DNA of 63,748 bases, from the IMG/VR virus record IMGVR_UViG_3300042465_003545, positions 1-63,748 of that record; one strand, given 5' to 3'. The position numbers and the translations under genes are program-made. The notes under the pieces were generated by a model, which saw nothing but the letters and a program-made list of their open reading frames with translations, was not told the origin of the DNA and made no database searches. The DNA is from a virus (lineage: Duplodnaviria; Caudoviricetes). Shown piece after piece: positions 1-63,748 of the stretch (position 1 is its first letter; the number at the start of each line of letters is the position of its first letter).

Positions 1-272
1 GCGTTAGCCCCGCCTGTAAGGATCTGCTCAGATCCGTTACCGTCAACAGTGCACGCACCGCTGCCCGTATTTAACACGGATACCTGACGCAGGTTACCTG
101 CAACAAGAGGGAGCGTAACAGTAGACGAAGTTCCCGTAACAACTGATACACGTGTCGAAATAGTTGCACCTGTGGCAATAGTTGCTACGTCAGTGGATTG
201 TAGACCAAGGATACCGTAAATAGGGAGTCCTCCGACTTTAGACGACCCGTTAGAATCGATGTCGTAGACTGG
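1..272. repeat. Terminal direct repeat / circular-assembly overlap, left copy
   Basis: 1-272 matches 63477-63748 except at positions 128 (a/t) and 165 (t/c). Confidence 0.95.
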
Positions 273-338
273 GAGAATATCCCCACCGTTTACCGTGGTG
301 ACTGTGCGAAGAATTTTTAGATCGTCAAGAGTTGGCAT
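1..338 (-). CDS. 5' part of a ~140-aa virion protein (possible head decoration protein) spanning the circular junction; continues 63476..63392
   Basis: Hand translation from ATG at 338 gives MPTLDDLKILRTVTTVNGGDILPVYDID...LLSDGTRWYHISNDT*, open across the junction. It lies directly downstream of the capsid gene and is missing from the ORF track. Confidence 0.75.
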   Translation of the reverse strand, partial: MPTLDDLKILRTVTTVNGGDILPVYDIDSNGSSKVGGLPIYGILGLQSTDVATIATGATISTRVSVVTGTSSTVTLPLVAGNLRQVSVLNTGSGACTVDGNGSEQILTGGAN

Positions 339-365
339 AATTTTAGAGAGATAGTTTGTTAAAGA

Positions 366-398
366 GAAAAGGGGTGCCCCTGTTTATGAGGCACCCCG
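366..398 (-). terminator. Rho-independent terminator after the capsid gene
   Basis: Minus strand reads GGGGTGCCTC-ATAAACA-GGGGCACCCC-TTTT just after the stop codon. Confidence 0.7.
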
Positions 399-403
399 TT
401 TAG

Positions 404-1759
404 TTACGCAGCAGGGGTTTGAACGCCCGAGCGCTTGTAGAGGATAACGAACCCGAACTCCGTCTTGATTGGCTTACTTGCGCTTGCCAATACTCCACGG
501 AAGAATCCGATAGTGCCATCAGGGTTGAGGTCGACAGATGGAATGTTTTTCCATGAGAACTTACCGCGATAGTTGACGGGGTCAAACTTGAGACCGTTAC
601 CACCAGAGATAGGCTCAGGGATCTGAGACTCCATCACGTCTTGGTGGAGGACGTAGGCTGCTTCGTAGTCAGCAGTCTCATAGGCTGCGTTGGTGCTGAT
701 CACTCCGCTAGTAGCGGTATACGGGTGCACACGGTTAAGAGAACCGTCCGCGGTATCCGCACCAACACCATCGGTGTCAGTGTCGAGATTGTAACGAGGA
801 GCGAGGTCATCAACCAAGTGGTAGAACCCACGGAACGACTTCTCAACACCGAGAGGGGCGATAAGCTCGCTGACTTTCGAGTTGTTGTAGCGGACGTCAT
901 CGCGGAAACCAGACTCGGTTTGCAAGAAGTAACTTGCTTCCGAGGAGCACACGAGAGTAAACACTGGGCGACCGTTCTCACGACCATAAGCGTTTGTACC
1001 TGCACCACCACGAACGAGTCGGAAGTAGGTCATGTCCAAAACCTTATTGCTGATCATTGCAGTCGGGGTGTAGTTAACAACAGAGCCACTTGTGACAAGG
1101 TCGTTGTTGAGATTAACGTCAACAGTTGCTACTCCTTCAAATCTAGTGCCCGCAGAAACGTCACTAAATGTTACGACTGGCGTGCCCGTGGTCAAGCAAG
1201 GAACAAGGTTGGCGCAAATGCGGTCATACTCATCACGATAACGCTCTTCCCAAGAGTATTTAGTGCTCTCGGTCATCGCGTCCATAACAGCGCGAAGCTG
1301 CTCGGTGCGGTATGCAGCGAAACGAAGGTCTTCCACGTTGATGCGCGGCGACTCAACAATAGCACGTTTCAACGAGTATTGTTTAAGTTGACGAGCAAAT
1401 TGAATGAAGGACTTACCTGATTGGGGTCCAAGGTTGGTATCACGCGCACCGACCAGAATCTGGTCAAGGGTGTTAGCAGTATCTTGGGACGAAACGACGT
1501 TTTGTCCAACTTCAGTCCAAGATAAACCTAGGTCCGAGCCGTTGGCTGCGGTAGTAGGTAGCGCACGATCGTAGATCAGAGTGCCAAGGGTGTAGCCCAT
1601 ACCATCAGGAAAAGAAGTTTGTTTGATGAGGTCCATCCACGGAGAAGTGTGAACGGTGCGGCGATGAATATCCTGACCAATGCGGTTAGCTTCTTGAGTA
1701 AGGATAGTATCGATTTCAGTTGTACCCGTGCTTTGGGTAAATAATTGTCCAGCGGCCAT
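404..1759 (-). CDS. Major capsid protein (putative)
   Basis: 451 aa; follows portal-like and scaffold-like genes, has its own promoter and terminator, and resembles capsid proteins of uncultured aquatic phages as I recall them. Confidence 0.7.
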   Translation of the reverse strand: MAAGQLFTQSTGTTEIDTILTQEANRIGQDIHRRTVHTSPWMDLIKQTSFPDGMGYTLGTLIYDRALPTTAANGSDLGLSWTEVGQNVVSSQDTANTLDQILVGARDTNLGPQSGKSFIQFARQLKQYSLKRAIVESPRINVEDLRFAAYRTEQLRAVMDAMTESTKYSWEERYRDEYDRICANLVPCLTTGTPVVTFSDVSAGTRFEGVATVDVNLNNDLVTSGSVVNYTPTAMISNKVLDMTYFRLVRGGAGTNAYGRENGRPVFTLVCSSEASYFLQTESGFRDDVRYNNSKVSELIAPLGVEKSFRGFYHLVDDLAPRYNLDTDTDGVGADTADGSLNRVHPYTATSGVISTNAAYETADYEAAYVLHQDVMESQIPEPISGGNGLKFDPVNYRGKFSWKNIPSVDLNPDGTIGFFRGVLASASKPIKTEFGFVILYKRSGVQTPAA

Positions 1760-1883
1760 AATTTTGTAAAGTTAGTAGTTGTTATTGTTAGGTTGAAATA
1801 GTAAGGCGGTTCGACGCTGGAGCTCGGCATCTGTTGTTGTTCTGACTTAGCAAAGTAAATCAAAAGTTGCTCCTAACGACGCG

Positions 1884-1912
1884 AAGATACTAACTCTATT
1901 TGATTTGGTCAA
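1884..1912 (-). promoter_or_regulatory. Sigma70-like promoter upstream of the capsid gene
   Basis: TTGACC-17 nt-TATCTT on the minus strand. Confidence 0.55.
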
Positions 1913-1981
1913 CAATTCATTATGAAAGAAAAAAGCCACCCGTTTAGGTGACTTTCTTCGTTGTCATAACTAGGGATTTTA

Positions 1982-3091
1982 TTATTCCCCGAAAGCGCTA
2001 CGAACCGCATCAACAAAGGATACTGCGTCTCCTGCTTGTGACACACCCCCTCCGTTGCGGTTACCCACACGAGGAGCAGAGTTAGCATAAGCGGCGAGCT
2101 TTGATACTAGCGATTCGTTTTCGCGCATCATCTTCACATACTCTCGTGCCACCTTGGGAAACAAAGTTGCTGCCATCTGATTGTAAGCAGAGTTTACAGG
2201 AGACATCGTAGTAAGATCGGTGCCTGATACTTCACGAACAATCGATTCCATATCAACGCCTTCAATGTTAGGAAGAAATGTTAGCTTCTCAGTGAGTCGG
2301 GCAGCCACTTGTTTAGCCGCTGTTTTACGCACCTCCGAACGAACACGAACTTGCTCCTGTTGATGGAGTGCATCAAGTTCTTGTGCCTCGCGTAAAGCCT
2401 CTCCAGAGTTCTCACGGAGGGCTTCTTGCTGTGCCTGAATTGGCTTGAGCGCTTCAATCAACTGGTAAGCCTTAAACCGATCGCGTTCGGACGCAGAAGC
2501 GAGAAGTTCAGAGATTTTTTCTTCTTGCTCAACTTCATCTGTCAGGGCAAGCGCGTCAAACAACTCGTTGACGTCAACCCCATACTTGGTGGCGATAGCA
2601 TCTGATGCAGCAAGAACTGAACGAAGAGGATCTTCAACAAGTTGCTTGTATGCCTGTGTATCTTCGAGCTTGGTCACAAGAAGTTTTGACTCATACTCGT
2701 CAATCTTCTGGCGCATGGTGTCGAGTTCTGTATCCGAGGACAATGCTTCAAGTTCCGTGATACGGGACTCGCGCTGTTCCAAAGTTTCACGTAGTGCTTG
2801 TGACGCCGCACGTTCAGACTTCAAATCATTTCTAACTTCCTTAAACGCACGGGCTGCTTCTGGAGTCCAGTCAGCTACGTCAGTATCGTTGGTGATGTCA
2901 TCTAGTGGATCTGCTTCGTCTACTACGTTAGTAGTATTTTGTTTGGGTTCAATATCTGGAACAACAATATCTGCTGCTCCGTCGTCGATGGCATCGAGAC
3001 CCGCAAAAGCGTCTTCGATTGACGTCATAAATCCTTCGGCTCCAGCATCGATTGCTGGGTCCATCACTGGTGTGTCTGTAGTTGGTGTCAT
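1982..3091 (-). CDS. Capsid scaffolding protein (putative)
   Basis: 369 aa with an acidic disordered N-terminus and coiled coils, located between portal and capsid genes. Confidence 0.65.
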   Translation of the reverse strand: MTPTTDTPVMDPAIDAGAEGFMTSIEDAFAGLDAIDDGAADIVVPDIEPKQNTTNVVDEADPLDDITNDTDVADWTPEAARAFKEVRNDLKSERAASQALRETLEQRESRITELEALSSDTELDTMRQKIDEYESKLLVTKLEDTQAYKQLVEDPLRSVLAASDAIATKYGVDVNELFDALALTDEVEQEEKISELLASASERDRFKAYQLIEALKPIQAQQEALRENSGEALREAQELDALHQQEQVRVRSEVRKTAAKQVAARLTEKLTFLPNIEGVDMESIVREVSGTDLTTMSPVNSAYNQMAATLFPKVAREYVKMMRENESLVSKLAAYANSAPRVGNRNGGGVSQAGDAVSFVDAVRSAFGE

Positions 3092-3402
3092 AGTGTTACT
3101 GGTTTAATATGCCCCCACGGGACAAGTTCTTCGTGCTCTGGGCGAGACTTAGTCAACTGGACAAGGTCTCTAGCAAAATCGTTATACCCCGCAAGCCATG
3201 CCATACGCTCTGCGGGACTTCCTAATGTGTTGGAGATAGGCAGTCCCGTAGGAACATTAGCCTGACATAGAGTAGCTACGGCTACCTTAAATATCTCGCT
3301 TGAAATAAGTCCGCGTAATACATCTGCGTTAGCAGGATTCTTGTGCCATGTTTCCAGCGGGAGCGGTAATGGCGTTGGTTGTGGTGCTTTTGGTCGAGGC
3401 AT
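3088..3402 (-). CDS. Hypothetical protein between portal and scaffold
   Basis: 104 aa; its stop overlaps the scaffold start (ATGA). Confidence 0.7.
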   Translation of the reverse strand: MPRPKAPQPTPLPLPLETWHKNPANADVLRGLISSEIFKVAVATLCQANVPTGLPISNTLGSPAERMAWLAGYNDFARDLVQLTKSRPEHEELVPWGHIKPVTL

Positions 3403-3408
3403 GTGTGG

Positions 3409-3436
3409 ACTCTACGTAGTTTTCTTTCAACGTCAA
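3409..3436 (-). promoter_or_regulatory. Sigma70-like promoter, probably leaderless
   Basis: TTGACG-16-TAGAGT-6-ATG(3402). Confidence 0.5.
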
Positions 3437-3447
3437 TAGTAAATTTC

Positions 3448-5688
3448 TTATCGAATAGTTCTATCGGTGTAGCCACTAAGTTTCAGGGCGCGTTCAGCAT
3501 CCTTGAAGCTAAGATCCTGATCCGCCTTAGACTGACGAATTCTGGCATCTAAGTCGGCTCTATCTTTGGTAATCTGCATCCGTAATCGGTGTTCCGACAT
3601 CTTCATCTCAATAGGATTGATGCCTTGAGGATCTCCAGCTTGTGCCGTTCCATCTTGTTCAGCGGCTTCGCGCTGCATACGTTGCAAGCGACGACCAAAG
3701 TTTGTGATGACTTCATCGCCAATCTGAAGAAGCTTGCGAATTTCAGCAACCTCTGCTTGAGCATTAGGGTCCATAGCAAGATTCTCCGCGTGGTCTGTCA
3801 CGTGACCGAATACTACGGTCGCTGTGGGTAGAACCTGTGCAAGATCTTGAGTTCCCTCTTGGATCACCGCGAGTAATTCCTGAAGCATTGGAACGTGGGC
3901 GTTAAGGTGCTCTAGGTGCGGTTCGTTGGACATGACGGGGACTTCCTCCCCTGCTTTCATAGCGGAGTTCTCTAGCCACGCAATCTTACCTTGCGCTGTC
4001 TGACGAGGTTCTTGCTGGCGTGGGATATATCGGTCTGCAATATCGTGACCGACACGAGACGCAACGATGTCGCGCACAAGTTGTTTGCGTCCGACCTCAT
4101 CGAAGGCGCCCGCGTATTGATTGATCTCACGGAGCGCGAGTAATCGGTTGGTCATACTACCAGAACCGATCGCTCGGACAGCCGTAGTGCGTACGAAATC
4201 AAGGTTGGCTATGTCCTGCTTAGTTACCCCACGCTCAGCGCAGCGCTCGAAGAATCTCTTTGTCCACACATCTTGCGACCCTGTGCAGATACGTTCAACG
4301 ACCTCACGTAGAAGTCGACTCCACGAAGCATAAAACAGGTTAAGCGTAGACCCTGATAGGCGACTAGCAACCGTAATATCATGTTCGGTTTGGAGTTCAT
4401 TTCGATAAGGAGAATTTATGCTAGGACCATACGTAGACATCAAGTCCACGTTCAGCGACAACTGATTGCTCATGTCGTCTAGTGCTGGTTTCATTGTCCG
4501 AGACAAATCGTTCGGCTGCTTCTCGACAAGATCGAGGTTAGGAGACAGCACGGAGTAGGGACCGTAAACTGTAAATGATAGCTTCTCAAGATCGCGCTCT
4601 GAGTTCGGTTGTAGCATTACGCTTCCTGCTAAAATAGCGGAGTCTACCATCTGGCAACGAAGTCTATTGGACACCTGCACGTGGTTGAAAATACGGAAGC
4701 CCAGTCCTCTGACAGAATGATAAGTGCCGTTGGTTCCGACACCGTAAGAGAACAAGAGGTATGCCTTCTCAGGACTCTTGAATCGGGATACTTCGCGGAA
4801 CATAAACTCTTTAGGCCCGTTCTCAGCGAACATGTAGAAGCTTACCGATCCATCAAACTCACGAACCCACATGTGAACCACGGACACCGTGGTATTACGG
4901 TGACCCGTATACAGGTCGTTATTCTTCATCTCGCGCTGAATATCTTCCCAACTCTCGAATTTGTGCTCGGTGCCTGAGGTAGTTGCGTTTTTTACAATAA
5001 CTCGTTTGGTTTCTTCGCAGTCCCACCCGAGTTGCTCTGCGGTCTCCTCGTTACGGATGAACCCAAAAAGCTCGTGGAGCAGGTAGTCTCTGCGGGCTAC
5101 GGCTACTTCGATGCCCTCCTCAGAGGCTACAGACTGTCGAGGAATCTGAAATTCTCCAAGACCGCACACGCGAAAACGCCAGTCCTTCGCGCTATCAAAA
5201 TAGGCGACAGAGACACCATGCTTGGTAAACTCAGCGCACAGGCGTAAATAATTCGTGTGGAACTCAGGAAGACTCCGCATCGTAGCGGTAAGCTCTTCCG
5301 AGATAACATCTTCAATCTCAACACGATTTTCGAGAGACGCTTTGCTACCTAAGCGGACAGCAACGAGTCGCTCAAGTGAGCTATACAAATCAACGTAGCT
5401 TGACATCGCGACATCGAGGTAGCGTTGCGCTTCTCCAAAATTCAAATTGGTTCGGCTGCCTTGCCCTGTAGAGCGGAGCACAGAAGGATCGTAGGGTGGC
5501 GCTCCATCAAACAAAGCATCTGTTCGCGATCGATTGATCGAACTCGTCTCGTCAGCTTTATGGAGACCAGAGTAGATACTGCTCGCTGCCGCAACACTCG
5601 TCAGTCTTTCTTCAGGTGCTTCACCTGTGTCCTGATTCAAGTTGAGGAGCTCAATCTCTGCGAGTCCTGTTGGTCTGTCAAATTCCAT
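3448..5688 (-). CDS. Portal protein (putative)
   Basis: 746 aa; first large gene of the head module, with a Gln-rich helical C-terminal region. Called on size and synteny. Confidence 0.65.
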   Translation of the reverse strand: MEFDRPTGLAEIELLNLNQDTGEAPEERLTSVAAASSIYSGLHKADETSSINRSRTDALFDGAPPYDPSVLRSTGQGSRTNLNFGEAQRYLDVAMSSYVDLYSSLERLVAVRLGSKASLENRVEIEDVISEELTATMRSLPEFHTNYLRLCAEFTKHGVSVAYFDSAKDWRFRVCGLGEFQIPRQSVASEEGIEVAVARRDYLLHELFGFIRNEETAEQLGWDCEETKRVIVKNATTSGTEHKFESWEDIQREMKNNDLYTGHRNTTVSVVHMWVREFDGSVSFYMFAENGPKEFMFREVSRFKSPEKAYLLFSYGVGTNGTYHSVRGLGFRIFNHVQVSNRLRCQMVDSAILAGSVMLQPNSERDLEKLSFTVYGPYSVLSPNLDLVEKQPNDLSRTMKPALDDMSNQLSLNVDLMSTYGPSINSPYRNELQTEHDITVASRLSGSTLNLFYASWSRLLREVVERICTGSQDVWTKRFFERCAERGVTKQDIANLDFVRTTAVRAIGSGSMTNRLLALREINQYAGAFDEVGRKQLVRDIVASRVGHDIADRYIPRQQEPRQTAQGKIAWLENSAMKAGEEVPVMSNEPHLEHLNAHVPMLQELLAVIQEGTQDLAQVLPTATVVFGHVTDHAENLAMDPNAQAEVAEIRKLLQIGDEVITNFGRRLQRMQREAAEQDGTAQAGDPQGINPIEMKMSEHRLRMQITKDRADLDARIRQSKADQDLSFKDAERALKLSGYTDRTIR

Positions 5689-5696
5689 ACGCAGGA

Positions 5697-5725
5697 ATAT
5701 TGTGGCTTATTCAGATTGATGTCAA
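5697..5725 (-). promoter_or_regulatory. Sigma70-like promoter for the portal gene
   Basis: TTGACA-17-CAATAT, 8 nt before the ATG. Confidence 0.5.
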
Positions 5726-5764
5726 GCTCAAATATCATTCATTTTCTGAATTCGCGCCCGTGGT

Positions 5765-6421
5765 TTATTTTCGGTGTGTCGATGTCTTCTTGGCTACCGC
5801 TTTTGGTTGTTTAACAAACTGTTTGCCCTGCGCGTTGCCCTTTGCTTTGGCGCTGTTCGTCGCGGCCTTCTCACTAGGGGTCAAAGACTTCCATGCCGCC
5901 TCGGGCAGATACCGCTTCTTGCCATTAGACGGGGTTCCGTCCGATGTTTTCCAATTCTGCTCAGTCCATTTCTTTAGATCTTGTTGTGGTTTCTTCATTT
6001 TATATCCTCCTTTAGTATCTTTTAAGTATTTGATAGCCGCCTCCAATGTAGTAACTGAATCTTTAGCATGACCGAGAGTAGTATTACACAAGCTACAAAG
6101 AACGCCCCTAACCCTACCAGTTTTGTGGCAGTGGTCAACAGCTAATTTTCTACCCGTTTTTTCCTCTGATACGCCGCATATCATGCAAGAAAAGTTTTCC
6201 TTCTCCCTCATCTGGCCCCACTGTTCAAAGGTGATACCATACCTTAAAAAAAGCTTATACGACTTATTGTTCCTAGGGGTATTTGGATTATCTACTCTGT
6301 GCTGTAAATGGCAGGGCTTACAGCGTGCGCTAGTGTATTTCTTATCTACCCATTTATTGTAGAACTGATAAAAACTAGAAAGATCTTTCTCTTGTCCGCA
6401 GCGCTTGCAGATTTTAACCAC
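5765..6421 (-). CDS. Recombination endonuclease VII-type (homing) endonuclease in frame with a DUF5872-like C-terminal half (internal start at 5998)
   Basis: Zn finger CKRC...CKPC, then YGIT, CMIC and LAVDHCHKTGRVRGVLCSLCNTTLG (Endo VII motif), followed by MKKPQQDLKKWTEQNWKT...RYLPEAAWKSL preceded by an AAAGGAGG RBS. Confidence 0.85.
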   Translation of the reverse strand: MVKICKRCGQEKDLSSFYQFYNKWVDKKYTSARCKPCHLQHRVDNPNTPRNNKSYKLFLRYGITFEQWGQMREKENFSCMICGVSEEKTGRKLAVDHCHKTGRVRGVLCSLCNTTLGHAKDSVTTLEAAIKYLKDTKGGYKMKKPQQDLKKWTEQNWKTSDGTPSNGKKRYLPEAAWKSLTPSEKAATNSAKAKGNAQGKQFVKQPKAVAKKTSTHRK

Positions 6422-6596
6422 GATACCCCCCTCCTTTTTTCTTGTATTCAGAGGCTAACAGCTGTGCTTTTCTAGCGCTCCACTCATTAGGATCGCCACC
6501 TTTCGTTCCAGCTTTAATCTTGTTAAACAACTGTTTACGCATAGCGGGTTGAGTGTAGTTTCCTGCGGAGTTAACTGTACTTTTAGCTTTTTTCAT
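6414..6596 (-). CDS. Small basic protein, DUF5872-like N-terminal half
   Basis: Contains the motif GTKGGDPNEWSARKAQLLASEYKKKGGGY. Confidence 0.75.
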   Translation of the reverse strand: MKKAKSTVNSAGNYTQPAMRKQLFNKIKAGTKGGDPNEWSARKAQLLASEYKKKGGGYRG

Positions 6597-6652
6597 AAAG
6601 TTGTGTTTTCTTCGGCGGCAACAGAGTTAAACAAAAACACCAACCTTGTCAA

Positions 6653-6937
6653 CTACCATTTTACTCTGTCCGCCCAATAGGCCGCACTCATCTTGCCTTT
6701 GACAATGTTCCGCGCATGACGAGCCTTGAACGACTTTCGCTTCGCCTTCATGCGCTCGGACTCACCTTCCTTAGGCGCCCCCGCCGTCTCGGCACCCTGT
6801 TCCCCGAATCGGATAAGCTTAGTGGTGCTGCCTTCTTTGGCGAGCACTACATGGGATTTTTTGGGGTGTGACGGAGTTCTCTTCGGGCTATTGAAACCCG
6901 AGAGACCCAGTTTGCGCATGAGAGACCTTCTGTCCAT
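6653..6937 (-). CDS. Small basic conserved phage protein
   Basis: KLIRFGEQG...RKSFKARH...SAAYWADRVKW, a motif I recognise from small basic proteins of aquatic phages. Confidence 0.75.
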   Translation of the reverse strand: MDRRSLMRKLGLSGFNSPKRTPSHPKKSHVVLAKEGSTTKLIRFGEQGAETAGAPKEGESERMKAKRKSFKARHARNIVKGKMSAAYWADRVKW

Positions 6938-6943
6938 GAGCGA

Positions 6944-6971
6944 ACTATACCCAAATCACACCCCGCGTCAA
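6944..6971 (-). promoter_or_regulatory. Sigma70-like promoter, probably leaderless
   Basis: TTGACG-16-TATAGT-6-ATG(6937). Confidence 0.55.
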
Positions 6972-6976
6972 CCAAA

Positions 6977-7456
6977 TTATCTGACGTCAGGTCTCGCCGC
7001 CATGATTTCACTCACCCACTTGGGGGTCATGGGGTTGGTGTCGTGCCGCGTAGTAGCCCACCCATAGTCTGAGAGCGATTCCTTTGAGTCCTGAAAGACA
7101 AGACTATACCACTCCGCAGAGGTGGCGTTGAAAACTACGATAGCATAAACAGGGGAGGTATACCCAAGCTCGTTCGAAATAAAAGGACGCGCATCTTTTT
7201 GTTCCAAGATAATCAAATCAGATTTCTCGCCAAAAGCCCACAGGCGTGGAGCCGTTATGATATGCTCAACCCCCGCAGCAGTCAACACACGCGGGAGCGA
7301 CGATGTTGGATTGACCCAAAAATAACTAGGGCACGACCAAGCAAGCCCACTGCCGCACTCTTTCATCTTTGAGTGGACTAGGCGTAGATGAAAGTCATCC
7401 CCGCGAATAAGGTCGTTACTCACACCCCACCCCCACTGCTGCGTGTTTCTTGGCAA
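6977..7456 (-). CDS. Hypothetical protein
   Basis: 159-aa ORF co-oriented with its neighbours; start codon uncertain. Confidence 0.5.
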   Translation of the reverse strand: MPRNTQQWGWGVSNDLIRGDDFHLRLVHSKMKECGSGLAWSCPSYFWVNPTSSLPRVLTAAGVEHIITAPRLWAFGEKSDLIILEQKDARPFISNELGYTSPVYAIVVFNATSAEWYSLVFQDSKESLSDYGWATTRHDTNPMTPKWVSEIMAARPDVR

Positions 7457-7913
7457 GCTCGACCACGGCGGAAAGGGTAACCTGTTTCCTTGTTCCAGAA
7501 TCCGATCGCATCTTGATGCAAAGCTGGGTAGCGCGGACGGGCAAGAACCACTTGAGGCGCACTACACCGTAGTCGATTCCTAGCTTATCGTTATTTCGCA
7601 CCACAACGCCCTCAGACGGGCTGTAGCTGTATCGGGAGAATCCGACAAGAGGCACGGCGTCGGAGGGCACAGCGGCCCCACAGGGACCTAAGGCGAGGAA
7701 CGCTAGTCGTGAGACCGAAACGCAACGGGTCTTGTCCGACGCGTCGCGCACGTTGACGTATGCTGCGTGTGTGCACCTGTGTCCGTAGAATGGACGCAGT
7801 ATGTGTGGAGCAACATGTGGCTTGTAGGGACGGGAGCACCGTATGGTGAATCTGTCGTCTCCTATTTCGTATCGGGGGTAACCCGTGATCTGTGTGTAGT
7901 TCATGACGGGCAA
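7416..7913 (-). CDS. Hypothetical protein with two NUMOD4-like segments
   Basis: YTQITGYPRYEIGDD and AVPLVGFSRYSYSPSEG each resemble the NUMOD4 start motif; no HNH catalytic motif seen. Confidence 0.5.
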   Translation of the reverse strand: MPVMNYTQITGYPRYEIGDDRFTIRCSRPYKPHVAPHILRPFYGHRCTHAAYVNVRDASDKTRCVSVSRLAFLALGPCGAAVPSDAVPLVGFSRYSYSPSEGVVVRNNDKLGIDYGVVRLKWFLPVRATQLCIKMRSDSGTRKQVTLSAVVELAKKHAAVGVGCE

Positions 7914-7990
7914 ACCTTGACTCTTGTATAGTCAGGTGTCAACACTTTTTATTTCTTTTTCAGGCGTAAAGTTTACGGCGAGTGGAAACT

Positions 7991-8275
7991 ACTGTTCAAA
8001 CGCTCCGTGCGGGCGCGGGCGCGTGCGCGCACACGGCTACACGATAAAGTATTCTATTCTTTTGTATTCCCATTTGGGTAGTTATGTTAGATTTTAGGAA
8101 CTACCCAAATGGTCATACACCGTTTTAGAAAAACTTTTCATACTTTTCAACTTTCTGTTAGACCGCTAGCCTTATAATAGCGTTTTCTTTCATCGATTTC
8201 TTTTCTTTCACAGTGTATAGACAGGCTTCGTCTACTCTTCAAAATCTAACAGAACAGACGCAGCCTGTCCATACA
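7991..8275. repeat. Duplicated non-coding twin-hairpin element, copy 1 (candidate replication origin)
   Basis: Direct repeat of 36896-37168 with a 126-bp identical core (8052-8177 = 36945-37070); hairpins at 8063-8119 and 8214-8275. Confidence 0.9.
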
Positions 8276-8780
8276 GCTAAAATTCAAATGAACAGTAACT
8301 ACCCGCTTACGTTATTTACGTAAATATAGCTCATCAAAAAGGGGAAAATATGGGGGATTCAGGATTCGGGGTTCCTATTCGGGGCGCGGTCGGGGGAGAT
8401 CTGCGAAGCGAAAACTTTACGTTGTCCCCCAGAATACTCAATCGTAAACACTTCATGGTATCTCCACCCATAATTGCCCCCTCGGACACCTGAACGTAAA
8501 CATAATTGTAAATCAGCGTAAATAAATGCCCTATTTTAGGTGTTCTCACCCTTAATAGTGGGGCAATGCACCGAGTTTGTGAATTTTCACATATTTTTTC
8601 ACAAAGGGTTATATGTATATATGTGGCCCACCGAAAAATGAACCATGCCCCCCGCCCCGTGTATCCTGATTCCAGAATCGGGATTCCTGAGTTAGTCTAG
8701 GCTAACCCTATTGAGGCTTGGGGGGTGAATTACACCTTGTATATGTAGAGCGATGATGCTCTCATTAAACATAATACAAT

Positions 8781-9266
8781 ATGACCAAAGAAAAAACAGT
8801 TAAAGAAGTAGTAGTAGTAGAAGTATCAACGAAATTCGTTGCAACATTCAAAGCCGCCTACGTGGTGGCTTTGAATTCAACGATCACACTTGCTCAAACG
8901 CTATGCGATGCATGGCATAACGGCGAGTTAGTGCAAGCAAACCTATTCGCAAGCGGTGAAGCTATTGGCAAAGGCATGAAGGGAACGGACTTGTCTTTCC
9001 CCATAATTGCTGAAGCTTGCGCCATGGCAGCGCTTAACATGGATGATGCGAGATCATTCTTGAAAGGCGTTTCTGAAGGCTGCGGATATGGCAAGCCCTC
9101 TAGCATCTGCAATGCGCTGAAAGGCGCGGATTATGTCGGCAAGCGTGCAGGTGCAGGCGGAAAAGATGCCAAGTCCACTTTGGACAAAGCGATTGAATAT
9201 GTCGGCAAATTAGAACTCACGAAAAAAGAACTCGCTGCCTTCAAGGCACTTGTGGCTGCAATGTGA
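8781..9266 (+). CDS. Hypothetical early protein
   Basis: 161 aa with an AT-rich leader (ATAATACAAT-ATG); first gene of the plus-strand block. Confidence 0.75.
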   Translation: MTKEKTVKEVVVVEVSTKFVATFKAAYVVALNSTITLAQTLCDAWHNGELVQANLFASGEAIGKGMKGTDLSFPIIAEACAMAALNMDDARSFLKGVSEGCGYGKPSSICNALKGADYVGKRAGAGGKDAKSTLDKAIEYVGKLELTKKELAAFKALVAAM

Positions 9267-9342
9267 TTCCTGTTTCCCGATTCCCGATTCCTGTTTCAAG
9301 TCTCCTGAGTTAGCCCCCACTAACTCAGGATTCTTGTATTAG

Positions 9343-9422
9343 CATTCGAGTTAGCCCACGCTAACTCGGGTGTCCTTACAGTGCACACTTGCAAGAGTGC
9401 ATTGCAAGGACACAAGTCCATA
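9343..9422 (+). repeat. 80-bp direct repeat, copy 1 (palindrome plus long imperfect stem-loop)
   Basis: Matches 9681-9760 with two mismatches. Confidence 0.9.
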
Positions 9423-9428
9423 CACAAT

Positions 9429-9671
9429 ATGAAAGTAAACACTGCTGCCACTAAGGCAAAAGAAAACGGTCGCCTCATCATTCAAGGCGAGACAAAGATC
9501 AAAGTCAATGATTGCGTGGCAACACGCGATTTCCATGCGTTCTTCCGCGTGGTGTGTCTTTGTTATGTGGGGGGACTCAAGTTCTTCTCACTTGAGAAGA
9601 TTGCCGTGCCGCCGCGCATTGTCGGGCGCATTGCCCCGTTCAGCGGCGATGAGTTGTACGTCCTGATCTAA
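9429..9671 (+). CDS. Hypothetical early protein (80 aa)
   Basis: ATG after TACACAAT; bounded by the two 80-bp repeats. Confidence 0.6.
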   Translation: MKVNTAATKAKENGRLIIQGETKIKVNDCVATRDFHAFFRVVCLCYVGGLKFFSLEKIAVPPRIVGRIAPFSGDELYVLI

Positions 9672-9680
9672 CCTCCACGA

Positions 9681-9760
9681 CATTCGAGTTAGCCCACGCT
9701 AACTCGGGTGTCCTTACAGTGCACACTCACAAGAGTGCATTGCAAGGACACAAGTCCATA
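9681..9760 (+). repeat. 80-bp direct repeat, copy 2
   Basis: Matches 9343-9422 with two mismatches. Confidence 0.9.
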
Positions 9761-9766
9761 TACATT

Positions 9767-9991
9767 ATGAATACCATAGAAATACTAGTCGTGATCGCAT
9801 CGCTATGCGGTCTTATCGTTTTGGCTTTAGCCTTTGCTCTTGCCCGCTCGGCAAGCAAGCCAATGCCCACGCCGCGAATTAAAATCAAGGCGTACGAGCC
9901 TTTCGAGAACAAGTCTATCCATCATAGACTTGCGCTCGGTCTACTTGCTCAGCCCTCCAACTCCAACAAGCGGAGGGAACACAATCGCTGA
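9767..9991 (+). CDS. Small membrane-anchored early protein
   Basis: N-terminal hydrophobic helix IEILVVIASLCGLIVLALAFALA; TACATT-ATG leader. Confidence 0.65.
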   Translation: MNTIEILVVIASLCGLIVLALAFALARSASKPMPTPRIKIKAYEPFENKSIHHRLALGLLAQPSNSNKRREHNR

Positions 9992-10036
9992 GTTAGCCTA
10001 CGCTAACTCGTAACCACTATTCAACTACAATACATT

Positions 10037-10285
10037 ATGAATACTATATTTACAATCAATCACTCATATCCTGAAGAGTTCAATCCCTACACCGAAGTTG
10101 TAGGCGTTGCCTCTACGCACGATTACGCAATAGCTATGGCTACTGCGTATGCCCTTACCAAAAGGTATAGCACACCTGAGGTGTTCCACGCCCCTGATTG
10201 GGAAGCGTTTAAGACAGAGCGGAGCAACTTCGTTTACATTGAAGAGGTAACACTCAACTGCTTCATTAACGAGCACAATCGCTGA
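10037..10285 (+). CDS. Hypothetical early protein
   Basis: 82 aa; flanked by 51-bp direct repeats (9980-10030, 10274-10324). Confidence 0.7.
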   Translation: MNTIFTINHSYPEEFNPYTEVVGVASTHDYAIAMATAYALTKRYSTPEVFHAPDWEAFKTERSNFVYIEEVTLNCFINEHNR

Positions 10286-10336
10286 GTTAGCCTACGCTAA
10301 CTCGTAACCACTATTCAACTACAACACAAATACATT

Positions 10337-10984
10337 ATGAAACAAAAGATAGATGAGTTGCTGACGCTATGCCGTCAGCTTATGAACAGCAAATGGAGCA
10401 CACCTTTGTGGTTATCCCTACGTGTTTCCCGTTACTTGGACGCGACAGCCCTGACAAAGCAGGTAATGGGTATCTTCTACACCGATGAAGAAGATGACAG
10501 GCGTGGCTTTTACTATAGTGAGATGAAACCTTTGTATGCCCGATTAGCTGAACTCAAAGGGTGTGTCCTCGACGCAATCGGCGTGGACTTACCCCTCGAA
10601 CAGGTCGAGACGGTGGTCAACTCATTCATTGAAGAGGTGAGGGGTAAGCAACTAAGCAGACAGGAGATAAAGAGTAGCCAGTATTCTACAAGACAACTAG
10701 TAGTGAGCAATAGGCTAACCTACTACTCGTTGTCGTTCTTTGTATCCGCTAAGCTGGCTGAGAGGCTAAGGCAGACAGATGAATACATCCTCATGCTGCA
10801 CACCTACCAAATGAGTGAAGACTGTGAGCTCAACGGTATCGTCGGGCGTGTAGTCAGCGACTACTTCTACACATACCGCAACTTGCGCTGTGCAACCCGT
10901 AACGGGGGCTGGAGACCGAAAGAGGTATCCTTAGTCCGAGTTCATTGTCCCCTAACCCCGCGACGCAAAACTCTCCTCCCGTAA
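10337..10984 (+). CDS. Hypothetical early protein
   Basis: 215 aa with a TACATT-ATG leader; a palindrome lies on each side. Confidence 0.65.
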   Translation: MKQKIDELLTLCRQLMNSKWSTPLWLSLRVSRYLDATALTKQVMGIFYTDEEDDRRGFYYSEMKPLYARLAELKGCVLDAIGVDLPLEQVETVVNSFIEEVRGKQLSRQEIKSSQYSTRQLVVSNRLTYYSLSFFVSAKLAERLRQTDEYILMLHTYQMSEDCELNGIVGRVVSDYFYTYRNLRCATRNGGWRPKEVSLVRVHCPLTPRRKTLLP

Positions 10985-11110
10985 GTATTGAGTTAGCCTA
11001 CGCTAACTCGTCCTTAGTATGACGTTAAAGTGCTACGCCTGACCAACGCCCTAGGTTATCCATGCAGTGATCGTATCTGCATCTTGCCCAAGCAATGGCA
11101 CATATACAAA

Positions 11111-12286
11111 ATGAATAAGTCGACAGACACAAGTAAGCTGTGCCCCCTATTGGTGGGCATCCTCAACATCCAAAACCCTAGCCAGTGTGACGCCACCAAG
11201 GCGATCACGATTGAGTATATCCTTAGCATCGTGCCCAAGGAATACTTCGTTGAAGAAGACAAGGAGGGCAACCTCCTGTTCGATAACCGTAAGCCCAAGC
11301 AACGCAAGGGGTTTGTCCCCACCATCGTTGCTCACCTCGACCAAGTCCACGACTACGCTCGTGGGTTTCATCTCGCGCTGCTAGGCGACGACAAGATCGT
11401 AGCCTACGACAGGGACGGGAGACGCGTCGGAACAGGGGGCGACGACAAGTGTGGCATCTATGTCGCACTCAAGATGCTGATGCACAGCAAGGTGTCTTGT
11501 CGGGTAATCCTTACCCAAGATGAGGAAGTCGGGTGCATCGGTGCTCGTGCTGTTCCCGCCAAGTGGGGTGATATGTCTAGCATATTACTTCAGGCAGATC
11601 GACGGGGTAACAACGACCTGATTAGTTCAACCAACGGCAACACCATTGCCAGCGATGAGTTAGTCGAACGCGTGCTCGAACTCCCTGAGTGCAAAGGTAT
11701 GAAGAAAGAGTATGGTTCAGTCACTGACGTTGGCGACCTATGCGAAGACTTCGGTCTCGCAGGGTTCAACATCAGCGCGGGGTATCATCATGCTCACATG
11801 AGCAGAGAACACATCATGTTAAGTGAGCTTAACCAATGCTACGAACGGGTGTTAGCCATAGCTAACTTGATTGGTGGCGAGCGACAAGAGTTCCCTGAGC
11901 AGACCTACTCGTATAAGAGCTACGACTACGGTGGTAACTCGAAATACGGTGGCACGTTAGCCAAAGCATACACACCAGAGGAACGCCAGCGTTGGTGGAC
12001 TGAGGGTGGATGGAAAGACGATGACTTCGACGACGACGACGACCTACCGCCTAAGAAGCCAGCGTATATCTCTACGGAAGTGTATCCCCCCGCCCCTCAG
12101 ATTACGACGGGAAAGAAGTATGTGACCGTTAGTGGTGACACTGTCGGCCCACTGCGTTTCGACCATGACCTCGGCGCCTTCGTCGAGATCATACCAAGCA
12201 AGGACGGTCTACCTCCAGACGAGTGGGATTGTTGGACACCCGACGGTCTCAGCTACACAACCCCGAACAACAACCTTAGACTTTGA
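11111..12286 (+). CDS. M28/M20-family zinc peptidase-like protein
   Basis: Metal-ligand motifs AHLD, GGDDKCG, DEEVG, QADRRG and GYHHAH; probable ATG at 11111. Confidence 0.8.
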   Translation: MNKSTDTSKLCPLLVGILNIQNPSQCDATKAITIEYILSIVPKEYFVEEDKEGNLLFDNRKPKQRKGFVPTIVAHLDQVHDYARGFHLALLGDDKIVAYDRDGRRVGTGGDDKCGIYVALKMLMHSKVSCRVILTQDEEVGCIGARAVPAKWGDMSSILLQADRRGNNDLISSTNGNTIASDELVERVLELPECKGMKKEYGSVTDVGDLCEDFGLAGFNISAGYHHAHMSREHIMLSELNQCYERVLAIANLIGGERQEFPEQTYSYKSYDYGGNSKYGGTLAKAYTPEERQRWWTEGGWKDDDFDDDDDLPPKKPAYISTEVYPPAPQITTGKKYVTVSGDTVGPLRFDHDLGAFVEIIPSKDGLPPDEWDCWTPDGLSYTTPNNNLRL

Positions 12287-12315
12287 GTTAGCGTAGGCTA
12301 ACTCGTTACAATAAT

Positions 12316-14319
12316 ATGCAACTAGTAAATACAAACGATATGCAAATCACCACAACACCACCCCTAGTCCTCCGCATTGGAGGCGTATACAGAATGAGAG
12401 ACGACCGCACTACTGGTGCGCTCGTTGAGAATGACAATGAAGTGTTCCCCTTCAGGAACCCTGATAGCAGCGCAAGCTACATGACCGACGGTAGCTTCTA
12501 CTCAGGGTCTGTCCCCTGTGGCTTAGACATCGTCGCAGAGGTAGAGCTCGACGTAGTAGAGACACCCCCCGAACCATTTGCCCTGCGCGAAGGTGGCTAC
12601 TACCGTAACCGCAGTGGTGACGTAGTCGGTCCGATTATACGGAGGACACTGATGGGCACGTCTTACCCATGGATACACAATGGGCTGACGTATACGGACG
12701 GCGGTAAGTTCGACAATAGTTCTAACGGTAGCTTTGAAGACCTTGTGTCTGAGATCGATGCCCCCATCATTATGCCCCCTATCCCTGAGCCTGCGGCAAC
12801 CCCACAGGTAGGGGAGTTCTGGAGGCTACGCAACGGACAAGCCGCGCTAGTGCGGTGCAACCGTCACTCGAGCGGCTACCCGCTCATGTGCACGGTGTTC
12901 CGAAACGGAAGTGTATTCGTCGAGACGTACACTCGACGGGGCACGGTATCAACTAACGGCAGCGTTAGTGAACTAGACATGACCGAGTTACTACCTGATG
13001 GTGTTGACTACTGCGCCATGCCCGAACTACCAGCGGGTTACTCTGAGTGGTATTCTATGGGTAGTTCGGCACTCGTTGCTCACTTACCTACACAGGTCGA
13101 GCCTTGGTGCACGAGCCTTGGGGTTGACCAACCCTACGCCCTAGTTACGCAGGGCTTCTGCAACCATAAACTCTACCATGAGTTGTTCATCGCGCTGCCT
13201 ATGAGGGCAGACGAGAACGATGTAACGTCACTCAAGCGTGCCGCTAGCATCAAGGCATGTGGTAAGTATTCACAACACCTAGCTCTGGATACCCACCCAC
13301 TTGTAACGGATATGATAGAAGAGCTACGCCTTGGTGACGAGATACTCAGCGCGTGCTACAAGAATGACCAAGAGGCATACGTGCTTCGGTTCAAGGACGG
13401 TATCCACACCATGATGACCATGCGCTATGCCAAGGTATTCAAACTGCTGCGCCCCGACGCTACTGACGACGAGGTGCGTAAGTTTACACGGCGCATGGAC
13501 AGTGCGATCAAGGGTAACCCCGACGTCGTCATCGAGTGGAGCACGGTATCCGATACCTATTGCACACCGATGGAGGGCTGGTGCAGTAGCAGACCCAGCA
13601 ACGCGGTCACTGGTTCTTGCATGGAGAAATTCTGTGAGGACGCCCACGAGGTGTTCGAGCTATATGATATTCTCGAACGTGGGGGGCACCTACAAATGCT
13701 AAAGATAACTATCGATGATGACTACGTCGGTCGCGTCATCTGTTGGAAGCGCTACCAGTCTACAGATGAGTGGGTGATGGATAGAGTCTATTGCCGTGAG
13801 AGTCGTGGCGAGATACCGCCAGCAGTATTCACAGCGCTGCTTAAGTTTGCGCAAGCTAACAGGATCACGAAGCGCACACATGCCTGTAGAACTCCTGATA
13901 TGGAACACATATCGATGAGGAACATACACGTCAGCGGTCTCGACGAGCTCAGCCACTACCCCTACATGGACACCTTCGAGGGTGTATCACCTAGTGGTTT
14001 GATGGTAGACCATTGTGACTGCACGATCACGTGCAAGAATACTGACGGCACGGGAGAAGAGTGCGAGGAAGATAACACAGTCGAGGTTCGCGGTGGTGGT
14101 TACTACGAGCAGGACGAGTGCACTTGGTCTGATTTCTACGACGAGTGGGTTCGCGACGAGGACGTGCAAGAAGACTACCTCGGTCGGGTTCTGCATCGAG
14201 ATGATGTAGTAGCCTTAGGTGAAGATGAAGACATGTATGCCCACGAAGACGATGTCATCAGCGTCAAGTTACCAAACGGACGCGGCGGGTTCACTTCATT
14301 CTACGCTCTTGAAGACTAA
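12316..14319 (+). CDS. Multidomain protein: three N-terminal repeats plus a 'GSCM...DRVY...YPYMD' domain and acidic C-terminal repeats
   Basis: 667 aa; repeats GGVYRMRD, GGYYRNRSG and GEFWRLRNG; paralogous to 14325-16019. Confidence 0.8.
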   Translation: MQLVNTNDMQITTTPPLVLRIGGVYRMRDDRTTGALVENDNEVFPFRNPDSSASYMTDGSFYSGSVPCGLDIVAEVELDVVETPPEPFALREGGYYRNRSGDVVGPIIRRTLMGTSYPWIHNGLTYTDGGKFDNSSNGSFEDLVSEIDAPIIMPPIPEPAATPQVGEFWRLRNGQAALVRCNRHSSGYPLMCTVFRNGSVFVETYTRRGTVSTNGSVSELDMTELLPDGVDYCAMPELPAGYSEWYSMGSSALVAHLPTQVEPWCTSLGVDQPYALVTQGFCNHKLYHELFIALPMRADENDVTSLKRAASIKACGKYSQHLALDTHPLVTDMIEELRLGDEILSACYKNDQEAYVLRFKDGIHTMMTMRYAKVFKLLRPDATDDEVRKFTRRMDSAIKGNPDVVIEWSTVSDTYCTPMEGWCSSRPSNAVTGSCMEKFCEDAHEVFELYDILERGGHLQMLKITIDDDYVGRVICWKRYQSTDEWVMDRVYCRESRGEIPPAVFTALLKFAQANRITKRTHACRTPDMEHISMRNIHVSGLDELSHYPYMDTFEGVSPSGLMVDHCDCTITCKNTDGTGEECEEDNTVEVRGGGYYEQDECTWSDFYDEWVRDEDVQEDYLGRVLHRDDVVALGEDEDMYAHEDDVISVKLPNGRGGFTSFYALED

Positions 14320-14324
14320 TTTAC

Positions 14325-16019
14325 ATGGAGACAAACACGATAACAACATATACAACAAACATTATGCCAACGAATACAATAGACATAGACACAGCAGGAT
14401 TCCCACAACTACCCGATGGTTACACATCGTGGCTATACTTAGGGAAGGCAGTTCATAAGAAATACAAAGCGCCGTGGGTTTACCGCGCCACCTTAAGCAC
14501 AACTTGGGGTGTAATCAAATCGAATAATCAGGCACTCAGTGGGTGTGACGGCGAATACCTCGAAGCCATTCCTGCACCCTGTATTGGAGACCCGCTTACG
14601 GTAGACGATATGAAGCTCAACGCATCTGAACGGGATTATGCTAGGTGGTGGACTCATCGCAGTGCCTCGGCTAGGCAGCACCAAGCAGTGCAGAGGTTCC
14701 TAGATAATACGATTGGCACTACGGCATCGATTCGTGCCACGTATTACTCGGATACTGAAGCCTTAGTCCTGACTAAGGATACCTACTACAGGTGTCAGAC
14801 AATGCGATACGCAAGAGCTTTCTCCTTAGCGAACAGCACCACTGTTGACGCTGAGCTACGCGACTTCACACGCCAACTTGATACTGTAATCAGTGGCGCG
14901 CCCAACGTGGGAGTATCGTGGTCAACCGTTAACAATACCTACTGCACACCAATGGCAGGGTATGATATGGACGAAAGTGATGAACCTGAATCAATCACTG
15001 GTTCTTGCATGGAGAAATTCTGCGACGAAAACTACGACGACATAGGGCACGGTGTGTTCGACGTTTACTTCAAACTCGAACGACTTGGTCACCTCAAGAT
15101 GATACGTATCAAGATCGACGATGAGTATGTGGGACGCGCCATATGTTGGAAGCCTGACCTTAGTCAGAACACGTGGATTATGGATAGGATTTACTGTCGT
15201 ATGGATCGCGGCTGTATGCCTGACGAGGTGATCACATCGGTCGAGGAGTTTGCAGCGGCTAACAGTATCACTAGAAGATTCCACAAGTGCCGCGCCCACG
15301 CACTGCGTAGCATAACACCATCTCGGTTCAATGTAGCAGGGCTAGCAGAGTTCGATTTCTACCCGTTCTTTGACTCCTATGCTGGTGTGTCTAGTCGTGG
15401 GGTTGAAGATGACGCGGGCTACTGCTCCATTGTGTGTGACTCACCAAGCGGGGGCTACTCAAGCGGTAACGACGATGACCATGCTGACGAGAATAGTGAT
15501 GACGATGATGAGAACTACATCCCGCCAGTTTGGTCACCCCCTGCTGAGGTTAGAGTTAATGTGTTTGCGCGGGGTGACACTTACCCTGTATCCCACACGA
15601 CATACTCAGAATACCATTCAACGTATGTGCACAACGACGATGCTGTTGAATTATACGATGGGCGTGTAGTGCACAGACGTGTCGCTGTGGATGTGGGGAC
15701 GAACTGCTTACGGTATGCGCTAGTTTCTGACGCTGTAGAGATACGACGATTCAACCCTAATGGCACAACTGAGATAGTCGTAGCACTACGCAACGACGCC
15801 TACGTTAGTCCTGAGGTTGACCCTTACTTGGAACCCGAACCGTGGTCAGACCCCACTGCTCCCACGATTAGCTCAATACTGAGCGCGAACGAGGCAATAC
15901 TTACTGAGTTGTGGCGTCCTATTTTCACATCCATACCACCCATCGATGATTACATTGACCGTGTCCCTCCATTCCCACCGACTCCTAGACCCAACCACCA
16001 CTGGGATACCGAGGTGTAG
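14325..16019 (+). CDS. Paralog of the preceding 'GSCM' domain protein
   Basis: Shares PQLPDGYTSW, TMRYA, TYCTPM, TGSCMEKFC, IDDEYVGRAICWK, MDRIYCR and YPFFD with it. Confidence 0.8.
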   Translation: METNTITTYTTNIMPTNTIDIDTAGFPQLPDGYTSWLYLGKAVHKKYKAPWVYRATLSTTWGVIKSNNQALSGCDGEYLEAIPAPCIGDPLTVDDMKLNASERDYARWWTHRSASARQHQAVQRFLDNTIGTTASIRATYYSDTEALVLTKDTYYRCQTMRYARAFSLANSTTVDAELRDFTRQLDTVISGAPNVGVSWSTVNNTYCTPMAGYDMDESDEPESITGSCMEKFCDENYDDIGHGVFDVYFKLERLGHLKMIRIKIDDEYVGRAICWKPDLSQNTWIMDRIYCRMDRGCMPDEVITSVEEFAAANSITRRFHKCRAHALRSITPSRFNVAGLAEFDFYPFFDSYAGVSSRGVEDDAGYCSIVCDSPSGGYSSGNDDDHADENSDDDDENYIPPVWSPPAEVRVNVFARGDTYPVSHTTYSEYHSTYVHNDDAVELYDGRVVHRRVAVDVGTNCLRYALVSDAVEIRRFNPNGTTEIVVALRNDAYVSPEVDPYLEPEPWSDPTAPTISSILSANEAILTELWRPIFTSIPPIDDYIDRVPPFPPTPRPNHHWDTEV

Positions 16020-16230
16020 GAGCGGACATCGCTGGATTGTTCGCGTGTATCCCTATTAGTGACATTGGTTCAACACGCGCTTTCTGGGTCGTGGGCACCC
16101 GTAGTCTTAGAGTAGATAGTATGGCTTACTTGGAACTCGTATCCGATACCCATGCCTGAATAAACAATCTGAATCCTGTATCCCCCAACAGGATTCCTTA
16201 ATGCAAATGAATACAAACTGAATATACAAT

Positions 16231-17295
16231 ATGAACATAAGTACAAAAGAAGTGCTCCCTATCGCGGAGCTTACGTTCCACACCAATCGTTGCCTCTTCA
16301 TCAAGGGACAAGGCGGGGGTGGTAAGACATCGATTGCTTGCAACATCATCGGACCAGCATTGGGACGAGAGGTATGGCTAGTCAACCTCAGTGGTCAGGG
16401 ACCACAAGAGGTAATCGGATACGGGTTGCCCCAGCCTAACGGGGACATGCTCTTCAGCGCGCCATGTATTTGGCCGACAGAAGCGCGTGTTGGTAATCGT
16501 CCTGTGCTACTCATCCTCGATGAGTTTCCAGACTACGACTCCGATGTCCGCGCACTACTGCGTGGTGTGTTCCCTGCATCGGGAGCCCGATACGTTGGAC
16601 CACACAAGCTAGGTTCAGACGTAGCTATCATCCTCACGGGCAACCGTAAGGTTGACGGGGCGAAGGGCGCGGTAGAGGAAGCACCATTCACTGAGCGCTG
16701 CGTCAACGTGGTGCTTACTCCTACAGTGGATGACTGGCTCGCCTACTACGGCACGCAACCAGCGCTGGTGAACTCACAGTCGTTCGTCCCCTCGTTCCTC
16801 ACTTACGGTGCGGCTCAGGGTAACAAGGGTGTGGATCACTTCAACCCACCGATTGTCAGTCCCTACCTTGGCGAGGCGCACCCGTGCCCTCGCACATGGG
16901 AGGCTGTGGTTCTTGCTGAGCACGCTCGCAAGAGTCAGCCAGCAATCTACCGTGCGCTGGTCACGGGTTCGGTCGGACGGTTCGCGGCTAACGCTTACTT
17001 CGGGTTCCTCGAACACGTCGATCGATTGCCCGACATCCAAGCTATCAAGCGCGGGGACCACTACGTAATACCCACTGATCCTGCTGGTCAGTTTGCGCTA
17101 GCTAACGCCTGTGTGAACTTCATTAAGGTAGGAGCCGACGCGGCTATTGACCTAGCTGCTGGACACTTCGATTGGTTCGTTGACCTACTGCTCCAACTGC
17201 GCGGAGACATCCGCATGTTTGCTGCCGTGGCTCTGACAAACCGTGGCGTCCCCCTTGACAACCATCCTAAATCCCACGACCTCATCACCCTGTAA
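16231..17295 (+). CDS. MoxR-like AAA+ ATPase
   Basis: Walker A GQGGGGKT, Walker B LLILDE, sensor TGN and PCPRTWE. Confidence 0.85.
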   Translation: MNISTKEVLPIAELTFHTNRCLFIKGQGGGGKTSIACNIIGPALGREVWLVNLSGQGPQEVIGYGLPQPNGDMLFSAPCIWPTEARVGNRPVLLILDEFPDYDSDVRALLRGVFPASGARYVGPHKLGSDVAIILTGNRKVDGAKGAVEEAPFTERCVNVVLTPTVDDWLAYYGTQPALVNSQSFVPSFLTYGAAQGNKGVDHFNPPIVSPYLGEAHPCPRTWEAVVLAEHARKSQPAIYRALVTGSVGRFAANAYFGFLEHVDRLPDIQAIKRGDHYVIPTDPAGQFALANACVNFIKVGADAAIDLAAGHFDWFVDLLLQLRGDIRMFAAVALTNRGVPLDNHPKSHDLITL

Positions 17296-17307
17296 CCACA
17301 AACACAT

Positions 17308-17508
17308 ATGCCAAAGAAAACAAGCACCACACCAAAACTGACAGTCCCCGTAGCCAACTTATCTTCGCTGAAGATGGTGTCGGGAGGAGAGAAGAAGCAT
17401 CCTGTTGTCATCCATAACGGCTACGTAAAAACGTGGGTCGGATTTGGGTGGGTGACAGGACGCAAGGCCACAAAGAAAGACACTGAAACAATACCCACTG
17501 CGGTCTAA
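17308..17508 (+). CDS. Small hypothetical protein flanked by 19-bp direct repeats
   Basis: 66 aa (KTWVGFGWV); TAACCACAAACACATATGC occurs at 17293 and 17506. Confidence 0.7.
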   Translation: MPKKTSTTPKLTVPVANLSSLKMVSGGEKKHPVVIHNGYVKTWVGFGWVTGRKATKKDTETIPTAV

Positions 17509-17520
17509 CCACAAACACAT

Positions 17521-18384
17521 ATGCAAAATAAAACAGAACAGGCTAACAGCCTCATCATGGTATACTACAACACCACAGCACCCCGCACTACGGTCTTGAA
17601 TCGCAGTGCCACAGGGCGTATCCTCACTCGTGCCGCTGCTGCCAAGCACTCGGCTCGGGTCTACAACACAATCCTCAACACTCGCGGCACTGCCGTGGGT
17701 CGTGCGGTCAGCTTGCAGAACTCACTCGGTGAGTCTATCCGCAAGCATTGTCTGCCCTGCCCAGTCGGAGGTTACTACGCTAGGCTGCGCGACATTACCC
17801 TCGTTCAGAACTTGTTCGACGACGCGAGCATACTCCTCGAAGACATCAAGGATGACATCCTTCGTGAGTATCCTAACATCATCGGGCGTGTTCGCTCTGA
17901 CCTTGGTATGTTTGCCGACGAGGTAGACATCCCCAGTGCTACGGAAGTTGCGAGTAAGTTTACTATCTCGTTGCGCTACATCAATGCCCCCGTCCCCATC
18001 ACGGGTGTCCTGAAAGGACTCTCCTCTGAGGTGTCCAACCGTGTCAAGGCTGAGTCTCGCTCGGCAGTTGACGAGATGCTACGTGCAGCGCACGCGGGTC
18101 CTCTCGCTGACTTACGGCGTGTGCTTACTGAGGTTGCTGACAAACTGCGTAACGCGGAAAGGCTACACCTTAGTCAGTTCAACAACCTCGCTTTCGAGAT
18201 CGAGCGCGTCAGCAAACTCAACGTCCTTGATATACCCGAGGTCAACGATGTAGTCACCGCGGCTAACGACATCATCAAGATGAAACAGGAGAACATGACT
18301 CAAGCCGAAAGGGTAGAGGTAGCCATCAATGCTGAGTCTGTTGTCACCATCGCTAACCAAACCATTGCAGCACTAGGATTATGA
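17521..18384 (+). CDS. DUF3150-like helical protein of the ATPase/vWA module
   Basis: 287 aa (YPNII...DIPSATEVASKF); located between the ATPase and vWA genes. Confidence 0.55.
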   Translation: MQNKTEQANSLIMVYYNTTAPRTTVLNRSATGRILTRAAAAKHSARVYNTILNTRGTAVGRAVSLQNSLGESIRKHCLPCPVGGYYARLRDITLVQNLFDDASILLEDIKDDILREYPNIIGRVRSDLGMFADEVDIPSATEVASKFTISLRYINAPVPITGVLKGLSSEVSNRVKAESRSAVDEMLRAAHAGPLADLRRVLTEVADKLRNAERLHLSQFNNLAFEIERVSKLNVLDIPEVNDVVTAANDIIKMKQENMTQAERVEVAINAESVVTIANQTIAALGL

Positions 18385-18734
18385 ACAAAGTATTACAACG
18401 AATAGCAATAGCAGAATCACAAGGATGGAAGCATGACATATGTAATGTCGGCAAGCACGGCACGAAGATGAGTGGGTGGTGGATGCCCTGTGGTTCGTTC
18501 ACTACGGACATAAACATGATGCCCGATTATGGCAATGACCTCAACGCGTGCGATAACTTAATCAACCACATGCAGACCCTCGGGTTTGACTGTGTGCTAA
18601 TAGCAGAGGGACCCGCACGCTGCTGCACCTTCATTAGCCAAGAGAGGGATGTTGAGTTCAAAGTAATCAGTGGCCGCTTCACACATTCAATCTGTGAGTC
18701 GTTCCTGAAAACCCTTAACCTATGGATACCATGA
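18381..18734 (+). CDS. Small phage protein, paralog of 42320-42664
   Basis: QRIAIAE.QGW...PDY.NDLNA...FLKTL.LW shared with 42320-42664. Confidence 0.75.
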   Translation: MNKVLQRIAIAESQGWKHDICNVGKHGTKMSGWWMPCGSFTTDINMMPDYGNDLNACDNLINHMQTLGFDCVLIAEGPARCCTFISQERDVEFKVISGRFTHSICESFLKTLNLWIP

Positions 18735-19882
18735 AAGTAATTGACCCCTACTCATACTACCCCACAGGGCACCTTGTCAAAGTTGCCCTGCGTAAAATAA
18801 GCAGCCAGTGGTATCTGTGCTACAGTAAGCTACTCGCTTTGGAGTGGCACGTCACTGACGACCCGAGCATCCCTTATGGTGCGACTGATGGGCGTCGCCT
18901 GATTCTCAACAACAAAGGAGTTGAAGAGATGGCAGACGGTGACCTCGGAGTGGACGCCCTAGTGTTCCTCCTGTGTCACGAGGCGCTCCACGCGTTGCTC
19001 GGTCACTCGTGGCGGGCTACTAAGCTCAGCAACAAGAAGCTAGCAAACATTGCTGCTGACTACATTGTCAACGCAATGATCGAAGACCAGAAGCTCAAGA
19101 CAATACCAGACATCTACCTCGACCACGGTGTATCTGGAGACTGGAGTCTTGAGCAGCTATACCGTAGACTGCTCAACGACGAGCCCCCGTCTGAGAAGAA
19201 CTCAACAGGGGACGACCTCGTTGAGATGGAGCTTGACAAGACAGAAGACCTAGAGGAGATCATCGATAAACTTAGCGCGGCTAACGAAGCCATGCTGGTT
19301 GCCGATGCCGCCCACGCAAAGTCCTCTGGTGAAGAAGCGACTCGTTGCTACGACCGAGGTAGCCCCACCCCCATACGCTGGCAAGATCTCCTTCGTGAGT
19401 TCTTCTGCGAGAAGATGCACAGTAGGTGGATCTCCCCTGTCAACCGTCCGATCTACGGCACAACCAAACTGGTGTGCCTCGGTCGTGCAAAGCAGCGGAG
19501 TGGGACGCTCGTGGTAGCCATCGACACCTCAGGGTCGGTAAACGCAAAGATGCTCAGTGACTTCCTATCAGAGGTCGAGACGATCATCGAGCAGACTAAC
19601 CCGATTGTCACCCACGTAATCAGCGCCTCTCATAGAGTGTGCGACCACGTGGTAGTGGAGCGGGGAGACCCGATTCCTGTATCCTTAAAAGGTGGAGGGG
19701 GAACTATGTTCCAACCAACCTTTGACTACATCACGGCACAGGGCATTGACCCCGCCGTGGTGGTGTATCTCACAGACGGATACGCCTGTGACGCAACTAA
19801 ACTAAACGACCCCGCCTACCCCATACTATGGGTGACGACAGGAGCCACTAATATGAACCACGGTGACATCATATCGGTATGA
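18731..19882 (+). CDS. Metallopeptidase (HExxH) plus vWA domain protein, DUF2201-like
   Basis: ATDG, HEALHALLGH, NIAADYIVN; MIDAS DTSGS, GGGGT and YLTDG. ATG at 18731 overlaps the upstream stop (alternative start 18722). Confidence 0.9.
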   Translation: MKVIDPYSYYPTGHLVKVALRKISSQWYLCYSKLLALEWHVTDDPSIPYGATDGRRLILNNKGVEEMADGDLGVDALVFLLCHEALHALLGHSWRATKLSNKKLANIAADYIVNAMIEDQKLKTIPDIYLDHGVSGDWSLEQLYRRLLNDEPPSEKNSTGDDLVEMELDKTEDLEEIIDKLSAANEAMLVADAAHAKSSGEEATRCYDRGSPTPIRWQDLLREFFCEKMHSRWISPVNRPIYGTTKLVCLGRAKQRSGTLVVAIDTSGSVNAKMLSDFLSEVETIIEQTNPIVTHVISASHRVCDHVVVERGDPIPVSLKGGGGTMFQPTFDYITAQGIDPAVVVYLTDGYACDATKLNDPAYPILWVTTGATNMNHGDIISV

Positions 19883-19911
19883 TTGACATCTCGCTACAAA
19901 CAGGGTATATC
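19883..19911 (+). promoter_or_regulatory. Sigma70-like promoter
   Basis: TTGACA-17-TATATC. Confidence 0.4.
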
Positions 19912-19940
19912 TTGCCCGACACATTAACTGACTATACATT

Positions 19941-20198
19941 ATGAAAACTAGACACTACATCCACTACGGTCCGCATATCCTAACAGTAATCGCGGAGCGT
20001 ATGGAGAACGTAAGAAGCGTCCTCTTCACAGCCTACGTGAATAACTGTTCCGTGAGATCACACCACCTTCAGAACGAAGAAGTTCGCAACTCGTGGGTGG
20101 CTGGGGTTTGGGCACTACTTGGAGGGGGAGACGACGACACTAGAGCAGAGCTCAGTGGCATTATCGATATTGAACTCAAAGCATTTAAGGGTGTGTGA
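19941..20198 (+). CDS. Hypothetical protein
   Basis: 85 aa with a TACATT-ATG leader. Confidence 0.65.
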   Translation: MKTRHYIHYGPHILTVIAERMENVRSVLFTAYVNNCSVRSHHLQNEEVRNSWVAGVWALLGGGDDDTRAELSGIIDIELKAFKGV

Positions 20199-20698
20199 CA
20201 ACGCTAGTAACTGTGTTCTCGGATGCCAGCATGTCCCCCGACAAGTGCGGGTGCGGCTGGTGGTTCAAGAGTGAAAGGGTAAGGGGTTCTGGTAGCCGTC
20301 AAATGGAAACTGGAACCCTGCACATTCACGAGGTAGAGTTGTGGGGAATCCGTAATGCGATACTCGAAGCCTGTCTCAGGCATCCAGTTGCCGATCTCAC
20401 TTTAGTTGTACAGTGCGACAACATCGGTGCATTACAAACTCTGCTAGCCCTGCGTAGTAAGAAGAAACTAAGAGTCCAATGGGCTAAGTCGTCTCCTCTT
20501 AAACAGCACGGCTATCGTAAGAACTTGAGCGACCCCGAGAGGGAGTGGCTCAAAGATATCAAGGAGAGTGGGGTGACCACCATCTACTTGAAACATGTTA
20601 AGGGTCACACGGGGAGTCGGGACGCCCGCTCTGTCGTCAACAAACTGACTGACGAGTTAGCAAGTAAAGCAAGACTAAAAGATAATACCAATGCCTAA
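20195..20698 (+). CDS. Ribonuclease HI-like protein
   Basis: FSDAS, EVELWG, QCDN, KHVKGH and NKLTDELA match the RNase H D-E-D-H-D pattern. Confidence 0.85.
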   Translation: MTTLVTVFSDASMSPDKCGCGWWFKSERVRGSGSRQMETGTLHIHEVELWGIRNAILEACLRHPVADLTLVVQCDNIGALQTLLALRSKKKLRVQWAKSSPLKQHGYRKNLSDPEREWLKDIKESGVTTIYLKHVKGHTGSRDARSVVNKLTDELASKARLKDNTNA

Positions 20699-20897
20699 AA
20701 AGAAAAATAGAAAAGAAGGTCACATGTATACGGTGACGAAGCGGGGTAAGACCCATGTTGAATCCAACTCATGTTGGTGTGAGCCAGCCATCCTAGATAT
20801 GGGGGGCTCGACCATCGCGGTGCACACTGGATCAAAGAAAGGAGAGTTAGTCTCTGTCGTCATAGACACCGTGACAGGAGAGAGGTTAATAGTATGA
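20691..20897 (+). CDS. Small hypothetical protein
   Basis: 68 aa with H...CWCEP...VH, possibly metal-binding. Confidence 0.6.
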   Translation: MPKKKNRKEGHMYTVTKRGKTHVESNSCWCEPAILDMGGSTIAVHTGSKKGELVSVVIDTVTGERLIV

Positions 20898-20986
20898 ACC
20901 ACGAAGACGCGACACTAGTCGCGGTAGTAATCGGTTGGCTGCTCCCAGCCGCGATCGCTGCCATCGCAGCCCTGATTAACCTGTAA
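20894..20986 (+). CDS. 30-aa membrane peptide
   Basis: MNHEDATLVAVVIGWLLPAAIAAIAALINL*; ATGA overlap upstream and a terminator downstream. Confidence 0.5.
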   Translation: MNHEDATLVAVVIGWLLPAAIAAIAALINL

Positions 20987-20994
20987 TAAAACTC

Positions 20995-21033
20995 AGCCCA
21001 CCCTAAGCGTAATGCTCGGGGTGGGCTTTTTTT
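20995..21033 (+). terminator. Rho-independent terminator at a convergent junction
   Basis: AGCCCACCC...GGGTGGGCT followed by a T tract. Confidence 0.8.
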
Positions 21034-24000
21034 ATTTGATATTTCGGACACTGGTTTCACGGGGCATCGAGTCGTAGGCTCTGTCTATCATAGCGGATCG
21101 CTCTCGGGCATCGGCCTCCCCAGTTTGAGTTACGTTATCAATCATACCCTTCTCCCAATCTGCGTTGCCTCTCCATGTCGTATTGCGCCCCTCGATAGCC
21201 TCAGCCACCCGTTTCTTGCTCATACCTGTAGCTACCGCACGCTGCACGATCACTCGCTCGCTAGTCCCAACACTGCGCATAGCGTTCATAAACTGGTGGA
21301 GCCTTGCCTGTGTTCTATCGTCGGCTTCCTGTGTGGTTACCATGATGTCTCGGACATCTTCCTCACTGATCGCACGACCAGAGCTAAGCGCGGACCGTTG
21401 GCGTTTGATACTATCAGACTCAGACTTCAGCGAGTAGAATCCTGCGCGGGCTACTTGGTCCAGCGTGTAGACTTTAGGTCTTGCACCGAGGAACTCACCC
21501 GCCCAGATGTAGTCTGGGTTGGCTTCTCCTTTGCGTGTTGAAGCCTGTATCTTGGCTACAATTCCTGGCTTATACGCCTGAGCTCCTACGTAGGTAATCA
21601 TCTTACGAACTTGCACTAGGCTGTCATCAGTCTCTTCGTAGATCTTTTGCCCAAAATCATTCTGGTTATTCACGATGTCAAGAACTGCTCCCGATGCGAT
21701 CTGTGACCCTACGAATTGAGAAGCAAAGTAGCTCGCCAGTTTCTTAGTGTCGACCCCCTTGCCCGTTGCGAGTCCCTCACGAATGATCGTGGCGGAGTCA
21801 ATGAGCGTAGCGTAAGGATGGATAGCTGTCATGTCGATAACAGATAGCTCGCGACCGTTAGTAGTCACGCGCAGTGAGTGACCCTTCTGGTATTCTGGGT
21901 ATGCCACACGTAGTGCAGAGAGCACGGCTGGATCATCTACTACCACTGCGTTCTTGTCCTTGTCTTTGTCCTCTTCGTCGTCTTGACCAGTGAAGAGACG
22001 GAACGCGGCAGCCAGCACACTGTTTAGTGCAGTCATTCCCATAGTAGTTACTGTAGCGGACCCTGCTAGGCGACGAAGTCCCCTGACAAACATGCGGCTA
22101 TTGCCGCTGGTTATTTCACGATAGGCTAACTTTTGCGTGTTAACATATGTGCGGAGCACCTCAGTTTTCCAGCGTGCAAATGGGAACACAAACAACGAGA
22201 GCGGGTTCCTATTGAACGAGCGAACAATGTCAAGTTGCTCACTATGACTAGGCATTGTGAGTTTAACTTTGGTCGCAGCTTGCTCGCTGTGCCACTCAGC
22301 GGTGTTGCTCGGGTAAGCTTTGGCAAGTTCATTCTTCTCGAAGAAATAAACTTGAGCCTTACATGCGTCGTCAACCCATGAGTTGACTGCCGCAAGGAAC
22401 TCAATAGTACCCTTAGCCCCACCAGCCACGCGACTCGCCATGTTTTGCAGTGCGTTAAGATCTCCCTTTGACGCAACCTTAATGATGTCGTCCATTGCTG
22501 TTTCAAATGTAACCCCAGCGCGATCGGCGTAGCCCCTCATCAGGTCATCAAACTGACCACGAGATGAGCTATCTCGAAGAACACCAAGACGGATAAGCTC
22601 TTGAATCTCAGCGAGTTCTGCTTCCGTTGCGTCCTTTCCGCGAGATTCAAAGTTGGCAATACCCGACAACCTGTAAGACTTGTATAAGTCAAGACCTGAA
22701 GATGCGAGTGGTATGATACCCTGAGCCGCGATCAGAACTACTTGGTTGGACAGAATGTTCCGCGTGTAGAACCCGATAGTCATCAAGGTCTTCGTGGTCA
22801 TCGCTGCTCCTGACATCTTAGCCAGCCCGCCAGTCACCTTATTAAGAACACCCTCAGTGTGCTTCATAAGCTTACGCGCGTTAGATCCAAACTCTGCCTC
22901 TAGTTCTTTTGCAATATCTGCGCGGACATAAAGTCCTCCGAGTGGCTCCCTCGACTTAGTTACACCTGTGCCAAATATCTGAACGTATCCCGCTTTCTCT
23001 GTATCAGACCCAAGACCCGATAGTAGCAGCGAGTCTTTGATCGCTGTGAGAGCTTTTTTGTTCGCGGCGAGAACACCAACGTAGTGCAGTGTGCGCAGCG
23101 CGTTCTCCATTGGGTTCTTGGTTTCACCAAGTAGTTCGCGAACGGCTGAGTCCACATTGTTCTTCGGCATGAATCGACGAAGATCTTGTGATAGTGACTC
23201 CCCTTTGTCGACAGTCGCGTTTTCACTCAACCATTTTAGTAGGTTATCAAGTTTGTCCTGAACTCCTCTAGTGAGAAGTGATGGGGTAAGTGTCGTGCCC
23301 GCTTCGGCATATTCGGCTATGACGTCAGCCTCGTAAGACTGGGCGGCTTTAGCCCGAAGATCTCCGAAGTTAATCTCTTCTCCGTTGAGTCGATACGTTG
23401 CCCCATCAGCGTCACGTGCTGCGCTCGCCCACCCCTCCGTGTTAAAGAACTTGTAGGTTCGGGTGAGGTAGATACCTGCGGAGTGGCTGTAGCCGATGGC
23501 GTCTTGGCGCTTGTCGATCTCCTTACGGAACAGCTGTAGGAACTTAGAGAACTCAGGAGCGATAGCGTCCATACGGGCTGTCGCTGCTTTTTGGTTATTA
23601 AGGAACGCGGTATCCTGAATCTTTTTCTCTGCGGCAAGAGCCCGAGTCTTCTCTGCGCTGACGAGTTTATCTACTTCATCAACGGGAGTCCCCGAAGCTA
23701 TGGTCTTGCGAAACGCTTCCACTACTACGTCAACCCGAGCAACCGCAGCGTCGTCCATTGTGGGCGCCGTAGTCCCGAGAATCATACCAACGTCGTTAAT
23801 GTCGGCACCTGCTTTGAGTGCGGGTTCTAGGAAGCGTTTGTAGTGAGGAGCGAAACGCTCCATCAGAAACTGAGCCGCCCGAATATCACCCTCACGATCT
23901 CGCACAAGCTTGTTAATATCAGCGGGTAAGTTGCGTATCAGCTTTGATATACGTCCCCACACAGTCTCTACTGTAGTATTCTTTTTGTCAGCGAAAGCAA

Positions 24001-27000
24001 TAGGCTGCACAAAGAAAGCTTGGTTGCCTTGACCCGTGCGAATAGCCTCGATTAGCTCAGCCGTATGACCTACTCCTTCTTGTGGTTCAGGTTCCGCTTT
24101 CGGGATACCGTTGTTCAGAAGATCTTCGTAGATACGAGAAGCCTTAGAGATGTCAGCAGCAACACCGAGCGAGAACGAATCTTTTTGACCGCCTCGTAGA
24201 ATTGCTAGGAACTCTTGGAAGTATTTCAAGAACGTGCCGATCAATGTTTTGTTGCCTTTCAACTCACGAATCACTTCTTCCGTTGACTTACCATTCACGG
24301 CTTTCTCAACCTTGGAACGGAACCACTCGGCGGCTAGCACACGATCGGTCAACTGTCCGCTGCTGCGATCTTCTTCGATCACGCGCTTGCGTTCTGCTAC
24401 GTCGGGGTAAGCCGCACGGTAGTAATCACTGGCGACTTTATCCATGATGTCAGAGCCGAGTCCCTCAGCCACAGCATCGTAGTCTTCGGGCTTCATTACT
24501 GCGTTGGCAGCAACGTGGGCAACCTCATGTTTAATCAGGGTAGAAAGAATCTGATCTTGCAACTCAGGATCAGCGTCCTCGACAGAACGGGCGGCGACTT
24601 CAGGGTTGAACATTATTGTGCTACCTTTGACACCAAATGGTTGAGTGATAAAAGTATCCTCCACAAGGTTAAATCCTGCGGGTAAGATATTACGGATTCG
24701 GGATTCGATTGAGCTAGGCGGTTTGGTGCCCTCAGCAACTACAGAAAGTGTATTTTGGGGAGGAACGAATATCTGATTCTGCATATAGCTCAAGTAAAAT
24801 AGCGCGTCATACGGCATCCCTGCAACTTCTTGGGAGACACGCTCCGCAACTACGTCGCGTTCTGCGCCATTAGTGAACCGCCCCGAGGTCCTACCCTCCT
24901 CAAATTGAGGAGTAAAGACTTTACTAATCCTATTGCCTGCCTCCTCCTGCAACGTCTGTATCCTGTCTGAGTTGAACCCTCGGATGACGAGTGCGTCATG
25001 TGAGCCCGCCCTCATGCGCTCTAGCATAGCAGTTTCTAGCACAATTCGTGCGTACCCGCGTTCCTTACTTTGCTTTTCCGCCTCTGTAAACAGTTCTAAA
25101 TAAGAAGCTGGGGTGATGACAAGTGGGTTCCGCGCATTGATGGTAACCTCATTTCTAAACGCTCCCCGCGTCCACCTACCCATGTTCGACCACATAGCTT
25201 CGTCCTGCTCTTCCATCGCATAGAACCCATTACCGAACACGTTGTCCCTTTCCTCTTGGCTCACTTCATTTTTGAGCGACATGGGCTCACGAGAAAAATG
25301 GATTGCACGAATCGAGAGACTGGGTTCCTCGCTCGGAGAGAACCTGATGTCGTTGCTCATCGGACTGAAACGCTCCTGAAGCGGGACTCCAGTGAAAGGT
25401 TCGGCTGATTTAATTTGAGCTGGTGACTTTGTAATATACTCAGCAACTTCTACGCCACCGAGTCCTTGTTCAGTCCCAGTAATCGAATCGTAACCGTCAG
25501 TGTCAGCCTCAGTGATGTAACTATTTGGAGTCCCCACACCTGCTACCGTCTCATACGACGGTTTGATTAGGGTGTTCCCAAGATTCAAAAAGAATTTACC
25601 AGCAAGCCTAGAGTTCGACTTACCAGATCTGTTCACGTTCTTAGGAGAGAAGTAGAACCACCCACCAAAGTCACCAGCCATACTACTATCGAACTCAGTA
25701 AATTGTTCTGGAGAGCTTGTATAGTGCCATGCCTCAGTGTCGAACCCAACACCCCGAGCCGCTTTATCAACAAGGGCTTGTGCCTCCGCCAACTCATCAG
25801 GAGTCAGGGAGCCTTTGCGGGACTCAAGATCAGCGTGTCGGGCGTAATCTGCGCCAGTTAGCGCGTTGCCCGCAAAACGAAGATTCATATCCCCACCAGC
25901 CATCGACTCGATGAGGTCCATTGTTTTGTTGTTCAGTCGGATACGCGCCCTGTCGTAAGCAGCGTCAGCCGCGTCAACAGCCGAGCGTTGTTTAATGGAA
26001 GCGGAACGCGACCCATAAGTCATAGCTGACATGTCTACAAAGCGGATAAGCTCATCGAGTGCCGTGTCTACTTGCTTGCTGCGATTTCCAAAGATGCTGG
26101 TTATCGCATCCCATATACGCTGCAACCAACTACGACCGCCAGCGACTTCGACATTACGTAGAATATCTTGAACGTGTTTGTCAGTGAATACCGCAGAGAG
26201 GAACTCTTCGTTGTCCGAGAACGCGTGGCGGTAGAACGCATCGTCTACTGGGAACCCTGCTTCCGTAAACTTACGCTTAGCAAGAATACGTAGGGACTCA
26301 ATACGTTTGGCGATCTTAGGATCTTTCAGCGCATTGACAGTAAGCGCGTGGGTTAACTCATGAATGAGGACGTCACCAAGACCACGACCATTGTGCCCTG
26401 CCATGTTGAGGATCACGAGGGTGTCATTGATATAAAGCCCAGCAACCTGAGGATCGATGTTGGTCATCGATACTCGAATCTGCGACACGATGTCGAGATT
26501 GCTCAGTAGTAGGTTAGCCATGATCCTAAGGTGAGGTGCTCCGTTCTTGGCGATGTGGCGCAAAGCTTTCTCGGTGCTTTCGTTTAGCCCCATCTCTTGA
26601 GCCTCCTGAGTATTGATTCGGATGCGCTCGTCGATAAGTCTGACTGCGGTATCACTCAGCGAAGCGCGTATGTTTCTACCAGTAGTGCGCGTGCTGAGCT
26701 CGACGCGCATCATGTTCAGTTTAGTTTGTAGCGCGTTCAAATTACTGCGGGCTTCCACCGCCCTTGTTTCGATCGGTGTGAGTTGGTCCTGTATAGCTTG
26801 ATAATCTGCCTGAGCTTTCTCAAGACGTGCGGTAGCTTCGACTGACGCGGCTGCCGTGTCTACTTCTTGCAAGCTAACAGTCGTCGCCATCGCAACAGAA
26901 TCACGGGTATACTGCGCCTCGCTCTCCGCCAACGCCGCTTCGTCTGCTAGCGGAACTCTACTACCTTCAGCTTCGGTGATTTGCTCCCGCAACTTAATAG

Positions 27001-30000
27001 TCTTAGCCGACACTACATCAGGCACGTCCAACTTGCGCCTTTCGATCTCAAGATCCACTGCCTTTTGGCGGAGACCTTCGAGCGATTTAGACACTGTTTG
27101 TATCTCTAACTCTTTAGCCGCTATAAGGGCATCGTTCTCATACTCAGCATCTGAAAGCTGCTTTATTTCTTTTTTGATCTCACTTTTGCGTTTGGCAGCG
27201 GGCTTTTTCCTAGGGTTGTTTAGCTCAACAATAAGTATAGCTCTGTCTTCTCTAAAGGCGTCAGTAGTATCCCTAATACCCCGAATGTCATCGCGGATAG
27301 AGCGAATGTTAGCCATTGCACTGTCCCTATTCTGGATAGCCTTATTGGACGCGACTACGGTTGGATGCTTATCAAGAGCGGTACCCGACGCAACTTCATC
27401 TAGGCTCATACTCCTTGCGAGTTGAGATTTAAGATCAGCAACTTTGTTATCAAATGATAACAGAGCTTCTGCCGCTTTCTGAGTTCGTGCCTCTGCTTTT
27501 TTAAGCGCGTTCACTTCTTTAGTCGCGGCTTTCTTAGTCGGGGCTGCTGCCTGTTTCGACTCGTTGAACGCTACCTGAGCCTCACCAAGAACTTCAGACG
27601 CCTTCTGGAGTTTCGCGCCAAGTTTGGAGCCCTTATTACTCATGTCTTGGACAGCCTTCTTTTGCTCATTAACCAACTTAGGAAGCTCAGCCTCAAGGGT
27701 CGCGATAGTTTGTCTAAGGTCGGCTACTGTAGCCTCACCGAAACGAATAGTCCTAGTATTGTAACCGCGCACAGGCTGCGGTTTCGGAGCCCCGAGTTCG
27801 GGTTCAGGTATCGGGGTTACGGTAGCCCCTTGGTAGAACTCAGTTAGGTGTTTACGGACACTGTAAAATTTAACGCCCTTTTGTAGCGATTCGACAACTC
27901 GCTTAAAGTGGTTTACTTTTCGAGTGAGCGGATGCACACCACTTATGATGTCTATCTGCCCTTCTTTATGTTTGCGCATCTCAAGTAATTCGTCCAACTC
28001 TATGTTTAACGCACTGACTCTGACTTGGGCTTCAATGACAGTCATATTTGCGTATTCCTTATTCCTATTACGGAACTCTTGGTTATCCGCATTGGCTATG
28101 AATGAATTAAGGGAGCGGATAGAGTTACTAAGGCCACCTTTCCGATCTTCTATGTGTGAAATTTGTTCTTGTAGCCCCTTGATTAAATTCCGTGCGTCTT
28201 CAGTGATAATTATTCTAACACTACCTCTTTGTTTTACAGCAAGTTTTAGAAAATTCTCTGCGGTGGTCAGCGCCTTACGATGGTCTGCTTCTCGTTGAAT
28301 CAGTCTACGAATACCCGCACCTTCTTCTGACGTAGTGATCTTGACCACGCTATCGTAGTAGTCGTTAATAAAGTCTAGCTCGTTGGGGCCTTTTTTGGTT
28401 TCCTGTTTCGTTGGCGGACGTAGCGTTCCACGAGTAATCGGAAGCGTCTCTAATCGAGCTTGCACATCTTTGACAGACGGGGCTTGATCCATACCCTCAA
28501 ACTGAGCCCGATCAGGGAGCCAACCGAGATAATACATATACGCCGCAAGTTTGCGACCTTCTGTCGACGTGCTGAGATTTTTCACAGCATCACCCATAAC
28601 CAATAGCTTAGCGCCGAAACCGTAGGAGGTGTTGCCCGATACTTTTCCAGCTATGTTTACGTTGTAGAGCAACGCACTGATGACCGAGGATACACTAGAC
28701 TCATCATTGATAACCGTAGTAGGGTCTAGTTTGTTAACTAAGTCCACGAGTAGCGCCCTGATCATTGGGTCGCCCTCTGCGGCTGCGGTAAGAGAATCTT
28801 CCGTATTAGCATAAGAGTATTCTACGTCCTCGCTACTTGCAGCCCCAAGAATGTCAGACATCCTATCCAGTTTGCTTGAGAACGTGTCAAAGTCTTCTCG
28901 GAGGTTTGCCTCTAGGGTGAAACTACCTTCTTCCGACGCGGTCAAAAGAGCGTCGAACGAGGTAGATGGCACTTGGGACGCAACATTTGATTTCTTTGTG
29001 CGGTGACGTCCGTGAACTTCTGTTAGTATTTTACCTAGGTCTGGTGGGCTTGTGAAGTCGCTATACCTAGACGTAAAGTCAGCGTCGGGGACAAACAATT
29101 TTAGTCCAAGAGATTTCTGGAGCATGAACATTCCAAAGTTGGATAGGATAGCCCGATGGCGCACCTCTCCCGTAAAATTCATACCCTTAGAAAGATGCGG
29201 GAACGTCTTCTCTATTGTGGCCGCCGCCAATTCAAGCTTCACGCCCGCTGCTATGAAATTGCTCATAGCCTGTGCATCAAGGATTCCTCGAAGCTGCGCT
29301 TCAGACATTTCAGATACCGCTTCTTTTAGCGCCTTACGATTAGTTATGAAGTTAGCTTGTTGCTCGGGATCTACAGAAAGGAATAAAGTGCCATCTTTAT
29401 CTTGTGATGCTACCGCGTAATTCCAATTACCTACTTTGCCCTTGAACTGAATAGAGCGTGCGACTAGATCTGATACTCTGCTAGCCAGCACGAACATTCT
29501 CAACGCCGCAGTATATCCTATTACAGTATCGCCAATTATGTTAATCCGTTGTTGCTCGTCCCCTACTCTAAGGGTCTTGCTAGAAGCTAAAAAATCTCTA
29601 GTATTTACCCAAAGACTATTGAACAAATCTTCCGCGTTACTAGACGTAGGATTTATTACTTTAACGTAAGCCTGTGGTATCTCTTGGAAAGCAGATGAAA
29701 TATCCAGCGCATCCATGATGTTGTTAAGATTGGACGAAGCGCTAGTAGCGTTCTGCCCTTGGTTCTGTTCGTAAGGTGGCTCTACGTGAGTTACGAAACC
29801 ATTTACTACATTGATTGATGGGTTCAGCTTACCAAGATACTTATCGTCAACAAATATACCTGCGGTGCCCCCAGCCTCAAGCTGCGCCATAGTAATCGCG
29901 GGGTCATTAGTGAACACCATCGATTGGGTTTTTTTACCGTCTCTATCGGTTATAGTCTCGGACACAATAGGAGCCTTAACGGACGCCCCCTCCGCGTTAG

Positions 30001-33000
30001 TCCACTTGATATAGTCACTCTGGTTAAACGCTTTGTATTCCTCTGTCGTTGTAGGCACGTTGAACGTCGGATATTTTTCTTGGATAAGTTCTCTGAGATA
30101 CAGGCGCTTGCCCAACATGTAGGAGTTAGGGTTAGCCTCATCAATTCCTTTTGGGTTGAATATTCTACGGAAATCAGTAACGGGATACCCGTGGGCGACA
30201 AGCAAATCAAAAGCTTGTCTCTCTTCTTCCGTTCTAAACTTGTCCCACTTGTCCCGAGTGCTGTAGTCCACAATAGACGGTACTTTTTTATTCCGCTCTT
30301 TTTCTGCCGCTCTCTCAAGGGCTTCAGCCATAGCAGTGTCTGCCTTTGCTACGTAGTCATCCAACTGACTTAACGCAAAACTAGTAGCGACATCGAAGCT
30401 GTCTACTCCCTGCTCAGCGTTTTCTAGTGCGGCCATCTCGTTACTATAGCGGGTCTCAGTGCTCTTCAGTAGCTGCTCATACTTATCCTTGTTTTGGGCA
30501 TAAGCTTTACGGCTCCGAGGATTGTCCATGTCGGAGGTCCATCGATCCATTTTTTGTTTAAGTTCAAGTAGCGGTTTGATTATACGCTGTAACGTCTTTG
30601 TAATATCCGATACTGTGCGCGTGTCTACCTCGTCTTCAGTAGCGCCCGCCTCATCTTCAGTAGTGCCCTCCGCGTTGATAGGAGTGATACTCACGTCAGC
30701 AGGGGCTAGCTCAATATCCGCAAACCACTGGGAGCCCATGATTCTTACGGGGGCCATGTCCGCAATAGCAGCACCTTCTTTGGCTGCCATCTCGCGCATG
30801 TTCTCTAAGATATACTGGCGTTTACTACCGTCCTTTATGATGTTCTTTGAAAAAAGCTTACTGAATTGTGGGCTCAGTAAGTGTTCTTGGATCGCGGGGT
30901 CACCCGATACCCAAGCAGCTTCACTAGGAGTAAGCGCCTCGGTCCCAGTTCCTAGCGTAACGCCAGCAAACTTGAGACTCTGCGGCGACGGAGCTTCTTT
31001 TTCGATCTCGGGTTCCTCGTTCACTATACTTATGAAGGGAGTGAAATCTATTTGTGACACATTAACGGTAGCAGATATACCATCGAAACCTATAGTGACC
31101 TTCGTCCTCGCTACTTTCTCAACGACACCCTCGCGGACAGTTCCTTTGTATTGGAACTTGACAGTAGTGACCGCCCCGCTGCGTAGGGCTTTCATTACAC
31201 TACTGCGCTGCTCTTCGGGTATCTCAACAAAGTCGCTAGTGCCCTCGTCTTCTTCATCGACGTAGATCATGTTGTAGACTCTGGTTGCTTCTTCGAGTTC
31301 TTCGGCTAAGTCTACACTCTCTGGGTTCGTCTCCACAGCGAGTTCAAGGTTGCTGATGACTTGCTCTAACTCCTCTTGACCTAGGTTGGCGTAATCAAAA
31401 TCAATCTCTGGGTCGAGTATCGTAGATTGGCTAGGCACTAATACTCCCTTATCGACATTAAGTGGCTCGCCGCCTTTGACAATAAGATGGGCGATTGCTC
31501 TGTTCTTTTGTAATCTGTCCGTATTAACTTTGGCATTAAACGCCTTAGCGGCTTCCGCTTGCTCTGCGGGAGTCCTGCCATACGTGTCAACTTCCAGATA
31601 GTCATCCGCGTTCTCAGAATACTCTGCGGCGTCTCCTTTGACACTACCTCCCATAGCCCTAAACGCATCGGACACTTTATCACGAAACTCTTCCGTGGGC
31701 ATATTACCAGCAGGGTCAACTTTCTTAGCGATATAATCCCCAACCACACTAGCGGTCGAGGGCTCTATTCCCGCACTAGTAAGTATCTTCTCCGCAATTT
31801 TGCTACGTCCTTTATTGGTTACTGTTTCTACTTCAGCTAGCTCGCCATCAGGTTCTGCGACAACATCGATCTCAGCTTCAGCGGCGGGCGCGTCTTCCGT
31901 AGCAGCCGCTTTCTTCCCCCTCTTTTTAGTCGTGGTAGTTTTATTTACTTCGGCTGCGGCAGTAGCATCCTGTTTCCGTTGCTCTTTAATCTGCGCCTTT
32001 TGTTTATCTTTCCGTTCTTTATTCAGCTTGGAACTACCTTCGATAGGCGGTGTGTTCTTCTCCGCCTCAACCTGTTCTGTGGTCCGTGGCTCCAGTGATA
32101 TTCCGTAGTATCTAGCCGTCTCAACAAGAGCATCTTCTTGTGTGATGTGGATATCCATAGTGCTGTCGCCTCCTATGCTCTTGGCACGGAAAACAGTTAG
32201 CCCTACAGCCTTGCCTTTTTTGTTGTAGCTTACTTTTGTAGCTGGTCGGTAACTCGCATGAGGAAGCGCGTAGTTGATCGTCCCTCTCTTCACGACAGGC
32301 GAGCCCGCTTTGATCTGACCCTCTTCATTCTTAGTAACCTTAATGCGTGACTTGCGCTCGATTCTACCCGACGCTTTATCCGCAGGGTCTCCTAAAACTA
32401 CAGAAGTTTCTCCCGTCTTCAAAGGTTTGAAGAACTCAAGAATCATGTTTCCTGCACCGTCTCGCATTACCTTACCGCCATTGCCATCAAAGTAAGCAGT
32501 GCTAAACTCGTAGTCAGCAAGAAGCCCCGTAGTCGGATCGGATACAGGGTCCCAGTCTACGGTCTCTAGCTCAGCGATTGTTTCAGGAGTAACCGCTGTA
32601 TCGACTGGCGTCTCCTTAGGGAGATTAGACTCTGCGATGACCGCGGCGAGTGCTTCTGCCGTTTTCGGGGCTCCAGCATCTGTAAGCTTGCCAGAGATCT
32701 CCCCGAACAACTGGAGACGCGCAGACATAATCTTGCGGTCTTCGTTCAGCTTTCCTTTCTGTGTGAGTGTAGGGGCTAACTGTGGGGCTACGTTGAACCC
32801 TACGCCCATGAGACCACCGAGACCAGCGGCATACCAGATATTCTTACCTATCTCTGCGATGGGCGTGTCGCGGTTCAGCGCGGCGTCTTCCACCATCATT
32901 TGAAACGCTTGATCGACGCCCTCCTCGAAAGCTTCTCCGCCCCCCTCTCTAGCCCCAGAAACAAGAAACTGTTTAACGGCGCCAGAAGTAGCTTTGCGAA

Positions 33001-35203
33001 TCTCCTCTTTAATCGTCTTGTCAGCTATCTTAGAAGACATAGCTCGTGTCGTAGAATATAACTTGCGAACTTGGTTAAACGTGAGTTCATCTAGGTTCCG
33101 CGTAGCAAGACTCTCTGGACCACCCGCCCCGAGAGTTGTCATACCTGCAACAAATAAACAGGAAAAAGACCCCGCAGCAATCGCGGAACCAAAAGCTTTT
33201 TGGTGCTTTTCCTCGTGGCTCATCGACTCGGGTAGCTGACTATAAATTGAAGCGTAGGTTCCTCCTGCTGCGCGTAGGAACGTAGTCGGTCCTGTTGCCG
33301 CGAGATTATTCAAGTAGCCGCCTTTACTAGACGCAAAAGTAGAGATATTATCCGCTATTGATCGGAGTGCGCTGCCTGTAAATTCCGACTTTGTTGCAGC
33401 AAGCGCAACTGACTCAGCAGCTTCCTTGCTCATACCCACCATCATGTTTTTTGCGGTGCGTGTAGCAAGGCTAGAGACCTCGCGCTTGACGACACTTGCA
33501 GCGGCCCCCCGCGCTGCAGCGCCGAGACCTGCTTTTGCTAGCGCGTAGGTTCCACCAGACACTGTGGATAAGGCGACGTCTATTACTATCTGGGGTAGCA
33601 TGTTAGCGATGTCTTGACCAACCCCAAATTTGTCTCCGAACATCTCAGCATAACGAGAGTAGCCCTCTGCTCCTTTACCCATTTCAGTAATAGTTGTTGC
33701 CGCGTCTTTGTTACCAAACAAAGCTGGAACAGCAACTGCTAGCGCCCCGATGCTCGTAAGGGTAGAATAAGCCATAGAACCTAGTCTATTTCTGAAGTTG
33801 TCGTAGTTGTCGTCATTGCTGACCCATTCGCTAATAAAGTCTGTGTCGGACTGACCTTTCTCTTTTGCTTTAGCATACGCCGTAACTGCATCCATATCAC
33901 GAGATGTGACAAGTCTGATCATCTCGGGAGCTTGAGCTTCGAGAGTCTTTGTCGCCGCGACGCGAGCCACGTTCTCCTGCGCAGCGTTGAGACCCGTAGC
34001 CGCGATCGCTTTATCCAACTCTTGTTTACGAGCTATAATTGCGGGGGACAAAATAGGAACTCCCGTGGACATCAATCGGATGCCTGTTTCTGGTTTGTCG
34101 GGGTTGTAGTTGGGTTGACTTCTAAGAGTTACGAAGTCATTACTAAAACGCTCAATTTCTTCCGCAGAGTATTTGCTGCCTATAGGCGAGCTAGCGATAA
34201 TTGCTGCAATGTCTGTGCGTTGTTTGAGAGCATTAGCGTTCTCGGCTTCGCCTCGTCTTTCAATACCTTCTTTGACAGCACCCAGTGACCCTAGAGGGGC
34301 AACTAGGCTTCCTTTTTTAGCTTCGCCCACAGTATAAACTACTGAGTCTTTTGCAGCGGAAACAAGATTACCAGTAGCCTCGGCTGCCGTATCCCAGAGC
34401 TTCCCAAAAAAACCTTTGTCCGCTTCCTCTTCGTCTTCCTTGCGCTTCTCGTTAATAGCGTCAACGGCTCCTGAGAAGTTTTCATCGCTGCCAGCAAGTA
34501 AGTCAACGTCACCAAAGAACTCGTTACTGCGTTCGACGTCTGCGTTGCTGCTAGTTCCAAACGCACTCGTCTGTAGCAAGTAGTTAACACCGCGTAAATC
34601 GTCTGAGCCAATAGCCCCCCGCGATACTAAGTCGTCGACAGATTTTCTAACGGTGTCTTCACTCCAGTTAGGTCCAGCCTTCAAAGACCTGTTACCGTCT
34701 TTGTCTACAATGGCAACAACAGGAACTTCGCCACGGTTAAGGGCACCAAGTTTTGACTTAGTGGTGATGTAAGGGTCTTTGATAATATCAGCAACACGAT
34801 CTTTGTAGCTGTCCGCTTGTTCGTTAAGTCCTAATCTGCGGGATGAAACATAGCGTCGAATAACATCTGCTTGGTCTTGATCAAGTAGGTCTTCCTCTTT
34901 GGCGTAGCCCGTAATTTGATTGTATACAAACTGTGCATCGGCATCAAACGTATCATCGGGTGCCCCCAGTGTTTGCTCGACTGCCTGTTTTTCTTCTTCA
35001 GTGGAATCCTCTCTAAGGATGTTTCTACTGTATAAAGATTTGCCCACCCCTTGTCGGATGCCCTCTTCTACTTCGTCGTTGTATGTTCCGTTCTTGAAGT
35101 GTTCTGCTCGGACGTATCCAGCAAAAGACTTTAATTGTTTAACGGGATCGGTTTCGGTCGAAGATTTCGACCACGTATCAAATGATTGGTTTAGTTCCGA
35201 CAT
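21032..35203 (-). CDS. Giant (4723-aa) polyvalent / internal virion protein with two HExxH metallopeptidase motifs and two ART-PolyVal-like segments
   Basis: HELTH at 26348-26362; HEVAH at 24515-24529; AWHYTS...FGGWFYFS...FFLNL...GYDSI...QIKS and AIHFS...FGNGFYA...RNPL...HDALVI; long coiled coils. Confidence 0.75.
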   Translation of the reverse strand: MSELNQSFDTWSKSSTETDPVKQLKSFAGYVRAEHFKNGTYNDEVEEGIRQGVGKSLYSRNILREDSTEEEKQAVEQTLGAPDDTFDADAQFVYNQITGYAKEEDLLDQDQADVIRRYVSSRRLGLNEQADSYKDRVADIIKDPYITTKSKLGALNRGEVPVVAIVDKDGNRSLKAGPNWSEDTVRKSVDDLVSRGAIGSDDLRGVNYLLQTSAFGTSSNADVERSNEFFGDVDLLAGSDENFSGAVDAINEKRKEDEEEADKGFFGKLWDTAAEATGNLVSAAKDSVVYTVGEAKKGSLVAPLGSLGAVKEGIERRGEAENANALKQRTDIAAIIASSPIGSKYSAEEIERFSNDFVTLRSQPNYNPDKPETGIRLMSTGVPILSPAIIARKQELDKAIAATGLNAAQENVARVAATKTLEAQAPEMIRLVTSRDMDAVTAYAKAKEKGQSDTDFISEWVSNDDNYDNFRNRLGSMAYSTLTSIGALAVAVPALFGNKDAATTITEMGKGAEGYSRYAEMFGDKFGVGQDIANMLPQIVIDVALSTVSGGTYALAKAGLGAAARGAAASVVKREVSSLATRTAKNMMVGMSKEAAESVALAATKSEFTGSALRSIADNISTFASSKGGYLNNLAATGPTTFLRAAGGTYASIYSQLPESMSHEEKHQKAFGSAIAAGSFSCLFVAGMTTLGAGGPESLATRNLDELTFNQVRKLYSTTRAMSSKIADKTIKEEIRKATSGAVKQFLVSGAREGGGEAFEEGVDQAFQMMVEDAALNRDTPIAEIGKNIWYAAGLGGLMGVGFNVAPQLAPTLTQKGKLNEDRKIMSARLQLFGEISGKLTDAGAPKTAEALAAVIAESNLPKETPVDTAVTPETIAELETVDWDPVSDPTTGLLADYEFSTAYFDGNGGKVMRDGAGNMILEFFKPLKTGETSVVLGDPADKASGRIERKSRIKVTKNEEGQIKAGSPVVKRGTINYALPHASYRPATKVSYNKKGKAVGLTVFRAKSIGGDSTMDIHITQEDALVETARYYGISLEPRTTEQVEAEKNTPPIEGSSKLNKERKDKQKAQIKEQRKQDATAAAEVNKTTTTKKRGKKAAATEDAPAAEAEIDVVAEPDGELAEVETVTNKGRSKIAEKILTSAGIEPSTASVVGDYIAKKVDPAGNMPTEEFRDKVSDAFRAMGGSVKGDAAEYSENADDYLEVDTYGRTPAEQAEAAKAFNAKVNTDRLQKNRAIAHLIVKGGEPLNVDKGVLVPSQSTILDPEIDFDYANLGQEELEQVISNLELAVETNPESVDLAEELEEATRVYNMIYVDEEDEGTSDFVEIPEEQRSSVMKALRSGAVTTVKFQYKGTVREGVVEKVARTKVTIGFDGISATVNVSQIDFTPFISIVNEEPEIEKEAPSPQSLKFAGVTLGTGTEALTPSEAAWVSGDPAIQEHLLSPQFSKLFSKNIIKDGSKRQYILENMREMAAKEGAAIADMAPVRIMGSQWFADIELAPADVSITPINAEGTTEDEAGATEDEVDTRTVSDITKTLQRIIKPLLELKQKMDRWTSDMDNPRSRKAYAQNKDKYEQLLKSTETRYSNEMAALENAEQGVDSFDVATSFALSQLDDYVAKADTAMAEALERAAEKERNKKVPSIVDYSTRDKWDKFRTEEERQAFDLLVAHGYPVTDFRRIFNPKGIDEANPNSYMLGKRLYLRELIQEKYPTFNVPTTTEEYKAFNQSDYIKWTNAEGASVKAPIVSETITDRDGKKTQSMVFTNDPAITMAQLEAGGTAGIFVDDKYLGKLNPSINVVNGFVTHVEPPYEQNQGQNATSASSNLNNIMDALDISSAFQEIPQAYVKVINPTSSNAEDLFNSLWVNTRDFLASSKTLRVGDEQQRINIIGDTVIGYTAALRMFVLASRVSDLVARSIQFKGKVGNWNYAVASQDKDGTLFLSVDPEQQANFITNRKALKEAVSEMSEAQLRGILDAQAMSNFIAAGVKLELAAATIEKTFPHLSKGMNFTGEVRHRAILSNFGMFMLQKSLGLKLFVPDADFTSRYSDFTSPPDLGKILTEVHGRHRTKKSNVASQVPSTSFDALLTASEEGSFTLEANLREDFDTFSSKLDRMSDILGAASSEDVEYSYANTEDSLTAAAEGDPMIRALLVDLVNKLDPTTVINDESSVSSVISALLYNVNIAGKVSGNTSYGFGAKLLVMGDAVKNLSTSTEGRKLAAYMYYLGWLPDRAQFEGMDQAPSVKDVQARLETLPITRGTLRPPTKQETKKGPNELDFINDYYDSVVKITTSEEGAGIRRLIQREADHRKALTTAENFLKLAVKQRGSVRIIITEDARNLIKGLQEQISHIEDRKGGLSNSIRSLNSFIANADNQEFRNRNKEYANMTVIEAQVRVSALNIELDELLEMRKHKEGQIDIISGVHPLTRKVNHFKRVVESLQKGVKFYSVRKHLTEFYQGATVTPIPEPELGAPKPQPVRGYNTRTIRFGEATVADLRQTIATLEAELPKLVNEQKKAVQDMSNKGSKLGAKLQKASEVLGEAQVAFNESKQAAAPTKKAATKEVNALKKAEARTQKAAEALLSFDNKVADLKSQLARSMSLDEVASGTALDKHPTVVASNKAIQNRDSAMANIRSIRDDIRGIRDTTDAFREDRAILIVELNNPRKKPAAKRKSEIKKEIKQLSDAEYENDALIAAKELEIQTVSKSLEGLRQKAVDLEIERRKLDVPDVVSAKTIKLREQITEAEGSRVPLADEAALAESEAQYTRDSVAMATTVSLQEVDTAAASVEATARLEKAQADYQAIQDQLTPIETRAVEARSNLNALQTKLNMMRVELSTRTTGRNIRASLSDTAVRLIDERIRINTQEAQEMGLNESTEKALRHIAKNGAPHLRIMANLLLSNLDIVSQIRVSMTNIDPQVAGLYINDTLVILNMAGHNGRGLGDVLIHELTHALTVNALKDPKIAKRIESLRILAKRKFTEAGFPVDDAFYRHAFSDNEEFLSAVFTDKHVQDILRNVEVAGGRSWLQRIWDAITSIFGNRSKQVDTALDELIRFVDMSAMTYGSRSASIKQRSAVDAADAAYDRARIRLNNKTMDLIESMAGGDMNLRFAGNALTGADYARHADLESRKGSLTPDELAEAQALVDKAARGVGFDTEAWHYTSSPEQFTEFDSSMAGDFGGWFYFSPKNVNRSGKSNSRLAGKFFLNLGNTLIKPSYETVAGVGTPNSYITEADTDGYDSITGTEQGLGGVEVAEYITKSPAQIKSAEPFTGVPLQERFSPMSNDIRFSPSEEPSLSIRAIHFSREPMSLKNEVSQEERDNVFGNGFYAMEEQDEAMWSNMGRWTRGAFRNEVTINARNPLVITPASYLELFTEAEKQSKERGYARIVLETAMLERMRAGSHDALVIRGFNSDRIQTLQEEAGNRISKVFTPQFEEGRTSGRFTNGAERDVVAERVSQEVAGMPYDALFYLSYMQNQIFVPPQNTLSVVAEGTKPPSSIESRIRNILPAGFNLVEDTFITQPFGVKGSTIMFNPEVAARSVEDADPELQDQILSTLIKHEVAHVAANAVMKPEDYDAVAEGLGSDIMDKVASDYYRAAYPDVAERKRVIEEDRSSGQLTDRVLAAEWFRSKVEKAVNGKSTEEVIRELKGNKTLIGTFLKYFQEFLAILRGGQKDSFSLGVAADISKASRIYEDLLNNGIPKAEPEPQEGVGHTAELIEAIRTGQGNQAFFVQPIAFADKKNTTVETVWGRISKLIRNLPADINKLVRDREGDIRAAQFLMERFAPHYKRFLEPALKAGADINDVGMILGTTAPTMDDAAVARVDVVVEAFRKTIASGTPVDEVDKLVSAEKTRALAAEKKIQDTAFLNNQKAATARMDAIAPEFSKFLQLFRKEIDKRQDAIGYSHSAGIYLTRTYKFFNTEGWASAARDADGATYRLNGEEINFGDLRAKAAQSYEADVIAEYAEAGTTLTPSLLTRGVQDKLDNLLKWLSENATVDKGESLSQDLRRFMPKNNVDSAVRELLGETKNPMENALRTLHYVGVLAANKKALTAIKDSLLLSGLGSDTEKAGYVQIFGTGVTKSREPLGGLYVRADIAKELEAEFGSNARKLMKHTEGVLNKVTGGLAKMSGAAMTTKTLMTIGFYTRNILSNQVVLIAAQGIIPLASSGLDLYKSYRLSGIANFESRGKDATEAELAEIQELIRLGVLRDSSSRGQFDDLMRGYADRAGVTFETAMDDIIKVASKGDLNALQNMASRVAGGAKGTIEFLAAVNSWVDDACKAQVYFFEKNELAKAYPSNTAEWHSEQAATKVKLTMPSHSEQLDIVRSFNRNPLSLFVFPFARWKTEVLRTYVNTQKLAYREITSGNSRMFVRGLRRLAGSATVTTMGMTALNSVLAAAFRLFTGQDDEEDKDKDKNAVVVDDPAVLSALRVAYPEYQKGHSLRVTTNGRELSVIDMTAIHPYATLIDSATIIREGLATGKGVDTKKLASYFASQFVGSQIASGAVLDIVNNQNDFGQKIYEETDDSLVQVRKMITYVGAQAYKPGIVAKIQASTRKGEANPDYIWAGEFLGARPKVYTLDQVARAGFYSLKSESDSIKRQRSALSSGRAISEEDVRDIMVTTQEADDRTQARLHQFMNAMRSVGTSERVIVQRAVATGMSKKRVAEAIEGRNTTWRGNADWEKGMIDNVTQTGEADARERSAMIDRAYDSMPRETSVRNIK

Positions 35204-35229
35204 AGCGGTAGTTATTTATACTTTTTTGG

Positions 35230-36171
35230 TTAGAATCGATTTATGGTAGCTTGAGTAGTAGCAGAGGTTGTGGGGGTAGTTGAACTAGGATTAGTCTTGA
35301 GTAGAATTTCTTTAACTCTAGTGCGGAGTCCGTCGCTGTATTGTCGGCGTTTTGTATCGTCTTTCTCGTTGCGGATATTAGTGGCGAGGGCGGCTATAGC
35401 AGCAGTGTCTTCAGGAGTTCCGAACATCTTTGCTGCTCGGCTTCCAGTAAATTCTACACTAGAGTCATCAGACAGGTTATTCCACGCGCTTACCTCCTTG
35501 GAGAGGTCGTCGTAGTTCCTTAGACGTGTTGCTGTTTCTTTTTCAGCAACGTCCATTTTTTGTTTGTCCGCAGCGTATTGCTTTCTTTGCTCAAACGCGT
35601 AACGCATAGCCTTAGCCGCGACAGTGGCTGGCGCAGGAGCGTTAAGGTCAGTATCGTCTCTAATTCCTACGAGATCAAGCGGGGCTCCTTCTTTAATCAA
35701 ATCACCGTATGTAATACTTGGACGCATAGACGAACCTTTGTTAGCCCCATAAGTAGCGGAGCGGAAAGCTTGTTCGACAACAGGATTACGAGCAATGCTA
35801 TTCGCGTTGCGCACTCCAAAGACAGAGAGACGACGAAGTTTGCTGTCCTCATCGGGATCGGCAACAATGCTTTCGAGCTCCTGTTCGAGCACGGGCATTT
35901 GATTGAATATGTTACGCTCCTGATCCATATCGTCACGCGTCTTCTGCAACCGCAAGCTAGCGTCTTGAAATCTCAGATCACGGTCACGAAGATCTTGGGC
36001 GTTGCCCTGCATCTTCATTGACGCATCGACATACTTTAACTCGTCCTCAAGGGACTGACCAATCATCCGCTGTTTCTGCGCAGCGGATAGGTTACGGGAA
36101 CCCAAAATGGAACCAAAGAATTTACGCTGCATCGGGGCAACGTCTTGGGAGTATGAGAATGGGTCAGCCAT
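35230..36171 (-). CDS. Putative internal virion / ejection protein
   Basis: 313 aa, helical, directly upstream of the giant protein. Confidence 0.55.
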   Translation of the reverse strand: MADPFSYSQDVAPMQRKFFGSILGSRNLSAAQKQRMIGQSLEDELKYVDASMKMQGNAQDLRDRDLRFQDASLRLQKTRDDMDQERNIFNQMPVLEQELESIVADPDEDSKLRRLSVFGVRNANSIARNPVVEQAFRSATYGANKGSSMRPSITYGDLIKEGAPLDLVGIRDDTDLNAPAPATVAAKAMRYAFEQRKQYAADKQKMDVAEKETATRLRNYDDLSKEVSAWNNLSDDSSVEFTGSRAAKMFGTPEDTAAIAALATNIRNEKDDTKRRQYSDGLRTRVKEILLKTNPSSTTPTTSATTQATINRF

Positions 36172-36179
36172 AAATTTAA

Positions 36180-36839
36180 TTAGTAAGGAGCCGTGCCATA
36201 CTTGGCGGGGTCCAAAGCAAACTGTGCTCGCAGCTTACGTTGAATACGCTCATCGCGAAGCTTGTTGTCTTTTTCTATTCGAGAATCTGCGTAGTCACGA
36301 GCAGCCGCACTTGGTTTACCGACGTCTTGGGTTTCCCGAAGTCTTTGACGTTGCTCATAATCCCACTGACCGAAGGGCTTACCATCGATCTTACCCTGCA
36401 TAGCTACTCGATCGGTAGCCGTGGGGGGCGCGGGAGTAAGTAAAGGAGTCCCGCTATTAGGAGTCTGGTTACTGACTGGCGTGGCGCTAGCGACAGCCAC
36501 AGGAGCTATGGGAGTCGCGGCGGGCGTAGCAGTAACGCCGCCCGTAGTAGGCGCTTGGTTCGCAAGGTTAGCCATCCGCATATTGTTCTGCGCCATACGC
36601 GATGTAGCGGCGGCAGACTCTTCTTGTTTAGTCTCGTAAGACTTCCAACGCGGTCCTTCTTGGGGGATGTCCTCAATCTTTGCTTGCTCTGCCGCAGCAG
36701 CAGCTTGCCCAGCCTCGCGGGTATACCCTTGCCTACGCAAACTACGAGCGGCACGATTAAGTGCCCCCGATTTAGTTCCCATCTGGCGAGTGGCGTCGGG
36801 TCCTGATAACGCTGCTGTGGAGTTGCCGTAAGAATACAT
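36180..36839 (-). CDS. Putative internal virion / ejection protein
   Basis: 219 aa, Ala/Thr/Pro-rich, in the same operon as the giant protein. Confidence 0.55.
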   Translation of the reverse strand: MYSYGNSTAALSGPDATRQMGTKSGALNRAARSLRRQGYTREAGQAAAAAEQAKIEDIPQEGPRWKSYETKQEESAAATSRMAQNNMRMANLANQAPTTGGVTATPAATPIAPVAVASATPVSNQTPNSGTPLLTPAPPTATDRVAMQGKIDGKPFGQWDYEQRQRLRETQDVGKPSAAARDYADSRIEKDNKLRDERIQRKLRAQFALDPAKYGTAPY

Positions 36840-36895
36840 GCACGTGTAATAACAGAAACACCAAAAAATGCAACTGCTAAATTAAAAAAGTTACC

Positions 36896-37168
36896 ACTGT
36901 TCAAACGCTCCGTGCGTGTGCGCGCACGGCTACACGATAAAGTCTTCTATTCTTTTGTATTCCCATTTGGGTAGTTATGTTAGATTTTAGGAACTACCCA
37001 AATGGTCATACACCGTTTTAGAAAAACTTTTCATACTTTTCAACTTTCTGTTAGACCGCTAGCCTTATAAAATCATTCTTTTGGGGCTAATTCTTTTCTC
37101 CCTTAGTGTATGGACAGGCTGCGTCTATTCTTCAAAATCTAACAGAACAGACGCAGCCTGTCCATACA
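36896..37168. repeat. Duplicated non-coding twin-hairpin element, copy 2
   Basis: Direct repeat of 7991-8275; hairpins at 36956-37012 and 37107-37168. Confidence 0.9.
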
Positions 37169-37179
37169 ACACACCGACG

Positions 37180-38988
37180 TTATTCGAGACGAGAATGAGA
37201 CGATCTACTTGTGACGTCGAGGTCTTTCATAGTGGCAGGACCACGCCGTTGAAACAGGTGAAGCCCAGAACTATTGTCATCTTTTTTCCGTGGTTCGGTG
37301 GCTGTCAAACCGAAACGAGTTCTCGCTAGGTCGACGGCTATGAACGCCGCGTCTGCTAAGTCTGGGGAGTGCCCTAGTCTGCCCTTTAGTTCGCCCTTCG
37401 ACTCAGCCCTTACTCGCGTCCCGTTTCCTTTGACGACATCATATCTGCGAGACGTTAACTCCCGCGCCATGTCTGTCGTGACCCCAAAGACTTGAAAGTT
37501 GCGCATAAGTTCTTTCGCAATAAACCACAACTCGGTTACCCGATTCACATACACGTCTGACCCTACCAGCTTAGAATTCTGGCTAACGCGCTTCTCTGAT
37601 GCAACGCCGCCGAACGATACCCTTAGAATACCCGAGTCCCACTCACCCGCTACGACGTCACAGAACGGAGCTCCTGCTCCCGTTGCATCGATCGCTACGT
37701 TACTCGCGGGAACTTTTCTCTTTGCACATTCTCGCTTAATGATCTCGACAATTTGGTATGTGCGAGGAACCGCTTTGTTCGTAACGTCATCATTGATTGT
37801 TATTGCCTCGTCGAAGCGAATAGCAAGCTGACCTGCTGTGTTCACACCTACGGTTGCAAAGACCATCATAGTCGCGTCGCCCCCGTTAGTGAACGCAGGG
37901 TCAATCCCGCATATCTTATCCGTCTTACCTACAAAGTCAGTAAGCTGCGTCGCCTTGTTGCGTATCAAATCTGCTTCACTATAGATTGAATCATCCTCGT
38001 CGGAGTCAAAGAATACAGCGCGGATCATTCGATAGTAGAGTCGACTTGTCTCGCCCATCAATCTCTTGTCTTCTACGATCTGATCTTCGCTGGGAAGGAA
38101 CACATACTTTGTGTAGCCCGCTTTTATGTTGGGGCTTCTCTCCCCGTCTAGGCGAATATACTTCCCTCCCCACCGCGTCTTCCAAGTAAAGTCAAGCATG
38201 ACGTCCACAGTGTCCCACCCGTCCATAGGCGCTGACCAAATACCAAACGCGTCAAATCGGGAGGACGGGTTACTAAGCCCCACACATTGAAAGAATGGGT
38301 TTTTCGATAAGTTGGCGATAGCCGCACTGATAATCGACTCAGACAACTCACCGAGCTCGTCAGCAATTAAGATAAGCCTCTTCTGTTTAATACCAATCAG
38401 CTTACCAATCGCTTCTTTTGTTCGCGACCTCTCGGCAGCAATAAGCGAAAGACCCGCGGTATCAAAGGTCGTGCCATTCTCATCGACGTAGTTCGCGCTA
38501 CCAATGGAATCCCGAATATTTATCGGGGCTCCTTCAATCACACTCAGTAATCGGATTACGGAACCCCATACCCGTTTACGGGCTTCACGCAACGATGTAG
38601 ACGTGATCAAGACCATAGTGTCTCTTGGGCGCGACAACCACTGGATAATGCCGTAGCCCGCCAGTGTGTGGCTTTTACCACTACTTGCGGCTCCGCCTAC
38701 TGACAGATATTTATTGTTCAGGCACTCCCATATGATCTCCTCAGCCCACTCATGTCTAATGAACAAGGGTTCAGGTAGCTCGGGGTTGCACCACAGTAAC
38801 TCTGCTACGCGCCAGAAGTAATACTCTTTAGCTTTTAGATTAGGGTGATTCGCGAATCCCCACAGTAAAGCGGTAAGGGTTCCTGTTTCGGGAATAACGT
38901 AACTGTCAACCTCTGTTCTTCCACACGGGCTGCGCTTCGGTTCCAGTGTCGGGTGGAGCGGCGTGTGCGTCGTCGTTGTCGTTAACAT
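37180..38988 (-). CDS. terL: Terminase large subunit
   Basis: Walker A GGAASSGKS, Walker B LIADE, LSNP; nuclease motifs GIDPA...GGD and SPDLADA. Confidence 0.9.
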   Translation of the reverse strand: MLTTTTTHTPLHPTLEPKRSPCGRTEVDSYVIPETGTLTALLWGFANHPNLKAKEYYFWRVAELLWCNPELPEPLFIRHEWAEEIIWECLNNKYLSVGGAASSGKSHTLAGYGIIQWLSRPRDTMVLITSTSLREARKRVWGSVIRLLSVIEGAPINIRDSIGSANYVDENGTTFDTAGLSLIAAERSRTKEAIGKLIGIKQKRLILIADELGELSESIISAAIANLSKNPFFQCVGLSNPSSRFDAFGIWSAPMDGWDTVDVMLDFTWKTRWGGKYIRLDGERSPNIKAGYTKYVFLPSEDQIVEDKRLMGETSRLYYRMIRAVFFDSDEDDSIYSEADLIRNKATQLTDFVGKTDKICGIDPAFTNGGDATMMVFATVGVNTAGQLAIRFDEAITINDDVTNKAVPRTYQIVEIIKRECAKRKVPASNVAIDATGAGAPFCDVVAGEWDSGILRVSFGGVASEKRVSQNSKLVGSDVYVNRVTELWFIAKELMRNFQVFGVTTDMARELTSRRYDVVKGNGTRVRAESKGELKGRLGHSPDLADAAFIAVDLARTRFGLTATEPRKKDDNSSGLHLFQRRGPATMKDLDVTSRSSHSRLE

Positions 38989-39054
38989 AAAATAGTCATA
39001 TACGCTAATTACTTTGTTGACAAACTAAAAATTTAAGAGTATCCCAGTGGCGGT

Positions 39055-39675
39055 ATGGATGAAAGAAAAGAAGATGAGCCTCCTATGGTATCCGCTGACC
39101 CGAGAGAACTACTCAAACAAAAAGCAGTAGAACTCTTTACGGTAAAGGGGTTAAGTAAGATTGACATCTCCGTGGAGCTCGGCATCTCGCGCCCTACACT
39201 AAACAAATGGCTGAAGGAACTTGGAGTAACAACGAGCACCCCCCACGTCATGGTTCCCGTAAAAGATAAAGTCATTGGGGAGAAGCTCGATGAGTTCCTC
39301 GACGCCGCACTCCAAGGTCAGCTACCTAACATCAAATACCAGCCAGAAGATCGTGCGTCACCCGAAGAAGTAAGTGACGCTCGTATCCAAGAACGTGCTG
39401 ATCTTGCGACATCAGCAGAAAGTAACATGACTCCTGCCGATAGATACGCGGCGTATACTGCTGCCCAAGGGATACGCATTATGCGAGATGCGTTTCCCTC
39501 AATCAGGACACCGACTACCGTAAAGGAGTTGGAGATTTTGGACAGCATAATTCGGCGCAATCTAGGTCTCGACAAACGAGGGGGTCAGGGGTCCCTCAAG
39601 ATTGACCTCAACATTCTAAACAACAGCAAGGCGTCTCCAAAGGGAGCCGTAATCGACATAAAGCAAGAAGACTAA
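39055..39675 (+). CDS. HTH DNA-binding protein (terminase small subunit or regulator)
   Basis: HTH motif SKIDISVELGISRPTLNKWL; divergent from terL; TTGACA-17-TATCCC upstream (39017-39045). Confidence 0.6.
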   Translation: MDERKEDEPPMVSADPRELLKQKAVELFTVKGLSKIDISVELGISRPTLNKWLKELGVTTSTPHVMVPVKDKVIGEKLDEFLDAALQGQLPNIKYQPEDRASPEEVSDARIQERADLATSAESNMTPADRYAAYTAAQGIRIMRDAFPSIRTPTTVKELEILDSIIRRNLGLDKRGGQGSLKIDLNILNNSKASPKGAVIDIKQED

Positions 39676-39679
39676 TAGT

Positions 39680-40177
39680 ATGATCATAGGAATTGATAAC
39701 GGGTTAAAGGGAGCACTGGTTGCGCTAAGCGGAGATGGGTCGTTCTTGTTTTCGTGCAGGATGCCCACGGAGTTAAACACCCAGTGTGGGAAGAACGAAG
39801 TCAAACTTGAGGAAGTTCTATCAATCGTCCGTAGGTGGGAAGCTGTAAAAGACCGCACTACTGCAACGACAATAGTAATCGAGGAGCCCCTACACGCAGC
39901 GGGTTCGTCCCAGTCACTACGGTCTATGGCGATGAGTTTCGGAGGGATTCGAGGAATACTTATCGGAAATGGTTACAAAGTAATTAGGATGCAAGTGGGC
40001 GAGTGGCAGGATAAGATGATCGGACGTGGACCTAAGGGCACGTCAAAGATTAGGGCACTTGCCGCAGCCAAAAAGATATGGCCACTAGAATCTTTTATTC
40101 CCGCAGGGGGGAAGGCGGCGAACGACGGTATCGTCGACGCTGCGTTGATAGCAGAATACTACAGAACTAAAAAGTAA
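39680..40177 (+). CDS. RuvC-like Holliday junction resolvase
   Basis: IIGIDNGLKGAL, VIEE, FG, W and DGIVDAALIA. Confidence 0.85.
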   Translation: MIIGIDNGLKGALVALSGDGSFLFSCRMPTELNTQCGKNEVKLEEVLSIVRRWEAVKDRTTATTIVIEEPLHAAGSSQSLRSMAMSFGGIRGILIGNGYKVIRMQVGEWQDKMIGRGPKGTSKIRALAAAKKIWPLESFIPAGGKAANDGIVDAALIAEYYRTKK

Positions 40178-40359
40178 TGAACAAACAAACTAAAAAATGC
40201 CGCCAGTGTAGCGGGGTCTTTGAGGATCATCTTTTCTACGCTAACCGCAGGGTATGTCAGGCTTGTTTTAGGGCTAGGCAGACAGCCTATTACGCTACTA
40301 ACAGGAAAGTTATATCGAAGAAAAACCTTGATAGGTATTACGATCAGAAGGAAAAGTAA
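40177..40359 (+). CDS. Small zinc-finger protein, possibly a homing-endonuclease N-terminal remnant
   Basis: KKCRQC...FY...CQAC, the same pattern as the N-terminus of the Endo VII gene at 6421; no nuclease domain. Confidence 0.6.
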   Translation: MNKQTKKCRQCSGVFEDHLFYANRRVCQACFRARQTAYYATNRKVISKKNLDRYYDQKEK

Positions 40360-40377
40360 TTTTCTTTCACTTTTCTG

Positions 40378-40406
40378 TTGACTCTTTTCTTTCTACGGAA
40401 TACCTT
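40378..40406 (+). promoter_or_regulatory. Sigma70-like promoter for the replication operon
   Basis: TTGACT-17-TACCTT. Confidence 0.5.
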
Positions 40407-40429
40407 GGTGCCTCAACCAATAAACAAAT

Positions 40430-40735
40430 ATGGAAAAAGTAAGATGGAAAAAAAGTAGTATCGTGGGGCTTAACACCCGCGCTGTCATTATCGGTAACCT
40501 CAAGAGGGTGATGGTAAGGTATAAAGGGAGAATACTGATTTGTAACCCTATTGAGAACACAGCAGACGTAAAGTTCAAACTCGTGGTATTCAACCCTAGC
40601 AATTATGGAGAGGATATGGACTATCGTATTGACCTCCTCGTAGAAAAACTCGTCATAGTCCCACTCGACAGAAGTGACTTCCTAAACCCAGCGTGCCGCT
40701 TTGGCGGGAAACAACTAGTCAGCTTTGTGCGTTAA
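40430..40735 (+). CDS. Hypothetical protein
   Basis: 101-aa ORF with an AT-rich leader. Confidence 0.65.
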   Translation: MEKVRWKKSSIVGLNTRAVIIGNLKRVMVRYKGRILICNPIENTADVKFKLVVFNPSNYGEDMDYRIDLLVEKLVIVPLDRSDFLNPACRFGGKQLVSFVR

Positions 40736-41369
40736 GATTGTGAGAAACGTAAACTGCCCAAAGACAAAAATCTACGTTCGCTGCGATGCGTTTGGGGGGT
40801 CTCCTGAAGAGTTTGAACCAGCGTGGTTGGTGTCCGTAAGAGCGATGCGTAACCGACCACTATGCTTCCAAGCATGGATTGAAAAGTATGCAGCGTGCTA
40901 CGATAAGATTCCACCTCAGTGTATCTACTGGTATGAGCCAGACGGTGACCAGCTCGATCTGCCACTGCACAAAGTTCAGATGTGGGAGTGTCTCTCTGGC
41001 TCGATTGAGTTGTGGCAGAAGTCCCAGCTTGCTGATGTCCCGATGCTTGTGAATTTAGGCGAAGGCAAATCCATCACGGGCCACTATTGGTTTACGCTGG
41101 ACTTCCTTCCAGAAGGTAATTCTTTAGGCGTTATGGATATCGGAGACGTAGAGCTTCTTGAGGAACATAAAGAAGGCAACGTGATTAAACTTGCCAACGG
41201 CCAAATTGCAATCTATCCCAACAACCGTCTGAAGTGGATGCCGATCAGCTTAACACCTAAAGAAGCTGGCGCACGTATTCCAGACTGGAACGTCGCTACC
41301 AACGAACAGTGGGACGACTGGTGGCAGGACTCAACTGAATTTTTAGGCGATGCTAAATGGGCTTACTAA
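40725..41369 (+). CDS. Conserved phage hypothetical protein
   Basis: 214 aa; ...QMWEC...YWFTLD...EHKEGNVIKLANGQIAIYPNNR, a pattern I recall from aquatic phages. Confidence 0.75.
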   Translation: MCVKIVRNVNCPKTKIYVRCDAFGGSPEEFEPAWLVSVRAMRNRPLCFQAWIEKYAACYDKIPPQCIYWYEPDGDQLDLPLHKVQMWECLSGSIELWQKSQLADVPMLVNLGEGKSITGHYWFTLDFLPEGNSLGVMDIGDVELLEEHKEGNVIKLANGQIAIYPNNRLKWMPISLTPKEAGARIPDWNVATNEQWDDWWQDSTEFLGDAKWAY

Positions 41370-41392
41370 TAAACAACTATGAACACACTACA

Positions 41393-41656
41393 ATGAGCGA
41401 TAGGCCAAGAGGCTTCGTTGGCGGAACGTGCGATTATTGCGAAGGAACTGTGCAACCTGAAGAAACAAGCCATCACATAACTTTTAAATTAAGGCATAGG
41501 CTAGCTTCCGAAAACCCACGAATAGTTGAATATTGTTTCAGTGATCGTCCCGATGAAATCTTTACTGATCGTGATCTTTTAATCAAACATCGTGGGCTTA
41601 CTCACGAAGAACTTCAGCAAACCGTAACCGTAATCCCCACCCACACCTCTCTATGA
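41393..41656 (+). CDS. Small hypothetical protein
   Basis: Probable ATG at 41393 (MSDRPRG...CDYC). Confidence 0.55.
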   Translation: MSDRPRGFVGGTCDYCEGTVQPEETSHHITFKLRHRLASENPRIVEYCFSDRPDEIFTDRDLLIKHRGLTHEELQQTVTVIPTHTSL

Positions 41657-41973
41657 ATACACCAAAAGACTCAACGGAAGACTGTTGTCATCCCACGCCT
41701 TGTTCGGCTGCTTGCCCCAAGTGCGGCAGCATGGACATCCACCGCCATCATCGCGCCCCGAAAGAAGAGTGGTCGCGCAATATCGGGGAGAACCGCAAGA
41801 ACTACGAAACGCCGTGGGTCAGCTATGTCGGATACTCCGCAAAAGCTCTCAAGGAGTGCATTACCCACCACTGCCGCTGCTGCCAGTGGAAATGGGAATC
41901 CGATTGTCTGCCGAACACCGATGTGGATGCATCGGCGGTCGCCGCCACTCCGAATCAAAATCAAACTCCCTAA
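41653..41973 (+). CDS. Cassette-1 gene: zinc-ribbon protein whose termini are encoded by attC-like arms
   Basis: CPKCGS...CRCCQWKW; the N-terminus reads through CACGCCTTGTTCGGC and the C-terminus through GCCGAAC. Confidence 0.7.
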   Translation: MNTPKDSTEDCCHPTPCSAACPKCGSMDIHRHHRAPKEEWSRNIGENRKNYETPWVSYVGYSAKALKECITHHCRCCQWKWESDCLPNTDVDASAVAATPNQNQTP

Positions 41974-42031
41974 TCACATGGAAAATCAAATACAGAGCGC
42001 CCCGCCGATTGCATCTCACGCCTTGTTCGCA
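41910..42031 (-). mobile_element. attC-like recombination site (122 bp), canonical on the minus strand
   Basis: Minus strand reads TGCGAAC-AAGGC-GTG(A)GATGCA(A)TCGGCGG...CCGCCGA-TGCATC-CAC-ATCGGT-GTTCGGC: R''/L''/L'/R' boxes, 5- and 6-nt spacers, two unpaired bases. Confidence 0.75.
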
Positions 42032-42241
42032 TCTTTGATCCACGATCTAAAATCAAAGACCATCACCCTAAAAGATGCAGCTAATCGGCTGCGAACTGAA
42101 GGGAAAATGCGGTGCAACTGTGATCTCGATAACTGGGAGCCGCTGAAGTCAACGGGTCACTCCCATGTGTGTCTGATACACATCACTGCCACGGGACTGA
42201 AAAACAGCCCGTATGATTATGTTGCGAACAGCCACGTATGA
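41978..42241 (+). CDS. Cassette-2 gene: small Cys/His protein starting inside the attC loop
   Basis: MENQIQSAPPIASHALFA...RCNCDLDNWEP...GHSHVCLIH...ANSHV*. Confidence 0.7.
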   Translation: MENQIQSAPPIASHALFASLIHDLKSKTITLKDAANRLRTEGKMRCNCDLDNWEPLKSTGHSHVCLIHITATGLKNSPYDYVANSHV

Positions 42242-42242
42242 G

Positions 42243-42323
42243 TGCCACGCAACCGCTGCCCAACGAGCCGAGGCTTTCCTCCGCACGATTGGAAAGTGGA
42301 CAACCAACCAGAACGTAATATGA
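42243..42323 (+). pseudogene. 3' remnant of a paralog of the next gene
   Basis: Reads CHATAAQRAEAFLRTIGKW...*, compared with CAPATQRAEAFLKTLGLW in 42320-42664; no start codon. Confidence 0.65.
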
Positions 42324-42664
42324 ACAAAGAACAACAAAGAATCGCCATCGCGGAGGCTTGTGGGTGGACGGTGGAGAGGGACAGCGAAGGATATTGGAGA
42401 GCCAGAGACGGGATCGGAAACTACACATTTGAGCTTTGGATAAGCGAAAGCAATGTGTGGAGTGTTGGCCTTCCAGACTACCTCAACGACCTCAACGCGA
42501 TGCACGAAGCTGAAAAGTTATTAGATGGCATGGATCAAATTACATATCTCGCAAAACTGCACGAGGGCAATCATTATTGCTCGTGGGCTGGGACATGCGC
42601 CCCCGCCACACAACGAGCAGAAGCGTTCCTGAAAACCCTTGGACTATGGAAGAAAGAACAATGA
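42320..42664 (+). CDS. Small phage protein, paralog of 18381-18734
   Basis: QRIAIAEACGW...PDYLNDLNAMHEAE...QRAEAFLKTLGLW. Confidence 0.8.
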   Translation: MNKEQQRIAIAEACGWTVERDSEGYWRARDGIGNYTFELWISESNVWSVGLPDYLNDLNAMHEAEKLLDGMDQITYLAKLHEGNHYCSWAGTCAPATQRAEAFLKTLGLWKKEQ

Positions 42665-43023
42665 ACGAGACAGAGACACCGAGGACGGACGAAATGCGTG
42701 AAGCTTACGTGAGTTTCCAACACGGCAAATATACCGTCGATGTGGGGGATGTTTTTGACTTTGCCAGAAAACTTGAACGCGAGCTTGCCGCCATGACCAA
42801 GCAGAGGGACGAGGCGCGGGAGTTGCACAGAAAAGCTTTGCGCGAACGAGAGGCAACAGAAAAGGAAGTTGATGCAATGCTGGAACGAGCGCACAAAGCA
42901 GAGCGCGAGCGGGATGAAGCACGTCGCCTTGCCGAGAAATACCGCTACTTGTCATGCGACAGCCTAGAAAAAGCTGATGAAACGCTGCTGCCTTGGGAAA
43001 TAACAACCCCGAATGAACCATGA
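42661..43023 (+). CDS. Coiled-coil phage protein (TPRTD...ARKLEREL type)
   Basis: ATG overlaps the upstream stop; RDEAR occurs twice. Confidence 0.75.
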   Translation: MNETETPRTDEMREAYVSFQHGKYTVDVGDVFDFARKLERELAAMTKQRDEARELHRKALREREATEKEVDAMLERAHKAERERDEARRLAEKYRYLSCDSLEKADETLLPWEITTPNEP

Positions 43024-43080
43024 ACGACACACCGACACCAAGGACGGATGCTCATTTCAAACAACCACAAACCATTGACA

Positions 43081-44388
43081 ATGAAAACACTATACCCAGC
43101 ACAAGACGCTGCCGCAAAATCACACGTGCTACGCCTAGCAAGAGGAGGAGCCTCTCTCGACACATCAGACACAGGGACGGGTAAGACTGTCGTTGCCGCG
43201 ATGGTAGCGCGTAACTTTAACCACGTATGTATCGTGTGCCCTAAAATTGTAATACCATCTTGGGAGCGGGAACTCAGAGACATGGGCGTCGAACCGTTGT
43301 TCATCATGAACTACGAAAAGCTACGCACAGGCAATACTACGTTTGTAACCAAAGCAGCTAAGACATTCACGTGGCACGTGCCTAACGATACGCTCATCAT
43401 TTGGGACGAGGTGCATAAATGCAAATCGCCCATATCCCAAAACGCAGCGATGCTCATAGCTTCAGTGAGCGCGGGACTACGCAACCTCATGCTGTCTGCT
43501 ACCGCTGCTAAAGACCCCACAGAGATGAGGGCTATCGGATACGCACTCGGACTCCACAACCTTAACAAGGATACCCCTAAGCTAAAAGGATGGGTGCGCT
43601 GGATGCGTGAATACGGCTGTCGCATGGACCCGTTTCGGAAGTGGGTAGCGGGAGCCCTCAAGCATCTTGTTAGACTCAATGCTGACATCTATCCTGCACA
43701 CGCTTCCCGAGTCCGTGTTAGTGATCTCCCTAGCGCTTTCATGGACAACCGTGTGATAACTGAACCACTCTTATTTTCGACGTCAACAGACATTAAAGAC
43801 CTTTACTCAGATACTATATCAGAGATGCTTCTCGGACTCGCGTCAGGTGAGCACAAGATGGAGCCCCACGCACTGACGCAGATACTCCGTGTTCGACAAC
43901 TCGTCGAAGCCCACAAAGTATCGGATACATGCCAACTCATTAACGACGCAGTGGATCAGGGGTTCAGCGTAGCCGTGTTCGTAAACTTTACAGACACCGT
44001 CAACATGTTCCTGAGAAACTTTCCTGACGCCGCAGTCATCGTTGGGGGACAGAGCGCGGAAGAAAGAGAGCGACAAGTCCAGCTATTCCAAAACGATGAA
44101 CGCCGCGTAATCATCTGCAACACATCGGCTGGTGGTGTCGGGGTATCCCTCCACGACACCCACGGTAATTTCCCGCGTATGTCGCTGATCAACCCCACGT
44201 ATAACGCAGTCGACTACACCCAAACACTGGGTAGAATTTACCGTAATGGGGCGAAGTCGAACGCTATCCAACGCGTCCTGATCGCTTCAGATACAATAGA
44301 AGAAGAAATAATTTCAATAATTGAAAGAAAAAGATTGCAATACTCCACACTCCACGATATAACAACCCCAGCACAAACTAAATCTTAA
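43081..44388 (+). CDS. Superfamily 2 helicase
   Basis: DTGTGKT, WDEVH, LSAT, GGVGVSL and QTLGRIYR. Confidence 0.9.
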   Translation: MKTLYPAQDAAAKSHVLRLARGGASLDTSDTGTGKTVVAAMVARNFNHVCIVCPKIVIPSWERELRDMGVEPLFIMNYEKLRTGNTTFVTKAAKTFTWHVPNDTLIIWDEVHKCKSPISQNAAMLIASVSAGLRNLMLSATAAKDPTEMRAIGYALGLHNLNKDTPKLKGWVRWMREYGCRMDPFRKWVAGALKHLVRLNADIYPAHASRVRVSDLPSAFMDNRVITEPLLFSTSTDIKDLYSDTISEMLLGLASGEHKMEPHALTQILRVRQLVEAHKVSDTCQLINDAVDQGFSVAVFVNFTDTVNMFLRNFPDAAVIVGGQSAEERERQVQLFQNDERRVIICNTSAGGVGVSLHDTHGNFPRMSLINPTYNAVDYTQTLGRIYRNGAKSNAIQRVLIASDTIEEEIISIIERKRLQYSTLHDITTPAQTKS

Positions 44389-44391
44389 ATC

Positions 44392-45537
44392 ATGAACCAA
44401 GATAACACACCAAATCACCAAGACCGCGACCACGCTAAGTTTAGTCCGAGTCAACTTAAATGCCTACACGAGTGCGCGGGTTACCACGGACGAGACGGCA
44501 ACAGCGAAGCAAGTTTAATGGGGACGAGAATCCATGAGGCTCTTGAAATCAGAGACCCATCTACGCTAAAGTCCGAGAAGGAGCACGAGATCTATGAGAT
44601 CGCCCTAAGAGAAGAAGAGGAACTTTACATGTCCTGCTTTGGGGACCTAGCAGATGTTACCGTCATCAAAGAAATGAAAATGACTATTTCTATTGACGCG
44701 GAGACCCCGATGTTCGGGACGGCTGACATCGTAGCTTTCAAAGATGACGTAGCACTGTGCGCCGACTATAAAACAGGCATCAGCATGATCGACGAGCCCC
44801 GCGATAACTGGCAAGCTATGGCTTACGTCTTAGGTATCTTTCAAAAGTACCCACAAATTAACACGGTACACTTTGCGTTCATTATCCCTCAGCGTAACGA
44901 GGTGCCCGTAGGATCGTTCCTTAGAGATGAAGAGCAGTCCCTACGTAAAAACATTTCTGAAGTCGTTCGTCGCGCAGAGGTTACTCGACCTAAGTGGGAC
45001 AGCAAGTCAATGGATATGGATGACCTTAATCCTAACATGAACTGCCGTTTCTGCCGCTACGAAGACACTTGTCCTGCGCTCGTCGGAGTGTGTTTAGAGA
45101 TAGCCAATCGCTACGCCCCACAGTTGCTTCCTGAAGGAACTCTACACGTGTCCGATACGGATAACCCAGACCATATAGCGAAGCTATTTATCGTAGCCCG
45201 TATCGTCGAAGACTGGGCTAGTCACGTAAAACTTAAAGCTATCACTATGGCTAAAGAGGGTATCGAACTCAAGGGTCTCAAGATGCGCTCGTTAGGCGCT
45301 AGGACTATAGTTAAAGACCCGACAGCCATCTTAGAGGATGCTATCTCCAGAGGGCTCCAACTATACGACGTGTTGGAGTGCAGTAGCATCAGTGTTAGTA
45401 ATCTCTGTGACCGTGTGACAGCCCATGCTGCACGTGGGACAAAGACAAAAGCCGAGCGCGAATACTACGACGACCTTGAGTCTTGTGGTGCAATCACCAA
45501 GTCTGAGGTTAACTACACGCTGACCCCTATTAAATAA
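44392..45537 (+). CDS. Cas4-like PD-(D/E)XK exonuclease (DUF2800-like)
   Basis: HAKFSPS...C, GTRIH, E, FGTAD, DYKTG, QAMAY and CRFC...CP. Confidence 0.85.
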   Translation: MNQDNTPNHQDRDHAKFSPSQLKCLHECAGYHGRDGNSEASLMGTRIHEALEIRDPSTLKSEKEHEIYEIALREEEELYMSCFGDLADVTVIKEMKMTISIDAETPMFGTADIVAFKDDVALCADYKTGISMIDEPRDNWQAMAYVLGIFQKYPQINTVHFAFIIPQRNEVPVGSFLRDEEQSLRKNISEVVRRAEVTRPKWDSKSMDMDDLNPNMNCRFCRYEDTCPALVGVCLEIANRYAPQLLPEGTLHVSDTDNPDHIAKLFIVARIVEDWASHVKLKAITMAKEGIELKGLKMRSLGARTIVKDPTAILEDAISRGLQLYDVLECSSISVSNLCDRVTAHAARGTKTKAEREYYDDLESCGAITKSEVNYTLTPIK

Positions 45538-45610
45538 TTTCACTACTATAGAAGTAGTAAACGCATGACACCGCGATAGGGTCGCAAATCGTAAACATAA
45601 ATCATATATC

Positions 45611-46312
45611 ATGAGTGCTAAACAAAATGATGGAGCAGCTAAGGCTGCTGAAGTGGCAACGGAAGTTGTCGTTATTAACACCCCACAAACCACAGCAATC
45701 GCAACTCCTTCGAGCTCGTTCTCCTGCCACGTAAACAGTGACATTGAGATTCCTCGTCTGAACGTCATCCAAAAGATGTCGGAAGTTGAGGGTGACTTAG
45801 GTAGTGTTGTTCTTGATAAGCAAGAGCAAATCGTCAATGCCAAAGAGAGCATCAGCGTTGTTATCGTAGGTGCCCACAAACGGTTTAAGGAAGACATTCC
45901 TTTTGACGAAGAGAAGGTTCCACAGGTTGTCGACTCCCAAGAGGACGCTGATATTCTTGCCCGAACCAGCGACTACCCAGTTATTGAGTATGCGGACATC
46001 ACGATGCTTATCCCGCAGCCCGCAGGAGTTAGTGACGAGTTGTTTCCTTACACTATTGACGGTGTGAACTACCAACTCGGCAAGATCACCGTGCAGAAAG
46101 ATGCGTATCGCATGACGTTCAAGCGTCTCTTCACGTTCTTCGTGATGAACCGCACTACGCCACTGTCGACCCGCTTCTGGAAGTTTGGGACGGACGTTAT
46201 CTCCAAGGGTAAATACACTTGGTATGTGCCGACTCTCGCAGCAACGAAGGAAGAAGTTCCATTTGAGGTGCAGGAGTTTATCAAAGGTCTAACGGAAGGT
46301 GGTGCTGCGTGA
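45611..46312 (+). CDS. Putative ssDNA-binding / annealing protein
   Basis: DIEIPRLNVIQKMS...KGKYTWYVP; located between the exonuclease and polymerase genes. Confidence 0.55.
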   Translation: MSAKQNDGAAKAAEVATEVVVINTPQTTAIATPSSSFSCHVNSDIEIPRLNVIQKMSEVEGDLGSVVLDKQEQIVNAKESISVVIVGAHKRFKEDIPFDEEKVPQVVDSQEDADILARTSDYPVIEYADITMLIPQPAGVSDELFPYTIDGVNYQLGKITVQKDAYRMTFKRLFTFFVMNRTTPLSTRFWKFGTDVISKGKYTWYVPTLAATKEEVPFEVQEFIKGLTEGGAA

Positions 46313-46671
46313 GTCAAGTGTCCCCGCGAATCTTACAGGTCTTCAAAGAACTTCACGCAGACGCAGTGAACGCCATTGGTAGCCTACAAGCTAAAGAGCA
46401 TGAGATAGATACTATGGAGCTAGCACAGCGAATAACTGTCGCAGCCTACCAGTGCTATCAGAAATCTGTAAGTGCAGAAGACGCCCCCACACTGACTACA
46501 CTTTTAGAAAAGACTGCCGACATGGATGCTAAGATCAAAGGCTGGCGCGAGGAGTTTAACTTCGAGCTCAAGTCTTTGAAAGAAGGTCTTGCTAACCTTG
46601 AGTCCGATATCCGAGACATCGATCCAGACTTTGGGACCGATAAAGGTCCCGAGCTCGCCCTGTTTCAATAA
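46309..46671 (+). CDS. Hypothetical coiled-coil protein
   Basis: 120 aa; GTGA overlap with the upstream gene. Confidence 0.65.
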   Translation: MSQVSPRILQVFKELHADAVNAIGSLQAKEHEIDTMELAQRITVAAYQCYQKSVSAEDAPTLTTLLEKTADMDAKIKGWREEFNFELKSLKEGLANLESDIRDIDPDFGTDKGPELALFQ

Positions 46672-46682
46672 CACCTAACCTA

Positions 46683-46708
46683 GCGGGGCTCCTATTCAGG
46701 AGTCCCGC
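46683..46708. terminator. Intergenic GC-rich hairpin
   Basis: GCGGGGCTCCT-ATTC-AGGAGTCCCGC; no U tract follows. Confidence 0.4.
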
Positions 46709-46736
46709 AACCCTTATCTAAAGATAAAATACATAT

Positions 46737-47759
46737 ATGACAACCACTCTACTTACTATTACCGATCCCGAAATTCCTACTGAAATTACGCAAGACGTGA
46801 TTGGTAGCTTTACTGAACTAGCCTCACGACTTTCATCCGTTGGACAGACGGCTACTGACATTTTACGAAAGAACCCAGATAGCGATGACGTCGCTACTGA
46901 GGCTCGCGATTGCCGTCTACAGATGGTTCGTGTACGCACGGATACTGAACGAACTCGTAAAGAGCTACTTAAACCCATTGATCTTCGCCGCAAGGCAATC
47001 AACGGCGCTGCTGCTATCTTTGAGGACAAGGCGTCGCAGATCGAAGCACAACTACGCCCGATCGAGGACGCCGCCGAGACTCGCAAAGAAGAGCGTCGTC
47101 GCCAGCTACACGATGATCGACTTACTGAGATTTCTGTCTTCCTACAAGGAGATTTGCTGACCCCATACTCTCTTATGGATCTTGGTTCCAAATCAAATAA
47201 AGATTTCTTGGACATCGTTAATTCCGCTAAGTCAACTGCGGAGAGTCTCGCGGCTAAGAAAGCTGAGGAGGAACTAGCCCGCATGGAAGAAGAGCGCGTA
47301 GCCGCAGAACTCGAAGCTCAACGCCAAGTTGAATTAGCTGAAGCCCAGCGCGTAGCCGCAGAACTCGAAGCTCAACGCCAAGTTGAATTAGCTGAAGCCC
47401 AGCGCGTATCCGCAGAACTTGCAGAACTTCGTGCGCAGGTCGAAATAGCCAAACGAAAAGAGAGCGCCGAGCGTGAAGCCCGCGAGATTGCAGCAGCAAA
47501 ACAACGAGAAGCTGAAGCAGCAGAGCACAGACGTAAAGTCGAAGCAGATATAGCAGAAGCCCTTGCTGTGAAGCAACTAGCTCTCGCCCCCGACCGTGAG
47601 AAACTTACTCTGTTCTTGTATTCTGTATCTGTGGAGATTGACAAACTTGTGCCTAGTAGTTTAACTACACCAACGGGTAAGACTACTATGAGCATAGTGA
47701 GTTCTATATTGCAAAAGTCTGTGCGCGAAGCGGAGTCTGTAGTTAACTCAATGAAATAA
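46737..47759 (+). CDS. Long coiled-coil protein
   Basis: 340 aa; ARDCRLQMVRVRTDTERTRKEL...IDLRRKAING...IEAQL. Confidence 0.75.
   Translation: MTTTLLTITDPEIPTEITQDVIGSFTELASRLSSVGQTATDILRKNPDSDDVATEARDCRLQMVRVRTDTERTRKELLKPIDLRRKAINGAAAIFEDKASQIEAQLRPIEDAAETRKEERRRQLHDDRLTEISVFLQGDLLTPYSLMDLGSKSNKDFLDIVNSAKSTAESLAAKKAEEELARMEEERVAAELEAQRQVELAEAQRVAAELEAQRQVELAEAQRVSAELAELRAQVEIAKRKESAEREAREIAAAKQREAEAAEHRRKVEADIAEALAVKQLALAPDREKLTLFLYSVSVEIDKLVPSSLTTPTGKTTMSIVSSILQKSVREAESVVNSMK
47293..47419 (+). repeat. 54-bp in-frame tandem repeat (about 2.3 copies)
   Basis: Encodes RVAAELEAQRQVELAEAQ; copies start at 47293, 47347 and 47401. Confidence 0.9.
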
Positions 47760-47763
47760 TATT

Positions 47764-50388
47764 ATGACGCCACAACGCACTATGAATACCTATGCCCTCG
47801 ACTTTGAGACCTACTACGATAAAGAATGTTCGATTAAAATTCTAGGAACACAGGGTTACTTTAACCACCCCAATTTTGACGCCTACATGGTCACTGTGTG
47901 GGGTTCTGATGGGACACGCTACGTGGGGGACCCTCGAAACTTTGACTGGTCTATTCTGAACGGTAACAGGGTTCTGTCCCACAACGCTTCCTTTGATGAG
48001 GGTGTCTACTTTCACGGGGTCTCTAAAGGGTGGTGGCCGCCAGCGCTTCTTGCTGAGTGGTTATGCACCTCTGACATGGTTGCGTTCCTCGGACTGCCAC
48101 GAAGTCTGAAGGGCGCAGTTAATACTGTGTTTGGCATTGAAATCAGTAAGGACACTCGGGACAACATGAAGGGTAAAGCTTGGGAATCTATGACTCCTGA
48201 CTTTCAAAAAGAAGTATCCGATTACGCGTTGCGCGATGCGGAATACTGCTTTAACTTATGGGAGAAACTTGGCGACAGATGGCCCCTAAGAGAACGCAAG
48301 ATTAGCGCGATCAATCGGCGTATCGCGCAGCGCGGAATCCCTATTGATTGGGACGCGCTCCAGAAAAATCTAGGTATAATCAATACCGCTCTGTTTAACG
48401 CTGAGTCATTGATTCCTTGGATTGAGGACTATACCCCACTCTCTCGAAAAGCGTTCAATGCACAGTGCCGTAAGCAAAATATTGAGCCACCGAAGTCTCT
48501 TGCACAAGCAAGTCCTGAGGCGGCTAAGTGGTTCGAGGTGAATGGCGCTGAGTGTGTATGGGCAAAAGCTGTGTCCGACTACCGCAGAATCAATAGCTTC
48601 AAAAAGAAACTAGAGTCCTTCCAAGGGGGCACACTAGGTGACGGGCGTTACTATGGTGGGTTCCTATATTTTGGAGCTTCGACAGGACGCTTCTCTGGGT
48701 CAGGCGGCAACCTGAATCTACAAAACCTACCTCGTGGGGAGATGTTCGGAGTTGATTTTCGCAAGATGATTAAAACTCCAGAGGGTCGTGCTCTTGTTGT
48801 TGTCGACCTATCTCAGATCGAGGTGCGCACCTTGTGCCACCTAGCGGGGGACACGAAAGCTCTACAACTGATCAAGGAGTCAGAAGACATTTATCATGCC
48901 TTCGGAGTCCTGCTCGGGTTACACGATCCTGCAAACGGACAGCTTAAAAAGTATGACCCAGTTCTCAGACACAAAGTTAAATCGATCGTTCTTGGGTGTT
49001 TTGGCGCGGAGACCATAGTCCTAACCAACAATGGGTGGAAAAGAATTGTAGATGTCAGCTTGACAGATATGGTATGGGACGGTATTGAATGGTCTCACCA
49101 CGAAGGAGTTATATGCCAAGGAATAAAAACAACGATAAACCAACACGGAGTAGCTGCAACAGCGGACCACGAAATCCTAACGGAACATGGGTGGAAGGAG
49201 TGGTCCGAGGTCCTTACAGAGAGTTCCCTTTTCCAGTCGGCTATAAAGTCGGGGAACTTACCATCGTTTGTTGGAATAGAAAAGACAGAGCCTATCACCC
49301 TATCGTTAAATGCTCGTGCGGGTGGCAAGGATTTGTTGATAGATACAACCTCAAATTTGGGAGGACTACCCGATGCAGAGAGTGCGCTGCTAGTAAATCA
49401 GGGGCTACCCTTTCTGAAAATTATGGGTGCGCCTCTATTTTACCAGACCCGCGAGAACGAAAAAGACTACTCGGAAGAATGTCAGCCACAGTCTCACGGT
49501 GTCATACTCCAGATAACAGAAACTACGGGCACTACGGAGCAAGAGGGATACACGTCCACCAACCTTGGAGAGACAACCGCGCAGAGTATCTGGCATATCT
49601 CCTCACGCTCGTCGGCTGGGACAATCCGAAACTTGAACTCGACCGTATCGACAACAATAGAGGATACGAGCCCGATAATCTCAGATTCACTACTAGGAGC
49701 CAAAATAGACTTAATTCCAGACGCAGTATTGCTAAACGACTTCGCGAGAGTAGAACTGACTTATGACTTAAAAAATGTGGGGCAGCGAAACAGATTCACT
49801 GTCCTCACAAGTGAAGGACCCATCCTTGTTCATAATTGTGGCTACGGAATGGGTGTCGATCGCTTTGCAGAGTTCAGTGGGCTAGATGAGAACGAGGCAG
49901 CAACTGCCGTAAACCTATACCGTAAGCGTATGAAGTCCGTAGTAAACCTATGGGGGCACTATGACGAGGGAATCAATTTCTCTATCGCGGCGGGGGAAGA
50001 GTTCAGTGTAGAGATCGCTTCAAGCCGTGTCCTTGGTTACGGGCGCATCAAGAAGATGAAGGACTCTAAGACAGGTAAGTTTACCAACGTGGGTAAGATT
50101 ATGCGCCAAGGTCGCCTGATGGACTTTAGACTTTGGGGTGGCGTTATAACCGAGAACGCAAGTCAAGGACTCGCACGCGACATCTTTTCCGACATGATGG
50201 TTCGGGTAGAAGAAGCAGGATACGACTGTATCATGCACGTCCACGACGAACTTATCGTTGAAGTGGACGAAGATAAAGCAGAGCTAGCATTAAAAGAAAT
50301 TCTAGCTATTATGTCCACTCCTCCTGAGTGGATACCAGACATCCCACTCTCTGCCGAGGGTCAAATCATGACAGAATACACCAAATGA
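47764..50388 (+). CDS. polA: Family A DNA polymerase with 3'-5' exonuclease, interrupted by an intein
   Basis: Exo I ALDFETY; TGRFSG, NLQNLPR; motif A DLSQIEVR; motif B KSIVLG|CGYG; ENASQGLARD; motif C HVHDE. Confidence 0.95.
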   Translation: MTPQRTMNTYALDFETYYDKECSIKILGTQGYFNHPNFDAYMVTVWGSDGTRYVGDPRNFDWSILNGNRVLSHNASFDEGVYFHGVSKGWWPPALLAEWLCTSDMVAFLGLPRSLKGAVNTVFGIEISKDTRDNMKGKAWESMTPDFQKEVSDYALRDAEYCFNLWEKLGDRWPLRERKISAINRRIAQRGIPIDWDALQKNLGIINTALFNAESLIPWIEDYTPLSRKAFNAQCRKQNIEPPKSLAQASPEAAKWFEVNGAECVWAKAVSDYRRINSFKKKLESFQGGTLGDGRYYGGFLYFGASTGRFSGSGGNLNLQNLPRGEMFGVDFRKMIKTPEGRALVVVDLSQIEVRTLCHLAGDTKALQLIKESEDIYHAFGVLLGLHDPANGQLKKYDPVLRHKVKSIVLGCFGAETIVLTNNGWKRIVDVSLTDMVWDGIEWSHHEGVICQGIKTTINQHGVAATADHEILTEHGWKEWSEVLTESSLFQSAIKSGNLPSFVGIEKTEPITLSLNARAGGKDLLIDTTSNLGGLPDAESALLVNQGLPFLKIMGAPLFYQTRENEKDYSEECQPQSHGVILQITETTGTTEQEGYTSTNLGETTAQSIWHISSRSSAGTIRNLNSTVSTTIEDTSPIISDSLLGAKIDLIPDAVLLNDFARVELTYDLKNVGQRNRFTVLTSEGPILVHNCGYGMGVDRFAEFSGLDENEAATAVNLYRKRMKSVVNLWGHYDEGINFSIAAGEEFSVEIASSRVLGYGRIKKMKDSKTGKFTNVGKIMRQGRLMDFRLWGGVITENASQGLARDIFSDMMVRVEEAGYDCIMHVHDELIVEVDEDKAELALKEILAIMSTPPEWIPDIPLSAEGQIMTEYTK
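48997..49836 (+). mobile_element. 280-aa intein in PolA motif B
   Basis: Block A CFGAETIVLT, block B ATADHEILT, block F TYDL...NRF and block G ILVHN followed by Cys+1. Confidence 0.93.
49113..49766 (+). CDS. HNH homing endonuclease nested out of frame inside the intein
   Basis: +2 frame: GYKVGELTIV, CSCG, CREC, RCHTPDNRNYGHYGARGI, LDRIDNNRGYEPDNLRFTTRSQNRLN. AAGGAG precedes ATG 49113 (alternative ATG 49089). Confidence 0.88.
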   Translation: MPRNKNNDKPTRSSCNSGPRNPNGTWVEGVVRGPYREFPFPVGYKVGELTIVCWNRKDRAYHPIVKCSCGWQGFVDRYNLKFGRTTRCRECAASKSGATLSENYGCASILPDPRERKRLLGRMSATVSRCHTPDNRNYGHYGARGIHVHQPWRDNRAEYLAYLLTLVGWDNPKLELDRIDNNRGYEPDNLRFTTRSQNRLNSRRSIAKRLRESRTDL

Positions 50389-52565
50389 AATACCGATATA
50401 TCCGAAACCATAGAGCAACCGCCACATCATCTTTCGACGATCCTACAACTGTACCCCATAATGTTCCGACCTTTGCCAACAAGGGTCAGTTCCGTGAGTG
50501 GTGCGCTGACCCTAACACTGACCACTGTTTCTACACTCTTAATGAGGGTGACAACAAATTCGAGAGGGTCGGGGAAGAGAATCCTGTCAATCGGATTTAC
50601 GGGTTCACTGCGGACTACGACGCGCCCCTCGACTGGACGAACGTGGAAAACATTATCAAGATCCGCTGTGAGGCAGACAAAATTCCTACGTGGTACTCAA
50701 AAACGAACTCAGGATACATACGTTTAGTGTGGGAGTTCAGCGAACCCATTCCTGTAGCACCAGAGATGGCAGACGCGTTCTTACGTAGGCTTGCCATAGA
50801 GTTGAGGGCATCGATGTTGTTCGGGGGCTACGATAAGTCCTCGGAGAAAGTTGCGCAGACATTTGAATTAGGCACTAATTGGAAAAAGATTGGTCACGTT
50901 CTTGACGCCCTTGTTGCTAAGACTGTTTTACTGAAGGCGGCAAACGACGCCCCCATCAAGACAGTAGACACAAACATACCGATCGAGGACGTAGCAGTAG
51001 AAGTTGATCGGAAGTTTCCTAATCGATGGAAGAAGGACTTTGTAGTAGGCTCACGAGGTCCTCTATTCTGGATCGATGACGGTATCGAGCGAGACGGGTG
51101 CCAAGTTCGCGAGGACGGAGTTATATGTTACTCTGACAGGGCGGAGAGGGGGTTCATGTCGTGGCGTGATCTCCTTGGAAAGAAGTTCATGGATTCTTAC
51201 GAGACGGCTAAAGTAGGCGGGCTCGTTGACCAATTTTGGTTCAACGGGAAAAGCTACTACAAGCTTCTCAATAACAACCCTGTGGCAATACCAAAAGAGC
51301 AGCTACTACTGGAGCTACGAAAGATGGGCTTCTCCCACAAGACGAAGAAAGGACAGTCACTTTCTGAGGTAGAGAGCGCGCTTCTTACGATCTCCAATGA
51401 AAGTCGTGTCGACGAGGTTGCCCCTGTAGTCTTCTCTAAGGGTCGTGTAATTTCTTTCAATGGGCGCAGAATACTGAACTCTAGCAAGGCGAGCCCCGTT
51501 CGCCCTGCTTCGACAGGAGACCCCGAGATGTGGCCGTGGATTCATGCGTTCATTACTCCGTTCTTTGTAGACGACGATGAAGGTCGGAGCACACTCCCAT
51601 ACTTCTTCGCGTGGTTCAAGCGCCTCTACTCTGCGGTGCTGGAGCATCGGCTTGATCAAGGTCAGCTTCTCATTCTACTCGGACCAACAGGTAGGGGAAA
51701 GACGCTACTCACTAACCAGATTCTAGGTCGCTCGGTCGGGGGTTTCTCTGATGCTAGTGATTATCTTTCTGGTAACACGTCGTTCAACCGTGACCTGTGC
51801 GGAGCAGCGATGTGGGTGGTCGATGACCAAGTAGCCGCGTCTACCTACGCGGATCAACGTAAGTTTGTGGAACTGACAAAAAGGTGCGTAGCTAACCCAC
51901 GACTAGAGTACCATGCCAAGTATGCAGATGCCGTTACGCTGCCGTGGTCGGGTCGTGTTGCTATGTCCCTCAACCTTGACGCAAACTCACTCGCGGCACT
52001 GCCATCTCTTGACTCGTCGAATAGAGACAAGGTATTGGCGCTGCGGCTGAACTCGACTCATAAAGTAACTTTCCTGTCCAACGTAGAAACAGAAGCAACC
52101 ATCGCTGAAGAACTGCCATTCTTTCTAAGATGGTTACTAGACTACGAACCACCAGAGCATGTGCTAGCAACTAATAGATTTGGTGTCAAAACGTATATCG
52201 ATCCATTCATCGAAGCAGCGGCTTATGATAATAGTAGTCGTTCTGAGATTGCTGAGTTGGTGGAGTTCTTTGCTCGCAAGTATCGTGAGGGTGCTGCTGC
52301 GTGTGGGACGAAAGTAACCAGTGTGTGGCGAGGAACGCTAACTGATTTCCAAGTTACGCTTCACGAGCTCAACGGGGGAAGGAATGTAGGGTCGTCTAAC
52401 AACTTAGGATTCGTTCGTCGGGGTATGACCGTGCTCGAAGAAGTAGGACTCATCAATACGAAGATTCGCCCAGTGCGTAGTCGAGGTGAAGGTGGCGGTA
52501 AGTTGTGGGAGATCAACGTCAGTGACGACTACGATATTGACAAGGGTATGTCCGACGAAACCTGA
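50385..52565 (+). CDS. Primase (prim-pol-like) fused to an SF3-like helicase/ATPase
   Basis: N-terminal ADYD and SKTNSGYIRLVW; Walker A GPTGRGKT and VVDD; ATG at 50385 overlaps the polA stop. Confidence 0.75.
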   Translation: MKYRYIRNHRATATSSFDDPTTVPHNVPTFANKGQFREWCADPNTDHCFYTLNEGDNKFERVGEENPVNRIYGFTADYDAPLDWTNVENIIKIRCEADKIPTWYSKTNSGYIRLVWEFSEPIPVAPEMADAFLRRLAIELRASMLFGGYDKSSEKVAQTFELGTNWKKIGHVLDALVAKTVLLKAANDAPIKTVDTNIPIEDVAVEVDRKFPNRWKKDFVVGSRGPLFWIDDGIERDGCQVREDGVICYSDRAERGFMSWRDLLGKKFMDSYETAKVGGLVDQFWFNGKSYYKLLNNNPVAIPKEQLLLELRKMGFSHKTKKGQSLSEVESALLTISNESRVDEVAPVVFSKGRVISFNGRRILNSSKASPVRPASTGDPEMWPWIHAFITPFFVDDDEGRSTLPYFFAWFKRLYSAVLEHRLDQGQLLILLGPTGRGKTLLTNQILGRSVGGFSDASDYLSGNTSFNRDLCGAAMWVVDDQVAASTYADQRKFVELTKRCVANPRLEYHAKYADAVTLPWSGRVAMSLNLDANSLAALPSLDSSNRDKVLALRLNSTHKVTFLSNVETEATIAEELPFFLRWLLDYEPPEHVLATNRFGVKTYIDPFIEAAAYDNSSRSEIAELVEFFARKYREGAAACGTKVTSVWRGTLTDFQVTLHELNGGRNVGSSNNLGFVRRGMTVLEEVGLINTKIRPVRSRGEGGGKLWEINVSDDYDIDKGMSDET

Positions 52566-52996
52566 TCGGGAATAAACATCCAGCGGTCTGCGCGAGCGGG
52601 TCGCTGGAAACCTTCATGAAGCCACCCTTGTTGAACATAGGTGGCTTTCTCTTTTAGTTTGACGGGATCGATCACTGTGAGTTCGAGATCCTCGCTAGCC
52701 ACAACGTAGTTAAGATGGAGCACTACATCATACCTTTCAATATTTTCGTAATCTTGGGGGGTTACGAAACAACCCTGCGGGCTTTTGTAATATGATAGAA
52801 CTCTAATTAGTTTGTTTTCAAATTCTATAGTCCACATGGGAGCGTTAGGGACAAGGCAGTTATCGCTACAACCTAGGAGACGACACGCGTGAAACAGCGC
52901 ATAAAAATTCTGAAGCTGAATTTTGACCCCCATCTGGTCTGCTCGTTTTTTCATCACACGAGCTTTTGCAATGTCAATCTGTTTTGTAGTCGGCAT
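52529..52996 (-). CDS. Hypothetical protein
   Basis: 155 aa; last gene of the minus-strand block, coupled by a TAATG overlap. Confidence 0.6.
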   Translation of the reverse strand: MPTTKQIDIAKARVMKKRADQMGVKIQLQNFYALFHACRLLGCSDNCLVPNAPMWTIEFENKLIRVLSYYKSPQGCFVTPQDYENIERYDVVLHLNYVVASEDLELTVIDPVKLKEKATYVQQGWLHEGFQRPARADRWMFIPDQVSSDIPLSIS

Positions 52997-53928
52997 TACA
53001 TCATCGTACGTAACCCAGATAGTTGACCCACACCCGACATGTCAAACTGAATACTGGGTATCGCGCTGCCTCTAGCTGATTCCATTTCAAGCTCCATGTT
53101 CTTTTGTGACTCATTCCAGTGGTAGGACGCACGCTCAAGATCGGCGTTATCCTCAGCGATGAGCGCGAGTAGGCCGTGTTTGATGGCAGCCAAGTTGGAA
53201 ATGTAAATCATATCATCGTCGCTGACCAGAGGTTCAAACGCTCGCTTAACAAGGACGTGAGCCGTTGTAGTATCCGTCGCTGAAGGTATGCGGTAGCGGC
53301 GGTATCTCGTGGTAGTAGCTGCTGGTCCGACAGTAGCCAACGTCGTAGTCGAGTCGTTTGCAACAGTTCGTATATCTAGGATAGGTCTCTCTTCTGACGC
53401 CTGAGAATACTTAATCGATACGATAGAGGATACAGGAGTGCTGAACGTGATTGTGCTACCCGATACAGTTCCTAAGTAGTATGAAGTACCGTCAGTTCCT
53501 ACTACACTTAAAATAGCTCCCCCTAAATCTACGGCGTCCTTGACTAGATCGTAGTCCGACGGGGTGATATACAGTGAGGATATAGCTGCGGTAACCGAGC
53601 GCATAGTTGGGTGATACCCCGCGTCAATCAGACCCCACAATGCTGGATCGACACTGCTGTTCATACCCGAAGCCTTGAAATCGTGCCACATCGATCGAAC
53701 GGAAGAAGGAGCCCCCTTTAACTGGCACATCAAAACGGATTCGGCATTACTAGGCAGAGTGATGCACCCATCGTAGATTGGTAGCTGGTACTGAATAGTC
53801 AGATCGCGGTAAATGCCACTAGAGTATAGTCGTGGTATTACCTGATTAAGGGCAGCACGTAAATTAGACGCTGGTTCCTTGTAGGTTCCTAGTGATTCTT
53901 CAACTTGAGAGTATGTTAGTGCGGGCAT
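52996..53928 (-). CDS. Putative tail adaptor / tubular protein
   Basis: 310 aa (CITLP...ESVL...RYRRY...AIKHGLLA); tail-module context. Confidence 0.5.
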   Translation of the reverse strand: MPALTYSQVEESLGTYKEPASNLRAALNQVIPRLYSSGIYRDLTIQYQLPIYDGCITLPSNAESVLMCQLKGAPSSVRSMWHDFKASGMNSSVDPALWGLIDAGYHPTMRSVTAAISSLYITPSDYDLVKDAVDLGGAILSVVGTDGTSYYLGTVSGSTITFSTPVSSIVSIKYSQASEERPILDIRTVANDSTTTLATVGPAATTTRYRRYRIPSATDTTTAHVLVKRAFEPLVSDDDMIYISNLAAIKHGLLALIAEDNADLERASYHWNESQKNMELEMESARGSAIPSIQFDMSGVGQLSGLRTMM

Positions 53929-53975
53929 AGTGTTAGTATAGTTAGATTGAGTGCTATGGTTTTTGTTGTTAGATT

Positions 53976-54890
53976 TTATATTCCTATTGTCACGAAACTA
54001 ACATTTCTAGTTGTTAGCGTTACGCCCCCACCGCTCGCTGCGGGCACTGATACTGATCCGAATGAAAAAGAACCGACGTAAATTCCCAATCGCCAGCAAT
54101 CAACTGTTGTTTGAGCCGATTCATAAAAAGTCAAATACCCATCGGCTTCATACATGACAAACTCCCACGTCACCAAGTCCAAGTCTTGGCCACTCGCCGC
54201 ATTGTGAGCGATTGATATGCTGTTAGCGTTTTCTGTGACTGTGACCCCAGTTCCTGCCACAATCCTGCGGAGCATCCACTTTCCTGTAGTCGGTTCAAAC
54301 TTCTGGAGAACCCCAGCGCCTCCACCGCTGCTGGCAGTATTGTCAAGTAACGAAGGCTGGAACTGATCGATGTGTCCTGTATGGAGTATGTTTAGTTCTA
54401 CGTTGTCCCCGTCAGCGACAACCTCACACAGTTGCACGATACGTTTCCCTACCGCACCAACTGGCTCACTACCTCCAATAAGCTGGGGAGCGACAGATGG
54501 GGGCCAACTTACATCAACATCGATTAACGCTGAGGTCGCGACACCACTAGCATCCTCTGTTATTTCACAATAGACTTTGTCTCCAACTCCTACAGGGATA
54601 GCGCTACCTCGTGTAGTTGGCAGCCCAGTAATAACAATATGAGCTACAGCGTCGCCTACCATCTTACGGGCTACGACGTGACCATATCGCATTAGCAATA
54701 CCCTGTTATTGGAGTCATCGAACTCTAAACGCGGGAACAGCGCGGAACTTTCTTTATCCTCGTATGGGTCACTACCGCTAACGTCAGGACGGGGAGAGTC
54801 CACACCAAAAGCACCGTAGCTAGACTCGGTGTAAGGTTCCGCGTTGCGTATAGGCGCTGGAGACTGTATTTGGTTTGGTTCCGTGTTCAT
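53976..54890 (-). CDS. Putative tail protein
   Basis: 304 aa; LRRIVAGTGVTVTE fibre-shaft-like motif. Confidence 0.55.
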   Translation of the reverse strand: MNTEPNQIQSPAPIRNAEPYTESSYGAFGVDSPRPDVSGSDPYEDKESSALFPRLEFDDSNNRVLLMRYGHVVARKMVGDAVAHIVITGLPTTRGSAIPVGVGDKVYCEITEDASGVATSALIDVDVSWPPSVAPQLIGGSEPVGAVGKRIVQLCEVVADGDNVELNILHTGHIDQFQPSLLDNTASSGGGAGVLQKFEPTTGKWMLRRIVAGTGVTVTENANSISIAHNAASGQDLDLVTWEFVMYEADGYLTFYESAQTTVDCWRLGIYVGSFSFGSVSVPAASGGGVTLTTRNVSFVTIGI

Positions 54891-56554
54891 TAGGTTCCAG
54901 TTCCAGTTAGGGCTATGGTGTAAGGATTCCTGCTTCCAGAGACGTTACTATTGATGTGCATTGCTGCAACACGGGCTCCTGCTACAGAGGGAGTAAACCT
55001 TACTATGAACGTGGTAGTCCCTGCGGGGGCGACAGGTGGTGTAGGCGCCGTAGTGACAGTATAGTTCGCCGCTGCAACTCCTGTGATTGTGATACCAAGA
55101 CCTACTAGATTTGTGGTTCCAGAGTTTCTGATTGTGAACGTCAACGAGAAGTTCGTGCCTACTGTTCGGGAACCGAAATTAACGCTACCGCCATCAGGCA
55201 GGGCGGTAAGCGCGGGCTGCTCTATGGTGATATAAGGCTCGGGCAGTGGGGCGCTAGGTGGTGTGTTAATCTCTGTCACTGCAGGGAACGTAGGGGCGTA
55301 CGCCGTGCGGATCGAACGGACAAATCCTCCACGATAAGGCTCCTGCTGATCGAACGCGACAATAGTAGCGGGCCACGTAAGATAGTTAGTTTCTTGAAAG
55401 AATCGTTCGGTGCCCACAACGTATTTGAATACGGGGTCCGTGGTCCCTGTATCCGCTTTGAACGATACGGAACCATGAAGACAGTCAGGTATGCTGACAG
55501 AAAAGAAAGGACATGAATAAATGATGCTTGTTGGGAGCATCGGCACAACTTCAGGTATGTCAAAAGCCGTAGCTCTCCAGTAACGGACAGACCGCTGCTT
55601 ACAGGGTCCTCGGTATCCTTCAGGGTGAAACCGCAATACAGGGTGGATATTAGAACCCCCGTCCCGTCGTGACCAGTTAATCATCTCGTAGTGCTGAAGA
55701 ACTGGGGGCCACGAGTAGTTGTCGTTTGTGAAAAAGTCATCAATGACGATAGCCCCAGTTAAGGTCGTGTCGCCGCCGCTATACGCAGTTCCTGAAACGA
55801 CTGTCTCAGTTGTAACTGCGTACCATTCGCAAGAAAGTTGTTTGCCAGTGCGCTGGGTTCCATCTGACTGGAGCCCCCAATAACTATTAGTGGGGTCCAA
55901 GAAAGCATTAGCTATACTGACGGAAACGACGGGGGAGGTTCCAGTCGTGTAAGCTGTCTCCGTCTTGTAGAGAAGGTTTACTGACTCAGTCAACCTCCGC
56001 CCGTTAAGCGAGTCGACGCCGATATTACGAGTAGTGCAGCGCTTAACATAAACGTGTACATCAACGACGAACATGGATTCCAATACCTGATCCCCTATGC
56101 GGGATTGCTTTCGCTGGGCTAGCACGTAGTCCGATCCGAATAAGCTTGTGGGCGTCGTGGACGGGTAAACGGGATCTACGTAGGTGACGGGCATCGTGGC
56201 GCCCATAGCGGGTGTAAGAGGGTTGAACGCGTCACGACGAGTAACATACGTGCGTGCAACGGCGTCGAAGTTTTGACCGCCGATGTCTGCCTTTGTAAAC
56301 TCCCAGTTATACTCATCTTGATTATTACGCACTGCGGCATAATAGAACTCGTAAATCCCATCGCGTTCGTTGTTTACTGCTCGGATATAGACGAGTTCGT
56401 GGTTCGGCCACTTAGCGGTATCAGGATGCGGGGTTCCGTATTCTGGAAAGTCTTTGCGCGTGGAGTCCTCAATTTGAGAAAACAAAATATCGCCCACTAA
56501 GGGAGTAGGTAATACCCTAGTATCTTGTCTTTTTGGTGCTTGAGGAAGCGGCAT
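54890..56554 (-). CDS. Virion protein with a C-terminal Ig-like (choice-of-anchor D / ASH-like) domain
   Basis: VNFGS...FTIRNSGTTNL...FTPSVAGARVAAMHINSN...NPYTIALTGTG. Confidence 0.7.
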   Translation of the reverse strand: MPLPQAPKRQDTRVLPTPLVGDILFSQIEDSTRKDFPEYGTPHPDTAKWPNHELVYIRAVNNERDGIYEFYYAAVRNNQDEYNWEFTKADIGGQNFDAVARTYVTRRDAFNPLTPAMGATMPVTYVDPVYPSTTPTSLFGSDYVLAQRKQSRIGDQVLESMFVVDVHVYVKRCTTRNIGVDSLNGRRLTESVNLLYKTETAYTTGTSPVVSVSIANAFLDPTNSYWGLQSDGTQRTGKQLSCEWYAVTTETVVSGTAYSGGDTTLTGAIVIDDFFTNDNYSWPPVLQHYEMINWSRRDGGSNIHPVLRFHPEGYRGPCKQRSVRYWRATAFDIPEVVPMLPTSIIYSCPFFSVSIPDCLHGSVSFKADTGTTDPVFKYVVGTERFFQETNYLTWPATIVAFDQQEPYRGGFVRSIRTAYAPTFPAVTEINTPPSAPLPEPYITIEQPALTALPDGGSVNFGSRTVGTNFSLTFTIRNSGTTNLVGLGITITGVAAANYTVTTAPTPPVAPAGTTTFIVRFTPSVAGARVAAMHINSNVSGSRNPYTIALTGTGT

Positions 56555-56560
56555 AGGAAA

Positions 56561-56588
56561 ACGCTACACTTTTTGAGTAGCAAGTCAA
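56561..56588 (-). promoter_or_regulatory. Sigma70-like promoter, probably leaderless
   Basis: TTGACT-16-TAGCGT-6-ATG(56554). Confidence 0.5.
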
Positions 56589-56634
56589 TAAGATTATGCG
56601 TCGGCTAGATAAAGTATAGGTGTAATCTAAAGTT

Positions 56635-57267
56635 TTAGACTGCCTTCCACCTGTTTGGCGCGATGACGTTACCCTTGCGCCTTTCAGTTTCTTCGATGAG
56701 ACAGTATTCAAAAGTTCTTACTTTTTCTTCCCAGTCATTCTTACCAAAAGGATTGGTGGCGTCCGCAAGCCATGAGACAAATAGTTCACGAAGCGGGGCA
56801 AAGATGGCGGTCTTAGCGGTCTGACATCCCTCGGAGGAAGTGCTTGCTCCCTTTGCGTCGTGGATGTTAATTGCATGAACGCCCCAATGGTCGTAGGTTC
56901 CCCCGCCAATCTTGTCACGTTTCACCAATACTTGCGCGCACTGCCTGAACGCTGGTCTTCCTTTGTGTAGTCCTGCACCATATAGCCAAACGCCCGTAGC
57001 GAGGCTTGCACGCCCTTTGTTGGAGCCTGTGCCCGAACCAGCACGGTATCCTGTTGGATCGGTGTTGGCTTGGTAAGTTACTACACCATGCTGCGGTGAG
57101 TAAAGGCACCACGCGTCGTCCCATTGATTACGATCGTTCTGTCCTTCTACTCCCATGCTATCGAGATAGTAACCACGGATTGATAGCCAACAACACTTTG
57201 TCAGGTCGCAGCCGTTAGCTTTGAGAATAGATACAACTTCGTCGTGGGTAATGCGTGGGGTGGGCAT
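56635..57267 (-). CDS. Putative endolysin with a YkuD / L,D-transpeptidase-like catalytic motif
   Basis: INIH...SSEGCQT; adjacent to lipoprotein and holin-like genes. Confidence 0.6.
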   Translation of the reverse strand: MPTPRITHDEVVSILKANGCDLTKCCWLSIRGYYLDSMGVEGQNDRNQWDDAWCLYSPQHGVVTYQANTDPTGYRAGSGTGSNKGRASLATGVWLYGAGLHKGRPAFRQCAQVLVKRDKIGGGTYDHWGVHAINIHDAKGASTSSEGCQTAKTAIFAPLRELFVSWLADATNPFGKNDWEEKVRTFEYCLIEETERRKGNVIAPNRWKAV

Positions 57268-57269
57268 AA

Positions 57270-57398
57270 TTATTTTGCGTCAAGGATTGCGACTACGACT
57301 TCTGGATCGGCACCATAAGTGCGCGAACCGTCTGGGTTGACCGTTAATGTGCAGCTTGAGTAAGCAAGTGCTAAAATGATTGTAATTAGTAGTTTCAT
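57270..57398 (-). CDS. 42-aa lipoprotein (spanin-like)
   Basis: MKLLITIILALAYSS|CTLTVNPDGSRTYG...; signal peptide with a lipobox-like Cys; below the ORF-track cut-off. Confidence 0.6.
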   Translation of the reverse strand: MKLLITIILALAYSSCTLTVNPDGSRTYGADPEVVVAILDAK

Positions 57399-57835
57399 TT
57401 GTATATGATTTTCACGTTTGATTTCTTACCATAAAATTTCCAGCCGAAGGCACACACGCCAGCGTAAATGATTCGTGCGTCCCAAGGTGCGCGGGGCGCA
57501 ATTAAATCGCGTATCCAACAATCAATCTCTTTACGAGTGAACGGCGTGTTGCGACAACCACCTAGTTGATAACCAAGATCGTGCACTAAGCCGCCGATCA
57601 TGTTCGCGGGAGTATCGTTGTAGCACGTTAAGCCATCCCATTCGTAGCCTTCAAAGATAGTCAGTCTGCCGTCGCGGAAGGATGCGATATGGTATAGCCC
57701 ATCATTCGTCCAAACGTCAAACGGCTCGATTACGCGACCAATCAGATAGGTTTTGTCTGACGCAAGGCGATATGCCCAGTTGTCAGAGAGTCTGCCGTCG
57801 TCGGAGTAAACTAATTTATTAGTGCTGGTAATCAT
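57395..57835 (-). CDS. DUF1353-like protein
   Basis: GYEWDG, LVHDLGY, RKEID and IYAGVCAFG; probable ATG at 57835. Confidence 0.7.
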   Translation of the reverse strand: MITSTNKLVYSDDGRLSDNWAYRLASDKTYLIGRVIEPFDVWTNDGLYHIASFRDGRLTIFEGYEWDGLTCYNDTPANMIGGLVHDLGYQLGGCRNTPFTRKEIDCWIRDLIAPRAPWDARIIYAGVCAFGWKFYGKKSNVKIIYK

Positions 57836-57925
57836 CGTCGTCAAAAAAGTTTGAGCAAACCATACAAACCATGACAACAACAAAAATTGTAGTCGCAATA
57901 ATTTTTAAATATAAGTGTTGGTCGC

Positions 57926-58123
57926 TCATTGTTCAATTCTGCTTGGTGTTTGGTCAATGTAGCTTCGGGCGGTAATCAAACCTGTCATCGCGACTGAAAG
58001 CATAAATGATGCAGTCTCGCGCCAATCGGAAAAATTAACTGTTGGCAATCCTGCGCTGGCACTTGTTCCCATCGCAATGAGGATGTATAAAGATAACCTT
58101 GCCATGGATTGTTTTTGATTCAT
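57926..58123 (-). CDS. Small membrane protein (holin-like)
   Basis: 65 aa with two hydrophobic helices; lysis-cluster context. Confidence 0.55.
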   Translation of the reverse strand: MNQKQSMARLSLYILIAMGTSASAGLPTVNFSDWRETASFMLSVAMTGLITARSYIDQTPSRIEQ

Positions 58124-58305
58124 TTCTTTTTCCGTAAAAGATTGCAGAGGGTGACAATGGAAACGCAGATCAGAAGTATTGTCGAAGATGTTTTCAAAGC
58201 CCAGTCTAGTTGTTCTTGGAACTGAGTAATGACACCCAATGACGATGCGGCAATGCCAATAAGCCCATTGACGATATTATATGTCGCACTATGTTCTTCA
58301 ATCAT
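58120..58305 (-). CDS. Small membrane protein (holin-like)
   Basis: 61 aa with two hydrophobic helices and a basic C-terminus (RKKK). Confidence 0.55.
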   Translation of the reverse strand: MIEEHSATYNIVNGLIGIAASSLGVITQFQEQLDWALKTSSTILLICVSIVTLCNLLRKKK

Positions 58306-58310
58306 AATAC

Positions 58311-58691
58311 TTATTCTGGAAGAGATTCAGGCTCAGGTTCAGGTTCAGGTTCAGGCTCAGGCTCAGGCTCAGGCTTAGAAACTACTGGTGCGGTGTAACC
58401 AAATTGACCATCTACGAATCCGTAGCCAGTTGGCATTGCAACAATAACTCGAGTGGCAATATCAGTCTTTGCAAGTTGCGCATTTACTGCCGCGCCAAGT
58501 TCTGAGTTCGCCACGAATCGTTCGAGCGTAAGCGCGATGTTGGCGTTCATGCTGTCAACGATTGCTTGTGGTTCGCGATTCCAAAAAAGCGCATAACATT
58601 CGTTCATTGTCGATGCTAAATGATGCACTGCTTTGATTGCTCGTTGCGTCAATTCGCGATTGTATTCCGTTGGTGTGAGTTGTTCTAACAT
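58311..58691 (-). CDS. Tail-fibre-associated protein with a (PE)n tail
   Basis: Follows the fibre gene; probable ATG at 58691; ends in a Pro-Glu repeat. Confidence 0.6.
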   Translation of the reverse strand: MLEQLTPTEYNRELTQRAIKAVHHLASTMNECYALFWNREPQAIVDSMNANIALTLERFVANSELGAAVNAQLAKTDIATRVIVAMPTGYGFVDGQFGYTAPVVSKPEPEPEPEPEPEPEPESLPE

Positions 58692-58695
58692 AAAA

Positions 58696-61338
58696 TTATA
58701 CCCATGTAGCAATTAGTGTTCTTTTCCAAGTGTTTGTTGCGGTGCAGACGTAAATGTATGAATCATCCCAACAAATGTCCCCAGCGTTACCCGCTGCCGC
58801 TGCGCTGGCTGGTGTCTTGGCTGTGCGAATACGTAAAATGTTGGAGTTGATATCAACGGCTGCGGTTGGCGTTGTTGTACCTAACCCTAAGTTCCCTCCT
58901 CCGAGTAGAGTCATAACTGCTGATCCGCCATTACGCCACTGGGTAGCAATTTCTGTGGATGCTAAAGCTGCTCTGCCAGTTGTTCCATTGTGCTTATACG
59001 CATCTAGCACAATGACTGGCGTGGTAGGCGCAGTAACTCCAGAATGAGCGAAGATTGACACTGCTCCTGAGTTGTCCGCTACAGAAGAAAATCCTATGAG
59101 TGACAGCCCAGCACCAGAACTACTACCTTGTGAAACTCTAGCAACTACTGACGTGGTCACGTTAGGAGAGAATCCTACACCTGTGAAGTTAGCAGTAGTA
59201 GCCCCACCCATATCTAAACCAGCGTTGTTAGCTGTGTTATGAATATGCAGTCTATTGTTAGGAGCTACGATACCTACGCCTACACCAGCTATACGTGCAG
59301 ATAGCAGTGAGGCATAAGCTGTTCCATTGTAATACTGATAGTTCCAACCAGTAAACTCTGTCGGCGTTGCGAGAGTGGTATAAGTGTTGTTAGAGTACTC
59401 AAATGCAGTAAACTGAACAAGCCCAGCATTGCCGAATGAGTTATCGTTCTGTCCTACCGTCTGATAAGTTTTAAGGTAACGGTTGGTCATCCTTGTTTTA
59501 GTCACAAGACCTGCATTTTTACCTGCGCTATTATCGGTTGTGTTCCATATAACGTAAATAGGCGCGTCACTAGCAGCAGCAGTCCCGAATAAGTTAAATT
59601 TCCCTTGGCTGCTATCCCCACGGGTTGTGCCCCCCATAGTGGTATACGCCGCAGAACTTGAAAAACCTTGATAGAGTGCTTGATTGCCGTTGAGAGTTTG
59701 ACTAACAAAAGTGCCAGTGTTGTTGAGTGTCACGTTCCCAGCACTTGATACGGTTAGGCTGGTATAGTTCGCGGCATCATAGCCGATTCGCATTTGTTCC
59801 GTCAGCGCGATTGTGTGAAGAGTCGCTGATGGAGTAGCTGTTCCGATCCCGACATTGCCACCATTAGGTTGTAGATTAACATAGCTCGTTGTCCGTGTGG
59901 CGCTTCCTGTGCCTTGCAAAGTCAGGTCATCGTTAGCTGCAATGCCGCCATTGATCTGCGCGATTGTCGGAGTTGTGATAGTTGGCGATGTCGCAAAAAC
60001 CAATGAGCCGCTGCCCGTTTCATCTGTGACCGCTGCGGCAAGGTTCGTGCTGCTTGGAGTGGCTAAAAAAGTTGCAACGCCCGTGCCGAGTCCCGTCATG
60101 TCCGATGGAGCAACTCGCCCTTCTTGGTCGTCCACAATAGCAATGGTGCCATTAACTCCAGCGACAGGCTGGAGAGTTTGGAGATCAATTGACAATGTTG
60201 GTTGATCGCTGCCATAGATAACCGTCCAACCAGTCAGCAACCAAGGTCTGTCACTATCACTTGTATTTGTCGCCTCATATAAAATGGTGTCACCATCGTT
60301 AAGGATAAGCGTCCACACTCCCGCGTACCAAGAAAGCTCCTGATTGCTGGAAAACCAAACTCTCTTGCCGTTGATTAGTGAGCCGTCATCAACCAATGGC
60401 TCAGTAAATGCTGGTGTCGTGCCTGTGACCGTGATGACCGATGTTAGAGGCAGCACGTCGAGTGCCGTTCTCATCGCACTAGCCGCCCCCGTGCCAAACG
60501 TGTAGGTTGTGGCGTTAAAAGTCGCCGCCGTTCCGAATGTCGCTGAGTCAATCGTTGGCGATGTCAGCGTTTTGTTGGTGAGGATTACTGTGCCTGAATC
60601 AGTGACAAATCCCCCGCTGCCGTTTGCCGCGATTCCGAGCGCGGTAATGACGTTAGTTCCCGCCGTGGTCGTGGCTAGGCTTGTCAACCCCAAAGCCGTG
60701 CGATGCGCTGCTGCCGACCCTGTGCCGTAGGTGAATGACGTGTTGTTAAGTGTAAAGGTAGTTCCTGCTGTGATCGTTAGGTTCTTTCCCCCACTCGTTC
60801 CAAATTGTAGGCAAATATCATCGTTCGTGCTCCTCAGCGTTCCTGTCGTGCTGTTAGCCTTAAAGCTATCGCTTATTACTGCCGCCAACGCGCTGACTGT
60901 CCGAATATGACCACCCGCGCCGTTGGTCTGAATCTTGCCATTTGCACCCTGCATGGAAATTTCAGCGTCTGCGCCAGATAGGACAATTTGATTACTTAGC
61001 CCAGTCAAGCTGATTGACCCATCGCTATCATTGATAGTCAGGGTGGCGATTGTTAAATTAGCCGTCCCATTGCTGGTCGTCGCGCTTGTGACGGAGTTAG
61101 GGCCAGCCGCGCCTGTTGCGCCCGTATCACCTCTAGGGATCGTAAAGTTAAACACTGCGGCACTCGATGTCCCTACGTTAACCACAGACGCGCTGGTTCC
61201 TGCGCTGCCCGTAGTAGTTGTACCCGCGGCTACCGTAGCGGCGGCACCAGCGGGACCTCGCGCCCCGCCAATAGTTAGTGGCGCAGTTATCGTAATAGCT
61301 GCGGGAATTGTTACGGGGGCTGTGATTGATATACTCAT
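58696..61338 (-). CDS. Tail fibre protein
   Basis: 880 aa, Thr/Gly/Ala-rich; collagen-like GPAG...FNFTIPRGDTG, GNVGIGTATP-type repeats, C-terminal GDICWDDSYIYVC...WKR. Confidence 0.85.
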   Translation of the reverse strand: MSISITAPVTIPAAITITAPLTIGGARGPAGAAATVAAGTTTTGSAGTSASVVNVGTSSAAVFNFTIPRGDTGATGAAGPNSVTSATTSNGTANLTIATLTINDSDGSISLTGLSNQIVLSGADAEISMQGANGKIQTNGAGGHIRTVSALAAVISDSFKANSTTGTLRSTNDDICLQFGTSGGKNLTITAGTTFTLNNTSFTYGTGSAAAHRTALGLTSLATTTAGTNVITALGIAANGSGGFVTDSGTVILTNKTLTSPTIDSATFGTAATFNATTYTFGTGAASAMRTALDVLPLTSVITVTGTTPAFTEPLVDDGSLINGKRVWFSSNQELSWYAGVWTLILNDGDTILYEATNTSDSDRPWLLTGWTVIYGSDQPTLSIDLQTLQPVAGVNGTIAIVDDQEGRVAPSDMTGLGTGVATFLATPSSTNLAAAVTDETGSGSLVFATSPTITTPTIAQINGGIAANDDLTLQGTGSATRTTSYVNLQPNGGNVGIGTATPSATLHTIALTEQMRIGYDAANYTSLTVSSAGNVTLNNTGTFVSQTLNGNQALYQGFSSSAAYTTMGGTTRGDSSQGKFNLFGTAAASDAPIYVIWNTTDNSAGKNAGLVTKTRMTNRYLKTYQTVGQNDNSFGNAGLVQFTAFEYSNNTYTTLATPTEFTGWNYQYYNGTAYASLLSARIAGVGVGIVAPNNRLHIHNTANNAGLDMGGATTANFTGVGFSPNVTTSVVARVSQGSSSGAGLSLIGFSSVADNSGAVSIFAHSGVTAPTTPVIVLDAYKHNGTTGRAALASTEIATQWRNGGSAVMTLLGGGNLGLGTTTPTAAVDINSNILRIRTAKTPASAAAAGNAGDICWDDSYIYVCTATNTWKRTLIATWV

Positions 61339-61706
61339 CGTGAGGTGTCTGCTAAAACTGTAAGGACTCCCTTATACAGAGTCAGTGGTTTATCATTCCC
61401 TGTTTCGTAAAACTCCATATCCCATTCCCATTCCCCTGCTTTTGGGAGAAAGTTTTGAATAGGTGGGACATTCGCGCTCCACGTCGTGCTATTGCTAATG
61501 ACCGCAGCAGCATTACGCCCAGTGGCGTTACCACTATCAATGCGGAATGTGACTCCAGTTGAGTGCACGAGGTGCATACGTATCCTAGTAAGAGTATTAG
61601 GTGGCTGTACCCCGTTAATTAAAACGGGACCAATCACCCCGATACCCTCCCATCGATCACCCCTTTTGTGATCTGGTATATCGATGTTTACGGTATAGTC
61701 AGGCAT
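61335..61706 (-). CDS. BppU-like fibre-attachment protein (putative)
   Basis: KRGD...G.WEWDMEF...LYKGVLTV pattern; directly upstream of the fibre gene. Confidence 0.55.
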   Translation of the reverse strand: MPDYTVNIDIPDHKRGDRWEGIGVIGPVLINGVQPPNTLTRIRMHLVHSTGVTFRIDSGNATGRNAAAVISNSTTWSANVPPIQNFLPKAGEWEWDMEFYETGNDKPLTLYKGVLTVLADTSR

Positions 61707-61741
61707 ATCTACGTAGGGTGTAACCGAAGCTACTGTAATTT

Positions 61742-61960
61742 TTACTGAAGATTTCGCTCGACAGCAGACATGAAGTCTTCAGGAGCTTCTTCTCCCATGT
61801 CTTCCTCTTCCATGTCTTCCTCTTCCATGTCGTCCCCTACAGGGATGCCCTCGAGGGCAACGAGCATGAGTTCTCCATCCATCATTTGCACAGTAGCGGA
61901 GATGTCAACGGGTTCGCCTTCAGGAATCTCAAGGCCAGCGGGTAGTGGAATAGTCATCAT
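61742..61960 (-). CDS. Small acidic protein
   Basis: 72 aa with DMEEE repeats. Confidence 0.65.
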   Translation of the reverse strand: MMTIPLPAGLEIPEGEPVDISATVQMMDGELMLVALEGIPVGDDMEEEDMEEEDMGEEAPEDFMSAVERNLQ

Positions 61961-62046
61961 AATATTATAAGAATAGTAGCGCAGAGCTACTATTTAATTT
62001 AATCTCAAGTTCGTCAAGAAAAATTACTCTAGTTGAGATTTTATTT

Positions 62047-62601
62047 CTACGAGTTAGTAAACTCTTCTCTCCTACGGTCCGCCTCTTTTCTCATCTTCTC
62101 GCGTAGTTCCTTAACTTTAAGTTTCATATCAGGATTCCGTGATACTCTCTCGCTTCCTGTTTCGACGAGCCGATCGGTCCTATACCTCATCTCGTTGTTA
62201 AGATCTTCCTTGGAGTTTTTAGCTGCCTCTTCTGACTCCATCAGATCTTTGATCATCTTTACGGTTCCGTAACCGTGGTTAGTAGGATCTATAAAAGCCT
62301 CAACCATCCGCTGGGGTGCTGGTTTATACTCGGCGTTTATTTCCGCAGACTTTAGCGCAGCTTCGCGAGCCTCAGGGCTAGCAGCAAGCACCGCCCCATC
62401 GAGCACCGCAGCGGCTACCCCTAGGTTACCATGACGTATCTTTATCGCCTTAGGAAGTCCTCTGATAATTTTCGCACCCCCGCTTATTCTGGGCGTACGA
62501 CCATTAAGCGCGAGGTTTCGTAGGTCAATATAACCTAGTGTAGCGTGACCCGCTGCGGATAACTTCTGCCCCGCCGACATATTATTTTGGGCAGCGGGCA
62601 T
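62047..62601 (-). CDS. Hypothetical protein
   Basis: 184 aa in the structural operon. Confidence 0.6.
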   Translation of the reverse strand: MPAAQNNMSAGQKLSAAGHATLGYIDLRNLALNGRTPRISGGAKIIRGLPKAIKIRHGNLGVAAAVLDGAVLAASPEAREAALKSAEINAEYKPAPQRMVEAFIDPTNHGYGTVKMIKDLMESEEAAKNSKEDLNNEMRYRTDRLVETGSERVSRNPDMKLKVKELREKMRKEADRRREEFTNS

Positions 62602-62606
62602 ATAGT

Positions 62607-63386
62607 TTATTTTCTCTTAGACGCGTACCAAGCTAGGGCTGCCTTGTTGTCACTCTTATCAGCAAGATCAGCGCGGCTATTCATCATGGACTGAATCTCA
62701 GCCATGCGAGTGCGGTCTAACTTGCTTTTAGGATCGAACGCGGTTCCTGTAGCTGTCTTAAACAGCGCGTTGAAGTCACGAGATGGTGCGTTACTCGCAG
62801 CGGGGGATGCGGCGGGCGCCATACCATCACTCTTAACAATATCGGTGGGACTAATAGAGTCCACAATACTGCCCATGCCCATAGACGGGGGCTTCGCAGT
62901 GGCAGCCGTTGCAATATCACGCACGTTCACGTTGCTAAACAGACCCTGTGACGGGCTCGACGACGCTGTGGTGCTGGACGGTGTAGGCGCAGGGGTATCC
63001 TTGCGTTGATTCTGAACACGCTCAACAGTGCGTCGACCTGATTCAGACGCTTCACGAGCGGCTGCATCATTGTTATACTCATCCATAAACCCTGTTAATG
63101 CCTTCTTGCCAATATTGGCTTGTCGTGCTGCCTCATAGTTTGGGTTCGGCTTAGCCGCTTGCTCCAACGTGACGTCGAGAACTGCATCGGGGGCTCCAAA
63201 GAATCGTCCTCCAGCCCTATCCCCAATGATGTCATTAGCAGTTCCAGTCCCCTTCTTTGAAGTAGAGAATCTGCTGGAGCCGACTTGCTCTGTCACGCGG
63301 GGCGTCGGACGTGTGAGTAGCGCACGCTCGACTCCCTCCGCGAAAGTAGGCATATATTCAGAAAGAGTTTTCTTTTTAGCGGCCAT
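62607..63386 (-). CDS. Hypothetical protein, possibly virion-associated
   Basis: 259 aa of low complexity, in the structural operon. Confidence 0.6.
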   Translation of the reverse strand: MAAKKKTLSEYMPTFAEGVERALLTRPTPRVTEQVGSSRFSTSKKGTGTANDIIGDRAGGRFFGAPDAVLDVTLEQAAKPNPNYEAARQANIGKKALTGFMDEYNNDAAAREASESGRRTVERVQNQRKDTPAPTPSSTTASSSPSQGLFSNVNVRDIATAATAKPPSMGMGSIVDSISPTDIVKSDGMAPAASPAASNAPSRDFNALFKTATGTAFDPKSKLDRTRMAEIQSMMNSRADLADKSDNKAALAWYASKRK

Positions 63387-63391
63387 AAGGA

Positions 63392-63476
63392 TTACGTGTC
63401 GTTAGAGATGTGGTACCAGCGAGTCCCATCTGAAAGAAGAGTAGCTGCGTGGGTAGTCGCAAGCACAAGTGTGTTC
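63392..63476 (-). CDS. 3' end of the junction-spanning ~140-aa virion protein
   Basis: In-frame continuation ...NTLVLATTHAATLLSDGTRWYHISNDT with TAA at 63394-63392. Confidence 0.75.
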
Positions 63477-63748
63477 GCGTTAGCCCCGCCTGTAAGGATC
63501 TGCTCAGATCCGTTACCGTCAACAGTGCACGCACCGCTGCCCGTATTTAACACGGATACCTGACGCAGGTTACCTGCAACAAGAGGGAGCGTAACAGTAG
63601 ACGTAGTTCCCGTAACAACTGATACACGTGTCGAAATAGTCGCACCTGTGGCAATAGTTGCTACGTCAGTGGATTGTAGACCAAGGATACCGTAAATAGG
63701 GAGTCCTCCGACTTTAGACGACCCGTTAGAATCGATGTCGTAGACTGG
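63477..63748. repeat. Terminal direct repeat / circular-assembly overlap, right copy
   Basis: Matches 1-272 with two mismatches. Confidence 0.95.

Follow-up and report, generated by a model that had tools for sequence, protein, structure and literature searches.

Reverse-oriented attC sites embedded in the reading frames of small genes in uncultured lake-water phages

Organization of the variable region

The window (the whole 63,748-nt stretch of DNA that was analyzed) comes from an uncultured lake-water phage; all features described here are on its plus strand. A variable region at 41401-43079 lies between a conserved phrog_3704-like gene and a helicase gene. In the closest relative (L003), 648 unrelated bases stand in its place, with 99.3% identity between the two phages up to 41400 and 85.7% from 43080 onward.

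Two small genes follow each other in this region. ORF1 (41653-41973) is predicted to encode a Cys-rich protein of 106 aa (CPKC...CRCC); its start was placed at the upstream ATG because the homologue in L083 has Leu at residue M27. Neither Pfam nor PHROG gave a match for ORF1, and the Protein Atlas gave no usable one. ORF2 (41978-42241) is predicted to encode a small phage protein of 87 aa, in which a 19-residue leader precedes a Cys/His-rich protein; homologues occur in 19 other viral contigs, and the four that were read (L084, L086, L087, L088) are without the leader. For ORF2, the Protein Atlas yielded a single weak lead (0.81, AbiTii-like). Gene remnants were seen close by, at 42243-42320 and 43020-43050.

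ORF1 ends and ORF2 begins in an intact attC site at 41908-42033, the coding strand of which corresponds to the attC bottom strand; the assignment draws on folding, two covariance models (R1 and R2) and covariation. Read 5' to 3', the site consists of the R' box GCCGAAC (41910-41916, with AAC at 41914-41916 and the putative crossover point, AA|C, at 41915/41916), a 5-nt spacer (41918-41922), the L' stem (41923-41938), a long loop (41939-42001), the L'' stem (42002-42019), a 4-nt spacer (42020-42023) and the R'' box GTTCGCA (42025-42031, with GTT at 42025-42027). Two bases of the L'' stem are bulged in the fold: T42016 and T42009, at positions 16 and 23 counted from 42031 and separated by a 6-bp stem. 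Both spacers are unpaired and adjoin a closing A-T or G-T pair. The loop contains the stop codon of ORF1 (TAA, 41971-41973) and the start codon of ORF2 (ATG, 41978-41980), with TCAC in between. A preliminary description of this DNA had reported the open reading frames, the TAA-TCAC-ATG junction and the matched 7-mers at the cargo ends, and all of these coordinates agree with the sequence; the R and L boxes and two unpaired bases that it proposed are present in the fold, and of its two spacers (5 and 6 nt) the first is as described and the second is 4 nt long.

Upstream lies a decayed attC site (41614-41710; R1 score 15.4 bits, E 0.057 window-wide and 0.00098 locally), whose left box has degenerated to CAAAC and whose inner stems are partly deleted; its R'' box (GTTCGGC, 41702-41708) is intact, and its loop contains the ATG of ORF1 at 41653. 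Downstream, the orphan R' core TGCGAAC (42224-42230) closes the second cargo and is read as A-N in ORF2; the remainder of the site is absent, and a model scan downstream of this core found no match. The array had been described as a half site, a full site and a second half site; the full site stands, the first “half” is a decayed whole site, and the last is a 7-mer with no site behind it. Of the sites in the window, only one is thus intact. In addition, the 13-mer CACGCCTTGTTCG occurs in exactly two copies in the window, at 41694 and 42017, which fall in different reading frames (TPCSA and HALFA).

ORF1 would accordingly run from its start in the loop of the decayed site through GTTCGGC (read as P-C-S-A) and GCCGAAC (read as P-N) to the TAA in the loop of the intact site, whereas the leader of ORF2 would be encoded by an attC arm. 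The AAC that each ORF crosses is an Asn codon, in ORF1 (..LPN..) as in ORF2 (..VAN..). Translation through the attC arms is predicted from the open frames and from comparison.

Structure and relationships of the site

The structure of 41908-42033 goes beyond chance, unlike the bare motif count. Folded as DNA, 41910-42031 had a z score of -2.43 on the plus strand and -2.30 on the minus strand, and 4 of 200 shuffles folded equally well on either strand; the motif count by itself was within chance (at least three matches at up to two mismatches in 18 of 100 shuffles). Rfam returned nothing at gathering score and, around the site, just two weak and unrelated matches at E values up to 10.

Related uncultured phages, whose genomes fall into at least three size classes (about 40, 61-64 and 73 kb), carry co-oriented arrays of 4-11 sites per genome at a spacing of ~320 nt. 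Pattern scans of viral contigs yielded mostly chance matches that lacked the features of the family, and only a minority of the loci joined it. Most of 23 junctions in relatives fold in the same way as the window site, with a 6-bp R box followed by an internal loop of 5/4 nt, 3 bp, a bulge, 6 bp, a bulged T, a further stretch of at least 7 bp and a long loop. In an alignment of 14 seed sites, each trimmed to leave two flanking bases per side (90-137 nt), CGAAC, GTTCG and the T of the far bulge were each present in 14/14, a third bulge was found in six, and the near bulge was T in five, C in four, G in three and A in two. The paired cells amounted to 95.3% (28-44% in slid controls), and 16/16 inner pairs had changed on both sides, a result reached by 0/500 shuffles. 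R1, the covariance model derived from these phages, scored the full site at 89.7 bits on the plus strand vs. 10.1 bits on the minus strand.

The published anatomy of attC sites is closely similar: on the bottom strand, 5'-RYYYAAC (R') and GTTRRRY (R'') enclose the site, AAC pairing with GTT; bulges on the L'' arm lie at position 16 and at 23/24 (a conserved T), with an optional one at 20; a 6-bp stem separates the first bulge from the last, the spacers are 5-6 nt and the length is 57-141 bp (Nivina et al., 2016; PMC5027507). At 122 bp from box to box, the window site falls within this range; its 3' spacer is slightly short compared with 5-6 nt. Two further departures were seen. The near bulge, described as usually G in attC sites (PMC5027507), is G in just 3/14 phage sites, and the fourth base of both boxes is off consensus in 14/14, GCCGAAC having a purine (G) at this position of RYYYAAC and GTTCGSC a pyrimidine (C) at this position of GTTRRRY. 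Bacterial sites adjoining intI share the departure at the fourth base, which is therefore a feature of a subtype and no ground for exclusion.

These bacterial sites came from a scan of bacterial genomes for CTGCCGAACG..CGNCTTGTTCGGC, which gave 53 loci; in these, R1 detected 126 sites (E<=0.01) arranged as dense co-oriented arrays. The integron integrase profile TIGR02249 scored above its cut-off in 5/5 array genomes tested vs. 0/14 controls. The Zavarzinella formosa record has 13 sites in the 12 kb directly upstream of intI, the closest being ~155 nt from the gene, and Opitutaceae EW11 has five sites no more than 4 kb from intI. As a proxy for a curated attC model, we built a second model, R2, exclusively from 56 bacterial sites, all in genomes encoding integron integrases; it is not fully independent, because its sites were first picked by the phage-derived R1. 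Its sole match in the 63.7-kb window was 41908-42032 on the plus strand (42.1 bits, E 4.2e-8), the runner-up scoring 12.4 bits, and it also recovered 32 sites in 14 phage loci. The attC identity put forward in the preliminary description, along with a covariance-model scan as the means of checking it, was upheld with this proxy. Judged by its sequence and predicted fold, 41908-42033 is a genuine attC site of the integron type, a kind of site that recombines as a folded single strand. Two other candidates, an N4-like hairpin promoter and the end of an element with a hairpin-binding (HUH) transposase, were dropped upon the attC match.

The same type of site, in sequence and structure, is thus found in the phages and in chromosomal integrons of Planctomycetota, Verrucomicrobiota and Myxococcota-like bacteria (e.g., Zavarzinella formosa DSM 19928 and Opitutaceae bacterium EW11), and models from either side find the other.

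Orientation and reading frame

The phage coding strand is the attC bottom strand, with the bulged bases on its 3' arm, which is the opposite of the arrangement in bacterial arrays. Relative to the orientation of the model, phage ORFs ran forward in 20 cases and in reverse in one (24 ties), whereas the ORFs of bacterial cassettes ran in reverse in 29 cases and forward in eight. The phage sites also follow a reading-frame rule: the crossover AAC is in frame with the upstream ORF, as Asn, in 45/46 evaluable sites (from 74 sites, 24 were dropped where the core was not found by pattern and 4 for a short upstream frame), and in 43 of the 45 a stop codon lies inside the site. Bacterial arrays have no such rule (AAC in frame 0 in 25/58), and the other box of the phage sites is read in all three frames (16, 14 and 1 of 31). 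The idea that each site provides stops in all three frames was dropped because this is so in just 15/57 phage sites; the in-frame AAC accounts for termination instead. The reverse orientation, the stop and start within the loop and the in-frame Asn codon had all been recognized beforehand in the two genes of the window, and the first and last of these now extend to the family.

A hairpin with a stop and a start in its loop could be kept mainly as an mRNA structure that couples or tunes the translation of adjacent small genes, its likeness to attC and the shuffling of the genes being by-products. The gap from the stop to the picked next ATG is -1 in 11 of the 31 sites having such an ATG, every array has the structure on its transcribed strand, and the covariation suits pairing in RNA or in DNA equally well. 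What a role in RNA leaves unaccounted for, however, is the single frame of the AAC, the homology breaks at the boxes and the pairing of each cargo with its own far end across 200-300 nt (see below); moreover, bacterial integron arrays keep the same structure though their genes are on the other strand. We regard this explanation as improbable.

A phage ancestor might also have acquired host cassettes whose sites are now inert and decaying, and the contents of the window (one intact site, one decayed site, an orphan core and gene remnants at 42243-42320 and 43020-43050) are what such a relic might look like. The relatives, however, retain 4-11 well-formed sites per genome with compensatory changes among the phage sites, and near-identical phages differ by whole units; the genes are oriented opposite to those of bacterial cassettes, the frame rule is specific to the phages, and no cargo common to the phage and the sampled bacterial arrays was found by tblastx at E 1e-6. 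Decay of a former host array is thus a very improbable account.

Cassette ends and homology breaks

In true cassettes, as the preliminary description had pointed out for both cargos of the window, the two ends match. Here, each cargo is flanked by complementary bases, those following GTTCG at one end and those preceding CGAAC at the other: GTTCGGC (41702-41708) with GCCGAAC (41910-41916), and GTTCGCA (42025-42031) with TGCGAAC (42224-42230). The observation is a general one: over 34 phage units, the mean own-end match was 2.24 vs. 1.01 when permuted, a value reached in 0/10,000 permutations, and bacterial arrays gave a signal in the same direction (2.23 vs. 1.48 in 52 pairs; 0/10,000). The own-end pair GTTCGCA/TGCGAAC, the pairing test and the homology breaks delimit an inferred cassette unit of 314 nt at 41916-42229, which would begin with the C of the R' box, take in most of the attC site, the ORF2 start and its cargo, and end with the CGAA of the following R' core.

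Between relatives, homology mostly breaks off at the AAC core (L; R denotes the R'' box). Homology between L025 and L029 (469 nt at 93%) ends at L+9 and that between L029 and L133 (529 nt at 98.7%) starts at L+1, as does the homology between L109 and L224; L048 and L254 start to match at L-5, and the window/L083 and L010/L121 homologies both end at L+4. Between the window and L003, the 99.3% identity stops inside a CGAAC, the left break falling after ..GAGCGA, where L003 continues CGAAC. Two pairs that share cargo also break at the R'' box (window/L083 at R-9, L010/L121 at R+11), so that the same cargo stands behind different sites, which is not given by crossover at R' alone. The preliminary description had suggested checking whether cargo swaps occur exactly at AA|C; most of the breaks fall at this core, but not those at the R'' box in these two pairs.

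Breaks at both conserved boxes would be expected if conserved repeats were shuffled by ordinary homologous or short-homology recombination, using phage or host enzymes and no integron integrase. In two comparisons the similarity is confined to the junction (window/L031, 75% over 126 nt; L025/L031, 86% over 124 nt), and among the phage's own genes are those for an exonuclease (phrog_69) and a RuvC-like resolvase. There is also a precedent in the PeSLs of T4-type phages, for which Arbiol et al. (2010; PMC2839356) describe repeated structured elements, small non-essential genes, variable regions, differences in gene content between close relatives that map to the elements, and shuffling with circular intermediates (mini-circles). 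A PeSL is described there as an intergenic unit of a strong sigma-70-like promoter plus a terminator stem-loop that recombines by homology, whereas the phage sites are intragenic and have the anatomy of attC; in 41200-43200, promoter-like sites (1 vs. 1.5 expected) and terminator-like sites (2 vs. 2.8 expected, both on the minus strand) were not in excess. Nor does homologous recombination account for the own-end pairing of the variable bases, the bulges at 16 and 23 with their invariant T, the compensatory changes in 16/16 stem pairs or the occurrence of the same type of site next to intI in bacteria. We therefore think it unlikely as the main explanation.

Integrase, host, and proposed mechanism

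In agreement with the preliminary description, which had seen no integrase in this genome, no tyrosine recombinase (PF00589) match was found in the window at E<=1, nor was PF00589 found in five site-bearing relatives, four of them complete. A host integrase is inferred from this lack. The best explanation of the locus, to which we assign a probability of roughly 0.7, is a short attC cassette array without its own integrase, made of frame-keeping units and recombined by an integron integrase that the host supplies. The enzyme would cut and join at AA|C on the folded coding strand, and the type of attC site suggests a host among the Verrucomicrobiota, the Planctomycetota or comparable bacteria that have integrons in their chromosomes. 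Isolated phages gave no match in a DNA search with 40700-43100 or in a TerL search, and all DNA polymerase matches to them were below 60% identity (28-32% in the 12 listed); no tRNA genes were found in the phage, and TerL was not found, with the query used, in five array-bearing bacterial genomes.

The array occupies the early, variable region of the phage genome. Because the coding strand carries the attC bottom strand in the order R' box (..CGAAC), spacer, L stem, long loop, L stem with bulges, spacer and R'' box (GTTCG..), a gene would run from loop to loop through the arms: from a start in the loop of one site through its 3' arm and the cargo to the AAC (Asn) of the next site and a stop in the loop of that site. 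The mobile unit would open with the C of one AAC and close with the AA of the following one, each unit supplying its own start codon and relying on its neighbor for the stop and the few codons before it. Since the AAC stays in one frame, any unit could follow any other.

Clusters of attC sites in phages have already been published: Qi et al. (2023; PMC9892861) report 17 integrase-less clusters, and IntI1 recombined 5/6 of the phage attC sites that they tested. The form described here (translated, as the open frames predict, reversed and frame-keeping) is new; we found no description in the literature of translated or reverse-oriented attC sites in phages, although the supplementary tables of PMC9892861 may list related ones. 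Relatives, with 4-11 sites per genome and no PF00589 match in the five searched, fit the definition of a CALIN, a group of two or more neighboring attC sites with no intI close by; in the window there is one strong site and one decayed one. The arrays resemble CALINs in the R and L boxes, the unpaired spacer, the bulges at 16 and 23/24 with a conserved T, the variable loop, the co-orientation of sites in the absence of an integrase match and the pairing of each cargo with its own far end. They differ from CALINs in that the genes lie on the bottom strand, opposite to the usual cassette orientation, in that the site apparently belongs to coding sequence (its loop contains a stop and a start, and translation is predicted for both arms), in the in-frame AAC codon and the fourth box base, and in their carriers, which are lake phages with no isolated relatives found. 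Chromosomal integrons, which share the site type and the own-end pairing signal, differ from the phage arrays in having intI alongside, ORFs antisense to the orientation of the model and no AAC frame rule; the window phage differs from a complete integron, which combines intI, attI and a cassette promoter beside the array, in its lack of a tyrosine recombinase match.

Integrons are treated as bacterial gene-capture devices. The present sites suggest that phages of this kind can swap small genes as in-frame cassettes by means of an enzyme that they do not encode themselves. Phage attC clusters were reported only in 2023, where they were presented chiefly as a way in which bacterial cassettes might be moved (PMC9892861); the sites described here differ in being built into genes, in their opposite orientation, in a frame rule that would make units interchangeable and in arrays of up to 11 sites. 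More tentatively, and somewhat short of calling it probable, we suggest that several lineages of virulent lake phages co-opt host integrons through reversed attC arrays with an in-frame Asn crossover, their units being reshuffled frame-safely by the host integrase in a pool apart from that of the host. The reversed orientation would itself set the phage pool functionally apart, since a captured unit would face away from the promoter of the host integron. If a host integrase does act on the sites, it would provide a site-specific route to the mosaic accessory-gene regions of virulent phages, an example of a virus that depends on a host recombinase it does not encode, and a handle on the host, which should carry an integron of this attC type. 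The cargo of the arrays makes up a defined set of small early genes, which are, for example, candidates for roles against host defence.

The stretch is contained in 24 lake-water sequencing runs, and no RNA runs were among those listed as containing it. Contigs from four lake runs over 40900-43500 had no cassette-removing joint, a result that bears on the common forms, as contigs cannot show rare ones. One loose contig end, from the same four-run set, departs from the window at 42028, inside the right box.

Translated Sites Between Small Genes

The record is that of a complete virus (63,748 bp), and in it a run of small genes lies on the plus strand between a conserved phrog_3704-like gene on the left (40725-41369) and a helicase on the right (from about 43080). 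Two of these genes, ORF1 (41653-41973, + strand, 106 aa) and ORF2 (41978-42241, + strand, 87 aa), matched no Pfam or PHROG family. The preliminary description had read them as reverse-oriented, integron-like cassettes with translated attC arms, and every sequence detail that it gave is present: the 13-mer CACGCCTTGTTCG at 41694 and 42017, the bounding of cargo 1 (the body of ORF1) by GTTCGGC/GCCGAAC and of cargo 2 (the body of ORF2) by GTTCGCA/TGCGAAC, the TAA-TCAC-ATG that separates the two ORFs, and the AAC that is an Asn codon in both. The 13-mer copies are translated in different frames (TPCSA versus HALFA), so that it is the nucleotide sequence, not the peptide, that is conserved. The motif count does not reach significance by itself (at least three matches with at most two mismatches turn up in 18 of 100 shuffles), and the DNA fold of 41910-42031 is modestly above shuffles (z -2.43 and -2.30, equalled by 4 of 200 per strand). 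A separate 17-nt motif (CTATGAAYACAC.., repeat family D1), which takes in an overlapping stop/start arrangement, is common to the gene starts at 41377-41393, 41651-41667, 42318-42334 and 43079-43095.

A search with a neighbouring conserved protein yielded 80 related viral loci, and when 41300-43100 was compared with all loci by blastn, three matches stood out: locus L083 has 41693-41916 at 97%, precisely motif to motif and between different flanks; L031 has the site alone in common (41907-42030, 75%); and L025 has part of it. The related loci are series of small genes that start about 45 nt 5' of ..CTTGTTCG(G/C)C and end right after ..CGAAC. When 23 junctions from these relatives were folded as DNA, one architecture recurred, with a 6-bp outer stem CGAAC(G)/(T)GTTCG followed by a 5- and 4-nt internal loop, then 3 bp, a bulged base, 6 bp, a bulged T and at least 7 bp, and finally a loop of 30-100 nt that contains the stop of the upstream gene and the start of the downstream one. 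Aligning 14 divergent sites showed 95.3% of cells to be paired (equalled by none of 500 shuffles; 28-44% in slid controls), with two-sided changes at all 16 inner pairs.

A covariance model made from these phage sites (R1) scored 89.7 bits on the plus strand of the window site and 10.1 on the minus, and also picked out 41614-41710 as a decayed copy (15.4 bits). In relatives it found arrays, matching at E<=1 55 times in the first 100 loci and 74 times in the next 100. Five whole records of site-bearing relatives carry 11, 9, 8, 4 and 7 sites, which all point the same way within an array (one record, G005, also has two opposite-strand matches elsewhere). Median start-to-start spacing is 319 nt (n=45). 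Of these records, two measure about 40 kb and have terminal repeats, a third measures 61 kb and a fourth 73 kb; with the 63.7 kb of the window, this puts the sites in more than one phage genome type. The complete records G002 and G003 (those of L138 and L147; about 39.8 kb, direct terminal repeats) hold 9 and 8 sites. In L029, at about 9622-9724 on both strands, the boxes are lengthened into a near-palindrome (..CGAACGAACAAGG.. / ..CCTTGTTCG..), which places the right-core motif on both strands there.

Identity and Orientation of the Sites

In the account of attC structure by Nivina et al. (2016; PMC5027507), the bottom strand runs from 5'-RYYYAAC (R', cut within AAC) to GTTRRRY-3' (R''), with bulges on the L'' arm at position 16 (usually G), at 23 or 24 (a conserved T) and sometimes at 20, a 6-bp stem from first to last bulge, spacers of 5-6 nt and a length of 57-141 bp. 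Counted from 42031, the bulges of the window site, T42016 and T42009, are positions 16 and 23 and enclose a 6-bp stretch; all 14 aligned phage sites have T as the far bulge, and six of them have an additional middle bulge. The sole departure from this definition is box base 4, G in GCCGAAC and C in GTTCGSC. No Rfam family matched the site.

Sites of this type are also found beside integron integrases. A scan for the two boxes, suitably spaced, in one genome per bacterial species picked out 53 loci, in which R1 found 126 sites in dense arrays; Verrucomicrobiota (Luteolibacter, Haloferula, Opitutaceae, Akkermansiaceae), Planctomycetota (Zavarzinella, Gemmataceae) and Myxococcota-like genomes together account for many of the loci. 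The integron integrase model TIGR02249 scored above its curated cut-off in all five genomes tested (334-456 bits versus 265) and in none of 14 control genomes. In a Zavarzinella record, 13 sites take up the 12 kb just upstream of intI and come as close to it as about 155 nt, and Opitutaceae EW11 has five within 4 kb of intI. A second model (R2), built exclusively from 56 bacterial sites and serving as proxy for a curated attC model, bears out the predicted attC match: it hits the window once, at 41908-42032 on the plus strand (42.1 bits, E 4.2e-8; runner-up 12.4 bits), and finds 32 sites in 14 phage loci. Because the bacterial sites were picked with R1, R2 is not wholly independent; that these sites stand next to intI does count as independent evidence.

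The phage coding strand is the attC bottom strand, since its 3' arm is the one that carries the bulges. "Reverse-oriented" was thus correct: the open frame runs with the model orientation in 20 phage intervals and against it in one (24 ties), versus 8 with and 29 antisense for the longer open frame of bacterial intervals. In a standard integron, intI and the model orientation are expected to share a strand; they do so in EW11, whose intervals are 0 with and 9 antisense. One contig of a Verrucomicrobia genome bin (L293), unlike the other bacterial arrays, has open frames with the orientation (3 versus 0) and AAC in frame in four of six sites, and may be a phage-like array within a bacterial bin; no relative of the window's TerL was found in that genome.

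The Putative Cassette Unit and Its Frame

The first bases of an integron cassette pair with its own inner box and not with that of its neighbour. In the phage units, the bases 3' of GTTCG likewise match the complement of those 5' of the same cargo's far CGAAC. The own-end complementarity described for the window is family-wide: prefix matches average 2.24 over 34 non-redundant phage units, versus 1.01 when permuted (0 of 10,000 permutations reach it), and 52 bacterial pairs have a signal in the same direction (2.23 versus 1.48; 0 of 10,000). The agreement is striking in rare variants (GTTCGACG/CGTCGAAC, GTTCGCCT/AGGCGAAC, GTTCGTTT/AAACGAAC, GTTCGCA/TGCGAAC in the window, and GTTCGGGAA/TTCCCGAAC). 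By this pairing the plus-strand unit extends from the C of one AAC through the AA of the next, and would take in a site, the start codon of that site and the cargo that follows; the putative unit in the window is 41916-42229 (+, 314 nt).

From 74 phage sites we dropped 24 whose core the pattern missed and four with a short upstream frame. Among the 46 evaluated, 45 have the AAC in frame with the upstream ORF, and in 43 of these the stop falls within the site. The other box uses all three frames (16, 14 and 1 of 31), and in bacterial arrays AAC is in frame 0 in 25 of 58. A frame fixed solely at the crossover point is what interchangeable units require when genes span the joint, and it supports the proposal that each unit brings its own start and borrows its tail and stop. 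The alternative that the sites close all three frames failed, being true of 15 of 57 sites.

The ORF2 body is of a small Cys/His-rich protein family with members in 19 other viral contigs, and four homologues examined (in L084, L086, L087 and L088) start without the 19-residue leader, which must then come from the site. The ORF1 homologue in L083 has Leu at the position of window M27, so that ORF1 must start at the ATG in the site's loop. After ORF2, 42243-42320 (+, in the frame of ORF 42213-42323) encodes ..AQRAEAFLRTIGKW.., which is much like the C-terminal ..TQRAEAFLKTLGLW.. of the following gene (42320-42664). This stretch appears to be what is left of the 3' end of a lost paralogue, with cargo 2 attached at an orphan TGCGAAC core. 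A 38-nt direct repeat (D2, 84% identity; 42652-42689 and 43011-43048) spans two gene starts, MNETETPRTD and MNDTPTPRTD, of which the latter is truncated and lies directly before the helicase.

Evidence for Movement of Units Among Relatives

The preliminary description had asked whether cargo swaps fall exactly at AA|C. When 29 array regions were compared all against all, the AAC core was where most of the breaks in cargo-bearing matches fell: in offsets from this core (L), homology starts at L+1 in L029/L133 (98.7% over 529 nt) and L109/L224 and at L-5 in L048/L254, and ends at L+9 in L025/L029 and at L+4 in both window/L083 and L010/L121. Identity to the closest relative, L003, is 99.3% up to 41400 and 85.7% from 43080; between these flanks L003 has 648 unrelated bases where the window has 1,679, and the left break comes after ..GAGCGA, where L003 continues as CGAAC. 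Window/L083 and L010/L121 have a further break at the other box, which puts the same cargo behind different sites and is not predicted by crossover at R' alone. The attC assays in PMC9892861 and PMC5027507 include recombination of the other strand at lower frequency; such recombination could explain these breaks, as could ordinary homologous exchange.

In run X10, a contig agrees with the window as far as 42028, within the right box, and is unrelated sequence from there on; depth across 41944-42030 is about 2.5 times that of flanking bins, as expected if a second genome in the same lake has the site with other cargo.

Integrase, Host, and Known Systems

As the preliminary description had it, no tyrosine recombinase was found in the window, nor was one found in the five site-bearing relatives, four of them complete. 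The natural candidate for the cutting would be the integrase of a host with a chromosomal integron of this attC type. The window stretch is present in 24 lake-water runs, and a search of isolated phages found no relatives of the window phage. No cargo was found in common between the phage arrays and the sampled bacterial arrays, which fits separate cassette pools without proving them. Overall, the observation is confirmed and its interpretation supported, and we infer the dependence on an integrase.

Clusters of attC sites in phages are known: Qi et al. (2023; PMC9892861) report 17 that lack an integrase, and IntI1 recombined five of the six phage attC sites tested there. What appears to be new is the translated bottom-strand form with an in-frame crossover codon; a literature search, with the phage tables of PMC9892861 outside its scope, found no report of an attC of this kind within coding sequence. 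The closest functional analogue in phages, as described in PMC2839356, is the PeSL cassette of T4-type phages, whose defining promoter and terminator are absent from the present region.

Elsewhere in the window, 21032-35203 (-) is one open frame, 4,723 codons long, and the family A DNA polymerase (47764-50388, +) has a PHROG "endonuclease" match in mid-protein, at residues 431-488; distant relatives of this polymerase are annotated as intein-containing or with an adjoining HNH endonuclease.
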